The notes under the pieces: generated by a model
Told to the model about the DNA's origin: nothing
The model's database searches: none
Seen by the model: the letters and a program-made list of their open reading frames with translations, nothing else
Translations under genes and position numbers: made by a program
DNA from: Fibrobacterota bacterium
Lineage (GTDB): Bacteria; Fibrobacterota; Fibrobacteria; UBA11236
Assembly: GCA_043753995.1 (NCBI GenBank)
Contig: JAYUVP010000098.1
Span: 1-64,000 of the forward strand
Reading direction: 5' to 3'
Length of the DNA: 64,000 bases
Part shown: positions 1 through 64,000 of the stretch, one piece after another
Numbering within the stretch: position 1 is the stretch's first letter
Layout: the number at the start of each line of letters is the position of its first letter

Positions 1-1
1 C

Positions 2-3000
2 AGCATTAAAAAACCCGAGAAAATACTTTTACCAGATGTATTGGTCACGATAAAAGACTCGACAGGTACCGTAGTCAATGAAGTAAAGTCCCAGGTCGAT
101 GGAAATTACTCCACAGGCCACGTGCCCTACGGAAGATATAAACTATGTCTTTCAAAAAATGATTTTATCCAGTCTTGCTATGATGTGAGCGTGCAATATG
201 CCTCCAATCACCCCGGGCCTTTGAAGCTTAACTTTAACACAGAAAATTATATATGGGGAACGGCTAAGCTAAAAGATGGAAGCGCAGGATATTATAAGCA
301 AGAAGTTTTTGGTGTAAACATCGACACAAAAATATTCGTCGAGATGAAGACGGGAGTTTTAACGACTCGTTGTAATATTTCCGGATATTATATTGTTCCC
401 AACGTGAATCCGAGAGAAGTCGGGAAGGTCAAAGCTAGGTGCGAGGGTGCAGCAGCTGAGTTACCGCTGAACGCTCAAAGGCGCATCGATCTGGTTTTCG
501 AAAATTCCAATCCAAAAATCAACTCAATAATCGCCTATGACGAAACAAGGAAGGCGATTTTAAGAACAAGGTCGGGCCGTAAAATCACCTTGGTTGCTGC
601 AACGAGTGATACGGACGGTAACTCCTTGCATTTCAAATGGATTCCCTTCGGAACCTTTCCCGGTTTTGTATCGGCAGATGCACCCGAAGTGGTATGGGAA
701 TTACCGGCAAGAGCAAACGGGCACTATGAGATGGATCTCATGGTTTTCGACAATTTCGGAGGTGTCGCCTACAAAAGCTATACCATAGTTGGAGGAGACG
801 GTTCCGTTAATTTTTCTGGAACCGTAAGCAATATGGATGGTTCGGGTAGAATTCCCAATGCGCAAATTAACATTAACGGACAGTTTACAACGGTAACGGA
901 TGCAAAAGGCTATTTTAGGTTTAAAGTCCCTGAAAATGCAAACGACAGGTATGTATTGAATATAATAAAGCCTGGCTTTTCACTCTGTTCCAGAATATAC
1001 ATGAATGACGCGGTTCAGAAAGATTATAAGTTAGTGTCAACCACAACCGAAACATTTGACCCCACTCAGGATATTCGAATAACCGAGAAATCGGATAAAT
1101 ACACACGATTGGAAAATCAGAACGATAGCGTAAAGCGCAGTCCCGCCTTTTTATTCATACCCAAGAACTCTATCGTGGACTCTTCCGGAAATCTTGTAAC
1201 AGGCCTGGTGGATGTCTCCATTCGTTCCATTGATATTACAAATGCGAACGGGCAAATGCCGGGAAATTTCGGTGGGAATAATAATGGGAAAAATGTGCGT
1301 TTAGAGAGCTACGGAGCTACCGATGTGCAAGTGCGTGACAAAACAAACCCAAATATCAAATACAAGTTATCGCATTCTGCTAAGGCGGAATTGAATATTC
1401 CAATCATCTCTTCTCAGCTCGCAATGGCTGGCAACAGTATTTCGTTTTGGGACTACAATGAAAAAACCGGCATGTGGGACAATATTGGAAAGGCTCAAAA
1501 ATCCGGTAGATATTATAAAGGCATCACCAATAGATTTTCGGTGCTCAATGCCGACTTTGAATTCAATACCGGTACCTACATCATCCTAAAAGACAATCCA
1601 ACTAACTCGGTCTTTGCCCATCCACATCCAATAACGATTAAGATTTTTGCTCCGCAGGCAGGGGGCGGAGTTCTCCAAGGGGGCCATATTATCGATGACT
1701 TACAAGCAAGCGACATAATACAAACCGAAGGGGTTTTGGTTGTCAATTTACCCGCTAACACCGTTATTACCGTTCAGATAATAAGCAATAACGTAGTTAT
1801 TAATACACTTAACCCGCGAACAGGGCCGGTCATTGCTAATTCCGTAGGCTGTTGCCCACCTCCGACAGTTCTCCCTCCCTATGACCCCTCTGCCGTCCAA
1901 GTAAATATGTTGCCGGATAATCTATCCCTTGTGCAAGATCAACTCAATCGATTCCTCACTGCAGAATCAAATTTAAATGGAGCCGCTGATGCGGATAATT
2001 ATTATGCATTCATTGGCGCAAGTAATTATACAAAAAATGTCAGTGGAAATACCGTTCCTGCGCATCGCATTACATTTCCAGAATGGAGGGCTAAAAACGG
2101 ATTTAACGCAGATGGAACGGGTGATGTGAATGCCGTTTATTTTAATGGTGGCGATTTAGGCTTTTGGAGAGGAATGCATCAAAAAGGTTCGGCCTTTTAT
2201 GTTTCGAATTTTGGCAGTGATGTGGATGCTTTGTTCAATAATGTATTAGCCAACAATGGAGACCCGGCTGCGGCAAAGACGGTCGCGATGGAGTTTTCTC
2301 CGGTGACAACAGGAATCAATATCACCAAATTTTACGTGTTCAATGCCAACAACGAATTGGTGAATTCTGCAAACCTTGACAATAACAGCGGTGCGGATGG
2401 GCAAAAATATGTCCCTGGACTTTGTATTACTTGTCATGGGGGAGGGAGGATATCTTACACGGGCAATCCTGCCATTGTCGATGCGGCTACCTTTCAATCC
2501 TATTTCACAAATAATCCGAATAAAATCCCAAACTTCTTGCCTTTTGATGCAAAGTCTTTCAACTATTCTGTGGCTTCCGGAAATACTCGGGCCGATCAAG
2601 AAACCAAGATACGCGCCTTAAATCACCAAGTATTATTGAATGAAAGCCCGGCAACCCTAGACCGGTCAAAGGCCATTATAGATTATATAAATGCTTCATA
2701 TAATAATAATACGAGTCCTGGGGGGCCTGGGTTTATAGACAATGCCGTGGTAGATGTAGGTGCAGCAAACGAGACATGGAATTCGAGTACTCCCGTAAAT
2801 ACAGTTGTCCCCATGAATTTCTATGTGGACGTTGTCGGTACTTCTTGTCGCGTTTGTCATATTGCTCGAACCAATCCAAGCCTTTGGTGGGACACCAAGA
2901 AAAAATTTATCGATAGGGCAGGGTCGATAAATTTTGATGTTTGCAATTCCCCAAATAAGACTATGCCCCAATCGAAAGTAACATTTATCAATTTCTGGAC

Positions 3001-3076
3001 GAGTGCAGCCCCGAAACGATATGAGGAGATCGACCAATTTTTGAATAATTCTCGAACATCATGCGTGTCGCCGTGA
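2..3076 (+). CDS. Large secreted-type multidomain protein (carboxypeptidase-regulatory/Ig-like and CILP-like domains) with C-terminal di-heme c region; 5' end lies outside the window
   Basis: Frame is open from base 2 (SIKKPEKILLPDVL...) into the 1011-aa ORF; CxxCH motifs CITCH (2423-2437) and CRVCH (2846-2860); TDAKGYF-type beta-sandwich motifs; visibly more AT-rich than the rest of the window. Confidence 0.8.
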   Translation, partial: SIKKPEKILLPDVLVTIKDSTGTVVNEVKSQVDGNYSTGHVPYGRYKLCLSKNDFIQSCYDVSVQYASNHPGPLKLNFNTENYIWGTAKLKDGSAGYYKQEVFGVNIDTKIFVEMKTGVLTTRCNISGYYIVPNVNPREVGKVKARCEGAAAELPLNAQRRIDLVFENSNPKINSIIAYDETRKAILRTRSGRKITLVAATSDTDGNSLHFKWIPFGTFPGFVSADAPEVVWELPARANGHYEMDLMVFDNFGGVAYKSYTIVGGDGSVNFSGTVSNMDGSGRIPNAQININGQFTTVTDAKGYFRFKVPENANDRYVLNIIKPGFSLCSRIYMNDAVQKDYKLVSTTTETFDPTQDIRITEKSDKYTRLENQNDSVKRSPAFLFIPKNSIVDSSGNLVTGLVDVSIRSIDITNANGQMPGNFGGNNNGKNVRLESYGATDVQVRDKTNPNIKYKLSHSAKAELNIPIISSQLAMAGNSISFWDYNEKTGMWDNIGKAQKSGRYYKGITNRFSVLNADFEFNTGTYIILKDNPTNSVFAHPHPITIKIFAPQAGGGVLQGGHIIDDLQASDIIQTEGVLVVNLPANTVITVQIISNNVVINTLNPRTGPVIANSVGCCPPPTVLPPYDPSAVQVNMLPDNLSLVQDQLNRFLTAESNLNGAADADNYYAFIGASNYTKNVSGNTVPAHRITFPEWRAKNGFNADGTGDVNAVYFNGGDLGFWRGMHQKGSAFYVSNFGSDVDALFNNVLANNGDPAAAKTVAMEFSPVTTGINITKFYVFNANNELVNSANLDNNSGADGQKYVPGLCITCHGGGRISYTGNPAIVDAATFQSYFTNNPNKIPNFLPFDAKSFNYSVASGNTRADQETKIRALNHQVLLNESPATLDRSKAIIDYINASYNNNTSPGGPGFIDNAVVDVGAANETWNSSTPVNTVVPMNFYVDVVGTSCRVCHIARTNPSLWWDTKKKFIDRAGSINFDVCNSPNKTMPQSKVTFINFWTSAAPKRYEEIDQFLNNSRTSCVSP

Positions 3077-3131
3077 TGGTGTTAGGCTTGAGTTCCCAGT
3101 TGCGCCGCGGAATTCCTATAACCACATTCCG

Positions 3132-3983
3132 TCATGATCCCGATTCGGGCAAGACGCGGAGATCAAATCCCACCTGATCCTCTGGCTTTTCCCAAAGGAA
3201 AAACAGGTATTGGCTTGTACGTATGCGCAGCTTGGGGATGAAATTACGGTAGACTAGGAATTTCATCAAGTCGCATTCATTGGGCGCCGTATTCAGAGTG
3301 GAAGTGATCTCCACCTCGCCCATCTTTTTCAATTGCTTCACGTATTGATAGCCCTGGTGGAAGGCCTGCTTGGCAACCAACTTGCCATCGACGAATGGGT
3401 AGCGGTAGCTTCCCCCGTAGACGAAATGCCCGTCACGAAAACCGGGAATCAGGTAAACCGACACCGTATCCCTTTCCTCGAGCAAATAGAAGTTGTGCCT
3501 GCCTTTTTCGTATTCGCCCTTTGGCAATTCCCTGAGTGCCATCTGCAAGGCGTGGTATTGGCGAATCTCGGTTTCGGATCCGCTGCGGGGTTTATCGAAC
3601 TTGATCGGGCGCTTACCTCGGGGCGAAAACCTGACCTCGCAGTATTTCATGTACCCGCCGCCCTCGAAGGTATCGCAAGCTCTTGCAAAAAGAGGATCTC
3701 CAGTCGCGACTATCGAAGTAATCAGCGAGTTGTCTGGTATCCCCTTGTTGCTACGCCTCCACGAATTGCTACCGATGGCAAGAACATAAACGCCATCATA
3801 AGTCCCGGCGAATAGGTGCCCTCCAAATTCGGAGAAGGCATAGACCCCCGTGGAACCGGGAAACCCTTCGTTGATTGTCTCCCAAGTGACGCCGCGATCT
3901 TTGGAACAGAAAGCTCCCCTGACCGTCCGTCCCCGCACAAAGCGCCCCCCATCCTTGGCCAGCAGGTTATAAATTCCGGCCAT
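3132..3983 (-). CDS. Hypothetical, apparently chimeric: BNR/Asp-box propeller fragment fused to an unknown domain (possibly a pseudogene)
   Basis: N-half has SKDRGVTW and LFAGTYDGVY propeller motifs but only about 2 blades and no signal peptide; C-half is unrelated. Confidence 0.5.
   Translation of the reverse strand: MAGIYNLLAKDGGRFVRGRTVRGAFCSKDRGVTWETINEGFPGSTGVYAFSEFGGHLFAGTYDGVYVLAIGSNSWRRSNKGIPDNSLITSIVATGDPLFARACDTFEGGGYMKYCEVRFSPRGKRPIKFDKPRSGSETEIRQYHALQMALRELPKGEYEKGRHNFYLLEERDTVSVYLIPGFRDGHFVYGGSYRYPFVDGKLVAKQAFHQGYQYVKQLKKMGEVEITSTLNTAPNECDLMKFLVYRNFIPKLRIRTSQYLFFLWEKPEDQVGFDLRVLPESGS
3139..3278. repeat. Copy 1 of a degenerate ~140-bp direct repeat (copy 2 at 5303-5442)
   Basis: Collinear, no indels; about 15 mismatches over the 126-bp core by hand count. 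Confidence 0.9.
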
Positions 3984-4036
3984 GATTTGCTGGGATGGCT
4001 ACTCCCATTAGGCCGAAGGCTGCGCATAAGCAGCAC

Positions 4037-4100
4037 ATGCCCCGCAGGCTCGGCCCGAATGGCCCTGCAGCACTTGTCGGCCTCGCTTTCCTCCAAGAAA
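4037..4100 (+). repeat. REP-like dispersed intergenic element, copy 1
   Basis: ATGCCCC.CAGGCTCGGCCCG...TGGCCCT...CTTGTCGGCCTCGCYTTCCYCC.AAGAAA shared with 7656-7747; weaker inverted copy at 53346-53405. Confidence 0.7.
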
Positions 4101-4263
4101 AAATCCGGAAATACTTTATGCAATATTTGCATTGGTCGGGAATTCCCGTTTTCAGGCCCGCGCCCCGGAACTCGTTCCATCCGGGTGATTTAAACAAAGA
4201 TGAACACCCTGAATGTAGATTCGTGAAGCGCTTTGCCATCAGCTGGAAGAAAAAGGAGACGCT

Positions 4264-5178
4264 ATGCGATTTTCATTTCGTTTGTCCATAATTTTGTGTG
4301 GAATTGTGGCAATAGGCGGGCCGCAAGCCTATGTGTACAATATCGTGAACCAGATGTATCACCAGGACGGAAGTGCCTCGGGTTCCAATTTCTGGACCAT
4401 GACTTGGGGAGTACAGGCACCCGGTTCTTACAAGAATATGACTTATGGGCCTTATGCCAATAATATCGACTCGGGTGAGGCCGTGGTCATGACCAAGATA
4501 CAGGCGACGCCCTCGCAGGGCAATACTCTATTGTACTCGCGTGAGGTGCGCGAGGCACACACCGGTTCAGTTTACTTCAGCCAATACTACACGACTTCGA
4601 CCTTTAAGTTCTTCACACACTGCGAAAGCGTGTTCTTTCCTCGAGGAGGGACAAACATTGAAATACGTACGCAGCATATGGGCGGCGGCACTTTGGTTCA
4701 GAGTGATGTTTATGTCCTAACCGAATCGCAAAACAAGGATCTTGCTTTTTGGCCAGGTAGCTATCCTTACCACAATGTGGGTGATATTGTGCCAGGCACC
4801 AATATGTGGGAGGCCAAGGTCGGCGGCAAAGGTTGCAATCCTTCTTGTGGCAGCCAATACCTCACTTATGGCCCTTATACGAGCGTGTATCAAACCAATT
4901 ACGTGGTGATTTACAAGCTCTCCATCGACAATATTCTGCCCGTCACCGAGAAGGTGGCCACTCTCGATATTCTCTACCGTAACGCCAATGGCAGCGTGGT
5001 TAATGTGACCGGGAGAGATCTCTTTCGGGGGGATTTTGACGGGAATGGGAAACTCACCAATTTCGCACTGGAATTCACCAATCCTTCGTCTAATACCAAC
5101 AATTGGGAATTTCGGGTGAAATGGCATGGCAAAGGCACGATACGGCAAAGCCGCACGGTGTTATATAAGGTCTTCTAG
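4264..5178 (+). CDS. Secreted hypothetical protein with two YGPY-motif beta-sandwich modules (carbohydrate-binding-like)
   Basis: 304 aa, AAGGAG RBS, signal peptide, MTYGPY and LTYGPY motifs, WEFRV end motif. Confidence 0.75.
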   Translation: MRFSFRLSIILCGIVAIGGPQAYVYNIVNQMYHQDGSASGSNFWTMTWGVQAPGSYKNMTYGPYANNIDSGEAVVMTKIQATPSQGNTLLYSREVREAHTGSVYFSQYYTTSTFKFFTHCESVFFPRGGTNIEIRTQHMGGGTLVQSDVYVLTESQNKDLAFWPGSYPYHNVGDIVPGTNMWEAKVGGKGCNPSCGSQYLTYGPYTSVYQTNYVVIYKLSIDNILPVTEKVATLDILYRNANGSVVNVTGRDLFRGDFDGNGKLTNFALEFTNPSSNTNNWEFRVKWHGKGTIRQSRTVLYKVF

Positions 5179-5214
5179 TACTTTCCGTAGCGATTGCGGA
5201 GGCTTGAGGCATTT

Positions 5215-5249
5215 GGGTCCGCTTGGAACTAAAGCGGAACCCTTGTCTT
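5215..5249 (+). terminator. Probable intrinsic terminator of 4264..5178
   Basis: GGGTCCGCTT-loop-AAGCGGAACCC stem followed by TTGTCTT. Confidence 0.45.
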
Positions 5250-5302
5250 GATTTGGAAATGACGCGCCTGTCTGAAACCTTTAGAATCGTTTACGCTCAA
5301 TA

Positions 5303-5442
5303 CCGGATTCCGTTAGGACGCGGAGATCCAATTCCACCTGATCCTCCGGCTTCTCCCAATGGAAAAACCGGTATTGGCTAGTACATAGGCGCAGCTTGGG
5401 CATGAAATTCCGGTTGACTAAGGATTTCATCAAGTCGGATTC
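5303..5442 (-). pseudogene. Remnant of the 3' end of a paralogue of 3132..3983
   Basis: Minus strand translates to ESDLMKSLVNRNFMPKLRLCTSQYRFFHWEKPEDQVELDLRVLTESG versus ECDLMKFLVYRNFIPKLRIRTSQYLFFLWEKPEDQVGFDLRVLPESG. Confidence 0.8.
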
Positions 5443-5469
5443 TTTATTCGATGTATTATGTTACAAAAA

Positions 5470-5796
5470 TTACAATAAGGATTTGCCTAGGGCGCCTCCC
5501 AGTTCCGCCTCCAACCCTTGGATGCGGGATAGGATGTCGCCCAGGGCCGCACCGTATCGGGTCAAGGCGTATTCGGTGCGCGGGGGAACTTCTGCGAATA
5601 CGCGCTTGTCCAGCAAACCGTAATCCGTCAGCTTGCGCAACCGCTCCGAAAGCACCTTGGTGGAAATGCCCTCGATATGCGCCTCCAGTGCACCGGGACG
5701 GTTGATCCCCTTTCGCACTGCCTCCAGCACCGACACCGACCACTTGCACACTATCACGTCTTCGAGTCGCTGATAGCCCTCGCGCGATTCTGCCAT
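5470..5796 (-). CDS. HxlR-family winged-helix transcriptional regulator
   Basis: CKWSVSVL, GISTKVLSERLRKL, EVPPRTEYALT motifs; start placed at MAESREG. Confidence 0.9.
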   Translation of the reverse strand: MAESREGYQRLEDVIVCKWSVSVLEAVRKGINRPGALEAHIEGISTKVLSERLRKLTDYGLLDKRVFAEVPPRTEYALTRYGAALGDILSRIQGLEAELGGALGKSLL

Positions 5797-5953
5797 ATTG
5801 TTCTTAATCGGATTTTTCTGTCTCATATGCGCCAATGATTTACCCCATAAAGTGCCCTCCCCACCGAATTGTGCCCGCTTTCCGCCTGCCGAACGCGAGG
5901 GCATATTCATCCCGCCGTCCCGGTTCGGGCTGGCCCAAAGGAAGGATAAAAAG

Positions 5954-6187
5954 ATGGATAAAGTAATCTTCTACCACGCTGGCTGCCCCGTTTGCGCTGA
6001 GGCTGAAACCAAGGTCGCTGCTGCCCTCGATCGTTCGCGCTATGCATTGGAGGTCGTGCATCTGGGGCTAGCGAAAGCGCGCATTCCGGAGGCCCGAAAG
6101 GCGGGTGTGAAATCCGTCCCCGCCTTGGTGCTGGACGGGCAATCCTTCCACATCAACTTTGGGGCCGATCTAAAAGATTTGGAGTGA
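5954..6187 (+). CDS. Small thioredoxin/glutaredoxin-like protein (CPVC)
   Basis: FYHAGCPVC and GVKSVPALV (cis-Pro) motifs; AAGGA RBS before ATG 5954. Confidence 0.85.
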   Translation: MDKVIFYHAGCPVCAEAETKVAAALDRSRYALEVVHLGLAKARIPEARKAGVKSVPALVLDGQSFHINFGADLKDLE

Positions 6188-6192
6188 ACCCT

Positions 6193-6223
6193 AGACCTCG
6201 ACCCGATACCGGTCGGGGTCTTC
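6193..6223 (+). terminator. Hairpin after the thioredoxin-like gene
   Basis: AGACCTCGACC / GGTCGGGGTCT 11-bp stem; weak U tail. Confidence 0.4.
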
Positions 6224-6414
6224 CCCTTCAAGGTCTTACAACAAGCCTCTGATTTCACTAAACCGATTTGAAATAAAACCGCAACCCGAATTTCTGAAAA
6301 CATTCCCGTTACACGTGATACATAACACGCTCGAGGAATATCCAATGGTCGCGAAGTTCACGGCCCTAAGCAGGTTACCGTAATTCGCTACAATCATCAA
6401 ACCAAGGATCGGTT

Positions 6415-7617
6415 ATGAAAAAGTTCGGATTATACGCGCTCTCGTTGGGATTCTCCTCCTTGTTATTGCAAGGGTGTTTCGAAACCCCTACTTCGGTCAG
6501 TGAAGATCAAACCCAGAACGAGCCGGTCTTGGCCAAAGCCGCGGCCGTCGCTGCTGCGGGTCCCGATTTGCTATTCACCATTGCCAAGGTCACGGGTTCC
6601 ACCGCCACGGGATTCAATTACTCCTACACTATCAAGAATCAGGGCACCGTAGCCATCCCTGATCTCTATAATGTTTCCATCCAAAACTTCTACTCCGCCA
6701 ACACCGTATTCAACGATGCAGGCGACGTAGCGGCGGGCGGATCCATACTCGGCGTTCATGTGGCTTTGGCTGCGGGCGCGAGCTATTCCGGTAACTTCCA
6801 TTCTTCGGGCGCCCTGCCTGCGGGCCTGAATTACCTAACCTTCAAGATTGACTGGGGCAATATCGTTGCCGAGTCGAATGAGAGCAACAATACCTATGCC
6901 CTGCTCGTTCGCCCTGATCTTAGCTTCACGGTGGCTGCCGTCACGGGTTCCACCGCCACGGGATTCAACTACTCCTATACCATCCGCAACAATGGCACGG
7001 TGGCGATAGCGGATCTCTATAATGTTTCTATCCAAAACTTCTACTCCGCCAATACCGTATTCAATGATGCTGGCGATGTAGCGGCGGGCGGATCCATACT
7101 CGGCGTCCACGTGGCCTTGGCTGCGGGCGCCAGCTATTCCGGCAACTTCCATTCTTCGGGCGCCCTGCCTGCGGGCCTGAATTACCTGACCTTCAAGATT
7201 GACTGGGGCAATATCGTCGCCGAGTCCAATGAGTCTAACAATACCTACGCCCTGCTGGTTCGCCCCGATTTGCAATTCATTAGCGCCGTGATCACCGCCA
7301 GGACGGCAACCCAGGTGAGATATTCTTATACCATTCGTAACAATGGCACGGTGGCGATTGCGGATCTCTACAATGTTTCCATCCAGAACTTCTACTCCGC
7401 CAATACCATCTTCAACGATGCTGGCGACGTGGCGGCGGGTGGATCCATACTCGGCGTTCACGTGGCCTTGGCTGCAGGCGCTAGTTATTCCGGCACCTTT
7501 TATTCCTCCGGCGCCGTACCTTCCGGGTTACCCTATCTCACCTTCAAAATCGATTGGGGCAATATCGTCGCCGAATCGAATGAAAACAATAATACCGTCG
7601 CTCGGCTGATTCCTTAA
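6415..7617 (+). CDS. Lipoprotein with three tandem CARDB-like domains
   Basis: Lipobox LLQGC; three 117-aa units PDL...YTIxNxGT...AESNExNN. Confidence 0.9.
   Translation: MKKFGLYALSLGFSSLLLQGCFETPTSVSEDQTQNEPVLAKAAAVAAAGPDLLFTIAKVTGSTATGFNYSYTIKNQGTVAIPDLYNVSIQNFYSANTVFNDAGDVAAGGSILGVHVALAAGASYSGNFHSSGALPAGLNYLTFKIDWGNIVAESNESNNTYALLVRPDLSFTVAAVTGSTATGFNYSYTIRNNGTVAIADLYNVSIQNFYSANTVFNDAGDVAAGGSILGVHVALAAGASYSGNFHSSGALPAGLNYLTFKIDWGNIVAESNESNNTYALLVRPDLQFISAVITARTATQVRYSYTIRNNGTVAIADLYNVSIQNFYSANTIFNDAGDVAAGGSILGVHVALAAGASYSGTFYSSGAVPSGLPYLTFKIDWGNIVAESNENNNTVARLIP
6562..7614 (+). repeat. 3 x 351-bp intragenic tandem repeat
   Basis: Units start at 6562, 6913 and 7264; cores are nearly identical. 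Confidence 0.95.
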
Positions 7618-7655
7618 TTTTCCGGGGGCTCAGCCACTCGTTCCGTGCCGTCCAA

Positions 7656-7747
7656 ATGCCCCCCAGGCTCGGCCCGCCCAAGGGCCAGTTAAGAAATAAC
7701 TGGCCCTAACCCTTCGCCCTTGTCGGCCTCGCCTTCCCCCGAAGAAA
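7656..7747 (+). repeat. REP-like element copy 2 with an internal perfect 11-bp hairpin
   Basis: Same flanks as 4037-4100; AGGGCCAGTTA-AGAAA-TAACTGGCCCT at 7681-7707. Confidence 0.7.
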
Positions 7748-7984
7748 GGCGCGAAAGTAGGATATAGCCCATTCTTTGCGTGATTACGTGATTAATATCA
7801 CTATTCGATTTGTATTTCTCCAGCGCCCGCTTGCCTCCCAGGCGTGAACTGTTCGCCCCAGGAGAACGGATTTTTCAGCTGTAGGAGCCAATTTTCCCCT
7901 GTGGCCGGCTGAGTTTAGAGAAACGGACTAAGTTCTTCGAGACCCGATCCAATACCCGCATACGGATCCGTCACGGAGGTTTTC

Positions 7985-10564
7985 ATGGCATTTCGAAAAT
8001 GGCCAGGAATCAGCTTTGCTTTGTTATTCGGCCCTTCCCTCGGGGCCGCCCAGGCCCAGTCTAGTTGGGCTCCGGTGGACGGACCCTCGCCTGCGGGCGT
8101 GAAGGCTGTCGTCTCCCTAGACAATGTCGTACTGGCCTCCAGTCCCCACCATATCTTCCGCACCTTGAAGACCGAAGGCCCTTGGAGCGACTCCCTGTTT
8201 CCGGAAGGCGTGAATCCGGATTTCATGCAAGCCCTGGACTCCCTGGTTTTCGCCGCCCAAGGGACCACGATATTCCGTTCAGCGGATCGCGGACTCACCT
8301 GGAATCGTACGGTTGAGACTGGCTTCTCGGGCTCGCCCCGTCGCATTTTCCGGTCGAGCGGATCCCTGGCCATGGTCACTACCGATGGACGATACCTGTC
8401 CTCCGCCAACCAAGGCGTCACGTGGACAGCTTATCAACAAAGCCCTTCGGGATATGCCTATAGCCAATTGCTGCTCCACGATTCTTTGCTCTTCGCGGGA
8501 ACAGATAATGGCCTCTATGTTTCGTCCAACCATGGAGCGAACTGGAAGCGATTGCGAAGCGGATTGCCCGCCGGCCAAATTATTCTACTTGAACGAATGC
8601 TGGGAAAGCTTTTCCTCGGCATTGGCGGGCAAGGGCTTTTCGTCTCCACTAATCTCGGTGAGACCTGGGCCAAGGTGGATGGAGGTCTGGCCAGGGCGAG
8701 AGTCGATTACTCGGGCGGGATGGGAATGGCAGCCAGCGGCAATCTGCTACTTCTTGCGTCAAGCGGGCCCGGCGGGGTTTTGGGCTCGCGTGATTCCGGT
8801 AAGACCTGGACGCCCTTCAATCAGGGTCTGCCTTCAAACCGACAGGGAGGCGTCACCCTATACACAAACTTCAATATTGTTTTCCAGGCCGATACGGCCT
8901 TTGTCTCCACTGCCGTGGGTGTCTACCGATCTACTAACGGTGGCGTGCAGTGGAGCGCGGTCAACCAAGGTCTGCCTCCTACATCAGATGCCTTCCTCGG
9001 ACTTGGCGCGGCAGGTGCGGACCTATACGCTTCCATCTATGACGAAGAGCAAGGCCACGCCTACCGTTCCAGCGATGGTGGGAGAAGTTGGAAAAAAGCC
9101 GACAGCCTTCTGGATGGCCTGCGGCGAATGCGTGCGGAAGAGAAAGACTGGTTCGCGATCACGGACCAGGGTATGGCGCACTCCACCGATAGCGGCAAGA
9201 CATGGGCTTCGGTGGCGGGGCCCTGGAAATCCAGCCAAGGGCCCATTGCCTTCGATTTCCGAGGGAACGATTTGGCGGTGGCCCATCACTTCGAAGGGGC
9301 CACCCTGTTCTGTTCTCCCGACAAAGGCGAGACGTGGAATGCCGAAGTGGAGAGTCGCCCCACGGCGCGATGGGGCGACTTGCATTTCCAAGCTATGGCC
9401 AATCGCCTACGCATTTCCACCGATGGCGGACGGACTTGGATCACTCAGTCCACGGTATTCCCGGAGGCCGTGATCGATCTTAAAGCCGGTACCGGGAATC
9501 TCGCCTTATTGTCCGACACCAGTCTCTTTGTCTCGTCGGATTCTGGCCGCACCTGGAAGCAACCCAGCGGCCTGATGGAAAAGCTGAGAGTCAATTCCAT
9601 TGCCATGGTCGGCTCCCGGCTCTATGCAGCGACCTGGAAAGGGCTGATGCTTTCCTTGGATGGAGGGATGCAGTGGAAAGTCCTCGCCCAGGGATTGCCC
9701 GTGGCCGATATCCAAGCTCTGGTCGCAAGCGAAGGGCGGCTTTTTGCCGCCGATGTCCAGGGACTCCATCTCCGCGAAGGAAGTGCGACAGGTTGGAAAA
9801 CCATCAACGCTGCGCCTGCGGGCATACAGCAGTTGGCGGTTTGGAAGAATGGGGTACTGGCTGGCACACAAAGCGGGCGACTTTGGATGTCCAAGGACGG
9901 AGGAACGACTTGGGCATCGACCGGAGATACGGTTTCCGGAAGGCCCATCCTTTCCCTGGCCATGGGCCCTGGACTGGCCTTCGTCTCCAAGTCTAACGGC
10001 CTATTCCGCACCTCCGACAGTGGAAAGACTTGGGAACCGGTTTTGTCGGCCGACATCATTCCGGCTCCAACCTCCATTGCTCTCGGAAACGCATTTCTCT
10101 ATGCGGCGTCAGGATACAATTCGTATCGCTCCCGGGACGGGGGATTGCATTGGTCGCTTCTGCCCAGGCCTAGGGATTGGGTGCCGCGTTATTTGGTCGC
10201 CGAGGGCGGTGAACTGTATGGTGCCGATGACAATGGGGTCCATTCGAGCCAGGACCAAGGAGGCCAGTGGGCATGGGCTTCTCCGCCCATCCCGTTCAAT
10301 CCTGTCGTGCGCTTGGCCTATGCGGGTGGGCGGGTTTATATCGCGGGTTCGGGTGGTACCGGGCTTTATGTCCTTGAGCAGGCTCCTACCGGGCTCCTGG
10401 GCCATGCGCCAGGGGTTCTCGCCGAGGACATACGCCTGGGAAGGCAGGGTGGAAAGGCGGTTTTCCGGTGGGGTTTACCCAGTCACGGACCGGTGGGTGG
10501 GAAGATCTATTCGGCGACAGGAAGGCATGTCGACACCGATGCAATGCGAGGGGTGAAGCCATGA
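7985..10564 (+). CDS. Secreted BNR/Asp-box (VPS10/Ycf48-like) beta-propeller protein
   Basis: Signal peptide; more than 12 SxDxGxTW motifs; C-terminal tail GKIYSATGR. Confidence 0.9.
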   Translation: MAFRKWPGISFALLFGPSLGAAQAQSSWAPVDGPSPAGVKAVVSLDNVVLASSPHHIFRTLKTEGPWSDSLFPEGVNPDFMQALDSLVFAAQGTTIFRSADRGLTWNRTVETGFSGSPRRIFRSSGSLAMVTTDGRYLSSANQGVTWTAYQQSPSGYAYSQLLLHDSLLFAGTDNGLYVSSNHGANWKRLRSGLPAGQIILLERMLGKLFLGIGGQGLFVSTNLGETWAKVDGGLARARVDYSGGMGMAASGNLLLLASSGPGGVLGSRDSGKTWTPFNQGLPSNRQGGVTLYTNFNIVFQADTAFVSTAVGVYRSTNGGVQWSAVNQGLPPTSDAFLGLGAAGADLYASIYDEEQGHAYRSSDGGRSWKKADSLLDGLRRMRAEEKDWFAITDQGMAHSTDSGKTWASVAGPWKSSQGPIAFDFRGNDLAVAHHFEGATLFCSPDKGETWNAEVESRPTARWGDLHFQAMANRLRISTDGGRTWITQSTVFPEAVIDLKAGTGNLALLSDTSLFVSSDSGRTWKQPSGLMEKLRVNSIAMVGSRLYAATWKGLMLSLDGGMQWKVLAQGLPVADIQALVASEGRLFAADVQGLHLREGSATGWKTINAAPAGIQQLAVWKNGVLAGTQSGRLWMSKDGGTTWASTGDTVSGRPILSLAMGPGLAFVSKSNGLFRTSDSGKTWEPVLSADIIPAPTSIALGNAFLYAASGYNSYRSRDGGLHWSLLPRPRDWVPRYLVAEGGELYGADDNGVHSSQDQGGQWAWASPPIPFNPVVRLAYAGGRVYIAGSGGTGLYVLEQAPTGLLGHAPGVLAEDIRLGRQGGKAVFRWGLPSHGPVGGKIYSATGRHVDTDAMRGVKP

Positions 10565-12528
10565 AAGTCTCAAGACCCGGAAAATTCCTTTTCCTGTTTT
10601 TGTCGGTTTCGCTCTCCTTAATTTCGGCTAGGGCTGCCCAGCTCAACTGGAAAAAAGTGGCTGGCCCGGAAGGGGGAGACATTCAGGGGCTCGCGGCCTC
10701 GGGGGATACCGTTATGGCGACCACCGCCCAGGGGGACTATTACCGATCTAGCGATGGAGGCAAGTCCTGGTCGCTGCTATACCGCAGGGTGGCACTGGAT
10801 TATGGATACTTCGGCCCATTGAGGATGGAACCGCTTTTTCTGGGCGACCGGATTTTAGGCACCGACGGCATGGGTAGCCTCCTGCTATTCCAGGGGGGCC
10901 GCACCGATCGCATTCCGCTCAATCCGCCCGACCCTTTCCCAATTTATCGGCCGGTCAGTTTTTTCCAACAGGGCAATGGCTTGTTTGCCTTGTCAGGGGG
11001 TATTTCCGCATCCGCTGACAGCGGAAAGACCTGGACATTTCGAACCGATATGCTGGGGGATCGGGGGCCGGTTTCCGACTTGGCCGGTGACGGGACATCC
11101 CTCTATGCCATGAATGGAACCGGGGATCTTTTTGCCAGCCAGGATCAAGGCCAGACTTGGTCCTCGATTCGCAATGACCTCGGACGTGAGGTCTCCTTCG
11201 GGGGATTGGTGGGCCTGCCTGGAGGCCTCATGGCGTGGTGGCAAGACGGGGAAATCCTAAGGCTTCGCCGTCAGGGGGACAGCTTGCTCGCCTCTTCCGC
11301 CAAACTCCCAGGCCGGGGACCTTGGAGGGTGCGCTGTATCGGAAGCAAGCTATTCGCCTCGGGATCTCTGGGTATATCCCAATCCTCCGACGGCGGTCTC
11401 ACGTGGACTTTGTTGACCAGCGCGCCCCCTAATTCCATCCAGGCCTTGGTGGAAATTCCGGGAGGGCATTTCTTAGCGGGAACCCGTGACGGCCTTTATT
11501 TATGGAACCGGCTCACGGGCCAATGGAGCCTATCCCAGTCGGGGCTCAAAGCCGTGGAAATTCAATTTCTCGCGAAACAGGAAAACGCCCTGCTGGCCCT
11601 CGGCCATCATACCCTGCATCGCTCTCCTGACGGCGGAGCCACATGGCATCGCATTTTCGCCCCGGGCATAGCCATGTTCACCAAGCTGGTCTCCCTATCA
11701 CCCGATTTCTTGGTCTTCGACGATTCCGCTAGGATTTTCCCAGTAGGTCCGGGCGACACTCTGGGAAAGGACATTTCACGGGAATTCCCCGCCGTCCGGC
11801 CCCAGGACTTGGGACGTTCGGGAAGGCATTGGATAACCATGGCTTCCAACGGTGTGTCGCATATCTCTCATGACAATCGAAAGGCATGGTCGGCCGTGGA
11901 TACCCTTGTGACTTTCAGGCCGCTTATCCGTATGGCCATGCAAGGCTCGCGCATCATCATGCAAGGCCCCAAGGATTCGGTTAGGTATTCTCTAGACACC
12001 GGATTTACCTGGAAAATCGCGCCTCCACCCGCAAGACAGAATCTTCAGATGACCCTTTCCGGCAAGATTTGGCTGGCCACCGGGGGCGGGCTATTCCGGA
12101 GCGAGGATCCCACCGCTGGCTGGGAAACCGTTGCACTAGGACAGGCCGGCGCCCGGGTCCAGAGCTTGATCCGAAACGGAATAACCCTGTTTGCGACCAC
12201 CGATATCGGTCTCTATGCCAGTGAGGATCATGGAGCCACTTGGGAAAGCGTGTTCACCGGAATGTTACGGAGCGAATTCGAAACGCTGAAAACCGGCGCA
12301 ACCGTGCTATGGGCTAAGACCGAAACGGGGGCTTGGTGGGTGGCTGGCCTTGAGGAAACATCGCCGACCAGCGTTCGTGCCCAAGCCTCTCCTTCCGGTT
12401 CCGATTTGCCTCGCCTCAACCGCCCCCCTGGGCGATCGAAGCAGGCCATTCAGGACTTGCGGCGGAAACCCCCTGCTCGGCAATATGTCTACCCCGTTTC
12501 CGCAAACGGTAGGCGAATCATTTACTAA
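10561..12528 (+). CDS. Second secreted BNR/Asp-box beta-propeller protein
   Basis: Start MKVSRPG overlaps the upstream stop (ATGA); signal peptide; many SxDxGxTW motifs; basic tail ending SANGRRIIY. Confidence 0.9.
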   Translation: MKVSRPGKFLFLFLSVSLSLISARAAQLNWKKVAGPEGGDIQGLAASGDTVMATTAQGDYYRSSDGGKSWSLLYRRVALDYGYFGPLRMEPLFLGDRILGTDGMGSLLLFQGGRTDRIPLNPPDPFPIYRPVSFFQQGNGLFALSGGISASADSGKTWTFRTDMLGDRGPVSDLAGDGTSLYAMNGTGDLFASQDQGQTWSSIRNDLGREVSFGGLVGLPGGLMAWWQDGEILRLRRQGDSLLASSAKLPGRGPWRVRCIGSKLFASGSLGISQSSDGGLTWTLLTSAPPNSIQALVEIPGGHFLAGTRDGLYLWNRLTGQWSLSQSGLKAVEIQFLAKQENALLALGHHTLHRSPDGGATWHRIFAPGIAMFTKLVSLSPDFLVFDDSARIFPVGPGDTLGKDISREFPAVRPQDLGRSGRHWITMASNGVSHISHDNRKAWSAVDTLVTFRPLIRMAMQGSRIIMQGPKDSVRYSLDTGFTWKIAPPPARQNLQMTLSGKIWLATGGGLFRSEDPTAGWETVALGQAGARVQSLIRNGITLFATTDIGLYASEDHGATWESVFTGMLRSEFETLKTGATVLWAKTETGAWWVAGLEETSPTSVRAQASPSGSDLPRLNRPPGRSKQAIQDLRRKPPARQYVYPVSANGRRIIY

Positions 12529-15500
12529 CCGTGACGGTAAAGGCGCTGGTCGCGCCTCCATCCGTCGCCACCAAGGTGATGATGGCCACGCCTTTCTTCT
12601 TGGCCTTGACGTCATGTCCTTTTACGGATGCGATATTGGGCGAGTCCGAAATCATGGTAAAGGCGGTATTTCCCGAATTGGCGGGCGTGAAAACCGGGAT
12701 GATGGTGGCGGAGTCTCCATCTACCAAGGCCAGATCCGGAGCGGAAATGGTTTGGACCGGTACCCTGACCGTGACGGTGAAGGTGCTCGAAGGCCCGTCC
12801 GCGGACGTGACGGTGAGGATGGCGGTTCCGCCCGCGACGGCATGCAATTGGTTGCCCACCACCGAAACCACGGTGGGGGCTGCGCTGACCAGGGTATAGG
12901 CTTTATTCGTCGCATTGGCGGGTGTGAAGGTGATCACGGGTGCCCTATCCGCTGCACCCAGGACCATGGCCACGTCGGGAGAAGCGATGTCCGTCACGAG
13001 TATTGCGGGAATCGATACGGTGACGGTGAAGGTGCTGGTAGGCCCATCCGCCGAGGTCACCGTGAGGGTGGCGGTGCCTCCCGCGACGGCATGTAATTGG
13101 TTGCCCACCACCGAAACCACGGTGGGGGCTGCGCTGACCAGGGTATAGGCTTTATTCGTCGCATTGGCGGGTGTGAAGGTGATCACGGGCGTCCTATCCG
13201 CTGCACCCAAGAGCATGGCCACGTCAGGAGCGGCAATGGCCGTCACGAGGGTTACAGGAGTCGATACCGTGACGGTGAAGGTACTGGACGGCCCGTCCAC
13301 CGAGGTAATGGTTAAGGTCGCCGCGCCCGCCGTGACGGCATGCACTCTGGTGCCAACGACGGAAGCCACCGTTGTGTCGTCGCTGGACAAGGTATAGGCT
13401 TTATGAGTTGCTGCCGCAGGAAAGAAAGCAACCGTTGGGGACGCATCGGCTGCGCCCAGGAGCAAGCCCATAGGGCTAGCGGAAATGGCGGTCACCAAGG
13501 TAACTGCCGTGGTCACCGTAGCCTGGAAGGTACTGGTTGGTCCATCCGCGGAAGTGAGGGTAATGATAGCCGTTCCAGCCGCAACGGCATGCAGCTTATT
13601 AGCTACGACGGAGACCACGGTAGGAGAGGCACTGGCGAGGGAATAGGTCTTATTGGTGGCGCCAGCCGGGGTATAGGTCACCACGGGTGATGTATCCGCG
13701 CCTCCGAGGATCAAGGCCACATTTCCAGCGGAAATGGCGGTCAACCCCACCGAAACCGTGGCTCGGAAGGTGGTTGTCGGCCCATCTGCGGCGGTGACGG
13801 TAATGACGGCGGTTCCGCCCCCGACCGCATGCAATTGGGATCCGGATACGGACGCCACTCCTGGAGACGCGCTCGTCAAAGAATAGGCTTTATTGGTCGC
13901 GGCTGCGGGAATGAAAGAAACCGCCGGGGTAATATCCGGGGCGCCCAGGGCCAAGGCCACGTCGGGGGAGGTAATGGAGGTGGTACGTACCGTGACCGTG
14001 ACCCTAAAGGTGGCCACCGGTCCATCGGCGGAGGTGATGAGGATGGTCGCGGTTCCTCCGGCCCCCGCATGAAGTTGGTTGCCGACTACGGAGACCACGG
14101 TGGGCGCATCGCTTTTGAGCGTATAGGATTTGTTGGTAGCCGATGCGGGAGCGAAGGTTACGAGCGGAGTGAAATTCGGGGAACCAAGCACCACAGCTTG
14201 ATCGGCTGACGAAACGGCCGTCGTTCGCACCGTCACGCCAACTCTGAAAATACTCGAAGGGCCGTCCAGGGAGGTGATTGTGATATTCGCATTGCCACCG
14301 GAGACCGCATGCAATTTCGCGCCGGAAACGGAAACCACATTGATATTATCGCTCTTGAGGGTGTACCCGCGATTGGTGACAATCAGTGGCAAGTAGGAAA
14401 CCTCGGGGGCTAGGTCGGAACCTCCCAGTACCAGACCCAAGTCTTTGGCCGAGATGGCAAGCACCGGAATGGTCAGAATGGGAGCGGGCCTTACCGTGAC
14501 TGAGAAGACCGCCGTGAGCCCCTTGCCCAGGGTTTTGAGGGTCACGTCGGCGTTACCAGCCGCGATCGGTTTGCATTTCGGAACCCCGCCTTCCATCACC
14601 ACGAGCACCTTACCAGGATCGGAGCTGGTCAGAGCATAACTGCGATTGGTCACATTGGAGGGAGTCCAGGTAATCATGGGGGCTTGCGCAGCCCCGTCCG
14701 CGATCATTTCCAGGGAGGCCGCGCTGACCGCAGTTTCGTAGTGGTTGGTGTCGGTGACAAGGACATTGGCCTGGAATTGTGTCATGAATCCCCCATCATC
14801 ACTCCGCGCTCGGATGGTGGCGGATCCGGGCTTCAAGGGAATGAGGTCCATGCCGGAAACCTTGACCGTGGTCTCATCTAGGCTTTGCAGGGAATAACCC
14901 TGGTTCGCGGCATCCCGGGGCAGGATGGAAACCGAGGGCCTGGCCTTTTGCACGCCCATCGGGATATAAATCGCTTGCGCCTCGATTCCGGTCACGGCGG
15001 TCACTTTAGGTGGCACCACTACGGTATCGCGGATGGTATCGCGAGGTGGAATGACAACGACGGGTGTGGTGTCTAGGGGAGGTAGGACGACTGGCGTCGA
15101 GTCCTTGGGTGGTAGGACGACGGGTAAGCTGTCCTTGGGTGGAAGGATGACGGGGGTAGAGTCTTTAGGCGGAACGAGGATAGGTGTGGAGTCCTTAGGG
15201 GGTAGGACAACGAGTAGGGAATCCTTGGGAGGGACGGCAACCTGTATGGAGTCCTTGGGGGGGGGGACAACCGTAATACTGTCTTTCCTGGGTGGGGCGA
15301 CAGGGAGGGTGTCCACCCGAGGTAGGCCCGCAATCACGTTTGCGGCTTGAATCGCCGCATTCTCCTTGGCCAGCCGCAAGCATTCCGTGGGAGTATCCTT
15401 GCAGTTACGGGCATAGGCTTCCACGCTATCCGCTATCCCGTTACCGTCTAGGTCTCGCTTCCATTCCTCGCTGATGGCATCGGAATCGGAAAGGAATGGG

Positions 15501-15583
15501 TTATCATATTTGCGATCCAAGCAGCCGGATAATGCAATGAGGGCGCAACCCGCCAGGCCGAAAAGAAGGTTCTTGTGATTCAT
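12518..15583 (-). CDS. Surface lipoprotein: Pro-rich PPKDS stalk plus about 10 Big_2-type Ig-like repeats
   Basis: Lipobox LSGC after MNHKNLL; DLDGNGIAD Ca-binding-like motif; about 80-aa units PxNATNKxYTL...GxAxITVTSADG. Confidence 0.9.
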   Translation of the reverse strand: MNHKNLLFGLAGCALIALSGCLDRKYDNPFLSDSDAISEEWKRDLDGNGIADSVEAYARNCKDTPTECLRLAKENAAIQAANVIAGLPRVDTLPVAPPRKDSITVVPPPKDSIQVAVPPKDSLLVVLPPKDSTPILVPPKDSTPVILPPKDSLPVVLPPKDSTPVVLPPLDTTPVVVIPPRDTIRDTVVVPPKVTAVTGIEAQAIYIPMGVQKARPSVSILPRDAANQGYSLQSLDETTVKVSGMDLIPLKPGSATIRARSDDGGFMTQFQANVLVTDTNHYETAVSAASLEMIADGAAQAPMITWTPSNVTNRSYALTSSDPGKVLVVMEGGVPKCKPIAAGNADVTLKTLGKGLTAVFSVTVRPAPILTIPVLAISAKDLGLVLGGSDLAPEVSYLPLIVTNRGYTLKSDNINVVSVSGAKLHAVSGGNANITITSLDGPSSIFRVGVTVRTTAVSSADQAVVLGSPNFTPLVTFAPASATNKSYTLKSDAPTVVSVVGNQLHAGAGGTATILITSADGPVATFRVTVTVRTTSITSPDVALALGAPDITPAVSFIPAAATNKAYSLTSASPGVASVSGSQLHAVGGGTAVITVTAADGPTTTFRATVSVGLTAISAGNVALILGGADTSPVVTYTPAGATNKTYSLASASPTVVSVVANKLHAVAAGTAIITLTSADGPTSTFQATVTTAVTLVTAISASPMGLLLGAADASPTVAFFPAAATHKAYTLSSDDTTVASVVGTRVHAVTAGAATLTITSVDGPSSTFTVTVSTPVTLVTAIAAPDVAMLLGAADRTPVITFTPANATNKAYTLVSAAPTVVSVVGNQLHAVAGGTATLTVTSADGPTSTFTVTVSIPAILVTDIASPDVAMVLGAADRAPVITFTPANATNKAYTLVSAAPTVVSVVGNQLHAVAGGTAILTVTSADGPSSTFTVTVRVPVQTISAPDLALVDGDSATIIPVFTPANSGNTAFTMISDSPNIASVKGHDVKAKKKGVAIITLVATDGGATSAFTVTVSK
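12768..13514 (-). repeat. 249-bp tandem Ig-domain repeats (most similar copies)
   Basis: Unit boundaries at 12768, 13017 and 13266 with long identical stretches. Confidence 0.85.
15025..15325 (-). repeat. 33-bp (11-aa) Pro-rich tandem repeat, about 8-9 copies
   Basis: VVLPPKDSTPV-type units. Confidence 0.9.
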
Positions 15584-15600
15584 GGGCGTTCCGCCTTTTT

Positions 15601-16863
15601 TTAAAAAGTCCATACCACTATGCTGGCCCCGAGACTCAGCAACGCCAAGCCCCCGAACACTAAGGCCCGCTGATCTTTTTCCTGAGCCTTCGCTTTGAAG
15701 GCTTGCGCGGTTGGCGTGCTATAAGCCGCTTCGGCGTGTTTGTAGGCGCGATCCGCATCATGACGCATGACCAGGGCATAGGCCGTCAAGCCCACCGCGG
15801 CCGAAATTCCCGCAGCCGACCAAAGGCCGCGAGTCCACTTGGAACGAGGCGCACCTGCTTTCCTGGCGGAGCGGGAGGCCACTTCCTTGGACGGACCATT
15901 GAGCGTGGCGAAAAACCGGTTTTCATGATGCAGAATTTCTTGGAAATCGCGCTTGGAATTGGATGGCCAATCCCGGATGCGGTGTTTCCCGACGATGTCG
16001 AACAAAGCGAGATCCAAGCGCATTCCCCGCGCGTCCTTACCGAGCTTGGAATGCACCAGATAGGCCACATTCAGTCGGGCTCCGAGGGCAATCATGCCGG
16101 AATCCGAGGTCTCGATATTCTGGAGCGGAATTTTCATGGCCGCCAGGAGCTCTTGCAATTCCTTCTGGCTCATCAAGTCATATCGGCGCGAAGCATTCAC
16201 ATGGGTCGACACTCTCTCGGAGAGTACGCGGGATTCGGGAGATTCCGGGCTGAGATCGACCACAGCCATGAGTCCACGGCTTGTTTTTCGGGACAAATCG
16301 AGTTGCTTCGGATCCAGGCCCGCAGCAAAAGCGCTCAACTTAGCCTTGAGCGGGGCGTCGCCGCCTATCCCTGGATTGCGGGATACATCACCGGCTTCCG
16401 CGCGCACGACCTGGCTGGTTGGGACGTGCATGACATTCAAGGTATAGGCGAAAATCCCGTCCAACGGAGTGATGGTACCGAAGAGGACATACTCCGAAAG
16501 CAGGATATTGCCTGCGTCGAACCCGCATTGAAATTCGTGACAATGAGTCGTGGAGTCCCAACCGAACTCTCTCATTTTGTTTTCCATCAAGGCGCGCGGA
16601 ATGGGGGCGAACTTTTTTGAAGCCAGGGCGCCAGAACGAAGGATGTCCCCAAAGAGAGGCAGGATCTGATTCGCAGCGACATTCACGGGGTCAAGAATGG
16701 CAAGTCCGGGATGGGGATTCGCCGAAGGGAGGGGATCCGAAGTTGCGGGTGGCTGTCGGTCCGACGAATCGGAAGGGGAGGCCAAGGGAATGGTCAGCGC
16801 GAGGCACGCGACCAATACCGCTGGCAATGCGAAAACCATATCCAATCCTTTGCCGGGCCTCAC
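15601..16863 (-). CDS. Exported protein with two CsgG/TolB_N-like alpha-beta domains and a C-terminal hydrophobic pair
   Basis: Signal peptide; C..FQCGFDAGNILLSEYVLFGTI and LGARLNVAYLVHSKL motifs; two C-terminal hydrophobic segments; start uncertain. Confidence 0.7.
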   Translation of the reverse strand: MRPGKGLDMVFALPAVLVACLALTIPLASPSDSSDRQPPATSDPLPSANPHPGLAILDPVNVAANQILPLFGDILRSGALASKKFAPIPRALMENKMREFGWDSTTHCHEFQCGFDAGNILLSEYVLFGTITPLDGIFAYTLNVMHVPTSQVVRAEAGDVSRNPGIGGDAPLKAKLSAFAAGLDPKQLDLSRKTSRGLMAVVDLSPESPESRVLSERVSTHVNASRRYDLMSQKELQELLAAMKIPLQNIETSDSGMIALGARLNVAYLVHSKLGKDARGMRLDLALFDIVGKHRIRDWPSNSKRDFQEILHHENRFFATLNGPSKEVASRSARKAGAPRSKWTRGLWSAAGISAAVGLTAYALVMRHDADRAYKHAEAAYSTPTAQAFKAKAQEKDQRALVFGGLALLSLGASIVVWTF

Positions 16864-16968
16864 CAGCCCGATTCAGGAAGAGCACTCACTCCACCCGGCA
16901 ATGGATATGCTCGGATTGACTGTCTTTGTGAATGAGGGTTAACCCGCACCGCGCATGGGGTCTATACC

Positions 16969-18162
16969 CTAATGCAGCTCCATCTGCGAACCCACGATTT
17001 TGCTCTCGGGGCTTCTCACATTTTGAATAGCGGCTACCGTCACGATCTTGCCTGAAACCCAAAGGGAGGGCGAAGTCAGCGGGTCTGCCGAAGCGAATTC
17101 CACGGCCGGCACTTCCTGTTTGAATTCCTTGTCGGTGCTGGCCTTTTCAATTCGGCGAATACCCAGTATTCCTCCGCCTTGAGTCGTGGCCAAAACGATC
17201 AGGCTGGAATCCGTCGCTAGCGCGTCGAATTCGAATACCGGCTCCTTCTCCAGATCCAAATCCATTGCGACCCAAGTTTGAAAATTGCCGTCCATGCGGA
17301 AGGCGTCCAGGTATCCGAGAGACAAAATCGAGCCGTTGCCAGCCATGCGTCCCGCTTCCAGCGACCCGTCGATTTCGGCCTTTACCTTCACGATTAAGAT
17401 AAAGCCCGCTTGGCATCGCACTAATTTCGCATCGAGCGGCAAGCCTCGCCAATTCGTGTCCATGGCCTGGTACTTGGCGAAAGATCCATCGGAATTGCGC
17501 CTGAAAATCACCACCTGGGGATCTCCGTCCAACAAAGCAATCGAAGCGATGGGATCCCGGGACTCCCCATCGGGCCGGGAAAAATGCGGAGCTCCGAAAA
17601 CACCGAAAGGCGTCTGCTCATTCACCATTCCTTCTTCGCTATCCAAAGAATTGCGAATGGCGAGCTGCACCACGGCGCTGCCGGCTTGAGTCCACACCAT
17701 CGAGATCGAGCCATCGGCATGTTGCGCGGCATCCCAAGCGGGCGGAGGCCCGGGCAAGGCGGACACTGGAGGCAGGTCGCCCGGCGGCAATGCCTCTGAT
17801 GTTTTCAAATACCCCGAAGCACTGCCTTCTTGAATGGAAGCCAAGGTCAAGGCGAAGCCTTCCTTGCCCAGTCGCGAAGCTATCAGATGAGGAGCTTTGG
17901 AGCCGACAAGCCGGATGGCCGTCAAGGTCGAATCTCCATTTGTCCCCGCAGTCTCTTGGGGTATCAAAGGCGTTACGGGGGAGAGTTTCATTTCCATGAC
18001 CTTATTCCTCGGTGCGGCGCAAGCCGTGATTAGCGCCGCAACTAGGCAGCATGCCCTGGCAAAGCTCAGGGCCCCGGCGCGTCGGTTGTAAAGTTTCCTA
18101 TGACACGATTCCGACCCGCTAGAGCCTATCTCAAAAGGAGTTTTGAGATAGGCTCTAGACAT
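16969..18162 (-). CDS. Hypothetical, possible lipoprotein; candidate immunity protein
   Basis: 397-aa ORF overlapping the upstream gene by 8 bp; hydrophobic stretch ending LITAC; true start uncertain. Confidence 0.6.
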   Translation of the reverse strand: MSRAYLKTPFEIGSSGSESCHRKLYNRRAGALSFARACCLVAALITACAAPRNKVMEMKLSPVTPLIPQETAGTNGDSTLTAIRLVGSKAPHLIASRLGKEGFALTLASIQEGSASGYLKTSEALPPGDLPPVSALPGPPPAWDAAQHADGSISMVWTQAGSAVVQLAIRNSLDSEEGMVNEQTPFGVFGAPHFSRPDGESRDPIASIALLDGDPQVVIFRRNSDGSFAKYQAMDTNWRGLPLDAKLVRCQAGFILIVKVKAEIDGSLEAGRMAGNGSILSLGYLDAFRMDGNFQTWVAMDLDLEKEPVFEFDALATDSSLIVLATTQGGGILGIRRIEKASTDKEFKQEVPAVEFASADPLTSPSLWVSGKIVTVAAIQNVRSPESKIVGSQMELH

Positions 18163-20155
18163 ACTGGCTCCAAAGCATGGGCTTGGGGGTCATGTCGCGC
18201 GGTATATTCACGATGTCTCCGACTTTCACCTTATCCTGGGTGAGCCGGGAGGCTTTGAGGTTGCGGTTGGTTTCGTGATCGAATAGTGCCTTCGCCGAAG
18301 CCACCTGAAACGCCAGGGCAATGCTCGCCAGAGTTTCGCCACCCGCGACGGTATGGGAAATAAAACCCTTGGCGCATAATTCCGAGATGAATTGCTGGGT
18401 CCCGTCGCTTTGAATGAAAGAGATTCCTTTGGTGATCGCTCCAATGCCGTCCAGGGCCCCGTCTTCATAAGCGCGTTGACCGGTAATGGGGCCCACGCCA
18501 TAGGATGGGTCGTAAATCTTGCCGTCATGTTCGACGACCACGTGATCGCCGAAATCGAATTGGGGATTGGTCTTGCCCGGCCAGGCCAGGCCATTTTGCT
18601 TCACACATTCGGTATTGCCCTTATGGGTATAGCCTGCGGGCGAAACCGCCGTCCCGGCTCCGAAGGCGCAATTTTTCACGAGGAAGCGATTGGTCATCTG
18701 CGGTTTGACCTTGTAATGCCGAACAAACCACAATTTTTTCCCGCTCGAAATGCCATGAATATGAAAGAGATGAATGAGCAAATTGGCCCACCCGCCGCAG
18801 CGGCCCGTACCATCGGCGCGACTGAGAATGCCTCGCGTGCTGTATACCGAGGGTTCGGCCTGATCTCCCGAGGTCGCCACGCCCTGGAGATAATAGGAGA
18901 GCCTGACGCCATCTCCTTTTCGCTTAATGCCATTTCCATCGCCGGTGCTGGCGCGCAAGGGGGCAAAGGCCGCGGGCACAAAGGTATTTTCGGTGGTCAT
19001 GCCCGCCGCCGCTCGGCAAGACAAATCCAGCAAGGTCCAATAGGCTTTGATTCCGGGCACGGGGCTGGCCAAGGTCACATAGAGCGTTTGCTGGGTGCTG
19101 CCTATCGACTTCCAAGTGGTGCCATCCGATTCGGTCATGGACCAATCCAATTTCATGGCATCGTATACGGCGACTCCAGGGGATAGAGCGACATCACTCA
19201 AGACCAAAGCCATGGAGGCCTTGGCGTCGCCGCCTTTTACCTGGACCCGTCCTTCCCAAGTGAAAACGCGTCCGCCGAGGGTGGTTGTGGCCTTGACCTT
19301 CACCTCTTCATTGTCGGTCGATAACTTGATCACATTGAAAGTGGCCTCAATACCGATTTTCTTGCCCGCTGGATAACAAAGGGGATATTGCTCGACCTTG
19401 CCCTTAGTCCACCTGCGTGGAAAATTCTTGTCGATTTGAGCCGGGCCATCGCCGACCACCGAAATGGCGTCAAACCGAATCTCCTGAATTTCGAGCTCAG
19501 GCCATTGGCAGATATGCAAATCGGCGACGAGGACCTTGGGTTGGGTTTGGCCTAAGGAAATACTGACCTTGGCATCGCGGGCGGATTTGAGGTCAATGCT
19601 TTTTTCATTGGCAGTGACACCGCCGTCACCTTCGCTCCATTTTAAAAGCTTCCAAACCGATTCCTCGTCCGGATTCGTGGTGACCTTGACCTTGGCGGGA
19701 GTGGCTGAAGTAAAGGATTTCCAGTGCAAATCACGGTCTTTCAGCTTATTCGGTAAATCACAAGTGACCGAGTCGAGGTCATAGATTTCAAAGTCCACGT
19801 ATTTCCAGGGCGTGCCGGGAATTCTCACCGCGATTCGGCCTTCCCCCAAGGCCGACCTTGACCTCTTGGCTTGATTGGGGATGTCGGTTTCGACATTCCA
19901 TTCCAGTTCAGCCCAGGCTTCGGCATCATTGGGCTCAGTGATGGCGGTGACGACTATGGGTTCGGTGGCATGCAGGGCTTCCCAAAAAGTGCCCGGCTTG
20001 GATAAAAGGGGAATAGCGCCTTGAACTTCCAGCTTTACCAAGACAGGAGGCGATTTCTCCTGGGTTGGCGCACAGCTTTTGATCGCCTCGGGCTTTTGCT
20101 GCGAAGTGACCTGGGTGGTTTGCGACTTGCGTTTGGATTTGTTGGGAATGCACAC
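18155..20155 (-). CDS. Transglutaminase/papain-like Cys-His-Asp protein with C-terminal LysM; candidate secreted effector
   Basis: GRCGGWANLL...FGDHVVVEHDGKIYDPSYG; HTVAGGETLASIA...KVGDIVNIP LysM; no signal peptide. Confidence 0.75.
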   Translation of the reverse strand: MCIPNKSKRKSQTTQVTSQQKPEAIKSCAPTQEKSPPVLVKLEVQGAIPLLSKPGTFWEALHATEPIVVTAITEPNDAEAWAELEWNVETDIPNQAKRSRSALGEGRIAVRIPGTPWKYVDFEIYDLDSVTCDLPNKLKDRDLHWKSFTSATPAKVKVTTNPDEESVWKLLKWSEGDGGVTANEKSIDLKSARDAKVSISLGQTQPKVLVADLHICQWPELEIQEIRFDAISVVGDGPAQIDKNFPRRWTKGKVEQYPLCYPAGKKIGIEATFNVIKLSTDNEEVKVKATTTLGGRVFTWEGRVQVKGGDAKASMALVLSDVALSPGVAVYDAMKLDWSMTESDGTTWKSIGSTQQTLYVTLASPVPGIKAYWTLLDLSCRAAAGMTTENTFVPAAFAPLRASTGDGNGIKRKGDGVRLSYYLQGVATSGDQAEPSVYSTRGILSRADGTGRCGGWANLLIHLFHIHGISSGKKLWFVRHYKVKPQMTNRFLVKNCAFGAGTAVSPAGYTHKGNTECVKQNGLAWPGKTNPQFDFGDHVVVEHDGKIYDPSYGVGPITGQRAYEDGALDGIGAITKGISFIQSDGTQQFISELCAKGFISHTVAGGETLASIALAFQVASAKALFDHETNRNLKASRLTQDKVKVGDIVNIPRDMTPKPMLWSQYV

Positions 20156-20161
20156 AGTGTC

Positions 20162-20932
20162 TTACTCGCCCGTTAAACCGAATTGGAGATAGGCCATGGC
20201 TCCGGCATAAAGTTCCTTGGCCTTCGCTTCGCCGCCAGGCGCCGACGAGAGGGCCGCCAGGGCCCATGGGAATTGCAAATCCTTTTCGAAACCCAGGCCT
20301 AGCATAAAGGTCAAGCCGCCAAAAACGCCAAGAGCATAGCTTGTATTCATTCCGTGCATTCTCGCCGGCTGGATGGCGAGGGTCAGGGCTTGCCGGGTTG
20401 AAGTTTCTCCTTGGTGTTTGGCCTTTTGCGGATACCATTCCTCGCAAAGCCCCGCAAGGGCCTCCGTCAAGGCCTTTTCCCCGGTCTCGAATTTACGGAA
20501 TCGTCCCGTATCGAAATCACGCAAGCGCAGCAAGGCCTTCACCAAGTACTCATTATTCTCACCCGCCACGATATCGAGATAATCCAGGGTGGCTTGGTGC
20601 AAGCGAAGCAAGGACGAGCGATTCGCTTCCGATCCTTGAGGTCGCCCTAGAGTCAGGTGGTCACGCACCCATGGCAATTGCGGGTCTTGGTCGAAATGGG
20701 ATCCGAGCATGAGCATTAGGCACAAAAACAAATAAACGTCACGATCATTCGAATATCCATAGAGGTTCGCTTTTTGTACGCCGAAGCGAATCAAAGCTCG
20801 CGCCTTCGCCTCGCCCAGGTAGCCCATTTGGCGAGTAAAACCTTCGCAGAGATGGGCATACAGGCGAGTTTCGAATTCCAACGACAAAGCATCCTGAAAG
20901 ATCTGGAATTGCGTCTCGCGAATTAAAAGCAT
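20162..20932 (-). CDS. Helical internally duplicated protein resembling effector-adaptor proteins of T6SS/VgrG loci
   Basis: MLLIRETQ start; duplicated LGSHFDQDPQLPW / LGLGFEKDLQFPW motif; family assignment from recall. Confidence 0.6.
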   Translation of the reverse strand: MLLIRETQFQIFQDALSLEFETRLYAHLCEGFTRQMGYLGEAKARALIRFGVQKANLYGYSNDRDVYLFLCLMLMLGSHFDQDPQLPWVRDHLTLGRPQGSEANRSSLLRLHQATLDYLDIVAGENNEYLVKALLRLRDFDTGRFRKFETGEKALTEALAGLCEEWYPQKAKHQGETSTRQALTLAIQPARMHGMNTSYALGVFGGLTFMLGLGFEKDLQFPWALAALSSAPGGEAKAKELYAGAMAYLQFGLTGE

Positions 20933-20997
20933 GCTCGGAACTTAACCAAGCCCATCACCGACTTAAAGGGGGCTTGGTCCGCCTCGTTTTACCCTAA

Positions 20998-23502
20998 TCA
21001 CGGAGCGAGGGTCTTCACGGGACGGCCTTGATCGTCTACCACTTGAATGGGTATGCGCAAGACATCGTCTAGGAATTCCAGGTGGCGCTCTCGGGATTCG
21101 GCGGCGACCAAGGCGGCGATTGGCGGGGGGAGGGCAAAGGCGTCGGCGCCCGCATAATTAACCGTATAGCCCTCATCCCATAAGGATGCGACAGATAAGC
21201 GGCTCAGGGGATTGGCCATATCCTGGTTTTTGAAACCCGTCATCATTTCCGCGCTAAAGGTGCTTTCGCGCCAATGGGAATTGACCGTGGCGAGTCCGCA
21301 ACTGGATTGTCCGACGCAATTCTCTACCGGCACTCCCTTACCCAAATCGGAGCCTGCGAGCTTGAGTTCGCGGTAGGCGGCAAGAGCATGTGGCCCGGTG
21401 AATGAGGGATCGGATTTACAAGCCACAGGGGAAGGGCAAGAATCGAGCAAGAGCGATGTGGGCCTTTGGTCATTCTTTTGCCACAAGGTACCGAATCCCA
21501 GAACATGACCCATTTCATGAATCACGACTTCCTGGAATTGGCCATTCGCAATCTGTTTGTCTATGTCATCCGTATCAAATACCATATAGCCGAGAATCGG
21601 TAAGCCGCCGCTATTGCGGATAGTGCATGGACCCGCCTTTCCCAAGATGCCGCTAGGCCCGTCGATGGCGGAGAATTTGACATAGATGAGCAAATCATCC
21701 ACCGTCTCTCGGATGGCCGGAAAATGGGGCTCACCGCAACCCTTGCCTGAATCCACACGCATGGGCGCGTCGGGTAAGTCACCGATGATGAGGCCTTCCC
21801 ATTTGGCTTTCGCATTCTGGAATGCCAAACGTCGGCTATCCGTTTGAGGGAGAGAGTCGAGAAAACGAATGGCGATATTAAATGCGGCGGCGGATGCGGT
21901 GGCCTTGAAGCTAACGGGATTACCAGGAACCGATGGCGTATCCACCTTGGCTGTCAGGGTATTGAGGCCGGGGTTATTGCCGAGCGTCCAAGACCCCACG
22001 CGCGCCATTCCCGCGGAATCGGTTTTCACCTTTGCGCCCGTGACCGAACCGCCGCCCGCCGCCACCGAAAAGGTGACGCCTATGCCCTCAATGGGTCGGC
22101 CATTCTTGCCTGTGAGCCGGACCGCGGGCGCAAGGTTGACCGCGCTGCCGACCAAGCCTACTTGACCATTGATTGGGTTGCCGCTGTCCACGGCGGCGAC
22201 GGTGCCGAAATGGGCGGTCGCCGTGAAAGTAAGTGGCTTGATGCCCTCGGGCCCGACTTCTAGAGACTGCGTTCCGCCAAGCTTGCCTAAGGTCCAAGTT
22301 GTGCTCGCTTGGCCAAGGGTGTCGGTAAGGGCCGTGGCAGGGCCGGTGGAGCCGCTTCCGGCGCCTGGGGAAAATTTCACCGTGACTCGCGGAACGGGAT
22401 TGCCGAATGCGTCAAAGACCTTTGCGCGTATAGATATGGGTAACGATTCCCCGGTAAATTCAGTTTGCCCATCCCCCTCGATCTTGGATAGCGAATCGGG
22501 CGGTCCCACCAAGGCCTTGGCGGAAAAGTCCACGGCTATCGATTGACCATCGATGCTGGCGGTGAGGTGGTTTTCCTCAGGCTTGGTACCGAGTGTCCAT
22601 GTCGTCGTGGCTCTTCCTTTGGCATCGATGGCGATGGACTGCTGGGAAACGCTCCCGCCTTGCTTCGCGGCAAAGGTGACTGTGGTATTACCCTCGGCGG
22701 CGGCAATGGGATTGCCCAGCGAGTCGCGTAATTCCACTTCGACGGGCATTGCCAAAGGCTTGCCCACCTGGGCGGTCTGGGAGTCGCCGCTTACCTTGAC
22801 CATCACCGCGGGAGGACCCACCACGGCATTGGCGCTAAACTTCATCGCCATCGCTTGGCTTCCGAAGCTTGCGGTGAGATGGTTTTTGCCAGGCTTATTG
22901 CCGAGAGTCCAGGTGGTTTTCGCTCTACCCTTGGTATCGATTGCCACGGTGTCTTGGGTGACGCTTCCGCCTTGCTCCACGGCAAAGGTGACTGTGGTGT
23001 TACCCTCGTCGTCGGCCAGGGGATGGCCCAGCGAGTCGCGCAATTCCACTTCGACGGGCACTGCCAAAGGCTTGCCCACTTGGCCGGATTGGGAGTCGCC
23101 GCTCACCTGCACCACCTGGGTGACCACCTGCTTTACCGTAACCTCCACTTGGGCCGAATGCGAGCCCTGACGAGCATAGACCCTTGTCTCGCCATTGCCT
23201 ATGGCCTTGACCAAGCCCTGTGAATCCACCTCGATAATCGCATCATCTCCCGAAGACCAAGTGACAGCAAGGCCCGATATCGGATTTTTATTCACATCGA
23301 GAATGGATGCGGACAAAAGACGGCGCGCTCCCAAAGCTTTAAACGAAATCGCGGTGGGCTCCAGGGAAATGGAAACCACGCGGCTCTCGGGAGTGCTGAC
23401 TGGCTCTTTAAAGCAGGCGAACATGCCCATCGACAGGGCAAAGATCGCCCATCGGTAAAAAGGCGATTGGATTTTCCATCGGCAAATGGCATGCATGAAC
23501 AC
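20998..23502 (-). CDS. Lipoprotein: Big_2/Big_1 Ig-like domains plus leishmanolysin-like (M8) zinc metallopeptidase
   Basis: Lipobox MFAC; HEMGHVLGFG, SHWRE, EMMTGF Met-turn; repeated SGDSQ..VGKPL units. Confidence 0.9.
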   Translation of the reverse strand: MFMHAICRWKIQSPFYRWAIFALSMGMFACFKEPVSTPESRVVSISLEPTAISFKALGARRLLSASILDVNKNPISGLAVTWSSGDDAIIEVDSQGLVKAIGNGETRVYARQGSHSAQVEVTVKQVVTQVVQVSGDSQSGQVGKPLAVPVEVELRDSLGHPLADDEGNTTVTFAVEQGGSVTQDTVAIDTKGRAKTTWTLGNKPGKNHLTASFGSQAMAMKFSANAVVGPPAVMVKVSGDSQTAQVGKPLAMPVEVELRDSLGNPIAAAEGNTTVTFAAKQGGSVSQQSIAIDAKGRATTTWTLGTKPEENHLTASIDGQSIAVDFSAKALVGPPDSLSKIEGDGQTEFTGESLPISIRAKVFDAFGNPVPRVTVKFSPGAGSGSTGPATALTDTLGQASTTWTLGKLGGTQSLEVGPEGIKPLTFTATAHFGTVAAVDSGNPINGQVGLVGSAVNLAPAVRLTGKNGRPIEGIGVTFSVAAGGGSVTGAKVKTDSAGMARVGSWTLGNNPGLNTLTAKVDTPSVPGNPVSFKATASAAAFNIAIRFLDSLPQTDSRRLAFQNAKAKWEGLIIGDLPDAPMRVDSGKGCGEPHFPAIRETVDDLLIYVKFSAIDGPSGILGKAGPCTIRNSGGLPILGYMVFDTDDIDKQIANGQFQEVVIHEMGHVLGFGTLWQKNDQRPTSLLLDSCPSPVACKSDPSFTGPHALAAYRELKLAGSDLGKGVPVENCVGQSSCGLATVNSHWRESTFSAEMMTGFKNQDMANPLSRLSVASLWDEGYTVNYAGADAFALPPPIAALVAAESRERHLEFLDDVLRIPIQVVDDQGRPVKTLAP

Positions 23503-23514
23503 CTCAATCCATAA

Positions 23515-24063
23515 TCAGGTAAACCTGAATTCAATCCCAGCACTTAAAACGGAAGGCGATACTCCAACGAGCTCGCTACTGCATAAATTGATAACGCCCA
23601 AATCCAAACCAAAGGTTTCCCAATCCGCGCTGAAATGCATTCCGCGAGTAAAAAGACTTCCCAAACGCACATGACCGGCATAGTCATCCGATTGGCCCTC
23701 AAAATTGGGCTCCGAGTAAACCGTTAAATACCTAGCCCATCCTTTTTCCGCGAAAACCCCCAAGGTGATATGCTGCGGAATGATCAAAATGTAGGGAATC
23801 GGATTCTTTATGTTTTTGGTTTCAATTTTATGATCCAAGGCGAATCCAATTTCCGAGTAGGTATTCTGGTAATGGTTGCCACAACTCGCGCTCGGGTAGG
23901 CTCCGCGTCCACCCTGAAGTGCAATAAAAGTCCCCGACGTATCCGGTGGAGCAAAGCCCACCAAATAGGGGGCGATGGCCATCATGGACAGGACGAATCC
24001 TATTGGAAAGGGTGATTTTTTCATTGTGCGTGGCATTCCAACGAGATTCCCAGAATTCACCAT
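23515..24063 (-). CDS. Hypothetical exported protein, possibly a small or truncated beta-barrel
   Basis: Signal-like segment, amphipathic strands, ends IEFRFT; AT-rich. Confidence 0.45.
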   Translation of the reverse strand: MVNSGNLVGMPRTMKKSPFPIGFVLSMMAIAPYLVGFAPPDTSGTFIALQGGRGAYPSASCGNHYQNTYSEIGFALDHKIETKNIKNPIPYILIIPQHITLGVFAEKGWARYLTVYSEPNFEGQSDDYAGHVRLGSLFTRGMHFSADWETFGLDLGVINLCSSELVGVSPSVLSAGIEFRFT

Positions 24064-24569
24064 TAAAACCCGAGCATGCGTCGAGCGTGGCCAAAAAAAG
24101 CATCAAGAAGCTCACAGCCTGTATTCGCCCGTAAAATTTTAACCACCTGCTCTATGATCTTGTAGTAGGCCAAAACTTCAATGACGAAAATGAGTTTGAG
24201 CACCTTATTCGCCAGAAAAAGCAAATAGAAATAGCCGCAAATGGCCACCACGATAGGCACAAAGACAAAGTATTTAACGATGGGGAATTGATACAAGGAT
24301 GCGAATATTTGCCTCATGGGTCCAGCATGTACTTCAACACCAATACCAGGCCGGTAAAAAGCCTGTGGAGTACAATACAACACGATACCTTTGTGTAAAA
24401 ACCACACCAGCTTCAACGCTAAGGCCAACATGACCGCCCCTAAGAGGCAGCTCTTGATGATGGCCATGACAAAATCGCGTTTGCGTGTAAAGGCTTTTCG
24501 ATCGACATAAAGAATGGCGAATATCCATCCTAAACCGGTTTCAAGCCATTTGTAGCTAAAATCAATCAT
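24063..24569 (-). CDS. Hypothetical membrane protein
   Basis: Three to four hydrophobic segments; AAGG RBS; TAATG overlap with the next ORF. Confidence 0.55.
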   Translation of the reverse strand: MIDFSYKWLETGLGWIFAILYVDRKAFTRKRDFVMAIIKSCLLGAVMLALALKLVWFLHKGIVLYCTPQAFYRPGIGVEVHAGPMRQIFASLYQFPIVKYFVFVPIVVAICGYFYLLFLANKVLKLIFVIEVLAYYKIIEQVVKILRANTGCELLDAFFGHARRMLGF

Positions 24570-24608
24570 GCAAAGCCCTTCCTTCGTCCAATCCCAGCCT
24601 CTACCGGC

Positions 24609-27446
24609 TCACTTCAAGGCTTCCACTAAACTATCGAGGCGGGCGCTGAGTCGTCGGGCCCCTTTGGCATTTAGGTGATCGTCATCGACGAATTCATTTT
24701 CAGCATAATCGTGATTGCCCGCCGCATGGGCATCGTAGAAGCGGCAATGAGGCAAATCTTGGCAAACGGAAGCCACCAAGGACAAAATGGCTGCTGCATG
24801 TTCTCGCTTCGGTCCAAGCTTAAGATAGAGGGGCGTTTCGGAATAGTGCGGAGATTCGGGAAAAAGTACCAATACGAATCCAATGCCACTGGAATCAAGG
24901 CTCTTGGCAAGATCTCTCAGACGGGTGATATTCGCTTGGACTACGGCATCGGGCAGTTCGCCACTACCATGTAGGTGGGTTTTGGGTGTACCGGAACTGA
25001 ATCCTTCGCCGCCGAAAATATGGTAGCCGCCGCCGCCCAGGGAATCATGCATGAGACCCACCGCCGTGGTGCGTTCATACCGCATGACTTGCTCGAATGC
25101 CGCAGGCAAGGAGTATTTCCAATAATCGTTACCTTTATCATACATATAACCCTTGGAGCCAATCCAAGGTGGGGGAGTATCGAAATCGGAAAAGAGATTG
25201 CCCAGAAGGACATCGAAGACAATGGCTTTCACCTTGGGCATATGAGGCAGTACATATTGCCGCAAGAATTGGTATTGGCTGTACATGGGGGCGCCTGGAG
25301 ACGCGAGATTCACCGCACGATTCAACTTGAATTCAAGTGGCAGCATGCCAAAGGCCAAGTGCGAGGTGCCTAAGCCCACGACCTGGGCATGATTCCGTTG
25401 AAGCCAAAAGGTCCGCATTTTTTCGGCAAAGACTTCCTGAGCATAGTCGGCGAGAGGCTCATTGTAGCGTCCCAAACTATCGGCCCAGCGGGCCCCCTGG
25501 TCGGAATCGGCGCCGAAGGACGACCCTCTCACCCGATTTGGATTGATCCACAGATGGGGATGACGCAAATTCGATCCGGTGGCAATCACTTCCCGAGTAT
25601 CGCGCTCCAAGTCAATGGCGATCACGGCGGGATAACCCCCATTCAAATTCTGCCCGGTTCCGATGGCGAAGCCGGCATCATTCGACCATTCTGCGTCTTG
25701 CCAGGCCTCAAAACCTTTAGGCTTTTGATAGATGCGCTTTAAGCCGCCCGTCACATCCAAGCGAAACAAAATTTCATGCAGGCCATAGGCCCGACCCACC
25801 ACGGCACTCTTTTCGGCATAACCGAAATCAAGCAGAAGTAATTCGGGCTGCGCCGAAGCCGAAGGAGATAAGGAGACATTGCAAGCCTGCGAAGTGTCAT
25901 TCGCCTGTTTGCCATTGTCCGGCCCCACAAAAAGAATGTTTTCGGTTTTCGTGGCAAGATTCATGACCCGAAGTCTTTGATAGCCCGTCGCCAACCAATT
26001 TCCATTTGCAGACAAGCCATCATGATAGCCGCCCTGGGTTAGCAATACAGGTGGGGCTGCCACGGCACCCGCCGTAATTTTGACCTTAAAGGTTTGACTT
26101 GATTTCCAGCTCGCTTCAATATTTCCAGCACCATGGGTAGTGTAAATCAAATAGGTGTCCGAGGTGGCGGAATCCACCCACCACCTAGGCAGGGTTGCCC
26201 CACCCGTCACCGCGAGCTTCACAGGTGCCGGGGCAAAAGGGGTCAACCGTCTTATTTTGATTTCGCCTTCGCGGGCATCCCCTTCCTCGCGATCGCCATA
26301 GGCGACCCAATTTCCGTCCGGCGAGATAGTAGGATGGAATACCTTGGGGTCATCATGGAATTCCACCAGGCGATTCGATTTCGAGGCGAAGTCGGCAAAG
26401 ACCAGAGTCCGCGATCGCGAAGTCACATTGACGAAAACCAATTTGGCCTGGTCATGTCCCAGCAGCCTCTTTAATGCGTCATAGTCATGAAATGCCGGAG
26501 GGGTAACCGTCTGGTTTCCGCCGGGAAGCAAATAATGCCCCGATTGAATCGCTCCCAAGGCGCAGCGAAAACCGATATAGGGTTTCGACATGCTGCCTAA
26601 GGTTGGGTAAATCTCGGATCGAGATCCGAATCGAGCAAAGCGCAATTCGTAGGTGAAGGCCCCGCCCTTGACGCATCGCTCTTGCACCAATCCGGGATCC
26701 TCATTTCCCAGAAAATCCTGGATAGAGTCTTCGGCCAAAGGTGCTTTCCAATCATTCACCCACTCCATGACATTTCCGAACATATCATAGAGCCCAAAAG
26801 CATTTCGTCTTTTCGATTTGACGGTCTGGGCCTTGCCTTTCGCATTGACCACGGTCCATGCCCACGAGTCGGCTAAGGTGGAATCCAGCGCATCGCCCCA
26901 AGCGAAGCTTGTTTTTACTCCCGCACGGGCGGCAAGCTCCCATTCGGCCTCGGTCGGCAAGCGAAACCCGGCCTTGGTGAAATCGGTATAAAGCGATCGC
27001 AATTCGACAGCCTTGCCCACCGAATCGAAAACGGCCTGTTGATAAGTATAAACTGTATCGATTCCATCTTGTTTGCTGCGGGCATTGCAATAAAGGACAG
27101 CATCAAAGTAGGTGACATGATAAGCAGGCAAATCATCGCCTTTTCCATAGGCCGCCATGGAGGGGTCGCGGCCAAGGACCGCCTTAAATTCGGCTTGGGT
27201 GACTTCGGCGCTGTCCATCCAGAAGTCATAATGAAAGGAGGCCTTCAGTCGGGGCCTTTCTTCTTCGGCCTTGCCAAAGTTGTCCGACGATCCCATCAAG
27301 GTCGACTTGCCCGCCGCAGGAATAAAGGCCATACCCAATTTATTTTCCGGCTCAATGGGCCGAGTCGTCGGCTCCGAGCAAGAAAAAAGCCCAAACAAGG
27401 CCAGTAGCAAAGGCAAAATGCCTGAAAAAGCGCTTTCGATTTTCAT
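24609..27446 (-). CDS. TIGR02171-like (Fibrobacter paralogous family) lipoprotein: FGE-sulfatase domain, TolB-like repeat and SGNH-like C-terminus
   Basis: Lipobox LFSC; FRLPTEAEWE, NAFGLYDMFGNVMEW, IGFRC; FHPTISPDG; GTSH...DDDHLN. Confidence 0.8.
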   Translation of the reverse strand: MKIESAFSGILPLLLALFGLFSCSEPTTRPIEPENKLGMAFIPAAGKSTLMGSSDNFGKAEEERPRLKASFHYDFWMDSAEVTQAEFKAVLGRDPSMAAYGKGDDLPAYHVTYFDAVLYCNARSKQDGIDTVYTYQQAVFDSVGKAVELRSLYTDFTKAGFRLPTEAEWELAARAGVKTSFAWGDALDSTLADSWAWTVVNAKGKAQTVKSKRRNAFGLYDMFGNVMEWVNDWKAPLAEDSIQDFLGNEDPGLVQERCVKGGAFTYELRFARFGSRSEIYPTLGSMSKPYIGFRCALGAIQSGHYLLPGGNQTVTPPAFHDYDALKRLLGHDQAKLVFVNVTSRSRTLVFADFASKSNRLVEFHDDPKVFHPTISPDGNWVAYGDREEGDAREGEIKIRRLTPFAPAPVKLAVTGGATLPRWWVDSATSDTYLIYTTHGAGNIEASWKSSQTFKVKITAGAVAAPPVLLTQGGYHDGLSANGNWLATGYQRLRVMNLATKTENILFVGPDNGKQANDTSQACNVSLSPSASAQPELLLLDFGYAEKSAVVGRAYGLHEILFRLDVTGGLKRIYQKPKGFEAWQDAEWSNDAGFAIGTGQNLNGGYPAVIAIDLERDTREVIATGSNLRHPHLWINPNRVRGSSFGADSDQGARWADSLGRYNEPLADYAQEVFAEKMRTFWLQRNHAQVVGLGTSHLAFGMLPLEFKLNRAVNLASPGAPMYSQYQFLRQYVLPHMPKVKAIVFDVLLGNLFSDFDTPPPWIGSKGYMYDKGNDYWKYSLPAAFEQVMRYERTTAVGLMHDSLGGGGYHIFGGEGFSSGTPKTHLHGSGELPDAVVQANITRLRDLAKSLDSSGIGFVLVLFPESPHYSETPLYLKLGPKREHAAAILSLVASVCQDLPHCRFYDAHAAGNHDYAENEFVDDDHLNAKGARRLSARLDSLVEALK

Positions 27447-27524
27447 AATAGGTCGCGTGATTGAATAAAGTACAAAGGGCTCCGGCGCCCCAAGCATGTC
27501 TTCTCCCGATGAGAAGCGAAAAAA

Positions 27525-28748
27525 TCACTTCAGCGATCGGATTTTCCGCGCCAGAAATCTCTTTTGCGGGCCGTCGCTAATCACCTGCTGCAGGGCGCGT
27601 TCATAGGCTTCTCGCGCTGGGTCGCGTTGGCCGGCACGCTCTAGAAAGGCGGCGCGCGCCGAGTGGGCGAGGGCGAAATCGTGTAGGGTGCCGCTGGTCA
27701 TCAAGACGTCGATGCGGCGAATTCCTTCGGCAGGACCCTTGGCCATGCCTTCGGCCACAGCAGCATTGAGATCGACCACGGGCGATGGCGCGCAATCCCG
27801 CAATACCTGATAAAGCCCTGCGATTTGAGGCCAATCCGTTGCGGAAGCGGTTCCCGCTGCGGCATGTAAAGAAGCGATCGCCGCCTGAAGGCAATAAGGA
27901 CCGATAAGACCGGTAGTGAAAGCCTCCTGCAGGAGTGACTGTCCGCGCGCGATGGCAATGCGATCCCAAAGGCTTCGATCTTGGTCTTCCAAAAGAACAA
28001 GCTCCCCCTCGGAGCTCAACCGGGTCGCGCGTCGCGAATCCTGCAAAAGCATTAGGGCCAGGAGGCCTTTGACTTCTTCGTCGGGAGCCAGTTCGAGTAG
28101 CAATTCACCCAGGCGTATGGCCTCGCGCGTGAGATCCGTCCGCAGCAAATCGGCCCCGTCACTTCCGTGATACCCCTCGTTGAAGAGTAGGTAGACCGCG
28201 TGCAAGACCGTTTCCAGCCGTGCGGCGAGATCGGGACCTTCGGGAACCGCGTAGGGGATTTTCGCATCGCGAATTTTGGCCTTAGCGCGAACGATACGCT
28301 GCGCCACCGTGGCCGGGGGACACAGAAAGGCGGCAGCAATGGCTTCGGTGGTCAGCCCGCATACTTCTCGCAAGGTGAGGGCTAAGCGCGCTTCCAGCGA
28401 AAGCGCAGGATGGCAACAAGTAAAGATGAGGCGTAGCGGATCATCCGGCAGCTCTTCGATCGGAATCCTGCCGTCCTCCGGGGCACGGAGTAAATTCTCA
28501 TAACCCTCGGGCAAAGGACTTTGCCGTGCGCGCCGCCGCAGCTTGTCGATGGCGCGAAAACGGCCGGCCGACACCAACCAAGTGCGAGGGTTTTCCGGTA
28601 ATCCCTTTTCAGGCCAGGTGGCTAAGGCTTCGGCGAAAGCATCTTGCACGGCCTCTTCCGCCAAATCCCAATCCCCTAAAAGGCGCACCAAGGTCGCCAA
28701 AATGCGACGCGAATCACGTCGATAAATTTCCTCAACGACCTCACGCAT
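27525..28748 (-). CDS. ECF sigma factor with C-terminal TPR extension (ECF42-type)
   Basis: AEEAVQDAF, LRLIFTCCHPAL, QRIVRAK, LLEDQDRSLWD; adjacent DGPF gene. Confidence 0.9.
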   Translation of the reverse strand: MREVVEEIYRRDSRRILATLVRLLGDWDLAEEAVQDAFAEALATWPEKGLPENPRTWLVSAGRFRAIDKLRRRARQSPLPEGYENLLRAPEDGRIPIEELPDDPLRLIFTCCHPALSLEARLALTLREVCGLTTEAIAAAFLCPPATVAQRIVRAKAKIRDAKIPYAVPEGPDLAARLETVLHAVYLLFNEGYHGSDGADLLRTDLTREAIRLGELLLELAPDEEVKGLLALMLLQDSRRATRLSSEGELVLLEDQDRSLWDRIAIARGQSLLQEAFTTGLIGPYCLQAAIASLHAAAGTASATDWPQIAGLYQVLRDCAPSPVVDLNAAVAEGMAKGPAEGIRRIDVLMTSGTLHDFALAHSARAAFLERAGQRDPAREAYERALQQVISDGPQKRFLARKIRSLK

Positions 28749-28797
28749 GCCCTTTAGTCCCAGCCTTTGAATCCCTATCCTTCACGCCCCCTGTTCC

Positions 28798-29160
28798 TCA
28801 AGCGGGAGGATTAGCAAAGACCACCACCGGCCTCACCTCAACGCAGCCTGTGCGGGCACCGGGGATGCGTCCGGCGATTTGTATGGCCTCATTAAGGTCC
28901 TTGGCATCAATGAGATAAAAGCCGCCCAACTGTTCCTTGGTTTCGGCAAAAGGCCCATCGGTGGTGGCTAACTTGCCGGAGCGAACACGCACCGTGGTGG
29001 CGGTCGTAGTGGGTTGCAAGGCTTCGCCCGCCAAGTATTGACCGCTTTTCTTGATGTCCGTGGTGAAAGCGAAATAATCTTCCATCATCACGCGGTTTTC
29101 GCCTTCTTTGCGCACCGCCATATCCGTTTCACTGCCATAAATCATGCATAGGTATTTCAT
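28798..29160 (-). CDS. YCII-related DGPF-family protein
   Basis: TDGPFAETKEQLGGFY, EVRPV; GGAG RBS before MKYLCM. Confidence 0.92.
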   Translation of the reverse strand: MKYLCMIYGSETDMAVRKEGENRVMMEDYFAFTTDIKKSGQYLAGEALQPTTTATTVRVRSGKLATTDGPFAETKEQLGGFYLIDAKDLNEAIQIAGRIPGARTGCVEVRPVVVFANPPA

Positions 29161-29210
29161 GTTTTTCTCCAATTCGGGAGTCCCGCAGATTCGCGATCTT
29201 CCGTCCTATA

Positions 29211-29238
29211 GTCGAATGACGGCCCCCTCTTTTCGACA
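29211..29238 (-). promoter_or_regulatory. Putative ECF42-type promoter of the DGPF-sigma operon
   Basis: Minus strand TGTCGA-N18-CGAC, matching the recalled ECF42 consensus (-35 TGTCGA, -10 CGA/TC). Confidence 0.65.
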
Positions 29239-29377
29239 GCCCCAAAATAAAACTTCGGGGGGCTCAGGCTCTCGATCCGGGCAATTCTTTATTATTGTCA
29301 GAGTGAACGCGACCGAATAACCTGAAATCCTCTTCCACACCCATTTGGGCCATCGCCCGCCCTTTCGAGCCATTCGC

Positions 29378-30745
29378 ATGAGCAATTCCATTTCCGCAAG
29401 ACCACCGAGTCTCACTAGCATCGCTTTGCCGATTTTTGGGGAATTCGGTTTGCATTTGCTTGTGAACATGACATCGACCCTGTTGATCAGCCGTCAATCG
29501 GAGTCCGCCGCCGCAGCCATCAATACGGTTTTCTTTCTGCTGTTTTTCTGCTACATGCTGCTGCGCTTCGTCACCATGGGCGCGAGCGTGGTGGCCACGC
29601 AATACCTGGGCGCGGGGGATAGCAAGAATGCGCGCGCGGTAGCGGCAGATGCCTTCAATGGTTCTTTATGGTTAGGCGGCTTACTGGCGTTGATCTTAAG
29701 CCTGGGCGCGGGTCCGATTCTCAATGCCTGGAGTTTTCCAGCGGACCTTTTGCCCTATGCCAAGCCTTACCTGCACGTGCTGGGCATCCTATTGGTTTTC
29801 GAAGCGCCGAATCAATGTCTCATCGCTTTGATGCGATCCTTTGGTCGCGCCCGGTCCAGCTTTCAAATGAACCTCGTCTCTTATGCCGTTTCGGTGAGTG
29901 GGCTGGTGATTGTCCTGTATGCATGGGATGCGCCCATTCTCACCAAAATGCCGGTCCTGGCGGGAACGGCATTATTGGGCCGCGTTTTCTTTTTGGCGGG
30001 GATGTGGTGGTTGCAAAAATCCGTGATCGACTTGCCATGGCGCGGAAATTTCTTTTGGAAAATCCAATGGCAGCGCATCAAACCCGTATTGGCCATCGGC
30101 GGGCCGGCGGCGGCGGAAAATGTTTCGTATCAGGCCAGTTTCATGCTGATTATGAAGTTTATCGGCCTCTTGGGCGCCAAGGCCATCGTAGCGCAAAGTT
30201 TCGTTCGTATCGTCATGAATTTCATTCTAACGTCGGGCATGGCCCTGGGGTTGGCCACCGAAGTGGTGATTGGTTATCAAGTCGGTGCGGGGGATTTGGA
30301 GGGGGCCGAACGTCAATTACGACGCAGCCTGTATTACGGCTGGCTTTTTGCAGCGGGCTTGGCCATCTCCGCAGCCATATTTGCGGAACCCATTTTACGC
30401 ATTTTCACGCAAGACCCCGATACCTTGGCCCTGGGTATTCCGATTTTGCGGCTATGCGTCTTGGTCGAAACCGGTCGCACGTTCAACCTCATCGTTATCA
30501 ATGCGCTACGGGCAGCGGGAGACGTCCGCTTCGCGGTTTACTTCGGGGCTTTTTCGATGTGGGGGATTGCGGTACCGTTGGCCTGGGCTTTAGGGCTTCA
30601 TAGTCCGCTGGCCCTGATGGGTGTGTGGCTGGCCTATGCAGCAGACGAATGGGTTCGGGGCCTGGCGAATTGGTGGCGTTGGCGCCAAGGCCATTGGCGC
30701 CGCTTCGCTACCGCCATTAAGAATCGCATGGATGGCGAGCGGTAG
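29378..30745 (+). CDS. MATE family efflux transporter
   Basis: About 12 TM; ATQYLGAG, GYQVGAG, NALRAAGD, ADEWVRG. Confidence 0.9.
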   Translation: MSNSISARPPSLTSIALPIFGEFGLHLLVNMTSTLLISRQSESAAAAINTVFFLLFFCYMLLRFVTMGASVVATQYLGAGDSKNARAVAADAFNGSLWLGGLLALILSLGAGPILNAWSFPADLLPYAKPYLHVLGILLVFEAPNQCLIALMRSFGRARSSFQMNLVSYAVSVSGLVIVLYAWDAPILTKMPVLAGTALLGRVFFLAGMWWLQKSVIDLPWRGNFFWKIQWQRIKPVLAIGGPAAAENVSYQASFMLIMKFIGLLGAKAIVAQSFVRIVMNFILTSGMALGLATEVVIGYQVGAGDLEGAERQLRRSLYYGWLFAAGLAISAAIFAEPILRIFTQDPDTLALGIPILRLCVLVETGRTFNLIVINALRAAGDVRFAVYFGAFSMWGIAVPLAWALGLHSPLALMGVWLAYAADEWVRGLANWWRWRQGHWRRFATAIKNRMDGER

Positions 30746-30787
30746 AGGAAAGCGATAAAACCCGCAAAATGTCCAGAAGGGACCGCA

Positions 30788-31594
30788 ATGGATAAAACCG
30801 AATTCAAGATTCCAAAAATGGATTGCTCGGCCGAGGAGCAGTTGATTCGCATGAAGCTGGATTCCTTGAACGGCATTCAAAGGCTACTATTCGATTTACC
30901 AGCGAGAAAACTTGAAGTCTTTCATATCGGCAAAGCCCAAGAAATTCTAAGCCAACTGGAGAGGCTAAATCTGGGAGCCACCCAGCTAGCTCATGTGGAA
31001 AATGTTTCCACTGAAGGCGAGGCTGTAGCGGAGGTGGAGGACAAGAAAGAGAAAGCCCCGCTGATAGCGGCATTCTCCATCAATGCCATTCTTTTTGTGG
31101 CAGAATTCATCGTAGGAATACTGGCCTATTCCCTCGGACTGATTGCCGACTCCTTGGACATGTTGGCGGATGCCGTAGTTTATGCCATGGCCTTGGTCGC
31201 CGTGGGTGGTCCCGCCTTGAAAAAGAAAAACATTGCCCTTCTGACAGGATACTTCCAGGGATTCCTCGCTTGCGCGGGACTTGCCGAAGTCCTCCGGCGC
31301 GGAATCGCGGGGGAAGGCATTCCGGATTTCCGAGCCATGATCCTACTGTCCTGCATTGCCTTGATTGGGAATGGGACGACCTTGCTCATCCTGAATTCGA
31401 CTAAAAAAGCGGGCGTCCACATGAAAGCCGCCTGGATTTGCACCTCGGTGGACGTGCAAGTGAATGCCTTGGTCATCCTTTCGGGAGCCATCGTTTTTTA
31501 TACAGGGTCACGATATCCTGACCTAATGTCGGGGGCCATCATTTTTCTTCTCGTGGGGAATGGAGCTAGAAGAATCCTGGCTCTTGCGCGGTAG
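30788..31594 (+). CDS. Cation diffusion facilitator with N-terminal HMA-like domain
   Basis: KMDCSAEE; SLGLIADSLDMLAD; HMKAAWICTSVD. Confidence 0.9.
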   Translation: MDKTEFKIPKMDCSAEEQLIRMKLDSLNGIQRLLFDLPARKLEVFHIGKAQEILSQLERLNLGATQLAHVENVSTEGEAVAEVEDKKEKAPLIAAFSINAILFVAEFIVGILAYSLGLIADSLDMLADAVVYAMALVAVGGPALKKKNIALLTGYFQGFLACAGLAEVLRRGIAGEGIPDFRAMILLSCIALIGNGTTLLILNSTKKAGVHMKAAWICTSVDVQVNALVILSGAIVFYTGSRYPDLMSGAIIFLLVGNGARRILALAR

Positions 31595-31609
31595 ATATCG
31601 GTGAATTGC

Positions 31610-32143
31610 CTATTTCCGCTCCGCCGCCAAAACCCTGGGGAACAATTCCTCATCTTCTTTGGCGATATGCTCCTCTAATTCCTGATCCAGCTTCGACAAG
31701 CCCTCGAGCATGGCCCGGTAGGTGCCGCAAGCCCATGCCGGGACCGAATAACCCTCCGTCAATTCCCGCAGGCGAGCCATGGCCGCTTTGGTTTCCCTAT
31801 GTTCCAATTGCATTTGGCGAATGGGATTTGCCAACGATCCACAATGGAATTTTGGTTTTGTTTCCGCTGCGTCAAGCGATCGGATCATCGGAAACAGTAT
31901 GCTCTCTTCTTTCATCATGTGTCGCAACATCTCTTGCGTCAAGGCGACCACAATATCCAGGATTTCACCTAACCTGCTATCCTTGCTTCCATGCACAATG
32001 GAAACCTTTTCCACCAAGGCCATGATGCGCGGAAGTTCAGCATTGAGGAAAGCGTGGTGGGTGCATTCAATTTGGCCAGCTAGATCCGACAAGGACAGTT
32101 CGATGGGTTCCGCGCCTTCGATCCGTTTTGTTTCCGTTTGCAT
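31610..32143 (-). CDS. Hemerythrin-like di-iron protein (Ric/YtfE/ScdA-like, lacking the N-terminal domain)
   Basis: THHAFL..ELP, HMMKEE.ILFP, PIRQMQLEH, P.WACGTYR, HIAKED.ELFP. Confidence 0.85.
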   Translation of the reverse strand: MQTETKRIEGAEPIELSLSDLAGQIECTHHAFLNAELPRIMALVEKVSIVHGSKDSRLGEILDIVVALTQEMLRHMMKEESILFPMIRSLDAAETKPKFHCGSLANPIRQMQLEHRETKAAMARLRELTEGYSVPAWACGTYRAMLEGLSKLDQELEEHIAKEDEELFPRVLAAERK

Positions 32144-32377
32144 TTCGACCGCCTCTTTTTGAATATCTGAAAGGTCGCGAGATGCATGCCATCCAACTTC
32201 CGGTCGAAATTCAGAGAGAATGGAGCTTCATGCCTGCTTTCGCCAAAATAACTGCCGCTTTGGCAAGGCTAAGGTAAAGATGGCGCGAAACCGTGCATGC
32301 ACGGTCACCAGGAACCGACCTAATTTTCAAGCGATTTGTCTGAAGGGAATGCCAGCCCATCGGGCTGGCGAGGGAAA

Positions 32378-32917
32378 TTAAGCCTGCGTATTCACCATCT
32401 TAAAGCGCACGCGGTAGTGGCCACCTTCGCCATAGAAGTTTAATAGTGGCAGATCCCCTTCCGAGGTGTTGATGGACAGATGGCGGGCTTGTATGAACTC
32501 GTCATTGGCAAGCATACCCTTGATCGTGGCCGAGAAGTGAGTGACCATGAGGCTCGCTCGCTGTGCCGTGGTCAAGTTCCAATCTTTATAGGATTCCCAG
32601 TAAATCTTCATTATGGACTTGAGTAGTATCGACACATTATCACTGAAGTCTGGGTCGAAATCTTCTTCCACTAGGGCGACTACCACCACGGTATTGCTAT
32701 CCACATGGTTGTGCGCCCACAAATTCGGAGTAAATAGCTTGCCATCATGAGCATTGTTATCCCATTCGGACAAACGCAGTCTCACGACATCGGTGAAATT
32801 TTCTTGGCTTCGGTTGCCTATAAAAACCAGGAAGTAGGGGCTGTCATCATAGCTTTCATCGGTGTCAGTGACACAGCGGAATTCCTTCAGATACAATAGA
32901 CTCGGATAAAAGGCCAT
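32378..32917 (-). CDS. Hypothetical protein (AT-rich)
   Basis: 179-aa ORF with GGAG RBS; 8-bp hairpin downstream at 32351-32369. Confidence 0.65.
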   Translation of the reverse strand: MAFYPSLLYLKEFRCVTDTDESYDDSPYFLVFIGNRSQENFTDVVRLRLSEWDNNAHDGKLFTPNLWAHNHVDSNTVVVVALVEEDFDPDFSDNVSILLKSIMKIYWESYKDWNLTTAQRASLMVTHFSATIKGMLANDEFIQARHLSINTSEGDLPLLNFYGEGGHYRVRFKMVNTQA

Positions 32918-33110
32918 ATCATCTCCAATTGAGTAGGCGAGTTTTGACTGCCCTGATGCATCATCGCAGCAGTCTCAATTGGATAGCCGAGTGGAGAAAA
33001 CGGTAACGTCTAGTTGTGGAGGCTAACCAGTCCCAGTAGCGATAAAATCCCAATGGGCAAAAGGAGAATCCATTGGGGCAAAATAAGAAGCTTTTTATTC
33101 CCGCTTTCCC

Positions 33111-33290
33111 TCAATGTGAGGACAAGAAACACAATGAAACTGTAACCATATGCCAGCAAGCATGCATTACACCCTTAGGAACGGGATTCATATCTGATTT
33201 TATGAGTGGCCTTACTATTTCAACTTGGCCGCCTATATTATGAAGGAGTGCGGTCCCAAAGCAAACCATTGCCGAGAGTAGCCAGTAATC
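33111..33290 (-). pseudogene. Fragment of a small membrane protein gene
   Basis: TALLHNIGGQ..IVRPL...HACWHMVT reads like the N-half of a membrane protein family and stops early. Confidence 0.4.
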
Positions 33291-33367
33291 TTCCCAATCC
33301 CGAAGGGCCACGCCCACACCCAAAAACCACAACCCCATTCTCTCGTCCCACCCCCTATACTTTTTCC

Positions 33368-34399
33368 ATGCGAAAAACATTTGGTTTAGGTCTAACCCTG
33401 TTTGTAATCGGATTCATGGCCTGCGAGAAAAACTCCGGAAGCGGGAACCCCGTCACCACGGACGATCGTAATGGAAAGGAGAATCCCATTACCCCGACCA
33501 CGGGCATCAAGGGGCATTTCTACTACACCTATGACGACGAGGTTTTCCGGATTGAGGCATCCTCCGGCGCCGTAGCGCAGAATATCTCCGAGGCCTTGGC
33601 CAAGCTGAGCGAGGGAAGTCGCGATAGGCGCATTAATGCTAGCACCGACGGTACGCATATGACAATTTCGACCGATCGCTTCGGGTGCGAAGCGGAATGC
33701 TTAGCCCTGATTCCGAAATCCCTTGCCAGCGGTGAACTCGTGAAGCCGGGAGGCGAGGATGCGTATACCGAAGGAATCGCAGCGGTGTCTAACAATGGCG
33801 AGCTTATCATCTACCCCGCCCAAGGTGGACCCCACCGAGTAGACCTCTTCGCCACGCGCAAGCAAGGATCGGGATGGAGCGCGCCTATCCTTCTCACTTC
33901 GGCCTCCAATTATTCATACAATAACATGCCTTCCCTCTCCCTCGATGGCTCGCGAATCGCATTCGATTGCGGCGCCGAACCTTACCCCGAGGCTGGCTCC
34001 AACGATGCTTGCGAAGTGAAGGCAGATGGAACCGGGTTCCGAAAAATCGTCAGCCCCAGCGCGCTTTCAAACCCTCGCAATTCCTATGTGCAGAATCCGC
34101 ATGAAGGCGTGGATGGCTTGCTCTTCGAATCGAGCTGGCCCATCGGCGACGATCACCCCGAGACCATTTGGCTGCTTCCCGCCACCGGCGGATCACCCAA
34201 GCCAATCGGAACGGCCTTTCCCAATGCCGTCTCTCCTTGCGCCCTCTCAGACGGACGTTTCGGAATGCTCTGGCTGGGACGTAGCGGCAATGCTACGGGT
34301 GCCCATGAACTCGTAGTGGCAGAGAGAGACGGTTCCAGCGCCATCACGCTCACTCCCAATCTCGACGTGAACGATATCGGAATCGGCTGCAGCGACTAA
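33368..34399 (+). CDS. Lipoprotein with TolB/PD40-like propeller
   Basis: MRKTFGLG...FMAC lipobox; MPSLSLDGSRIAF; GWSAP. Confidence 0.8.
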   Translation: MRKTFGLGLTLFVIGFMACEKNSGSGNPVTTDDRNGKENPITPTTGIKGHFYYTYDDEVFRIEASSGAVAQNISEALAKLSEGSRDRRINASTDGTHMTISTDRFGCEAECLALIPKSLASGELVKPGGEDAYTEGIAAVSNNGELIIYPAQGGPHRVDLFATRKQGSGWSAPILLTSASNYSYNNMPSLSLDGSRIAFDCGAEPYPEAGSNDACEVKADGTGFRKIVSPSALSNPRNSYVQNPHEGVDGLLFESSWPIGDDHPETIWLLPATGGSPKPIGTAFPNAVSPCALSDGRFGMLWLGRSGNATGAHELVVAERDGSSAITLTPNLDVNDIGIGCSD

Positions 34400-34480
34400 A
34401 TAAAGTCCGCCCTTCCGAACGATTTATCGGGTTATCCGAAACCCCTTCACATGCCGCCTTTCCCCGGCCTTTCTTTAAAA

Positions 34481-34494
34481 TGAATAATCATTCA
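34481..34494. promoter_or_regulatory. Putative TetR operator
   Basis: TGAAT-AATC-ATTCA palindrome 13 bp upstream of the tetR start. Confidence 0.65.
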
Positions 34495-34507
34495 CTATAT
34501 TTTCGGC

Positions 34508-35086
34508 ATGTCTCCTCGTACCGAACAACAAAACCAAGCGTTGCGTGACAAGACCCGCGCGCGCATCATGGCCGCAGGATTGAAACTTTTCAGCCGCAAA
34601 GGCTATGGCGAAACCTCGGTGCAAAGCCTGGCCCGTGAGGCCAAGGTCGCCCAAGGCCATCTGTACCGGCACTTTTCAAGTAAGTCTGAATTGCTGCGCG
34701 CCTTGATGCAGCAAAGCATGGATGATGTGCGCCAATCCTTTGCGGCAGCCAAGGGCGAAGGCCGTGGCGATCCTCTGCGACGCTTGGTGGAAGAAGCCGT
34801 GAGGCTTTTGCAGCAGCATCTCGAAGCCTGGCAATTGGCCTATGCCATTCGCATGCAAAGCGCCGTGCTCAAGACCCTGGCGCGCGACTTCAATGAGATG
34901 CGGGAAGAAATCGCTTCCTTTTTAATCACCCTTTTTAAAAGGCGGGGTTCTCGTCAACCTGAAGTGGACGCCGCCTTGTTTTTCGCCCAACTCGATGGCC
35001 TGTGTCAACACTATGCCATGAACCCGAAGCATTACCCGCTGGCCGAGCTTGCCGAGGCCTGGATGGCCAAGGAGGAAATAAAATGA
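34508..35086 (+). CDS. TetR/AcrR family regulator
   Basis: LFSRKGYGETSVQSLAREAKVAQGHLYRHFSSKSELL HTH. Confidence 0.93.
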   Translation: MSPRTEQQNQALRDKTRARIMAAGLKLFSRKGYGETSVQSLAREAKVAQGHLYRHFSSKSELLRALMQQSMDDVRQSFAAAKGEGRGDPLRRLVEEAVRLLQQHLEAWQLAYAIRMQSAVLKTLARDFNEMREEIASFLITLFKRRGSRQPEVDAALFFAQLDGLCQHYAMNPKHYPLAELAEAWMAKEEIK

Positions 35087-35934
35087 AAATCGTTACGGAA
35101 ATGACACAGCTCGACTCGGGCCGCATTCACAGCCTAAGTATGGGACAAGGTCGACCCTTGCTTTTCATCCATGGCACGCCCACTTCCCATGCCGATTGGC
35201 GGGGGGTGATGTCGAGGCTCGCCGCAAGCCGAAAGTGTATTGCCCCCGATCATTTGGGCTTCGGCCGGTCGGAAAGGCCGGCCCAGGCGGATTATTCACC
35301 GGCTGCGCATGCGAGCCGCTTAGCCCAATGGGTGGAAAAGCAAGGCCTGCAGGACTTCGACCTCGTTGTCCATGATTTTGGTGGACCCATTGCCCTGCCC
35401 CTACTGCGTCAAACCAACCTTCGCATCGGCAAGGTTGTTTTGATCAATACCTGGATGTGGCCACTTATTGAGCACACCGAATTGCGAAGCGCCATTCGCT
35501 TGGCTGCGGGTCCGGTGGGGAAATGGCTTTATCGCCACCTCAATTTTTCTCCGCGCTTTCTCATGCCCATGGCCTATGGGGATCGCAAGAAGCTCGATCG
35601 AGGCATGCACCTCGAAGCTATGAATGCCTTTCAGTCCAAGGAGGATCGAGAACGGGTACTTTGGGCTTTGGCGAAATCGCTGCTTGACGAGACGGGGTTT
35701 AATCAGGAACTTTGGAACTTGCGTGAAGCCTTAAGTCAGCGCCCGGTTTTGCTGGCCTGGGGTGTCAAGGATAGGGCTCTTAATTCGGTGGTTTTAAATA
35801 GGTGGCGAGAATTAAGCCAAGGGAATGGGGGACAAGGCTTTAAGATTCGCACCTATGCCGATGCCGGTCACTGGCCTCAGATCGAAGCGGAGGTCCATGT
35901 GGCAGAAGATATTTCGGCCTTTCTGAAAGATTGA
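35083..35934 (+). CDS. Alpha/beta hydrolase (haloalkane dehalogenase-like fold)
   Basis: HGTPT, APDHLGFGRS, HDFGG nucleophile elbow, AGHWPQ; ATGA coupling to tetR. Confidence 0.9.
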   Translation: MKIVTEMTQLDSGRIHSLSMGQGRPLLFIHGTPTSHADWRGVMSRLAASRKCIAPDHLGFGRSERPAQADYSPAAHASRLAQWVEKQGLQDFDLVVHDFGGPIALPLLRQTNLRIGKVVLINTWMWPLIEHTELRSAIRLAAGPVGKWLYRHLNFSPRFLMPMAYGDRKKLDRGMHLEAMNAFQSKEDRERVLWALAKSLLDETGFNQELWNLREALSQRPVLLAWGVKDRALNSVVLNRWRELSQGNGGQGFKIRTYADAGHWPQIEAEVHVAEDISAFLKD

Positions 35935-35965
35935 TTTTTCCTCCTCAGGTAAGCAGAATGAAAGC

Positions 35966-36994
35966 ATGAAAAAGCCCCCGCCCTTCGATCCCCAAACCCT
36001 GGCACTGACCGAATCCCTGTTAGATTCGGCTGGGGTCCAGGGGGATGCCTTTCAGCGTCAATGGATTGGAGAGATGATTCATTCCGTCCTGCAACTCGGC
36101 CTCGATGGGCCCGATTCGGGGGAAGTGAAGCTCATGGCCAGGAGCTTCCGAGAATTGCGACATGCTTTAAATGTCTTCCGGCCTTACAAGGGCCGTAAGA
36201 AAGTGTCCATATTCGGATCGGCGCGCACACCACCGGATCATCCCGATTATCTCTGCGCGCGCGATTTCGCTGCGTCCATGGGAAGGCGGGGTTGGATGTC
36301 CATCACGGGGGCTGGCCCAGGCATCATGCAGGCGGGCAATGAGGGGGCGGGGCCGGGGAATTCCTTCGGGCTGTCCATTCGGCTGCCTTGGGAGACCAAT
36401 GGCAATCCCTTCATCGCCAAAGATTCCAAGTTCATGGTCTTCCGGTATTTCTTCACGCGGAAGCTTCTCTTCGCCTTGGGTGCCGATGCCATGGCAGTTT
36501 TCCCCGGGGGATTTGGCACGCTCGATGAATGCTTCGAGCTGCTGACCTTGATTCAAACCGGCAAATCCCCGCTCCTCCCAATCGTCTTGATTAGCCCGGA
36601 GGGAAATGATTATTGGAAGTCTTTCCGAACCTATATGGAAGACCACTTTGTCCGTAATGGCTGGATCAACCAGGAAGATTTGTTTTTGTTCCAGATCTTC
36701 TCTGACGTGGAAGCCGCATCCGATTATGTGGAACGATTCTACCGGAATTACCACTCGTCCCGATTCGTTGGCGATCAATTCGTGATCCGCATGCAGAAAA
36801 CCCTAAAACCGGAAGAACTTGAGTCCTTGAACGAGGCTCATGCGGGGCTATGCGTCAAGGGCTATATCGACCAGGGAGTGGCCTTGAAAGGGGAAGAGGA
36901 TTTCCTGGATTTGCCCCGCCTGGTTTTCCAATTCAACCGGAAGCATTATGGTGGGCTTCGGCTCATGATTGACCGGCTGAATCAGTTTGGCTGA
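35966..36994 (+). CDS. LOG family (TIGR00730-like) nucleotide phosphoribohydrolase, long form
   Basis: FGSART, TGAGPGIMQAGN, YFFTRK, PGGFGTLDE. Confidence 0.9.
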   Translation: MKKPPPFDPQTLALTESLLDSAGVQGDAFQRQWIGEMIHSVLQLGLDGPDSGEVKLMARSFRELRHALNVFRPYKGRKKVSIFGSARTPPDHPDYLCARDFAASMGRRGWMSITGAGPGIMQAGNEGAGPGNSFGLSIRLPWETNGNPFIAKDSKFMVFRYFFTRKLLFALGADAMAVFPGGFGTLDECFELLTLIQTGKSPLLPIVLISPEGNDYWKSFRTYMEDHFVRNGWINQEDLFLFQIFSDVEAASDYVERFYRNYHSSRFVGDQFVIRMQKTLKPEELESLNEAHAGLCVKGYIDQGVALKGEEDFLDLPRLVFQFNRKHYGGLRLMIDRLNQFG

Positions 36995-37025
36995 GAGGGT
37001 TTTGAAAGAGGCTGCGCTTGAATCT

Positions 37026-37835
37026 TTAATAGCCTAACTTTTTAAGGCGCGCTTTCACTTCGCGCGCGTTCCGATAGGGTGGCGCATGGATTTTTCTGAA
37101 GGGACTGGCCCAAAGTTCGGCATGCTCCTTTTCCGAAGCCTCATTGCACCCCACGGTATAGCCGAACCTTTGATTTAGCTTAGATAAAGGTTTCAGTGAA
37201 TCGCCTTTTGCAGCGGTAAGATCGTCAAAAAAGTAGGTATGGTAATAGGTGTCACACCCATTATTACCTCCATGGCTATTGATGGCTGTTCTGATCAAGA
37301 TTCCTATTTCTTGTTTGGGGTCGCGGTCAGCGTTGGCAAAAACCACGGCTTGAATTTCGCCTTTCCCACCTGAGTCTCCAAAGGCTTCCATGGCAAAACG
37401 TCGGCACGCATTCGACCTTTGGTGGGTCGGAACGAAAACGTATCCATTGGTACGGCTCGAAATCTCTGGTTCTGGTGACAAGGAATACTTGATCCAAACC
37501 TTGGTGATCTTTTCATTGAAAAAACCGACAACAATAGGCGTGGAATTCCAAACAGTATCCATAGCCAGCATATACTCTGGCTTCCCATACCAAGTTGTAT
37601 CGGGATCGGTTGGCTTGCTTTTCAAATGCAAAGGGTGGATGACGGGGTCGATTGCATAGACGAAATCCGTATCCCTAATTCCATTGGCAGACGAGGGCTT
37701 GGCTTCGATAATACCGAGAAAAAAAGCCAAGATCATGGCTGTGACGTTGATGAGGTAGCCGTCTTTATAGCAAAGTCTTCCACGATCGGCCTTTTCATAA
37801 GCTATCCGATGAGAGAGAGGCCGGCTGGAGGGCAA
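37026..37835 (-). CDS. Hypothetical exported protein (start probably near 37736)
   Basis: Long ORF, hydrophobic MILAFFLGII segment, FANADRDPKQE motif. Confidence 0.6.
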   Translation of the reverse strand: MPSSRPLSHRIAYEKADRGRLCYKDGYLINVTAMILAFFLGIIEAKPSSANGIRDTDFVYAIDPVIHPLHLKSKPTDPDTTWYGKPEYMLAMDTVWNSTPIVVGFFNEKITKVWIKYSLSPEPEISSRTNGYVFVPTHQRSNACRRFAMEAFGDSGGKGEIQAVVFANADRDPKQEIGILIRTAINSHGGNNGCDTYYHTYFFDDLTAAKGDSLKPLSKLNQRFGYTVGCNEASEKEHAELWASPFRKIHAPPYRNAREVKARLKKLGY

Positions 37836-37917
37836 ATACTTATTCGATATGCGGATGGATTATCGTCCTTTCGATGGCTGTTCTCCTGGCGAGTGGGTTG
37901 CCATGTTTATCTTCAGC

Positions 37918-38844
37918 CTATCCTGGTGCGTTTCCAGCCGGGTCCAAAGCTAATGCATTCCTAGGCACCGCCGCCGCAAAATGGGCCAATAGCCCGACTC
38001 CGAGCCCGCCTAAAACATCCACGGCATAGTGATACCCGCAATATACAGTCGAAGCGATGAGCAGAATTCCCAAGGGCCAGAGCACTACTCTTTCCGGTTT
38101 GTGATGCCATGAAGCCAGCAAGGTGACCGTGGTCAAAGCCACGTGGGCGCTGGGGAAATAGCCACCCGGAATTTCCCACTGGTATAACCAATGCATGATA
38201 GATGTGAAGGCATAACCCGGCATTTCGGTGGGGTGTTGTAAGGCACTGGCAGGCGTAAAATTTGCAAAGGAATGCGGGCCCAAGGCGGGAAGGAAGAGAA
38301 AAAGAAAATTGCAGATGTAAAAGGCGATGCCTATGGCAGCCATGAATCGATGAAATTCGGCGACGCGCTTTTTGCGGTAGTAAAGGACGAGAGCCAATCC
38401 AGCGAACTGGACGTAATAGGTGAAATACGCGAAGTGAAAAATTTCGGAAACCCAGGCCTGTGGCCAAACTTGCGACCACAGCAAGGCAGGTTGAAATCCG
38501 AAAAGCATTTGATCGGCATTGCGAAGAATCATATCCCATTCGAAGGCAACCCAAAACCGGTTCAGGGTTCCTACCTGTTCGTAAATGGGTAAGAAAAAGA
38601 AAAACGGATAAAACAATCGGACAAAGCGTGAAATGGATTGCCCTCTACGCGAATGCTCGTCGTCACCCGAGGGAGATGCGAATCTGCAAATGACATAGGC
38701 GCAGCCAATGGCAAAGGCATTGAAAGCAAAAGGCGCAAGCGGTGCATCCATCGCCCAGGCCCGTACTCCGACGACTAGCAAGACCGCGAAGTGGTAACCG
38801 AAGAATAAGAGGTCGGCGGGAAAAACTCTGAACCCGGCTTTCAA
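37918..38844 (-). CDS. PAP2-superfamily membrane protein (AUR1/IPC-synthase-like, PAP2_3 type)
   Basis: DQMLFG, YFTYY, LPALGP, FPSAHVA, STVYCGYHYAVD. Confidence 0.85.
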   Translation of the reverse strand: MKAGFRVFPADLLFFGYHFAVLLVVGVRAWAMDAPLAPFAFNAFAIGCAYVICRFASPSGDDEHSRRGQSISRFVRLFYPFFFFLPIYEQVGTLNRFWVAFEWDMILRNADQMLFGFQPALLWSQVWPQAWVSEIFHFAYFTYYVQFAGLALVLYYRKKRVAEFHRFMAAIGIAFYICNFLFLFLPALGPHSFANFTPASALQHPTEMPGYAFTSIMHWLYQWEIPGGYFPSAHVALTTVTLLASWHHKPERVVLWPLGILLIASTVYCGYHYAVDVLGGLGVGLLAHFAAAVPRNALALDPAGNAPG

Positions 38845-38847
38845 TTT

Positions 38848-40518
38848 TTACCCGCTCAGTCTCGACACGGAAAATGGCTCGGCATAGACTGGAGCGTCGG
38901 ACAAAATGTTCAAGTTTGCTTGGGACTGAATTTCGAATTCGATTTGGAACCAAAGAGCTTGCAATGCTTCGAAGCGTACCTCGCCCATCATACAGATTTG
39001 CAACCAGTTGCGCTTGACGAGATAGTCTCCGGCATAATTGCAGAGCAAGCCGCATTTTTCCAAGCGGCGTCCCAAGCCGAGGGAGGAAATTGATTCGGGG
39101 AATTGCAAGGTGAATATTCCAGGTGCGCGGTTTTCGGTGGCTGCGATCAAAAGGATAGGCGATTCGACCATGCGTTCCATCAGCCACGCGCCCATTTCTT
39201 TGCGCCGGGAAAATAGTCTTGCTTTCGTGGTTTGCAATGCCGCCACAAGGGCTTCCAGAAACACAGAGGAGCCGCTGAAGGGAATGCCATCACAGTCGGC
39301 ATAGTAACGCAATTCGAAATAGCGCGGCTTTGGCGCGGCGGACTTCATTAAGGCTTCGGGACGGTAAAAGACCATGGCCATGCCGGTCAAGGCGCCAATA
39401 GCCTTGCCGCTGACCGAGGAAGCCATGCGCGCGCGGCTAAAGTCGCAGGGGATGGCGCCAAGGGAACTGATAGCGTCCCAATGCGTATGCACGCCATGCC
39501 TATCGCAAAGCGATTGAATAGCCTCCAGCGGTTGCACTTGGCCCGTCGACGTTTCGCAGTGCACGGACCAAAGCCAGCGGATATTCGTATGCGTGCGCAG
39601 GGCCTTTTCCAAGGCGTCGAGCGAGGTGGCGTGCCCCCAGGGCGAACGCAGAATATGAGCATTCAGGTGATGAGCCTCGGCATGCTTGACTAGGCGTTCG
39701 CCGAATTCCCCATTACAGAGAATAATGCCTTCACCTCCGAGTTCGGCGATATGGGCGGCCACCACATCATTGGCCAGAGTCCCCGTGCCCAAGAAAATTT
39801 CAACTGCCTGGCCTTGGGTCATGGCCAGAAGCAGGCGCTTCGCTTTCTGCAATTGAGCAACATAACGTTCGGATCGATGGGAGTATGGGGGCACTTGCAA
39901 GGCTTGTCGAACAGGCTCTTGAACTTCAACGGGGCCAGGCAGGAAGTAATGCTGTGGCACTAATATGTCTGGAGCTTGTCGCAAGGTGTCGGGCAGGAGA
40001 GCTAAATGCCGATTGAGCGAATCGAGTGTCAAGGACATGGGTTGATACATGGCTCCAGGTATGCCGACTTGCGGGCCGAAAGCGAGAAAGCCCAACTTTT
40101 CATAAAGGGGAATATTTTCCAAACGGCCCGAGATGAGGCCTCGGTTGAAACCTTGAACGGTGCTATAAGCAAGGATTTCGTGCATGAGCAAGGCAAAGAC
40201 GCGCCCATGCCGGCGACTGGGCTCTATCGCGAGGAGCCTGATTTCACACAGCGAATCTCCTGGTTTCAAAAACACATCAAGGTTGTCGAGCTTGGAGTCC
40301 AGAGAAAAGGGCCGCTGATTGCGCAAGGCCACCATGCCTGCAATTTCGTCTCCGTCTTTGCAAATGAAATAGAGGTTTTCCCGGTGGAATTTATCGACAA
40401 GGCGCCGATCGGTATTGCGGGCATGCTGAGGAATTTCTTCGACAAAGGTGGCATAATTCAGTCGCGCGATGCGATCGAATTCATCCGCTTGATCGGCAAT
40501 TTTCACAATCAGACTCAT
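38848..40518 (-). CDS. Fusion of GNAT-fold N-acyltransferase and class V PLP aminotransferase (N-acyl serinol synthase-like architecture)
   Basis: N-term LNYATFVEEIPQH...CEIRLLAI...LYEKLGF; C-term FLPGPV, SHRS, NGEFGERL, HCETSTG, DAISS, SGKAIG. Confidence 0.85.
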   Translation of the reverse strand: MSLIVKIADQADEFDRIARLNYATFVEEIPQHARNTDRRLVDKFHRENLYFICKDGDEIAGMVALRNQRPFSLDSKLDNLDVFLKPGDSLCEIRLLAIEPSRRHGRVFALLMHEILAYSTVQGFNRGLISGRLENIPLYEKLGFLAFGPQVGIPGAMYQPMSLTLDSLNRHLALLPDTLRQAPDILVPQHYFLPGPVEVQEPVRQALQVPPYSHRSERYVAQLQKAKRLLLAMTQGQAVEIFLGTGTLANDVVAAHIAELGGEGIILCNGEFGERLVKHAEAHHLNAHILRSPWGHATSLDALEKALRTHTNIRWLWSVHCETSTGQVQPLEAIQSLCDRHGVHTHWDAISSLGAIPCDFSRARMASSVSGKAIGALTGMAMVFYRPEALMKSAAPKPRYFELRYYADCDGIPFSGSSVFLEALVAALQTTKARLFSRRKEMGAWLMERMVESPILLIAATENRAPGIFTLQFPESISSLGLGRRLEKCGLLCNYAGDYLVKRNWLQICMMGEVRFEALQALWFQIEFEIQSQANLNILSDAPVYAEPFSVSRLSG

Positions 40519-41048
40519 AGGCGTGACTCCGGGTCCGAGACGTTTTTTTCAGAGGGATTGGATTGCCAAGTCAGTCGGTTCTTCGCCAAATGCGATCGGT
40601 GAGCGAAAAGGACGAGGGCCAGGGTGGCGAGGCACGCGCCGATGACCGAAAGTGCATGGCCGCTGAAATGAATCCGCGGACTATAGATGGCCAAGGCAAG
40701 GGCTCCGCCCGCGGCAACCGACACACCTTTGCCACCGCGAAAACCCATTTGAACCGGGTAAATATGCCCGATGACAAGGCATGGCAAAGACCAAAAGACA
40801 TGGGCCGAATGCGGAACTAAGGCCAAACCAAAAGCGATACCCGCCCAAGCCTTAAGGAAGTCGCCAGCAAAGGTGACAGTAAAGCCGGATGGCCCTAAGA
40901 GTCGCCCGACATTGCGCGCGCCTGTCGATCCGCTACCGAATTCACGTATGTCTTGGCGACGCGTGAGGCGCACCCAGTAATAGCCCGTATTGAAGCAGCC
41001 TAAGGCATAGGCGGCAAGCCAGGCGAGGGCATGCAGGGTTTCGCTCAT
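40515..41048 (-). CDS. plsY: PlsY-family glycerol-3-phosphate acyltransferase paralogue
   Basis: DIREFGSGSTGARNVGR, DFLKA, GHIYP..GFRGGKGV, HRSHL; ATGA overlaps at both ends. Confidence 0.85.
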   Translation of the reverse strand: MSETLHALAWLAAYALGCFNTGYYWVRLTRRQDIREFGSGSTGARNVGRLLGPSGFTVTFAGDFLKAWAGIAFGLALVPHSAHVFWSLPCLVIGHIYPVQMGFRGGKGVSVAAGGALALAIYSPRIHFSGHALSVIGACLATLALVLFAHRSHLAKNRLTWQSNPSEKNVSDPESRL

Positions 41049-41587
41049 GGGGAATGGAAGGAGTAAACTTCGCCCCACACCGGCCTCACCGGGACATGCC
41101 CCACATAACCGCGGCGGATCAAGCGCTGTTGGAGGTATTGCATGAGGAAGCCATGGGTCACGAGAAGGATGTTTTGCGAAGTATGCATTTCCTCTAATTC
41201 GTCCAGCAAGGCGTCAAGGCGCTGAAAAGTCTGCTCACGATTTTCGGTTTGTGAAGGGTGGGGAAGACGCCAACCGAGGCGACTCAAGGCTTGCCAAGCC
41301 AATAGAGGCAAGGGTATTTCGGTTTTGAAAAGGGGTGCAAAAGGCACTTCGCGCAAGGACTCGTGGACCGCGATGTCGCCGTGGAACAATGCCTGGGCCG
41401 TCTTGTGCGCCCGCGGCAAATCACTGCTATAACAGATGTCCCAGCCTTTGAGCGGTTTTAAAACCAAGGGTATTGCGACATCAAAGCGATCATACCATTG
41501 CGACCAATCGACAAAGCCCCGGCTATTCATCCATTGGTATTGGGGGTGCGGTATGCGGAAATGGCGCATCAAGCCTAGGGTATTCAT
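41045..41587 (-). CDS. Histidine phosphatase (phosphoglycerate mutase) family protein
   Basis: LMRHF, SSDLPRA..TA, LREVP, LLVTHGF. Confidence 0.85.
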   Translation of the reverse strand: MNTLGLMRHFRIPHPQYQWMNSRGFVDWSQWYDRFDVAIPLVLKPLKGWDICYSSDLPRAHKTAQALFHGDIAVHESLREVPFAPLFKTEIPLPLLAWQALSRLGWRLPHPSQTENREQTFQRLDALLDELEEMHTSQNILLVTHGFLMQYLQQRLIRRGYVGHVPVRPVWGEVYSFHSP

Positions 41588-41662
41588 AAGATTCGGAATA
41601 TAGGACGCATCCAAGTCGGTAGGTGTTCCCAAACCCTCCACACCTTATCGGTGGCGATCGAA

Positions 41663-41979
41663 TTACTTCATTTCTCGAAGAAATTTGAGCGCTGCCCCAT
41701 GTTGGCTTAGAATATCCCCGCTGATATAAACCGAAATGGCCGCCTTGCGCGGAGGGAAACCAATCCGAAGCCAGTCCACGTCCCTCCCCGAAGTCGGGCT
41801 CTTAAGTTTGACTAGGCCAAAACCAATGAGGGAGGTACCCCACATTCTCGGTTCTTCCATGCTGGCCTTCTTCATCATTTCTAAAAGCGCAAAACTATCC
41901 TAGCGCTGTTGCACGCCTTTTACGCAATGAGAAATTTCTCAACGCTGGCGCCATTCGGCTTGGTTTTGTTTTCGGCCAT
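41663..41979 (-). pseudogene. DUF1801-family pseudogene
   Basis: AGGAG RBS then MAENKTKPNGASVEKFLI, frameshift near 41922, in-frame TAG at 41900-41902, then EPRMWGTSLIGFG...GFPPRK; C-terminus truncated. Confidence 0.85.
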
Positions 41980-42150
41980 CGAATTCTCCTAAACGATCCA
42001 TTTGACCAAGGTAAAAAATCATGGTGGCAGCCTTAGGGTAATACCCCATTTCAGCGGCCCCGAAGTGAAGCGACCTTAGTTTCCGTATTCGCCCTTGTTT
42101 CGGAACCTGAATTCGCAGGTGCAATCCAGGAAGGGAAATAGGTTCCAATT

Positions 42151-44313
42151 ATGCAAACCGAAACCTTGATCGCATCCGTAGAGACAGTCAACTCCAAAAA
42201 AATTTCCGTCGGCAATCCGGATATTCTCGGTGCTCGGATTACGGAAACAGGCGTCAATTTCGCGATTGCCTCCCGCAATGCCACCGAAGTTTTTCTTGTC
42301 TTATTCGATGAAGCCGGAGGATCCCCCACCGATACTATCCCCATGCAGGGAAGGACGAACGATGTTTGGCATATGCATATCGAAGGCCTAGTGCAGGGGC
42401 AAATGTATGCCTATCGCGTCAATGGTCCCTATGATCCAGACAATGGTTTTCGCTTCAATCCTTACAAATTGCTGATCGATCCTTATGCCAAAGCCTTTAC
42501 AGGGAAATTCAACAATCCGGACAACCTTCTGCTCGCCTATGACAGCAATTCGGAGCAGAAGGATTTGGTGATGGATACGCGCGATAATGCTGCCGTGGTT
42601 CCGGAATGCATTGTCTGGGACGATGCCTTCGACTGGGAAGGCGTCGAAAAGCCCGGCATCCCTCAAGAGAAGCTGGTGATCTATGAAGTGCATGTCAAGG
42701 GTTTCACGGCCCACCCCTCTTCCAAGGTGAAGCACCCCGGAACTTATTTGGGATTCATCGAAAAAATCCCTTACTTGAAAGAGCTCGGCATTAACGCGGT
42801 AGAACTGCTCCCCATCCATGAATTCGTATGCGAGGATTTTCTCAAGGAAAAAGGGCTTTCGAACTATTGGGGGTATAACACTATCGGATTTTTTGCGCCT
42901 GAATCCTCCTATTCCACCCAGAAAACTTCAGGCTGTGCCATCAATGAATTCAAGACCTTGGTCAAGGAACTGCATAAAGCGGGAATCGAAGTCATTCTCG
43001 ATGTCGTCTACAATCATAGTGCCGAAGGCAATGAATGCGGACCGACGCTCTCCTTCAAGGGGATAGACAATACGGAATATTACTCGCTATGCGGTGACGA
43101 GAACGCTCCCAAGCGCTATTACAGAAATTTTTCGGGTACCGGAAATACATTGAATGCTAGCAGTCCGATCTTTAGTCGCTTAACCTTGGATTCACTTCAT
43201 TACTGGGCTGAGGTCATGCAAGTGGATGGCTTTCGCTTTGATTTAGCGGCCTCCCTGGGGCGCGACCACAACGGTACTTTTTTGGCTGATGGGCATTTGC
43301 TTGGGCAGATTACCAATGACCCGGTGCTTAATAAACTGAAACTAATTGCTGAGCCTTGGGACATGGAAGCCTATGAAGTCGGTAGCTTGCCTTTGGGCTG
43401 GTCGGAATGGAATGGGAAATTCCGTGACAATTTCCGCAAATTCGCCAAAGGGGATGCTGGACAAGTGCAAAAAATCAGCACCCACATCGCCGGATCCCCG
43501 GATCTGTTCGCGCACAATGGCCGTAGTGCCAGCGACAGCATCAACTTTCTCACCTGCCATGACGGTTTCACCTTGTACGATCTGGTTTCATTCAATGAAA
43601 AGCATAATGAGGCGAATCTCGAAAACAACAAAGATGGCGCAAATGACAATCACTCTTGGAATCATGGCGCGGAAGGAGAGACGGAGGACCAGGAGATCAT
43701 GGATCTTCGCAAGCGGCAGGTGAAAAATCTTTTTTGCTACCAGATGTTCTCAATCGGAACACCCATGATTTCCGCTGGGGACGAATTCATGCGCACACAA
43801 AACGGCAACAATAATGTTTATACACAGGACAATGCGCTTTCCTGGTTGGATTGGGATCGACGAGCCGAGAATGAAGATATGGTCTCCTTCGTGCGGAACT
43901 TGCTCGGGTTCCGGAATCGGCATGCGATACTGCAAAGGCCCCGCTTCTTTCTGGGGAATGACAAGTCAGGCGATGGCATTCCCGACATTCATTGGATAGG
44001 CCCGGACAGCGACGCTGTCGATTGGGAGAATGGGGAATTGCGATGCCTGGGATTCCAAGTGGACGGCAGAGAATCCGAAAATGTCGGCGCTGCGGAATGG
44101 GATTACCGCCTATTCATCGTATTCAATGCGGAGACAGACTCGCGCATCTTCCTGCTGCCCCCATTGGAAAACGAAAAGACCTGGCATAGGGTCATCGACA
44201 CCGTCCTTGCCCCGGGCGAAGACTTCATGGAGCAAGGTCAGGAAGTCCCCATCAAGGATTCATGCTACCAGGTAAGCGGGAGAAGCTGTGTCGTTTTGAA
44301 ATCTATTTCTTGA
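42151..44313 (+). CDS. glgX: Glycogen debranching enzyme / isoamylase (GH13)
   Basis: NYWGYNT, DVVYNH, DGFRFDLA, IAEPWD, CHDGFTL, GNNN. Confidence 0.95.
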   Translation: MQTETLIASVETVNSKKISVGNPDILGARITETGVNFAIASRNATEVFLVLFDEAGGSPTDTIPMQGRTNDVWHMHIEGLVQGQMYAYRVNGPYDPDNGFRFNPYKLLIDPYAKAFTGKFNNPDNLLLAYDSNSEQKDLVMDTRDNAAVVPECIVWDDAFDWEGVEKPGIPQEKLVIYEVHVKGFTAHPSSKVKHPGTYLGFIEKIPYLKELGINAVELLPIHEFVCEDFLKEKGLSNYWGYNTIGFFAPESSYSTQKTSGCAINEFKTLVKELHKAGIEVILDVVYNHSAEGNECGPTLSFKGIDNTEYYSLCGDENAPKRYYRNFSGTGNTLNASSPIFSRLTLDSLHYWAEVMQVDGFRFDLAASLGRDHNGTFLADGHLLGQITNDPVLNKLKLIAEPWDMEAYEVGSLPLGWSEWNGKFRDNFRKFAKGDAGQVQKISTHIAGSPDLFAHNGRSASDSINFLTCHDGFTLYDLVSFNEKHNEANLENNKDGANDNHSWNHGAEGETEDQEIMDLRKRQVKNLFCYQMFSIGTPMISAGDEFMRTQNGNNNVYTQDNALSWLDWDRRAENEDMVSFVRNLLGFRNRHAILQRPRFFLGNDKSGDGIPDIHWIGPDSDAVDWENGELRCLGFQVDGRESENVGAAEWDYRLFIVFNAETDSRIFLLPPLENEKTWHRVIDTVLAPGEDFMEQGQEVPIKDSCYQVSGRSCVVLKSIS

Positions 44314-44548
44314 AAATCTCGATCCAAATCGATCCGGGCTCTTCGTCATCGATTTTCCCGTTGATCTGCCAATAGGCATTATCAAAAATCCGATACTCCT
44401 GGCCATCGGCAATATTCCGAAACGAATCGTTTTTAATGCGATGGATAACATTCGGATCTGCGACAATCTGATAACTTCTCTTGATTTCGACTAACAAGTT
44501 ATCCAATCCCGGGTCGACAGGGATCAATTCAAGCATGATGGATTTCAT
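44303..44548 (-). CDS. Small hypothetical protein
   Basis: 81-aa ORF in the intergenic gap, overlapping the glgX end by 11 bp. Confidence 0.35.
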   Translation of the reverse strand: MKSIMLELIPVDPGLDNLLVEIKRSYQIVADPNVIHRIKNDSFRNIADGQEYRIFDNAYWQINGKIDDEEPGSIWIEIFKK

Positions 44549-44649
44549 ATCCGATCAAGGTAAAAATCGTAGCGGTATCCATAGGGTAAGACCCCATTCC
44601 AGCAATCACGACATGAAGCGAACTTACTTGCCATGTTTGCCAATTCGCA

Positions 44650-44962
44650 AAAGGCATAAAAGATTCACGGGCTGGCCTGGGAGGGACATAAAGTGATGAA
44701 GCATTTACTGATAGAGCTGGAAGCCAACGGGAAGAGCAAAAAACAGTGGGGGGCGAAATTGTATGTCAAAACGGAAACCACCTGGCATCACGTCCAAGAG
44801 GAAGAGGAAATCCTTTTCAAGAAATGCATGAATGTGTTTTCCAAAGCGGAAGCGGAGGAAATCGGCAGGGAAATCCAGGCCTTCAAAAACGGCAAATCCC
44901 AAGTACCCGCTTCGATACCTGAAATAAAACCATTGGAAAGCCAAGATGAAAAAAAACCATAA
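44650..44962 (+). pseudogene. C-terminal half of a hemerythrin (HHE) domain gene
   Basis: AWEGHKVMKHLL...WGAK...HHVQEEEEILF; in-frame TAA just upstream; N-half missing. Confidence 0.65.
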
Positions 44963-47156
44963 AACCACAACGACGCCTCCAGTGGAGCAGCCGGATCTCA
45001 AGTCACAGGATCTCCAACCCTATTGCGAAGATGGGACCGATACCTTGCTGACCACCAATCAAGGCCTCAAGATCAATGACAATCAGAATTCCCTGAAGGC
45101 CGGGGAGCGTGGCCCCACCTTGCTCGAAGATTTCATCCTGCGGGAAAAGATCACCCATTTCGATCATGAGCGCATCCCCGAGCGCATTGTGCATGCGCGC
45201 GGGGCCGCGGCCCATGGCTTTTTTCAGGTTTACGAATCAATGCGAAAGTACACCAAGGCGGGTTTCCTCGCGGATCCTTCGATCAAGACTCCGGTTTTCG
45301 CGCGCTTTTCCACGGTGGCTGGTTCTCGCGGTTCTGCCGATTTGGCCCGTGATGTACGCGGGTTTGCCGTCAAGTTCTATACCCAAGAAGGCAATTATGA
45401 TCTGGTCGGTAATAATATGCCCGTCTTCTTTATCCAGGACGCCATCAAATTCCCGGATCTCGTCCATGCTGTGAAACCGGAGCCGCATCGCGAGATTCCG
45501 CAAGCCTCTTCGGCCCACGATACCTTTTGGGATTTCATTTCCCTCATGCCGGAATCGACCCACATGATTATGTGGTTGATGTCGGACCGTGCCATCCCCC
45601 GCAGCTACCGCATGATGGAGGGGTTCGGCGTGCATACCTTCCGTTTCGTGAATGAGGCCGGCGAAGCTCATTTCGTCAAGTTCCATTGGAAGCCTTTATT
45701 GGGCGTGCATTCCGTGGTTTGGGACGAGGCCCAGAAAATTTCCGGAAAGGATCCGGATTTTCACCGGCGCGATCTCTGGGATGCCATTGAGAACGGGGAT
45801 TTCCCGGAATGGGAACTCGGCGTGCAAATCGTCGAGGAGAAGGATGAATTCAAATTCGCCTTCGACTTGCTTGATCCGACCAAGCTGATTCCGGAAGAAG
45901 AAGTCCCTGTGATGCGCATCGGCAAGATGACCTTAAACCGTAATCCCGATAACTTTTTCGCGGAAACGGAGCAGGTTGCCTTCCATCCCGGCCATATTGT
46001 TCCTGGCATCGACTTTTCCAACGATCCCTTATTGCAAGGGCGACTCTTTTCCTATACCGATACCCAACTCAAGCGACTCGGCAGCCCCAATTTCCATGAG
46101 ATACCCATTAACCGCCCGGTTACCCCCGTGCATAATAATCAGCGCGACGGCATGATGCGCCAGGCTATTAATACGGGCAAGGTCAGCTATGAACCGAACA
46201 CCCTGGGTGGAGGATGCCCCATGCAGGCCAAGGCCGGCATGGGTGGATTCGTCAGCCATGTCGAAAAAGTGGACGGCAATAAAATTCGTGCCCGTAGCGA
46301 AAGCTTTTTCGATCATTTCAGCCAGGCGACCTTGTTTTATCATAGCCAGTCGCAACCGGAGAAAGATCATATTGTCCGAGCCTTCTGTTTCGAGTTGGGC
46401 AAGGTGGAAGTTTTGGCCATCCGCGAGCGCATGGTGCACATTCTTGGCTTGGTCGATAAAGGCTTGGCCACCAAGGTGGCTTCGGGGCTGGGAATCCAAT
46501 TGCCAGTTAAGATAGACCCGCCCTTGAATCGCAGCATTCCGGCCGATGGCGATCCCAAGGATTTCCAACCGATGTCGGGAAAGTATTTGCCAAAGAGCGA
46601 GGAGACGTTTTCTTCCGCACTTAGCATGGAGCATACCGTCAAGGGGATCAAAACCCGGAAGGTAGCGCTATTGATGGTCGACGGATTCGATGATGAGGAA
46701 GTAGCGCTGGTAGAAAAAATGTTGATGGAGGCCGGCGCCCAGACCATGATAGTGGCCCCTCACCTGGGGACCCTGAAAAGCGCTAAGGGCGTTGAACTCA
46801 CTATTGATTTCAGCTTGCTGACAGCGGCTTCCGTTCTCTTCGACGCCCTTTATATTCCCGGCTCGACTAATCCCGTGGCGCTCATGGGTGAGCCCGATGC
46901 GCTCGAATTCATCCGTGATGCCTTCAAGCATTGCAAGACCATCGGAGCCAATGTAGCGAGCGAAGGGGTGCTGCGCGCTGCGGACAAGGCTTTGGATAGG
47001 CTGGTGGGAGTCGAGTCCAAAACCCCGGAAAAAATCTTTTCCCAGAAGGGTGTCGTGGTGGGGACTACGAAGGAACTCAAGGTATTTGTTCCGGAATTCA
47101 TTAAGGAGATGGGGGAGGGTCGGCATTGGATTCGGGAGGCGGACAAGCCGCTTTGA
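44946..47156 (+). CDS. katE: Large-subunit monofunctional catalase HPII with C-terminal DJ-1-like domain
   Basis: FDHERIPERIVHARG, RDVRGFAVKFYT, RLFSYTDTQ, FKHCKTIG. Confidence 0.96.
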   Translation: MKKNHKTTTTPPVEQPDLKSQDLQPYCEDGTDTLLTTNQGLKINDNQNSLKAGERGPTLLEDFILREKITHFDHERIPERIVHARGAAAHGFFQVYESMRKYTKAGFLADPSIKTPVFARFSTVAGSRGSADLARDVRGFAVKFYTQEGNYDLVGNNMPVFFIQDAIKFPDLVHAVKPEPHREIPQASSAHDTFWDFISLMPESTHMIMWLMSDRAIPRSYRMMEGFGVHTFRFVNEAGEAHFVKFHWKPLLGVHSVVWDEAQKISGKDPDFHRRDLWDAIENGDFPEWELGVQIVEEKDEFKFAFDLLDPTKLIPEEEVPVMRIGKMTLNRNPDNFFAETEQVAFHPGHIVPGIDFSNDPLLQGRLFSYTDTQLKRLGSPNFHEIPINRPVTPVHNNQRDGMMRQAINTGKVSYEPNTLGGGCPMQAKAGMGGFVSHVEKVDGNKIRARSESFFDHFSQATLFYHSQSQPEKDHIVRAFCFELGKVEVLAIRERMVHILGLVDKGLATKVASGLGIQLPVKIDPPLNRSIPADGDPKDFQPMSGKYLPKSEETFSSALSMEHTVKGIKTRKVALLMVDGFDDEEVALVEKMLMEAGAQTMIVAPHLGTLKSAKGVELTIDFSLLTAASVLFDALYIPGSTNPVALMGEPDALEFIRDAFKHCKTIGANVASEGVLRAADKALDRLVGVESKTPEKIFSQKGVVVGTTKELKVFVPEFIKEMGEGRHWIREADKPL

Positions 47157-47285
47157 GCGATTCGGGCTGAGACCTATCTTATTTCATCCATTTGCCCCTT
47201 TCCATGCTGCGGGAGTTTCATCCTTATGCTTAAATAGGGAGACCGAGCTTCACTGACCCGGTAAGGCAAATGGGGTGAGGTTCCC

Positions 47286-49622
47286 ATGAATTTGAATCCA
47301 AGGGGAGCGCGTTTCGCTCCCTTTATGTTAGTCACGCTTTTGCCGGCCCTTTACGCCTTCGGTGAAACTGGCAATAGTCTTTGGCTAAGATATGTCCCCC
47401 TATCGGATACGGCTTTGCGTAACGAGGCGCGGACCAAAATAACGCAAATCGTGGTGCAAGGTAATTCTGAAACGATCACCACCCTGCGCGGCGAATTGCA
47501 ACGTGGTTGCGATAGCCTCCTCGCCCAAAATACGCCGGCTGCGTCCTCCGTCACCTTGGACGGCGCGGTTATCGCCGGAACGCCTTCCTCATCCAGCCTC
47601 ATCAGTGGGCTAGGTCTCACCCTCGATGCCCATCCCGAGGCTTATCGTATTCGGACAACCACGGTGAGCGGCAAAAGCGCCATCGTCATCGCCTCGCAAG
47701 GCGAAATCGGAACGCTATACGGAGCCTTCCACCTTTTGCGATTGCTGCAAACCCACAAGTCCCTAGCCAATTTGGATATCTCAGAGAAACCAAAGATCCG
47801 CCGAAGGCTTCTGAATCATTGGGATAATTTGGATGGATCGATAGAGCGCGGATATGCGGGGAGCTCCTTGTGGAAATGGAGCCAACTTCCGGGGACCCTC
47901 GATCCACGCTATACCGCCTATGCACGCGCCTGCGCGTCGGTGGGCATTAACGGCACGGTATTGAACAATGTCAATAATAGCGGCAATAAAGACATTCTTT
48001 CCACCGCCTATATCGGCAAGGTTGCGGCCTTGGCGAATGTCTTTCGCCCCTATGGAATCCGCGTCTATCTTAGCGCTTACTTCAATGCGCCTCAGCAGGT
48101 GGGGGGCTTGGCTACTTCGGATCCGCTGAACGCCTCGGTCATTTCTTGGTGGGCGACCAAGGCGAATGAAATCTATGCCGCTATTCCCGATTTCGGCGGC
48201 TTTCTGGTCAAGGCCAATTCGGAAGGCCAACCTGGACCGAAAACCTATGGGCGCACCCATGCTGAGGGCGCGAATTGCCTCGCCGACGCCTTAGCGCCGC
48301 ATGGAGGCGTGGTGTTCTGGCGCGCCTTTGTGTATGACGATCATATTGACACCGATCGCATGAAACGAGCTTATCTCGAATTCAAACCACTCGACGGCAA
48401 GTTCCGCAAAAACGTGATTGTCCAAACCAAGAATGGCCCCTTCGATTTCCAGCCCCGCGAGCCCGTTCATCCCTTATTTGGCGGCCTGTCCAGTACTCAT
48501 GTCAGCATGGAGTTCCAGATCACATCGGAGTATCTAGGACAATCGACACACCTGGTATATTTGGCCCCGCTATGGAAAGAAGCCTTGGACTTCGATACCC
48601 ACCAGAATGGGCCGGGTTCGACGGTCGCCAAGGTGGTGGATGGTACGCGTGACGCGGATACTTTGACCGCCATTTCCGGAGTCGCCAATACCGGGGACGG
48701 GGTGAATTGGTGCGGGCACGATTTCTTGCAAGCGAACTGGTATTCCTTTGGCCGCCTTGCTTGGAACCATGAGCAGTCCTCGGATTCCATTGCCGAGGAT
48801 TGGACCCGCATGACTTGGGGAAATGCGTCGGAAATTGTCTCAACAATTACAACCATGATGGCGGGCTCGCGGGAAGCCATCGTCAATTATATGATGCCTC
48901 TGGGCCTGGTCGGCATTTTCGCGAATGGCCATCATTATGGTCCCGATCCCAGTTATAATGCTGACACGACCCATCTCGATTGGAATTCGGTTTATTGGCA
49001 TAAGGCCGATGCTATGGGTTTGGGTTATAACCGAACCGCGACAGGCAGCAATATGGTTGGCCAATATTTCCCAACGGTACGTGATCGCTTCAATAATATC
49101 GCCACCACGCCCCCGGAATACCTCGCCTTCTTCCATCACGTGAGGTGGGATTATGTGCTTCCCTCCACGGGAAAATCGTTCTGGAATGAGCTCAATCAAC
49201 GCTATTGCAGCGGCACCCAATACGTGACGGGGATGCGAACGCAATGGGCATCTCTGAATGGGCGGGTGGATGCGGCGCGCTACGCCGCGGTTTCAACCAA
49301 GCTTACCGCGCATGAAACCAATGCCAATACGTGGCGCACGACTTGCCTGAATTATTTTCGGACCTTCAGCAATTTGCCCATTTCCGGGTGCTCGCCGGTG
49401 GTGGCCCTCCAGGATGCGCGGATAGCGCCCATTTTAACGCCACAGTTACAGCCTATACATCTCTATCATACATCCGGACGCTTGGTACGAATTTTCCCAG
49501 GAGGCGAATTGGATTTCGGTTTGAAAGCCCTCCGTGCAGGGGGGAGCGATTTGCCCATAGGCATTTATTTCCTCCGGCAGGGGGACACCCGAAAGCGTAT
49601 CCTGGTGGAACTTTCGAAATAG
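47286..49622 (+). CDS. aguA: Secreted GH67 alpha-glucuronidase with T9SS-like C-terminal domain
   Basis: LWLRY, NHWDNLDGSIERGYAG, KANSEGQPGP, KNGPFDFQPREP; signal peptide; tail LYHTSGR...GIYFLR. Confidence 0.93.
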   Translation: MNLNPRGARFAPFMLVTLLPALYAFGETGNSLWLRYVPLSDTALRNEARTKITQIVVQGNSETITTLRGELQRGCDSLLAQNTPAASSVTLDGAVIAGTPSSSSLISGLGLTLDAHPEAYRIRTTTVSGKSAIVIASQGEIGTLYGAFHLLRLLQTHKSLANLDISEKPKIRRRLLNHWDNLDGSIERGYAGSSLWKWSQLPGTLDPRYTAYARACASVGINGTVLNNVNNSGNKDILSTAYIGKVAALANVFRPYGIRVYLSAYFNAPQQVGGLATSDPLNASVISWWATKANEIYAAIPDFGGFLVKANSEGQPGPKTYGRTHAEGANCLADALAPHGGVVFWRAFVYDDHIDTDRMKRAYLEFKPLDGKFRKNVIVQTKNGPFDFQPREPVHPLFGGLSSTHVSMEFQITSEYLGQSTHLVYLAPLWKEALDFDTHQNGPGSTVAKVVDGTRDADTLTAISGVANTGDGVNWCGHDFLQANWYSFGRLAWNHEQSSDSIAEDWTRMTWGNASEIVSTITTMMAGSREAIVNYMMPLGLVGIFANGHHYGPDPSYNADTTHLDWNSVYWHKADAMGLGYNRTATGSNMVGQYFPTVRDRFNNIATTPPEYLAFFHHVRWDYVLPSTGKSFWNELNQRYCSGTQYVTGMRTQWASLNGRVDAARYAAVSTKLTAHETNANTWRTTCLNYFRTFSNLPISGCSPVVALQDARIAPILTPQLQPIHLYHTSGRLVRIFPGGELDFGLKALRAGGSDLPIGIYFLRQGDTRKRILVELSK

Positions 49623-49636
49623 GGAGGAGGAAAAGC

Positions 49637-50143
49637 ATGGCAAGCGCATTCGCCGAGGAGTTCAAGCGGGAAATCACGGAACGCATGGGGGAAAGCCGCG
49701 TGCGCCTGGGCAAATGCCTGGACGAGCTGGCCGCGGAGGACCTGTGGCAGCGGCCCAATGGCTCATCCAATTCCGTCGGCAACCTTCTGCTGCACCTGAA
49801 TGGCAACCTTACTCAATGGGTGCTGGCTGGCTTCGGCGGGGCCGACGACCATCGCCGCCGCGACACCGAGTTCGCCGCCCGCGAGGGAAGCGGCAAGGAG
49901 GACCTCCTGTCGCACCTGGGTTCGACCCTCGATGCCGTGCTGGGGCTGCTCGCGGGCGCGGGGGATGCCGAGCTCCTGCGCGTGCGCCCGGTGCAATGCT
50001 ACCAGGCAAGCGGCATCTCCATCTTCGTGCATGTGACCGAGCATTTGTCCTACCATACGGGGCAGATTGCCTTCTGGACCAAGCAGCTCAAGGACAAGGA
50101 TCTGGGCTTCTACGCGGGAGTGGATCTGAACCGCAAGCCCTAG
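49637..50143 (+). CDS. DinB/DUF1572 family protein
   Basis: GGAGG RBS; NSVGNLLLHLNGNL.QW, RRDTEF, EHLSYHTGQI. Confidence 0.88.
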   Translation: MASAFAEEFKREITERMGESRVRLGKCLDELAAEDLWQRPNGSSNSVGNLLLHLNGNLTQWVLAGFGGADDHRRRDTEFAAREGSGKEDLLSHLGSTLDAVLGLLAGAGDAELLRVRPVQCYQASGISIFVHVTEHLSYHTGQIAFWTKQLKDKDLGFYAGVDLNRKP

Positions 50144-50403
50144 GCGCCGGTATTTTTGTTCGTCTTCCTTTTTTTGGAAATGAAAAACAACCAGGCCGTC
50201 CAGGTTTAGGGCTCGTGCTATGCCTTCTGTTTACTGCTTTCACATCGCATCGGTTTTTGAGCCGGAATAGCCCATATCTCGCCTTTACCTCCCGATTCGG
50301 CAAAAAGGTTGGGCCGGGGTTGCCCGATAGCGTTAATTTGCGAAAACCATATGAGACGTCGCCTCCGAAGTCGGTGGTTAATAGGGCATTTGAAGGGGAA
50401 ACT

Positions 50404-51552
50404 ATGTCGGCCAAAGCCAAAATCTTGTTTAATACCGTTCTTGGGATCACCCTTTCCGTTGCCTTAGGTGGGGCTGCGAATAAGGCCTGGGCGGAAGACT
50501 CGACCTGGGTGCAATTGTTCAATGGCAAAGATCTCAGTGATTGGGACATCAAGTTTGCCGGCAAAGAATTGAATGTCAATTTCAACAATACCTTCAAGGT
50601 CGTGGACAGCGCCATCAGCGTAGACTACAGCGGCTGGACCCGGTTTAGCGATGAGTTCGGTCATGCAGCCAATAAGACCAAGGCTTATTCGCACTATTTA
50701 TTACGTGTCGAGTACCAAGTGGGTCCGACTCAGGTTACCGGCGGACCTGCCTGGGCCGTGCAAAACAATGGTCTGATGGTGCATTCGCAGTCGATGGCCT
50801 CCATGACCCTAAAGCAAGATTTTCCTATCAGCATGGAGACGCAGTTGCTGGGCGCAGGCAATACCGGATCCAATCCGAAGAACACCATGAATTTGTGCAC
50901 GCCAGGAACGGCCTTTTACAATAATCCCTCTGGTGGAAGCGTCAACATGGAACATTGCGTTCCCTCAACTGCCACTGCGCGACCCGCACCCGGAACTTGG
51001 GCATGGGTTTCGGTTTCGGTCATGGGTGATTCCATCATTCGACATTTCAATCAGAAAAGCCCCACAGGCACTCCCGTCTTCACCTATTACCGGCCCGTAT
51101 ATTGGACGGGAAATGTCGCCAACCCTCCCGCGAATACACCCGCCAATGGCACTCCTTTGAAAAGCGGATATATCGCCATTCAAGCCGAAACGCATCCCTA
51201 CAAATTCCGCAAGATGGAGCTACTCGACCTGGAAGGCTGCATGGACAAAGCCAGCCCTGCTTATCGCACCTATTTTGTGAAAAGCAATGCCGCCCTTTGC
51301 GCGGGGACCGCGGTGAATCCGCGCCGAACCTTGCCCCAGGGCACGACCCTGAAGCGGGAGGCCGGAGGCTTTTCCTTTTTGGCTTCCAACCTGGGTAACC
51401 TGGAAGTTACGGATGCCTCGGGCCGCCAAGTGCTTCATTCCCATTTGCAAGCGGGCCATTCTCAGCACGTGTCCTTGCCGCAACGGGGCTTATATGTCGT
51501 GACTTGGCGCCAAGGAGCCGAGATTACCCGTATGAATTGGGCGAATTTTTAA
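50404..51552 (+). CDS. Secreted DUF1080 (3-keto-disaccharide hydrolase-like) protein with T9SS-like tail
   Basis: LFNGKDLSDW, NNGLMVH, FPISMETQ, GYIAIQAE, FRKME; tail VTDASGR...GLYVV. Confidence 0.88.
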   Translation: MSAKAKILFNTVLGITLSVALGGAANKAWAEDSTWVQLFNGKDLSDWDIKFAGKELNVNFNNTFKVVDSAISVDYSGWTRFSDEFGHAANKTKAYSHYLLRVEYQVGPTQVTGGPAWAVQNNGLMVHSQSMASMTLKQDFPISMETQLLGAGNTGSNPKNTMNLCTPGTAFYNNPSGGSVNMEHCVPSTATARPAPGTWAWVSVSVMGDSIIRHFNQKSPTGTPVFTYYRPVYWTGNVANPPANTPANGTPLKSGYIAIQAETHPYKFRKMELLDLEGCMDKASPAYRTYFVKSNAALCAGTAVNPRRTLPQGTTLKREAGGFSFLASNLGNLEVTDASGRQVLHSHLQAGHSQHVSLPQRGLYVVTWRQGAEITRMNWANF

Positions 51553-51757
51553 AGCGCACTAAAGCCAGTAGAATTTTGAGGGTGCGGTGACCTTATTTGC
51601 GCCTTCGCCCTAAGCTCTTTGAGACCGGTTGCGATTTGTGAGTTTCCGGTCTTCCATTTCCCCTTTTTAACTACACCTGCCTTGCATCACAATTCCTGCG
51701 TCATCCGCTCCTGCCTTTGCAAAAAAGTACGGGAGCCCTGGCCCAAAGGAAGAGCGA

Positions 51758-53308
51758 ATGCAAGGACAAAATTTACGCCATGGGTATTTCGGTCTTTTCA
51801 GCATCCTCGGCCTCGCTGGACTGGCGGGTTGCCTGCTTGGCAATAACGCTCCCGCCGACAAAGAAAAAGCCAAGACGATTATAGTCATTAGCGACACGGG
51901 AACCCCCCAGGACACGGCGAAAACCACAAAAACCGACACGATAATAAAGGTAGATACTGTTACAAAAACTAAAACAGATACTGTGGTGACCGTCAAGCCT
52001 ATTGACGTGAAGCCAGTCGACCCCGTGGTCACCCTTCCTCCCGTCGAACCGCCACCAGCACCCACTATTTTGACCCAGATGCTTCGTCTCGAACCGACCA
52101 AGTTGGGAGGTCTCGGCAAAAGGAGTATTTCGGTCGACACCGGTGTCACCGGACCGCATTGGTCGAGTGATTTCAGGCTCACCAGCTTTAAGACCCCCAT
52201 CACCCGCATCGTGCTCGAAAACATTGAGCACAATCGCTATGCCGAGATATTCACCTGCCGCACCGGCAATTGCCTCGTCGAGCTAGTGGGTGATCAATTG
52301 GAAGACATTCTTGGCGCGGTATCGGCTGAAATCCAACCGGGCACCTATACCAGCGTGAACTTCAATTATTGCCGCGATGGAGAATCGGGTTATGAATCCC
52401 ATGTCACCGGGGATGTCGAGCTGGATGGAAGACGCTGGCATACCAAGGAAGGCACCAGTATGACCTTGGAGTCGCCAGCGACAGCATCGCGTATCCATTA
52501 TTCGGGTTGCGGTCGTTCCTTTCCCTTGCCACGTCCTGTAATCATCGCGGGCGATACCTCGCGCTCTGGAGGGGGAGATTCTGTGGGTAACGGCGGAGAT
52601 ACGTCTCATGTCGCTTGCTGGCGCAGCCTTTTCGATTCACTTTCGCGCGCGGGTATTAACCCCGACACTTTGGAGCAGCTTCCACCCGGCCTGGAAGGAC
52701 GGTGCCCAGGCGAACCGCCTCAAGACGGTGGGGAAGGTGGACAGGGGACGACAGGCGGACTCATGAAGAGGGCCACGGGCGTTCTCATCGCCGAACCGGT
52801 GCGTTTTCGCCTATTCTATGACATCGACGGCATAGTCTGGGCAGGCCTGAATGAACCCGACACCAAATGGGCTTGGGCCCCGGGCAATTGCACCGGTCCG
52901 CATCCGGATGAATCCATGACCGATACCGTGCCCTATATTTGCGCAGGATACCCTGACATCGCCGGCACGAGCGATTCGACTGCCCCGACTCTTGAGCGCT
53001 ACTATTTGAATGAGTCTAGCGTCTTCGGCCTCTTCTTCAATTCCGATGACACCTTTATCGGAGGGTATTCCCGGCGTTACCTAGTGCAAGGCTCAAGCCG
53101 CACGCCGGGATTTGAGCCCGTCACCCCCATTCGCTTTTTCACGGCTTTGGGTGGCGGTGCCTATCACTTCGCCAACTATGGTTCTTCGGTGAGTTCGAGT
53201 TATTTCGAAACCAATGATTTCCGCCGAGAGGCACATAGTGGCAGCTACACCGTAGAGCGCGGCACCCCTGGAGATTATTCCGCAACCCTTTCACCACCGA
53301 GTCTTTAG
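51758..53308 (+). CDS. Hypothetical lipoprotein with DT-rich and Pro-rich linker
   Basis: Lipobox LAGC; TDT/VDT repeats; several paired Cys. Confidence 0.8.
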   Translation: MQGQNLRHGYFGLFSILGLAGLAGCLLGNNAPADKEKAKTIIVISDTGTPQDTAKTTKTDTIIKVDTVTKTKTDTVVTVKPIDVKPVDPVVTLPPVEPPPAPTILTQMLRLEPTKLGGLGKRSISVDTGVTGPHWSSDFRLTSFKTPITRIVLENIEHNRYAEIFTCRTGNCLVELVGDQLEDILGAVSAEIQPGTYTSVNFNYCRDGESGYESHVTGDVELDGRRWHTKEGTSMTLESPATASRIHYSGCGRSFPLPRPVIIAGDTSRSGGGDSVGNGGDTSHVACWRSLFDSLSRAGINPDTLEQLPPGLEGRCPGEPPQDGGEGGQGTTGGLMKRATGVLIAEPVRFRLFYDIDGIVWAGLNEPDTKWAWAPGNCTGPHPDESMTDTVPYICAGYPDIAGTSDSTAPTLERYYLNESSVFGLFFNSDDTFIGGYSRRYLVQGSSRTPGFEPVTPIRFFTALGGGAYHFANYGSSVSSSYFETNDFRREAHSGSYTVERGTPGDYSATLSPPSL

Positions 53309-53345
53309 AAGCCATCTCTAAAATCCTTCCTGGCATCTGCCGCCA

Positions 53346-53405
53346 GGAGGGGGGAGACGAGGCCGACCACGCTTGCCGGGAATGACGGGCCGAAGGCGCG
53401 GGGGG
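53346..53405 (-). repeat. REP-like element copy 3 (inverted, more diverged)
   Basis: Minus strand reads CCCCGCGCCTTCGGCCCG...GGTCGGCCTCGTCTCCCCCC. Confidence 0.5.
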
Positions 53406-53553
53406 AGACCCAGGGAAGGAGTGCTTTACGATACGTCCCCCCGATAAAGGGTGCCTAGAGTGTTGTCCGTCGATTTTTATGGTGGATTCGCTGTTTGTTG
53501 TTCTCCCTTTTTCATGGTTAGCCTAACTTTGTTGTTTCAACGGAGGCGTAGCC

Positions 53554-55848
53554 ATGACTGCCAAACACAGGTGGACTTTTTTTCGTGCGGGAGGCTTTGA
53601 TCAGGTCAAGCTCGAAACGGGTGACGACTTGATGAATCTCGCTTCGCTCGATCAGAAGCTGTGGGTGGCCTTGGCATGTCCGACCAGCGGGCTGGAAATC
53701 GACAAGCGCACTCTTGAATTGATTGACAGCGATAACAATGGTCGCGTGCGTGTGAGAGAGCTGATTGCCGCTGTGCAATTCGCCGGGCAAAGCGTAAAGA
53801 ATGCCGACGATTTGCTCAAGGGCGAAATGAGCCTGCCCTTGGCTTCGATACAAGACGGCACGGCGGAAGGCAAAACCCTGCTGTCCTCGGCCAAACAAAT
53901 CTTGCATCATATCGGCAAAAGCGACGCAAAGACGATTTCGGTGGAAGATGTTTCGGACAAGGCTCGCATTTTCGCGAATACCGCCTTCAATGGCGATGGC
54001 GTCATCACCGAGGCCTCAACGGAAGACGATGCGACCAAGCGATTGTTTGGCGAAATCATGGATTGTCTTGGAAGTGTGACGGATTTATCAGGAAAGCCGG
54101 GTATTGATGCCGCCAAGGTCGATGCTTTTTTCGCGGAGGTAAAGTCCTATGGGGAATGGCATGCCCAGGCCGAAGCCGATGCCGCAACGATATGGCCTTT
54201 GGGACAGGAGAAGACGGCGCAGGCAGCAGGAGCCATAGCGGCGGTGAAGCGCAAGGTCGATGACTATTTCGGACGTTGCCGCCTGGCGGCTTTTGATCCG
54301 CGCACCGCCTCCTTGCTCAATCGCAAGGAAGAAGAATATCAGGCTATCACCAGTCAGGATTTGAGTTTTACCGTGAACGAAGTCGCAGCCTTCCCTCTGG
54401 CTGCCGTTGCTGCGGGCAAGCCCTTGTCTTTAGCAACGGGCCTCAATCCCGCCCATGCCGCCGCCGTAGCCGACCTGGTGGAAAAGGCCATCACGCCCTT
54501 GCTCGGATCGCGAACGCAATTGACCGAAGCGGATTGGGTGGCCCTGCTTGCGAAAATCGCTCCCTATCAAGCTTGGGAATCACAAAAGGCCTGTCCGCAT
54601 GTCGAAAAACTTGGGCATACCCGCCTGCTGGAAATCGCAGCAGGCCAAGGCCGAGCCGCTTTGTCGGATTTGATCGCGCGCGATATGGCCTTGGAAGCTG
54701 AATTCAAAAGCATCGAGAAAGTCGAAAAGCTGGTGCGCTATTATCGCGACTTGCGCTTGCTTTGCACGAATTTCGTGAACTTCAAGGATTTTTACGACGG
54801 TCAGGATCCTGCGATTTTTCAATGCGGCACCCTGTATCTCGATCAGCGCGCCTGCCACCTATGCCTGCGTGTCGAGGATCCGGTCCGACATGCCGCCATG
54901 GCGGGTCTGGCGGGAGCCTACCTGACTTATCTCGATTGTGTCAGCAAGTCGACCTCGGAAAAAATGCAAATCGTGGCTGCCTTCACATCCGGAGATTCAG
55001 ACAATTTGATGGTGGGCCGCAATGGCCTTTTCTATGATCGCCAAGGCCTGGATTGGGATGCGACCATAGTCAAAATCATCGATAATCCCATCAACATTGG
55101 CCAGGCTTTTTGGTCGCCCTATAAGAAATTCGTGCGCTATCTCGAAGAGCAGGTGAATAAGCGCGCGGCTGCCGCGGACGCCGAGTCGCACAATCAACTC
55201 GCTGCTACCGCGGTGACCGCCGTGAACGTGGACAAAACCAAACCGCCCGTAGTTCCGAAAAAGTTGGACGTGGGAACTGTAGCTGCCATTGGCGTAGCCG
55301 CAGGTGCCATTGGCACTTTTTTCACCGCCATGGTGGGCTATGCCACCGGCATTTTCAAGCTGGGCCTTTTGCCCACGGTCGGTGCTTTGATTGGCGTGCT
55401 GCTTCTCATTTCGACGCCTTCGGTGATCATGGCCTATGTGAAGCTTCGCAAGCGCAACCTGGGTCCCATCCTCGATGCCAATGGCTGGGCCGTGAATGCC
55501 AAGGCGAAGATCAATGTGCCCTTCGGAGCTACGCTTAGCAGCACGGCCAAATTACCGCCTGGTTCGCGCCGCGATTCGAGCGATCCCTATGCCGAAAAGG
55601 GCCTGCCCTGGAAGCGCCTGGCCCTGGCGACCGTGTTATTATATGGCTGCTACCGATATTACACCGGCAGTCTGGATCGGGTCTTGCCCGCGGCTGCTCG
55701 TTCCGTCAAGGTGCTGGGCAAATGGTCTCCTAAGGCGGAGAAGGCTCCGGCAGCCGTGCCCGCGCCAGTGAAGGACGCGAACGTTCCCGCACCTGCGGCG
55801 GCTTCGGAATCGGCCCCCGAAGTGGCACCAGCGGCGACAACTCCCTGA
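53554..55848 (+). CDS. Uncharacterised membrane-anchored protein with EF-hand-like loop
   Basis: GGAGG RBS; DSDNNGRVRVRE; C-terminal TM segments; Ala/Pro tail. Confidence 0.85.
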   Translation: MTAKHRWTFFRAGGFDQVKLETGDDLMNLASLDQKLWVALACPTSGLEIDKRTLELIDSDNNGRVRVRELIAAVQFAGQSVKNADDLLKGEMSLPLASIQDGTAEGKTLLSSAKQILHHIGKSDAKTISVEDVSDKARIFANTAFNGDGVITEASTEDDATKRLFGEIMDCLGSVTDLSGKPGIDAAKVDAFFAEVKSYGEWHAQAEADAATIWPLGQEKTAQAAGAIAAVKRKVDDYFGRCRLAAFDPRTASLLNRKEEEYQAITSQDLSFTVNEVAAFPLAAVAAGKPLSLATGLNPAHAAAVADLVEKAITPLLGSRTQLTEADWVALLAKIAPYQAWESQKACPHVEKLGHTRLLEIAAGQGRAALSDLIARDMALEAEFKSIEKVEKLVRYYRDLRLLCTNFVNFKDFYDGQDPAIFQCGTLYLDQRACHLCLRVEDPVRHAAMAGLAGAYLTYLDCVSKSTSEKMQIVAAFTSGDSDNLMVGRNGLFYDRQGLDWDATIVKIIDNPINIGQAFWSPYKKFVRYLEEQVNKRAAAADAESHNQLAATAVTAVNVDKTKPPVVPKKLDVGTVAAIGVAAGAIGTFFTAMVGYATGIFKLGLLPTVGALIGVLLLISTPSVIMAYVKLRKRNLGPILDANGWAVNAKAKINVPFGATLSSTAKLPPGSRRDSSDPYAEKGLPWKRLALATVLLYGCYRYYTGSLDRVLPAAARSVKVLGKWSPKAEKAPAAVPAPVKDANVPAPAAASESAPEVAPAATTP

Positions 55849-55854
55849 AAAAAT

Positions 55855-55883
55855 CGGCGCCTGCAGTTCGCGCGCCGTCTTTT
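55855..55883 (+). terminator. Probable intrinsic terminator
   Basis: CGGCGC...GCGCCG followed by TCTTTT. Confidence 0.5.
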
Positions 55884-55905
55884 CAGCTTCGAAAAGCCAT
55901 ACGGT

Positions 55906-55943
55906 GTTACCCCCATGTTTCGGTAACATACAGGATACATTTT
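55906..55943 (+). repeat. 38-bp motif, copy 1 (copy 2 at 63212-63249)
   Basis: GTTACccccATGTTTCGGTAACATAcAGGATACaTTTT. Confidence 0.9.
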
Positions 55944-56055
55944 CGCATTTTTCGGGCTTATTCTTGAGATAATTACGCGATACGCATCCCTGTTAGGTCA
56001 TATTGGGAAAGCTATGCCTTCGGTTGAAGGCGGTACTGGCTTCTAGGAGCACTCA

Positions 56056-56961
56056 ATGAAAACATGGACTGGACAAAAAAAAATCGTCATGGCGACCTTG
56101 GTATTCGTGGCCCTCGGTCTCACCGGATGCCTGACGAACGACGATCCAAAATCGAGCGCCGTGCAAATTGCCGATTTGAAAGTGACGCCCAATAGCATTA
56201 TCGCCGGAGAAGGTGCCTATGTCGAGGGCACCTTGACTTCTACCAATGCCTTGACCTCGGTCAAGGTGACGATTTGGAAAGGCACGACGGACATGACCCT
56301 GGGCAAAGGTTTCACAGTCACCCAAGGTGCCTTGGGCGATGCGAAGAAAGCCTGGAGCCTGAAATCGGATGGTAATGTGCGTGTTACGGTAGGTGGGGCG
56401 GCGGCCACGGGGGAATACACCGTCAAGGTGAGCGCCTTTGCGGGTATTGATTCGACAAGTGCTACAGCGACGCTTACCGTGACGGGAAAAGCCGTCACCA
56501 CCCAGGAAATCGTTTTAGGATCCAATAAAAATGCCTTGGGTGGCTCGGTGGATTTGGACGCGATGCTGGTGTACTTGCACGCGGATGCTAAGGCCATTTC
56601 CGGAAAAATCGATCTCTATTATGCCCATTCGGTTACGGGCGGGGACCGGCTTTTCACTCCGGCCCAAGCCAAGGTGAGCGGTTTCGGCGTGGAAACCAAT
56701 GGCCCTGCAACTTGGACGGTGGCCAATGATACCGAGTTTCGCGAATTGATTTTGAGCGAAAGCGCTTTTGCGGCTATCACAACGCAAGAATCCATCGACG
56801 CGCTTTGGGCGGGAGCGACTGCTATTACCAGTGGCGGCGATGCCGTATCCGAAGGTGCCACCTATATCGTGAATACTGAGATGGCGAAAAAGGTTTTGAT
56901 TCGGGTTACCGCTATAACGGCGGGAGATGCCGGGACCTTGACCGTCAAAGGCACCAAGTAA
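56056..56961 (+). CDS. Hypothetical lipoprotein
   Basis: AGGAG RBS; lipobox LTGC; Ig-like N-half; IDLYY motif. Confidence 0.85.
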   Translation: MKTWTGQKKIVMATLVFVALGLTGCLTNDDPKSSAVQIADLKVTPNSIIAGEGAYVEGTLTSTNALTSVKVTIWKGTTDMTLGKGFTVTQGALGDAKKAWSLKSDGNVRVTVGGAAATGEYTVKVSAFAGIDSTSATATLTVTGKAVTTQEIVLGSNKNALGGSVDLDAMLVYLHADAKAISGKIDLYYAHSVTGGDRLFTPAQAKVSGFGVETNGPATWTVANDTEFRELILSESAFAAITTQESIDALWAGATAITSGGDAVSEGATYIVNTEMAKKVLIRVTAITAGDAGTLTVKGTK

Positions 56962-56982
56962 AAACTCGAGGTTGGTCTGCTC

Positions 56983-57897
56983 ATGACTTCAAAAGCTCGC
57001 AATATTATTCAAGTGGCTTGGACGCTTTTACGAGACACTTATAACAGTTGGAGTGCAGACAAAGCGTCGCGGCTAGCCGCGGCGCTTTCCTATTACACCA
57101 TTTTTTCGATCGCTCCCTTATTGATCCTGGTCATCGCCATCGCAGGATGGGTTTTCAATAAAGAAGCGGCTAGTACTCGAATATTTGACCAAGTTCACTC
57201 CTTGGTGGGTGAAGATGGGGCTTCCATCATCAAAACCATGGTCGAAAGCGCAGGAAAATCAGAGAGCACTTTTTTTGCCACCGCAATTGGGATCATCGCC
57301 TTGCTTATCGGTGCGTCGGGGGCATTTATCCAACTTCAAGACGCATTAAATTCAATCTGGGGTGTGCAAGCCAAGCATGGCCACGGCCTCTTGATTTTTA
57401 TTCAAAAGCGCCTGCTTTCTTTTTCCATGGTCTTGGTGATCGGCTTCATGCTTTTGGTCAGCTTGGTGCTCAGCGCCATCCTGGCGGGCATGGGCCAATT
57501 TTTGAATCGGGTTTTGCCATTTCCCGAAGTCTTGCTGCAAATTTTCAATTTCGTGATTTCCTTTGGGGTCACGGCATTGCTCTTCACCTTGATTTTCAAG
57601 GTTTTGCCGGATGTCCTCGTGAAATGGAAAGACGTTTGGGTGGGCGGGGTCGTCACTGCCCTTCTCTTCTCCCTGGGCCGGTATTTGATAGGCCTGTATT
57701 TAGGTCGTGGAAGCGTGAGTTCGGCCTATGGCGCCGCGGGGTCCTTCGTCATTGTGCTTGTATGGATTTATTACTCCTCGCAAATTCTTTTATTTGGAGC
57801 CGAATTCACCAAGGTCTATGCCAATCGAGGAGGCGAGTCGGTTCAGCCTTCGCTCCATGCCGAGGTTGCTCCTGAGGTGATTCCGGCGAGCCATTAA
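56983..57897 (+). CDS. YihY/virulence factor BrkB family membrane protein
   Basis: AAALSYYTIFSIAP, LQDALNSIW, YGAAGS, WIYYSSQILLFGAE. Confidence 0.93.
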   Translation: MTSKARNIIQVAWTLLRDTYNSWSADKASRLAAALSYYTIFSIAPLLILVIAIAGWVFNKEAASTRIFDQVHSLVGEDGASIIKTMVESAGKSESTFFATAIGIIALLIGASGAFIQLQDALNSIWGVQAKHGHGLLIFIQKRLLSFSMVLVIGFMLLVSLVLSAILAGMGQFLNRVLPFPEVLLQIFNFVISFGVTALLFTLIFKVLPDVLVKWKDVWVGGVVTALLFSLGRYLIGLYLGRGSVSSAYGAAGSFVIVLVWIYYSSQILLFGAEFTKVYANRGGESVQPSLHAEVAPEVIPASH

Positions 57898-58052
57898 TCC
57901 CATTATGGCTCATTGTTATAGGTGTTGTTTCGAAGTTTGAGTTGTAGCCCCATACGACGGGTATAGGGTTTCGATGCAGTAAGTAATTTGATTTGCGGAT
58001 TCGCATTCCTTTTTAGCGAAAACAAACACAAATTGTTACTGAGGATTCGAAA

Positions 58053-58673
58053 ATGAAGAATTTTGCATTACCCTGCATGCCGAAATGGACTCCGTTCCTT
58101 GCTTTGACCTTGCTCTGGATTGCCGGAATAACCTCCGTAGCCCCGGCCCAGAACGCACCGGAAGGGCTGTTGCCTGTGCACGAAGCCTATTCCAACGGGG
58201 ATTTCGAAGTAGTGCTCACTCGCATCGAGGCTTATCAGAAGCGTCATCGTAGCCTTAGCCTGTCGGATTCGATTTTCATCGCCAAGCATTTGGCCGTGGT
58301 TTATGCCTCCAACCCCCAAACGCGCGAAAAAGGCCGTTATTACATGTTCCGTATGCTGGAAATGAACCCTTCCGCCGATTTAGTGGACATGTTCATCAGT
58401 CAAGATTTGGATGAAACCTTTGAAAAAGTGCGAAAAGAATTTTTAGTGAGACAAAATCGCTCGCAAGGCGTCAAAACCATACATGCCCCTCCGCCCAAGC
58501 CTGAAAAAGGTGAACGAACCATACCCCTTCCCGTTGCTAAGGCGGCTCCCAAACCAAGCAGCAAAACCTGGCTTTGGGTTGCAGGAGGAGCTGCTGTTGC
58601 GGCGGGTGCCGTGACGGCTTATTACTTGACTCTCGATCATCCGTCAGAAGGCAAAAACATTCCCCTGGACTAA
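58053..58673 (+). CDS. Exported helical (TPR-like) protein with C-terminal hydrophobic anchor
   Basis: Signal peptide; YSNGDFE..., KHLAVVYA; Pro/Lys linker; WLWVAGGAAVAAGAVTAY. Confidence 0.8.
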   Translation: MKNFALPCMPKWTPFLALTLLWIAGITSVAPAQNAPEGLLPVHEAYSNGDFEVVLTRIEAYQKRHRSLSLSDSIFIAKHLAVVYASNPQTREKGRYYMFRMLEMNPSADLVDMFISQDLDETFEKVRKEFLVRQNRSQGVKTIHAPPPKPEKGERTIPLPVAKAAPKPSSKTWLWVAGGAAVAAGAVTAYYLTLDHPSEGKNIPLD

Positions 58674-58707
58674 AGCCGGCGCCCGCTAAACCTTAAGAGA
58701 TCGCATC

Positions 58708-61700
58708 ATGAAATTCGAAGCCCCAGTTAAAAAAGCCATTCTATCCGCAGCATCTCTGCTGATCCTCATGCTTTTCCCTTTGATACTCCTCTCCTGTTTA
58801 GCGAAATCGGAAGACGATACCGTTACCATCAAGGTGAAGCCGGCTTGGTTGGAATTGGACAGCTTTGAGGTGGTTTGGGTGGACGCCGAGGGAAAAGAGA
58901 AAGCGATGCTTTTTCAAGGACCCTTAAAAAACGAATGGAGCCTCACCGATTTGCCAGGCAAGGGATATAAGGGAGAAGCCGCGGTTTTCATGCTGAGAGG
59001 GTATGAGGGCGGCGTCTTGGTTTTCGAGCAAAAGCGCGTTTTTAATCCGAATACCAATCCGAAAATTACCGTGACGACCTTGCGCGATCCCTGGGCGACT
59101 TCCGCCGGGCTTACCCTCGATCCGAAGCGCCTGAACTTAGTGGTGGGAGAAACCAAGGCCGTCCGTGCGGAAACGAATCCCGAGGAAGCGATCCAATCGG
59201 TCACCTGGGAAGCGCGAACTCCGGGCATAGTGGAAATCGTAAGCAATGCGGCTTCGCCGGGGAATGTCACGGTCAAAGCCTTACAGGCAGGCAGCACGGT
59301 GATTCTGGTTCGCGTTTCGACGGATCCCAAACTGGTGGATAGTGTAGTGGTCGATGTTTATTCGTCAGCCGACGCCCCTCCCGTCATTGATGCCTTTGGG
59401 CCCGATACGGTGATTTCAATTAAGGATAGTGTGATGTTTTCCGCAGTCTTCCATGCCCGCAATGGGAAGCTGGCTACTTGTACTCTGGACGTGAATAGCG
59501 ACGGTGTAGCTGAATTTCAAGAGAGCTTGACCGATTCCGCCCATTCCTTCAAGCGCAGCTTTGCCTATCCCGATACGGGAAACTTTTCGGCATCCTTGAC
59601 CGTAGTCGATGCCGCCGGTCGAATCAGCCGCGAAACCGCCCTCATCGGGGTCCGTTTGGATGCGCCTCGAATTGATGCAGGAAACGATACCGGAATCGCA
59701 GTTGGCAGTTCTCTTGTATTTGTTGGCAAGGCGACCCAGGACTTTGGAACCTTGGTGTCCTACCGTTGGGATTTCAATGGCGACAATACTTGGGATTTCG
59801 AATCGACGACCACGGGACAAACCACCCATACCTATGCGTCCGAAGGCACCTTCGTGGCGGTATTCGAAGTCAAAGATGATGACGGAAACGTTTCTCGTGA
59901 TACACGCCGCGTGGATGTGGGCAATAAGGCCCCAGCATTCTCAGCCACCCTGCCTGACACCATCATCACTATCAAGGATGCCATCACCTTCAAAGGACGA
60001 GTCGCTGACGGTGACGGCCTCATCACTAAGCTGGAATGGGACTTCACAGGGACCGGAACCTTCACCCATGCGACCACGCCCGGTCTCGCCCAGGTCGATT
60101 TCTCGGTGGAGCAGGTATTCAATACTCCCTCGGTGATCAAGGTGGTGGCCCGAGCGACGGATAATGGCGGAAAAACCTGGGATGACACGGTAAGGGTCGA
60201 GGTGCTACTCGATGCTCCCAAGGTCAGCGCGGGAGATGACGTCTCCATGATCGCGGGTGGCCAGATCACCTTGAATGGCACGGCGACCGATGGCCGTGGC
60301 CAAGTGGTTACGACCGAATGGAAAATCGGATCTGGAAACTTTCTGCAAAGACGTCAGGGCGACACCTCCTTCACCGCCCCGAGCACGCCGCAAATCTTAT
60401 GGGCCTTATTCCGCGCCACGGACGATGACGGAAATCAAGTCATGGATTCGGTGAAAGTCACCGTGCGGGCGAGCACGGACAATTTGCTGAAATTGCTGTC
60501 GGTGGCTTCCGTGATTTTGTCGCCCACCACCTTCAATTCAGGGGTCTTCACTTATTCCGGGAGCGTGGCCAATTCCGTGACCTCGGTTTCGATTACCGCT
60601 GCCCCTGTGGATCCCACGGCGACCCTCACGGTGAACGGCGTGGCGGCCACTTCGGGGACGCCAAGCACGGTAAATCTCAGTACCAGTGTTAATGCCATCC
60701 CCATTGTGGTGAAAGCCCAGGACGGTTCTGAGGAGACCTATACGGTCACCATCACGCGGGCACAGGAGGCGAACAACTCTCTTCTAGCTCTGGCAGTCGC
60801 AACGGTCACGCTTGCGCCTTCCACCTTTAATGCGGCGACCGTGATTTACTCGGGAACGGTGGCCTCGGCCGTGACCTCGGTATCGGTGACCGCGACGACA
60901 CAAAGTGACTTGGCGACCTTGTCGGTGAATAGTCTGGCAGCGACTTCGGGGACCGCGAGTACGGTGAATCTCACCACGGGTCCGAATGCCATCCCCATCG
61001 TGGTGACAGCTCAGGACGGATCCAAGAAAACCTATACCGTGAACATTACCCGAGCGCAAGATGCGAATAACTCCTTGCTATCGCTGTCGGTGGCTTCGGT
61101 CACACTTGCACCTGCCATCTTTAATGCGGCGACCTTGAATTACACAGGGTCGGTAGCCTCTTCGGTGACTTCGGTTTCGGTGACCGCGACGGTGCAAAGT
61201 GCGTCAGCAACCATGACGGTAAATGGGACTACCGCCACCTCGGGGGCCGCGCGCACGGTCAATCTCACCACGGGCCCCAATGCTATTCCCATTGTCGTCA
61301 CCGCGCAAGACGGAACAACAAAAACCTATACAGTGACCATCACCCAACCCGATGCGAATAACGCCTTGCTTTCGCTGTCGGTGGCTTCGGTCACGCTTAC
61401 GCCTAATATCTTCAATGCGGCGACCTTGAATTACACGGGTACGGTGGCTTCTTCGGTGGCTTCGGTCTCGATGACCGCGACCGTGCAAAGTGCCTCGGCG
61501 ACTCTGACGGTGAATGGGACTACCGCCACCTCGGGGACCGCGCGCACGGTCAATCTTGTCCCGGGTCCGAATGCCATCCCCATCGTGGTGACGGCACAAG
61601 ACGGGACAACCCGAACCTATACGGTGACCATCACCCAGCCGGATGCGAATAATGCGTTGCTATCGCTGTCGGTGGCTTCGGTCACGCTTGCACCCGCCAC

Positions 61701-63207
61701 CTTCAATGCTGCGACCTTGAGTTATTCTGGGTCGGTGGCTTCTACCGTGACTTCGGTCTCGGTGACTGCGACGGTGCAAAGTGCGTCGGCGACCCTGTCG
61801 ATCAATGGATCGGCCACGACATCGGGAACCGCGCGCAGCGTTACCCTTACCGCCGGTGCGAATGCCATCCCCGTGATAGTGACGGCCCAGAACGGAACCA
61901 CTCGGACTTATACAGTGACTATCACCCAGCAGGATGGGAACAATAATCTCTCGGACCTGACGCCTTCGGTCGGATCCTTCACGTCGCCCTTCTCGCAAAA
62001 TACGATTGCTTATGACCTGGTCGTTCCTGATGTGAATACCAGCGTTCGCTTGACACCCACGGCCGCAGCTCCTCTCACCTCAACTATTACGGTCAACACA
62101 GTCGCCGTCACTTCGGGAGCCCAATCGGCGGCCCTCGCCTTGGCTGCAGCACAAATGACTACCGCGACCATTCGAGTGACATCGCAAAGCGGGGTGACCA
62201 AAACCTATACGGTGAGGATGCATCGAGGCGGCTGGGTGCAAGCGGGTGGAGTTACGGGCGCTAGCACGGAAGCCCCCGCCGCCTTGGCATCGCATGAAAA
62301 CATGGTCTATCATCTGGGGCAAGTCACCCAAACCAGGGTAGCGACCGTGAAGAGGTTGTCCGGATCCACCTGGGGAGCGGATCCCTCATTTCCGGGATTT
62401 TCGCCGCTGGGCGCCAATGCCATGGTGAGCGATGCAACGAATTTGTTTATAGTCAGCGCATGGACGGCAACGGCCATCATGCACCGCAAAAATGCCGCCG
62501 CAACTTGGTCCAACTCCACGGTGGGGCCCCCCGGCATCGCCCTGATGGCCGCAGGTGGGAATAACGCCTATTACTTGTACAAGGACAATATCAACAGCAC
62601 TCCTCATGTGCTCTCTTTCGGTGGAAGCAGCTGGACGGAAATCGGAACCTTGCCCTCGGATGCGGACTATGCCGATTTGGCGGCGGGGTCGGATGGAACG
62701 CCCTGGGTAGCTCAAAATTCCGGCACCTCACTAGAGGTCAGGCGCTGGAGCAGTTCCTTATGGACCACGTCGAGTGGCGGGGGCACCAATGCGACTGGAA
62801 GTCTGGCCTTTTCCTCCTTTTCATTGGGCATTTGGAATAATCTCCCTTATGTCGCCTTTGCCGACGAAGCCAATGGTGGGGGCCTCACCGTGACTCGGGC
62901 CTCCAGCGGGGCAGTCTTGGGAACGCGCGCTTTTTCGCCTAGCGGCCTTGTCGTGTCGGCGTGCCGGGTCTATGGTTCGTCTGGCGTTTTGATCGTTGTC
63001 GCGCAAATGCGTGATGCCGCAAGCGCCGCCTATTCCAACTATGCCTGGAAGTGGACGGGTTCGGCCTGGGAAATGCTGGGGTCGGGCGCCATATCCACCG
63101 GCACGTCCTCCGGATTCACCTCGACCATGCATCAAGGCTTTCCTTGGATGGGCCAGGTTACGGCTTCCGGAAGTGTCGTCTACCAATACGTCAATACGGC
63201 GCCTTGA
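58708..63207 (+). CDS. Giant surface lipoprotein: Big_2, PKD, six cadherin-like beta-sandwich repeats and C-terminal propeller-like domain
   Basis: Lipobox LLSC; YRWDFNGD, LEWDF PKD motifs; NNxLxSLSV...VTAQDGTTxTYTVTIT repeats. Confidence 0.9.
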   Translation: MKFEAPVKKAILSAASLLILMLFPLILLSCLAKSEDDTVTIKVKPAWLELDSFEVVWVDAEGKEKAMLFQGPLKNEWSLTDLPGKGYKGEAAVFMLRGYEGGVLVFEQKRVFNPNTNPKITVTTLRDPWATSAGLTLDPKRLNLVVGETKAVRAETNPEEAIQSVTWEARTPGIVEIVSNAASPGNVTVKALQAGSTVILVRVSTDPKLVDSVVVDVYSSADAPPVIDAFGPDTVISIKDSVMFSAVFHARNGKLATCTLDVNSDGVAEFQESLTDSAHSFKRSFAYPDTGNFSASLTVVDAAGRISRETALIGVRLDAPRIDAGNDTGIAVGSSLVFVGKATQDFGTLVSYRWDFNGDNTWDFESTTTGQTTHTYASEGTFVAVFEVKDDDGNVSRDTRRVDVGNKAPAFSATLPDTIITIKDAITFKGRVADGDGLITKLEWDFTGTGTFTHATTPGLAQVDFSVEQVFNTPSVIKVVARATDNGGKTWDDTVRVEVLLDAPKVSAGDDVSMIAGGQITLNGTATDGRGQVVTTEWKIGSGNFLQRRQGDTSFTAPSTPQILWALFRATDDDGNQVMDSVKVTVRASTDNLLKLLSVASVILSPTTFNSGVFTYSGSVANSVTSVSITAAPVDPTATLTVNGVAATSGTPSTVNLSTSVNAIPIVVKAQDGSEETYTVTITRAQEANNSLLALAVATVTLAPSTFNAATVIYSGTVASAVTSVSVTATTQSDLATLSVNSLAATSGTASTVNLTTGPNAIPIVVTAQDGSKKTYTVNITRAQDANNSLLSLSVASVTLAPAIFNAATLNYTGSVASSVTSVSVTATVQSASATMTVNGTTATSGAARTVNLTTGPNAIPIVVTAQDGTTKTYTVTITQPDANNALLSLSVASVTLTPNIFNAATLNYTGTVASSVASVSMTATVQSASATLTVNGTTATSGTARTVNLVPGPNAIPIVVTAQDGTTRTYTVTITQPDANNALLSLSVASVTLAPATFNAATLSYSGSVASTVTSVSVTATVQSASATLSINGSATTSGTARSVTLTAGANAIPVIVTAQNGTTRTYTVTITQQDGNNNLSDLTPSVGSFTSPFSQNTIAYDLVVPDVNTSVRLTPTAAAPLTSTITVNTVAVTSGAQSAALALAAAQMTTATIRVTSQSGVTKTYTVRMHRGGWVQAGGVTGASTEAPAALASHENMVYHLGQVTQTRVATVKRLSGSTWGADPSFPGFSPLGANAMVSDATNLFIVSAWTATAIMHRKNAAATWSNSTVGPPGIALMAAGGNNAYYLYKDNINSTPHVLSFGGSSWTEIGTLPSDADYADLAAGSDGTPWVAQNSGTSLEVRRWSSSLWTTSSGGGTNATGSLAFSSFSLGIWNNLPYVAFADEANGGGLTVTRASSGAVLGTRAFSPSGLVVSACRVYGSSGVLIVVAQMRDAASAAYSNYAWKWTGSAWEMLGSGAISTGTSSGFTSTMHQGFPWMGQVTASGSVVYQYVNTAP
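60475..62226 (+). repeat. 6 x ~291-294-bp tandem cadherin-like domain repeats
   Basis: Unit starts near 60475, 60769, 61063, 61354, 61645 and 61936. Confidence 0.9.
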
Positions 63208-63211
63208 GTAG

Positions 63212-63249
63212 GTTACTTCAATGTTTCGGTAACATATAGGATACGTTTT
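63212..63249 (+). repeat. 38-bp motif, copy 2
   Basis: GTTACttcaATGTTTCGGTAACATAtAGGATACgTTTT. Confidence 0.9.
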
Positions 63250-63431
63250 GGAGGTTTGAAATCGACTTCCAACGGCGTTTTTTCCCGAAAAGGCGCCTGC
63301 GGCTTAGGGGTCTTGTCAGAAGAGAGGTCCGGGGACCCTCTCTAGGGTGTTGGGTTGGGGGCGCCATCTGAAGTGGCTTCTAGGGCTATCTTTACAGGCG
63401 CACTATTGGCCTCACCTTTCAGGAAATCGGC

Positions 63432-63893
63432 GTGCTTTCGAAAAAAACCATTTATGCCATCAAGGCATTGCAATACTTGGCCCGCAAGCATAAAAGCGGG
63501 CCGGTGCTCATCGCCGAAATCGCCGAGCAAGAATCCATCCCGCAAAAATTCCTGGAGTTGATTCTCCTGGAGCTGAAAAAAGACGGCGTTCTCGACAGCA
63601 AAAAAGGCAAGGGCGGCGGGTATATGCTGGCTCGCCCCGCCGACAGCATTACTTTGGGGCAAATCATTCGCAAAATGGACGGGCCTTTGGCCTTGCGTCC
63701 TTGCGTGAGCCAGACCGCCTATCGCCGCTGCGACGAATGCAAGGACGAAGTCACTTGCGGCATTCGCATGGCGATGAAGGAAGTGCGCGATCGCACCGCA
63801 GAAATTTTAGATCGCACCTCGCTCGCGCAAATCAATGATGCCGCCAAAGCCGCGCAGGCCAATCGCGGTGGCATACTCGACTATTCGATTTGA
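63432..63893 (+). CDS. Rrf2 family transcriptional regulator
   Basis: YAIKAL, IPQKFLELIL, SKKGKGGGYML, PCVS...CDEC....C; GTG start. Confidence 0.93.
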   Translation: MLSKKTIYAIKALQYLARKHKSGPVLIAEIAEQESIPQKFLELILLELKKDGVLDSKKGKGGGYMLARPADSITLGQIIRKMDGPLALRPCVSQTAYRRCDECKDEVTCGIRMAMKEVRDRTAEILDRTSLAQINDAAKAAQANRGGILDYSI

Positions 63894-63917
63894 TCCTTTC
63901 CATCACCCGGAGGCCTT

Positions 63918-64000
63918 ATGGCAAACTGGTTCGCTGACAACTCTCTCTCCATCGGCAATACGCCCCTCGTCAAACTCAATCGCGTCACCGATGGCGCTCA
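63918..64000 (+). CDS. cysK: Cysteine synthase A, 5' part (runs off the window)
   Basis: GGAGG RBS; MANWFADNSLSIGNTPLVKLNRV. Confidence 0.85.
   Translation, partial: MANWFADNSLSIGNTPLVKLNRVTDGA

Follow-up and report, generated by a model that had tools for sequence, protein, structure and literature searches.

Among the nearest described counterparts of the enzyme at the centre of this work is the N-acyl serinol synthase of Gemella haemolysans (nas, of the hm-NAS family), which was reportedly found by Cohen et al. in 2017 to be a fusion with an aminotransferase, with a serinol route and a Glu near residue 94 in the Gemella-type enzyme. By this domain make-up, nas has in common with the fusion in our window (the whole 64,000-nucleotide stretch of DNA that was analysed) a PF13444/FeeM-type N-acyl synthase domain with a conserved Glu; however, nas was studied as a single gene, whereas in the window translational coupling ties the fusion to a phosphatase, a PlsY paralogue and an AUR1-like PAP2_3 protein. 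The Gemella nas gene alone leads E. coli to make N-oleoyl serinol, a mono-acyl amide (PMC13012048). Published work on RtxA of Bradyrhizobium elkanii describes its N-terminal domain as a dihydroxyacetone phosphate (DHAP) aminotransferase that yields serinol phosphate, and its expression in E. coli as leading to an accumulation of serinol (PMC3222319). RtxA is likened here by reaction, not by sequence, to the first step proposed below, and differs in that it feeds rhizobitoxine synthesis rather than a lipid.

Diacylated amide lipids are also formed by the paired N- and O-acyltransferases OlsB/OlsA (ornithine lipid) and GlsB/GlsA (glycine lipid). There the molecule that is N-acylated is an amino acid, and a PlsC-type enzyme esterifies the 3-hydroxy fatty acid, whereas in the window the fused transaminase would make the amine in situ and a PlsY-type protein is the partner. 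At some loci (L042 and L004) the fusion does have as neighbour an LPLAT-type O-acyltransferase weakly similar to OlsA. In search listings, the term 'serinol' does not occur in two recent aminolipid reviews.

Organisation of the locus

Four tightly packed minus-strand genes in a sediment Fibrobacterota genome make up the locus, in the order histidine phosphatase, PlsY paralogue, FeeM/GNAT and class-V aminotransferase fusion, and PAP2_3:

41045-41641, minus strand: histidine phosphatase reading frame, 198 aa from GTG; 180 aa from the internal ATG at 41587 (41045..41587), His_Phos_1 (branch 1), PF00300 50.9 bits (cut-off 21.7)
40515-41078, minus strand: PlsY-like reading frame, 187 aa from GTG; 177 aa from the ATG at 41048 (40515..41048), acyltransferase paralogue, PF02660 92.8 bits (cut-off 24.1), profile 2-117 of 164
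38848-40518, minus strand: two-domain fusion, 556 aa, ATG start; FeeM 41.1, Acetyltransf_5/PF13444 31.7 and Aminotran_5 37.3 bits
39994-40518, minus strand: FeeM/GNAT-type N-acyl synthase domain of the fusion, N-terminal, residues ~1-175 (Pfam)
~38940-39951, minus strand: class-V PLP aminotransferase domain of the fusion, C-terminal, residues ~190-525 (Pfam)
40243..40245, minus strand: codon of Glu92, in CEIRLL, candidate general base of the N-acyl synthase domain
39403..39405, minus strand: codon of Lys372, in SGK, candidate PLP Schiff-base lysine
37918-38844, minus strand: PAP2_3 membrane protein, 308 aa, TTG start; PF14378 70.7, PAP2/PF01569 30.8 and PAP2_C 26.2 bits

ATGA overlaps read from the sequence join the phosphatase to the PlsY-like gene (41048-41045) and the PlsY-like gene to the fusion (40518-40515), and at the fusion/PAP2_3 junction the TAA stop (38850-38848) is followed by AAA and then by the TTG at 38844, a gap of 3 bp. 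An earlier, sequence-only reading of this DNA had proposed this layout with its two overlaps and 3-bp gap, and the reading-frame calls and junctions bear it out; the Pfam scan likewise matched the four domain calls made there (His_Phos_1, PF02660, FeeM/PF13444 with Aminotran_5, and PF14378). The phosphatase start at 41587 agrees with the orthologue in a second genome, G027, where the alignment begins at residue 3, and the TTG start of PAP2_3 agrees with a homologue aligned from residue 1 (P0167) and with a confident N-terminal helix in the structural model. A scan for promoter-like sites (4 versus 3.9 expected) and terminator-like sites (6 versus 8.3 expected) was uninformative.

A possible serinol-based lipid and its distribution

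We consider it an even prospect that this operon builds a membrane lipid on serinol-phosphate in place of glycerol phosphate, the product being a mimic of ceramide or diacylglycerol. The aminotransferase domain would convert DHAP to serinol phosphate, to whose amine the FeeM-type N-acyl synthase domain would add a fatty acyl group with Glu92 as the base; the PlsY-like paralogue may then esterify one hydroxyl from acyl-phosphate to give an amide-linked phosphatidic acid analogue, although the N- and O-acylations could come in either order. The histidine phosphatase would take off the phosphate, leaving an N,O-diacyl-serinol like ceramide or diacylglycerol, and the AUR1-like PAP2_3 protein might finally move a phospho-headgroup from a resident phospholipid to the free hydroxyl. 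All of these substrates and products are ones that we infer; what is directly established is how the genes are ordered and which domains they encode, the separate clade and residue pattern of the PlsY-like protein, the fold of PAP2_3 and a co-conservation that is graded. If the proposal is true, the product would be an undescribed amide-linked membrane lipid, and no description of this pathway was found in the literature. The sequence-only reading had outlined the same route and is partly supported: its domains, its coupling, its PlsY paralogue and its AUR1 likeness stand, and the genes are co-conserved elsewhere, as it called for, in a graded manner.

Among 79 fusion loci examined, 4 were cut by a contig end; in 53 of the 75 assessable loci a PlsY-like gene lies directly upstream of the fusion on the same strand, and in 22 it is absent, the counted loci being non-independent (the B. 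cereus group contributes 11 and the Bacillaceae 13). The 53 loci are spread over at least ten phyla, the taxa named in their record titles including Bacillota, Verrucomicrobiota, Planctomycetota, Desulfuromonadales, Gemmatimonadota, Methylomirabilota, Nitrospirae, Lentisphaeraceae, Burkholderiales and Fibrobacteria. The core module is the pair of PlsY-like gene and fusion, widespread and present in the Bacillus cereus group, which the sequence-only reading had missed. The phosphatase adjoins the fusion only in Fibrobacterota among the loci examined, and there it accompanies the PlsY-like gene and the fusion in all five fusion carriers found in a search of 296 Fibrobacterota genomes. The full four-gene order recurs in one further genome only, G027, with a fusion 39% identical and a phosphatase orthologue 42% identical over 176 aa (E 2e-55). 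Both the constancy of the phosphatase and this recurrence support the serinol-lipid reading. However, the two PAP2_3 proteins barely align (31% over 62 aa, E 0.038), so these genes were possibly recruited independently or by chance, and a PAP2_3 gene stands downstream of the fusion in just two of the five Fibrobacterota carriers. The unalike PAP2_3 pair weighs against the serinol-lipid reading, as do the 22 loci without a PlsY-like gene, the non-independence of the loci and the shortened, Asn180His form of the PlsY-like protein discussed below.

The phosphatase and the PAP2_3 protein

The histidine phosphatase is predicted to be soluble, and its translation contains the stretches RH, SDLPRA, LREVPF and THG, which we take to be its catalytic motifs; dephosphorylation of the serinol-phosphate intermediate is its proposed, putative role. 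As CobC it fails the equivalog model (27.3 bits versus a cut-off of 162.9).

In the PAP2_3 protein, G189, P231, S232, H234, H272 and D276 are invariant across 71 homologues, in which no C1-type Lys/Arg-Pro motif is conserved; we take a His-His-Asp set without that motif to mark the transferase branch of PAP2. Foldseek with the AF2 model (pLDDT 89.3) gave its two top ranks to inositol-phosphorylceramide (IPC) synthase chains, 9vj4_A (E 8.1e-5) followed by 9ivc_A (E 6.4e-4). VIA-align gave these structures Z scores of 19.4 (243 residues) and 19.0 (251 residues), compared with 16.3 (162 residues) for the PAP2 phosphatase LpxE and 13.2 for PgpB, and only the IPC synthases also covered the N-terminal 100 residues. 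The earlier designation of this protein as AUR1-type is upheld by these whole-length matches, and the fit supports the serinol-lipid reading. The window protein thus resembles AUR1-type IPC synthases in its PF14378 domain, its invariant His-His-Asp set and its fold; it differs in having 14% sequence identity to them and a bacterial host. Transferase activity does not follow from resemblance to the IPC synthase fold, and from the model we regard the protein as a candidate phospho-headgroup transferase of AUR1-like architecture, or alternatively as a lipid phosphatase.

Were it the latter, the chemistry would run as proposed up to the diacyl-serinol phosphate and end in a phosphorus-free neutral lipid, or in a substrate for headgroup enzymes elsewhere in the genome. 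We view this as rather unlikely, though it is the strongest of the alternatives: LpxE and PgpB score well against the model too, PF01569 is also matched, and the gene is missing downstream in most of the Fibrobacterota carriers, but the conserved residues and the ranking and coverage of the IPC synthases argue otherwise, and the operon already holds a second phosphatase. Furthermore, 13 Bacillaceae loci have a phosphoglycerol transferase of the LtaS family directly after the fusion, at the position equivalent to that of PAP2_3. Enzymes of this second type, unrelated to the first, attach a phospho-alcohol to the hydroxyl of a lipid, and the placement of the gene supports the serinol-lipid reading.

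The fusion and its acyltransferase partner

That the window acyltransferase is a PlsY paralogue, as first proposed, is confirmed by a canonical full-length PlsY elsewhere in the genome (contig C291, 177.1 bits, profile 1-164, versus ~92 bits in the window) and by its separate clade. The window copy scores under the PlsY equivalog cut-offs (72.2 versus 199; 67 versus 137.2). In a quick tree, one branch (SH-aLRT 100) splits the fusion-linked copies from 8 canonical PlsY, and in three genomes with both types the PF02660 scores are 117-133 bits for the fusion-linked copies versus 168-191 for the others. The genome also contains PlsX, which makes acyl-phosphate, and its presence supports the serinol-lipid reading.

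In Aquifex aeolicus PlsY (5xj5), Ser35, Arg45 and Lys104 clamp the phosphate of glycerol 3-phosphate (G3P), His92 binds acyl-phosphate, and a change of Asn180 to His nearly abolished activity (PMC5700162). The window copy shares with it PF02660, the clamp, His92, His177 and the GGKG loop, but carries Arg for Thr41 and His for Asn180 and is ~30 residues shorter in the segment that leads from the GGKG loop to the C-terminal HR motif (Lys104-to-His177 spacing 42 versus 71-72), the missing residues including the stretch where the 2-OH ligand Ser142 would lie. Across the fusion-linked clade, Ser35 (54/54), Arg45 (54/54), Lys104 (52/54) and His92 (54/54) are kept, whereas Thr41 is Arg or Lys in 42/54 and Thr in 8/8 canonical copies, a pattern that fits a phosphorylated acceptor other than G3P. 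A PlsY-like gene directly upstream of most fusions, in a clade apart and with its phosphate clamp kept, supports the serinol-lipid reading. The window copy is a shortened variant, which the sequence-only reading had overlooked, and it may be inactive or differ in function because of the missing residues and the Asn180 change. Four metagenomic homologues, 65-81% identical to it, nevertheless keep the short form, which is therefore under selection.

The fusion also works without a PlsY-like gene, since 22 of the loci have no such neighbour; one of these genomes has only a canonical-level PlsY (G005), and PF02660 found no match in another (G004). At some loci another O-acyltransferase stands in for the PlsY-like gene or accompanies it, which again supports the serinol-lipid reading: an LplT-Aas-type gene lies directly upstream of the fusion (L042), a PlsC-like gene lies beside it (L004), and two loci (L006 and L011) carry triple fusions with an O-acyltransferase.

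These observations bear on a simpler alternative, in which the fusion by itself yields an N-acyl serinol with a single acyl chain, a lipid resembling a surfactant or signal as reported for the gut Gemella enzyme, and the neighbours do not act on it; the PlsY-like protein would then be an extra or degenerate G3P acyltransferase, and both phosphatase-family proteins would carry out ordinary phosphate or lipid-phosphate hydrolysis, for example of serinol phosphate to serinol. The sufficiency of nas alone for N-oleoyl serinol in E. coli (PMC13012048) is in its favour, as are the loci without a PlsY-like gene, the shortened Asn180His window copy and the 3-4 PF02660 genes carried by several Bacillaceae genomes. 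Even so we judge it improbable, given that the adjacent PlsY-like genes form one clade with a common Thr41 change, hold their place across at least ten phyla, include a short variant under selection, and cede that place at some loci to other O-acyltransferases.

The fusion itself belongs to a very large family (3981 homologues and 676 genomic relatives were found). Glu92 and the SGK lysine, both singled out beforehand as key residues, are invariant, Glu92 in 16/16 sequences of each of two alignments (A1 and A3) and Lys372 in 16/16 aligned homologues. With the N-domain profile, Glu92 aligns to a Glu of the LuxI-type autoinducer synthase 5w8a (E 5.7e-4), and the SGK lysine pairs with the SQK lysine of alanine-glyoxylate aminotransferase 1vjo, the best PDB sequence match of the fusion (E 7.9e-26). 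The serinol-lipid reading is supported by the presence in one protein of both domains of the N-acyl-serinol-making enzyme type, and by RtxA as a precedent for a DHAP aminotransferase that makes serinol phosphate. What weighs against it is that the nearest named families of the aminotransferase, judged by similarity, act on 2-aminoethylphosphonate (AEP) or glyoxylate and not on DHAP.

We accordingly weighed whether the aminotransferase makes a different amine, such as 2-aminoethylphosphonate (from phosphonoacetaldehyde), phosphoserine or serine, or glycine, with the PlsY-like protein esterifying that N-acyl product or a hydroxy-fatty acid. We think this unlikely. In its favour, the best NCBIfam match of the fusion is the 2-aminoethylphosphonate aminotransferase family PhnW-AepZ (134.2 bits), the PDB matches are alanine-glyoxylate, serine-pyruvate and AEP transaminases, and at this level the substrate cannot be read from similarity. 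NAS-only relatives that have no aminotransferase adjoin ethanolamine-utilisation genes at two loci (L013 and L047), so other amino alcohols may also serve as substrates of the N-acyl synthase domain. On the other hand, every named-family score is far under its cut-off (360.8 for PhnW-AepZ), TIGR02320 found no PEP mutase in the 97%-complete genome, which makes de novo phosphonate synthesis unlikely, and a serinol amide is what the one tested enzyme named nas produces (PMC13012048). Finally, a PlsY-type partner best suits a three-carbon phosphate backbone.

The operon and its host genome

The sequence-only reading had placed four minus-strand genes in this stretch and had joined them by two ATGA overlaps and a 3-bp gap, and both the ORF calls and the sequence of the junctions bear this out. 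In the direction of transcription the genes run from the histidine phosphatase to the PAP2_3 protein, as follows:

41045-41641, minus strand: histidine phosphatase ORF, likely start the ATG at 41587
40515-41078, minus strand: PlsY-like ORF, likely start the ATG at 41048
38848-40518, minus strand: fusion ORF (N-acyl synthase and aminotransferase), 556 aa
37918-38844, minus strand: PAP2_3 ORF, TTG start

The overlaps lie at 41048-41045 and 40518-40515, and the junction between the fusion and the PAP2_3 gene reads TAA-AAA-TTG. The domain assignments were likewise confirmed by a Pfam scan (His_Phos_1; G3P_acyltransf; FeeM, Acetyltransf_5 and Aminotran_5; PAP2_3). None of the four proteins reached a named NCBIfam equivalog, and a promoter and terminator scan returned hits at the level of chance. 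The window corresponds to contig C98 in an assembly of 5.2 Mb and 97% completeness. A genome of the same family (G020) has a fusion protein that is 100% identical to one labelled 'MAG: Fibrobacteres bacterium' at NCBI, which identifies the host as a member of Fibrobacterota. A search of sequencing runs recovered the stretch from DNA of two sediment metagenomes only, both from one study and perhaps the origin of the window, and listed no RNA runs.

The fusion enzyme and its PlsY-like partner

The fusion belongs to an already known kind of enzyme. Its N-acyl synthase domain, over residues 17-162, is matched by FeeM (41.1 bits, cut-off 27) and by Acetyltransf_5 (PF13444; 31.7 bits, cut-off 22.4), and the C-terminal portion by Aminotran_5 (37.3 bits, cut-off 21.5). 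Searched against the PDB, the profile of the N-terminal half matched a LuxI-type acyl-homoserine-lactone synthase (E 5.7e-4) as well as generic GNATs, with no chain named FeeM among its 37 matches. Cohen and co-workers are said to have described, in 2017, a two-domain N-acyl synthase/aminotransferase with a catalytic Glu from Gemella. In domain make-up, that N-acyl serinol synthase and the window's fusion have in common a PF13444/FeeM-type N-acyl synthase domain and, in the architecture reported for the Gemella enzyme, a C-terminal PLP aminotransferase with a Schiff-base lysine. The conserved Glu of the acyl synthase domain, reportedly catalytic and near residue 94, is matched by Glu92 (in CEIRLL), a candidate catalytic residue. 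Sixteen diverse fusion members share 98 invariant positions, counted on the first sequence, including Glu92, which is retained in 16/16 sequences in each of two alignments, and Lys372 (in SGK), which is retained in 16/16 homologues and is aligned to the Lys of SQK in 1vjo.

The family is large: 3981 of the 8000 proteins scored are homologues of the fusion at E <= 0.001, some as close as 80% and 72% identity, and a genome scan found 676 relatives, from which 79 loci were kept. Metagenome contigs contributed 13 further loci (closest, 55% identity). No Gemella sequence was among the fusion matches listed in the protein and genome searches. According to a published account, a Gemella haemolysans nas gene alone leads to N-oleoyl serinol in E. 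coli (PMC13012048), and RtxA is presented in another as a precedent for a DHAP aminotransferase that yields serinol phosphate (PMC3222319).

The PlsY-like gene is a dedicated paralogue. It matches G3P_acyltransf (PF02660) at 92.8 bits against a cut-off of 24.1, over profile positions 2-117 of 164 only, and it misses both PlsY equivalog cut-offs (NF001254, 72.2 vs 199; TIGR00023, 67 vs 137.2). A canonical PlsY that covers the full profile (177.1 bits) is encoded on another contig of the same genome, which also has PlsX (298.2 bits). In three other genomes that carry both PlsY types, the fusion-adjoining copy scores 117-133 bits and the remaining copies 168-191. In a quick maximum-likelihood tree one branch, with an SH-aLRT of 100, parts 59 linked copies from the canonical PlsY, a small set of 8 sequences. 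No PlsY-like domain fused to a longer protein was found at E <= 1e-8 among 8000 proteins scored, which is a weak test.

Conservation of gene neighbourhood, proposed as a check by the sequence-only reading, holds for the PlsY-like gene and the fusion across many phyla. With an HMM of the linked copies, 53 genome loci out of the 79, which are not independent samples, show the pair adjacent and on one strand, with the PlsY-like gene immediately upstream; no such gene was detected in 22, and a contig end cuts 4. The same HMM found the gene in 3 of the 13 metagenome loci and did not find it in 5, the other 5 being not assessable. By record title the positive loci belong to Bacillota, Verrucomicrobiota, Planctomycetota, Desulfuromonadales, Desulfobulbus, Gemmatimonadota, Methylomirabilota, Nitrospirae, Lentisphaeraceae, Burkholderiales, Anaerolineales and Fibrobacteria. 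Ten of the 11 Bacillus cereus-group loci have it upstream, the one exception (L036) being truncated at a contig end. Among loci that lack it, no shared downstream protein was found beyond pairwise relatives. O-acyltransferases of the LplT-Aas or PlsC type adjoin or replace the PlsY-like gene in four loci (L042, L006, L011, L004). The Aas-type fusions, which join an MFS (LplT-like) domain to an LPLAT acyltransferase and in some cases an acyl-ACP synthetase (L006:1948-5373, L011:1860-5267, L042:338-2266), adjoin the pair in Desulfuromonadales, and one of them stands in for the PlsY-like gene in a Burkholderiales MAG. In three unrelated lineages (L031, L042, L064) the fusion has a large DUF2339 membrane protein beside it, accompanied in L064 by DUF3999.

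The published account of Aquifex aeolicus PlsY assigns Ser35, Arg45, Lys104 and Asn180 to the clamp on the phosphate of G3P, Ser142 and His177 to the 2-OH, and His92 and Thr41 to binding of the acyl phosphate (PMC5700162).

Aquifex PlsY ligand positions in the linked PlsY-like copies
Ser35, phosphate clamp: kept in 54/54
Arg45, phosphate clamp: kept in 54/54
Lys104, phosphate clamp: kept in 52/54
His92, acyl-phosphate binding: kept in 54/54
His177, 2-OH ligand: kept in 45/54
Asn180, phosphate clamp: kept in 29/54
Thr41: Arg in 38, Lys in 4 and Thr in 12 linked copies; Thr in 8/8 canonical copies

This residue pattern suggests that the linked copies are acyl-phosphate-dependent enzymes whose acceptor is phosphorylated but is not G3P. 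The window's copy keeps Ser35, Arg45, His92, Lys104 and His177, whereas Thr41 is changed to Arg and Asn180 to His, and the region of Ser142 is deleted or unalignable. Its spacing from Lys104 to His177 is 42 residues, against the usual 71-72. As four metagenomic homologues (65-81% identity) have the same short form, it appears to be maintained and not freshly broken.

Some relatives carry a stand-alone N-acyl synthase of about 190 aa without the aminotransferase, as in Anaerolineales MAGs (L013:2266-3413, L047:5377-6558) and in L107-L109. These proteins are 57-59% identical to the window's N-domain, adjoin ethanolamine-utilisation genes (EutN, EutA) and a DAO/BFD-type oxidoreductase, and are still preceded by a PlsY-like gene, which suggests that the pair of PlsY-like protein and N-acyl synthase can use an amine obtained by other means.

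Lineage-specific neighbours of the pair

The phosphatase and PAP2_3 genes are lineage-specific. The full two-domain fusion is present in 5 of 296 Fibrobacterota genomes, the window's own counted (G000, G020, G027, G277, G274), a count that, like the gene order, rests partly on G274, which is flagged unpublished; G277 and locus L003 seem to be a single record. In 5/5 of these carriers the fusion is directly preceded by the histidine phosphatase and PlsY-like genes, and the other upstream genes vary, with an MMPL-type lipid exporter in L003/G277 and a radical-SAM protein in G020. The window's phosphatase belongs to branch 1 of the histidine phosphatase superfamily and matches His_Phos_1 (PF00300) at 50.9 bits (cut-off 21.7), a match that begins at profile position 44; the N-terminal RH motif is present as MRHF at residues 6-9 of the 180-aa protein and is conserved in G027, whose phosphatase is 42% identical (E 2e-55). 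No relative of the window's phosphatase outside Fibrobacterota occurs in the 79 loci. An identity as the alpha-ribazole phosphatase CobC was rejected (TIGR03162, 27.3 vs 162.9).

A PAP2_3 gene downstream of the fusion occurs only in the window and G027; the latter, a genome of a different family from the window's, has the same four-gene order and a fusion 39% identical, and the two PAP2_3 proteins are alignable over 62 residues only (E 0.038). The window's protein matches PAP2_3 (PF14378) at 70.7 bits against a cut-off of 27, with further matches to PAP2 (30.8 bits) and PAP2_C (26.2 bits), and has 1976 relatives at E <= 0.001. Only G189, P231, S232, H234, H272 and D276 are invariant in 71 of these sequences; they include the whole His-His-Asp catalytic set (H234, H272, D276), and no Lys/Arg-Pro C1 motif is conserved across the 71. 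By sequence its PDB matches are weak PAP2 phosphatases only (best E 0.0012), its ESM Atlas matches are clusters named 'PAP2 family' only, and our literature search on PF14378 found only unrelated papers.

A single-sequence fold of this protein was unusable (pLDDT 46.5); an alignment-based model was confident (pLDDT 89.3, pTM 0.90). Foldseek ranked inositol-phosphorylceramide synthase first (9vj4_A, E 8.1e-5, TM 0.58/0.63) and Aur1 next (9ivc_A, E 6.4e-4, TM 0.57/0.53), and VIA-align gave Z 19.4 for the former (rmsd 3.5, 243 residues aligned) and Z 19.0 for the latter (rmsd 3.6, 251 residues). The IPC-synthase matches begin at about residue 1-12 of the model and end at about 294, and those to PAP2 phosphatases are confined to about residues 100-300 (LpxE, Z 16.3 over 162 residues; G6PC1, 14.1; PgpB, 13.2); a sphingomyelin-synthase-related protein gave Z 11.1. 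Because IPC synthases outrank PAP2 phosphatases in these structural comparisons, the AUR1-type character proposed from sequence is supported, for the predicted model, at the level of the fold.

In 13 Bacillaceae loci the fusion is directly followed by a gene of the LtaS family. The three such proteins that were scanned score 622-648 bits against the NCBIfam LtaS cut-off of 970, and each of the 13 is related to all the others at E <= 1e-193. With phosphatidylglycerol as the donor, LtaS enzymes attach glycerol phosphate to the hydroxyl of a lipid, and these neighbours are a separate line of comparative support for a lipid that acquires a headgroup. The paralogue is 598-640 aa long, lies at about 7580-9450 in each locus (L016, L021, L023, L024, L027, L033, L035, L041, L051, L053, L058, L070, L080) and either overlaps the fusion gene at its end or directly adjoins it; in L021 a PAP2 gene is added after it.

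A possible serinol-phosphate route to membrane lipids

Serinol phosphate is the 2-amino analogue of glycerol phosphate. In the pathway that we propose, all substrates of which we infer, DHAP would be converted to serinol phosphate, which would undergo N-acylation and PlsY-type O-acylation in either order; the histidine phosphatase would remove the phosphate after the acylations, and the AUR1-like protein would transfer a phospho-headgroup as the last step. The product would mimic ceramide or diacylglycerol, with one amide-linked and one ester-linked chain. Against such a diacyl-serinol product stand the frequent occurrence of the fusion without a PlsY-like neighbour, the shortened PlsY-like protein of the window, a PAP2_3 linkage drawn from two genomes, and an amine, serinol, that is itself presumed.

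In a variant of this scheme, the histidine phosphatase may instead act at an earlier point, with serinol phosphate or the N-acylated form of it as the substrate. The families closest to the aminotransferase half are alanine-glyoxylate, serine-pyruvate and 2-aminoethylphosphonate transaminases, and the fusion scores 134.2 on PhnW-AepZ (cut-off 360.8); the lack of any PEP mutase match in the window's 97% complete genome nevertheless speaks against a phosphonate in place of serinol as the amine.

Our broader proposal for the serinol-phosphate route is tentative, and we rate it somewhat below even chances: that a PlsY clade and the fusion build widespread bacterial membrane lipids on serinol phosphate, by way of an amide-linked analogue of phosphatidic acid, and that these are finished as lineage-specific, sphingolipid-like phospholipids without serine palmitoyltransferase. 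The finishing enzymes would be the histidine phosphatase and AUR1-like transferase in Fibrobacterota and the LtaS-like phosphoglycerol transferase in Bacillaceae, and the carriers would be as different as soil Verrucomicrobiota and the Bacillus cereus group. In our literature searches no paper connected serinol lipids or NAS enzymes with PlsY, and none described serinol-based diacyl lipids. For two recent aminolipid reviews the word 'serinol' is absent from the matches listed, and the text consulted in the reviews PMC10666787 and PMC13501127 has no information on the enzymology. If the proposal is correct, many bacteria make a second membrane lipid backbone, in which an amide replaces the sn-2 ester, through re-use of the enzyme that opens phospholipid synthesis; there could be a route to ceramide-like lipids that bypasses serine palmitoyltransferase, and PlsY, an antibiotic target, would include a specialised non-G3P clade. 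The only studied relative of the fusion has been viewed as producing signals directed at the host, while the family is mostly found in free-living bacteria. Harmless carriers that are in culture, among them Cytobacillus, Virgibacillus, Halobacillus and Planococcus, would allow a direct test of the hypothesis.

Surroundings of the operon

The PAP2_3 gene is followed on its own strand, after about 80 bp, by an ORF of 269 aa (37026-37835, minus), which has a hydrophobic stretch at the N-terminus, matches no Pfam or NCBIfam family and has no counterpart behind the G027 operon. Beyond it a 342-aa LOG/TIGR00730-family protein with a Lysine_decarbox domain (35966-36994, plus) extends past the family model by about 75 aa at the N-terminus and about 85 aa at the C-terminus. 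On the other side, between the operon and a divergent glycogen-debranching-type gene at 42151, short minus-strand ORF pieces broken by stops (41663-41980) may be a gene remnant; the piece of 71 aa among them matches no Pfam family, and its identification as a DUF1801 remnant was not confirmed. The GC content rises from 0.43 (1-2000) to 0.61 (12001-14000) and is about 0.51-0.57 over most of the remaining window, and positions 1-14000 may thus form a compositional island.
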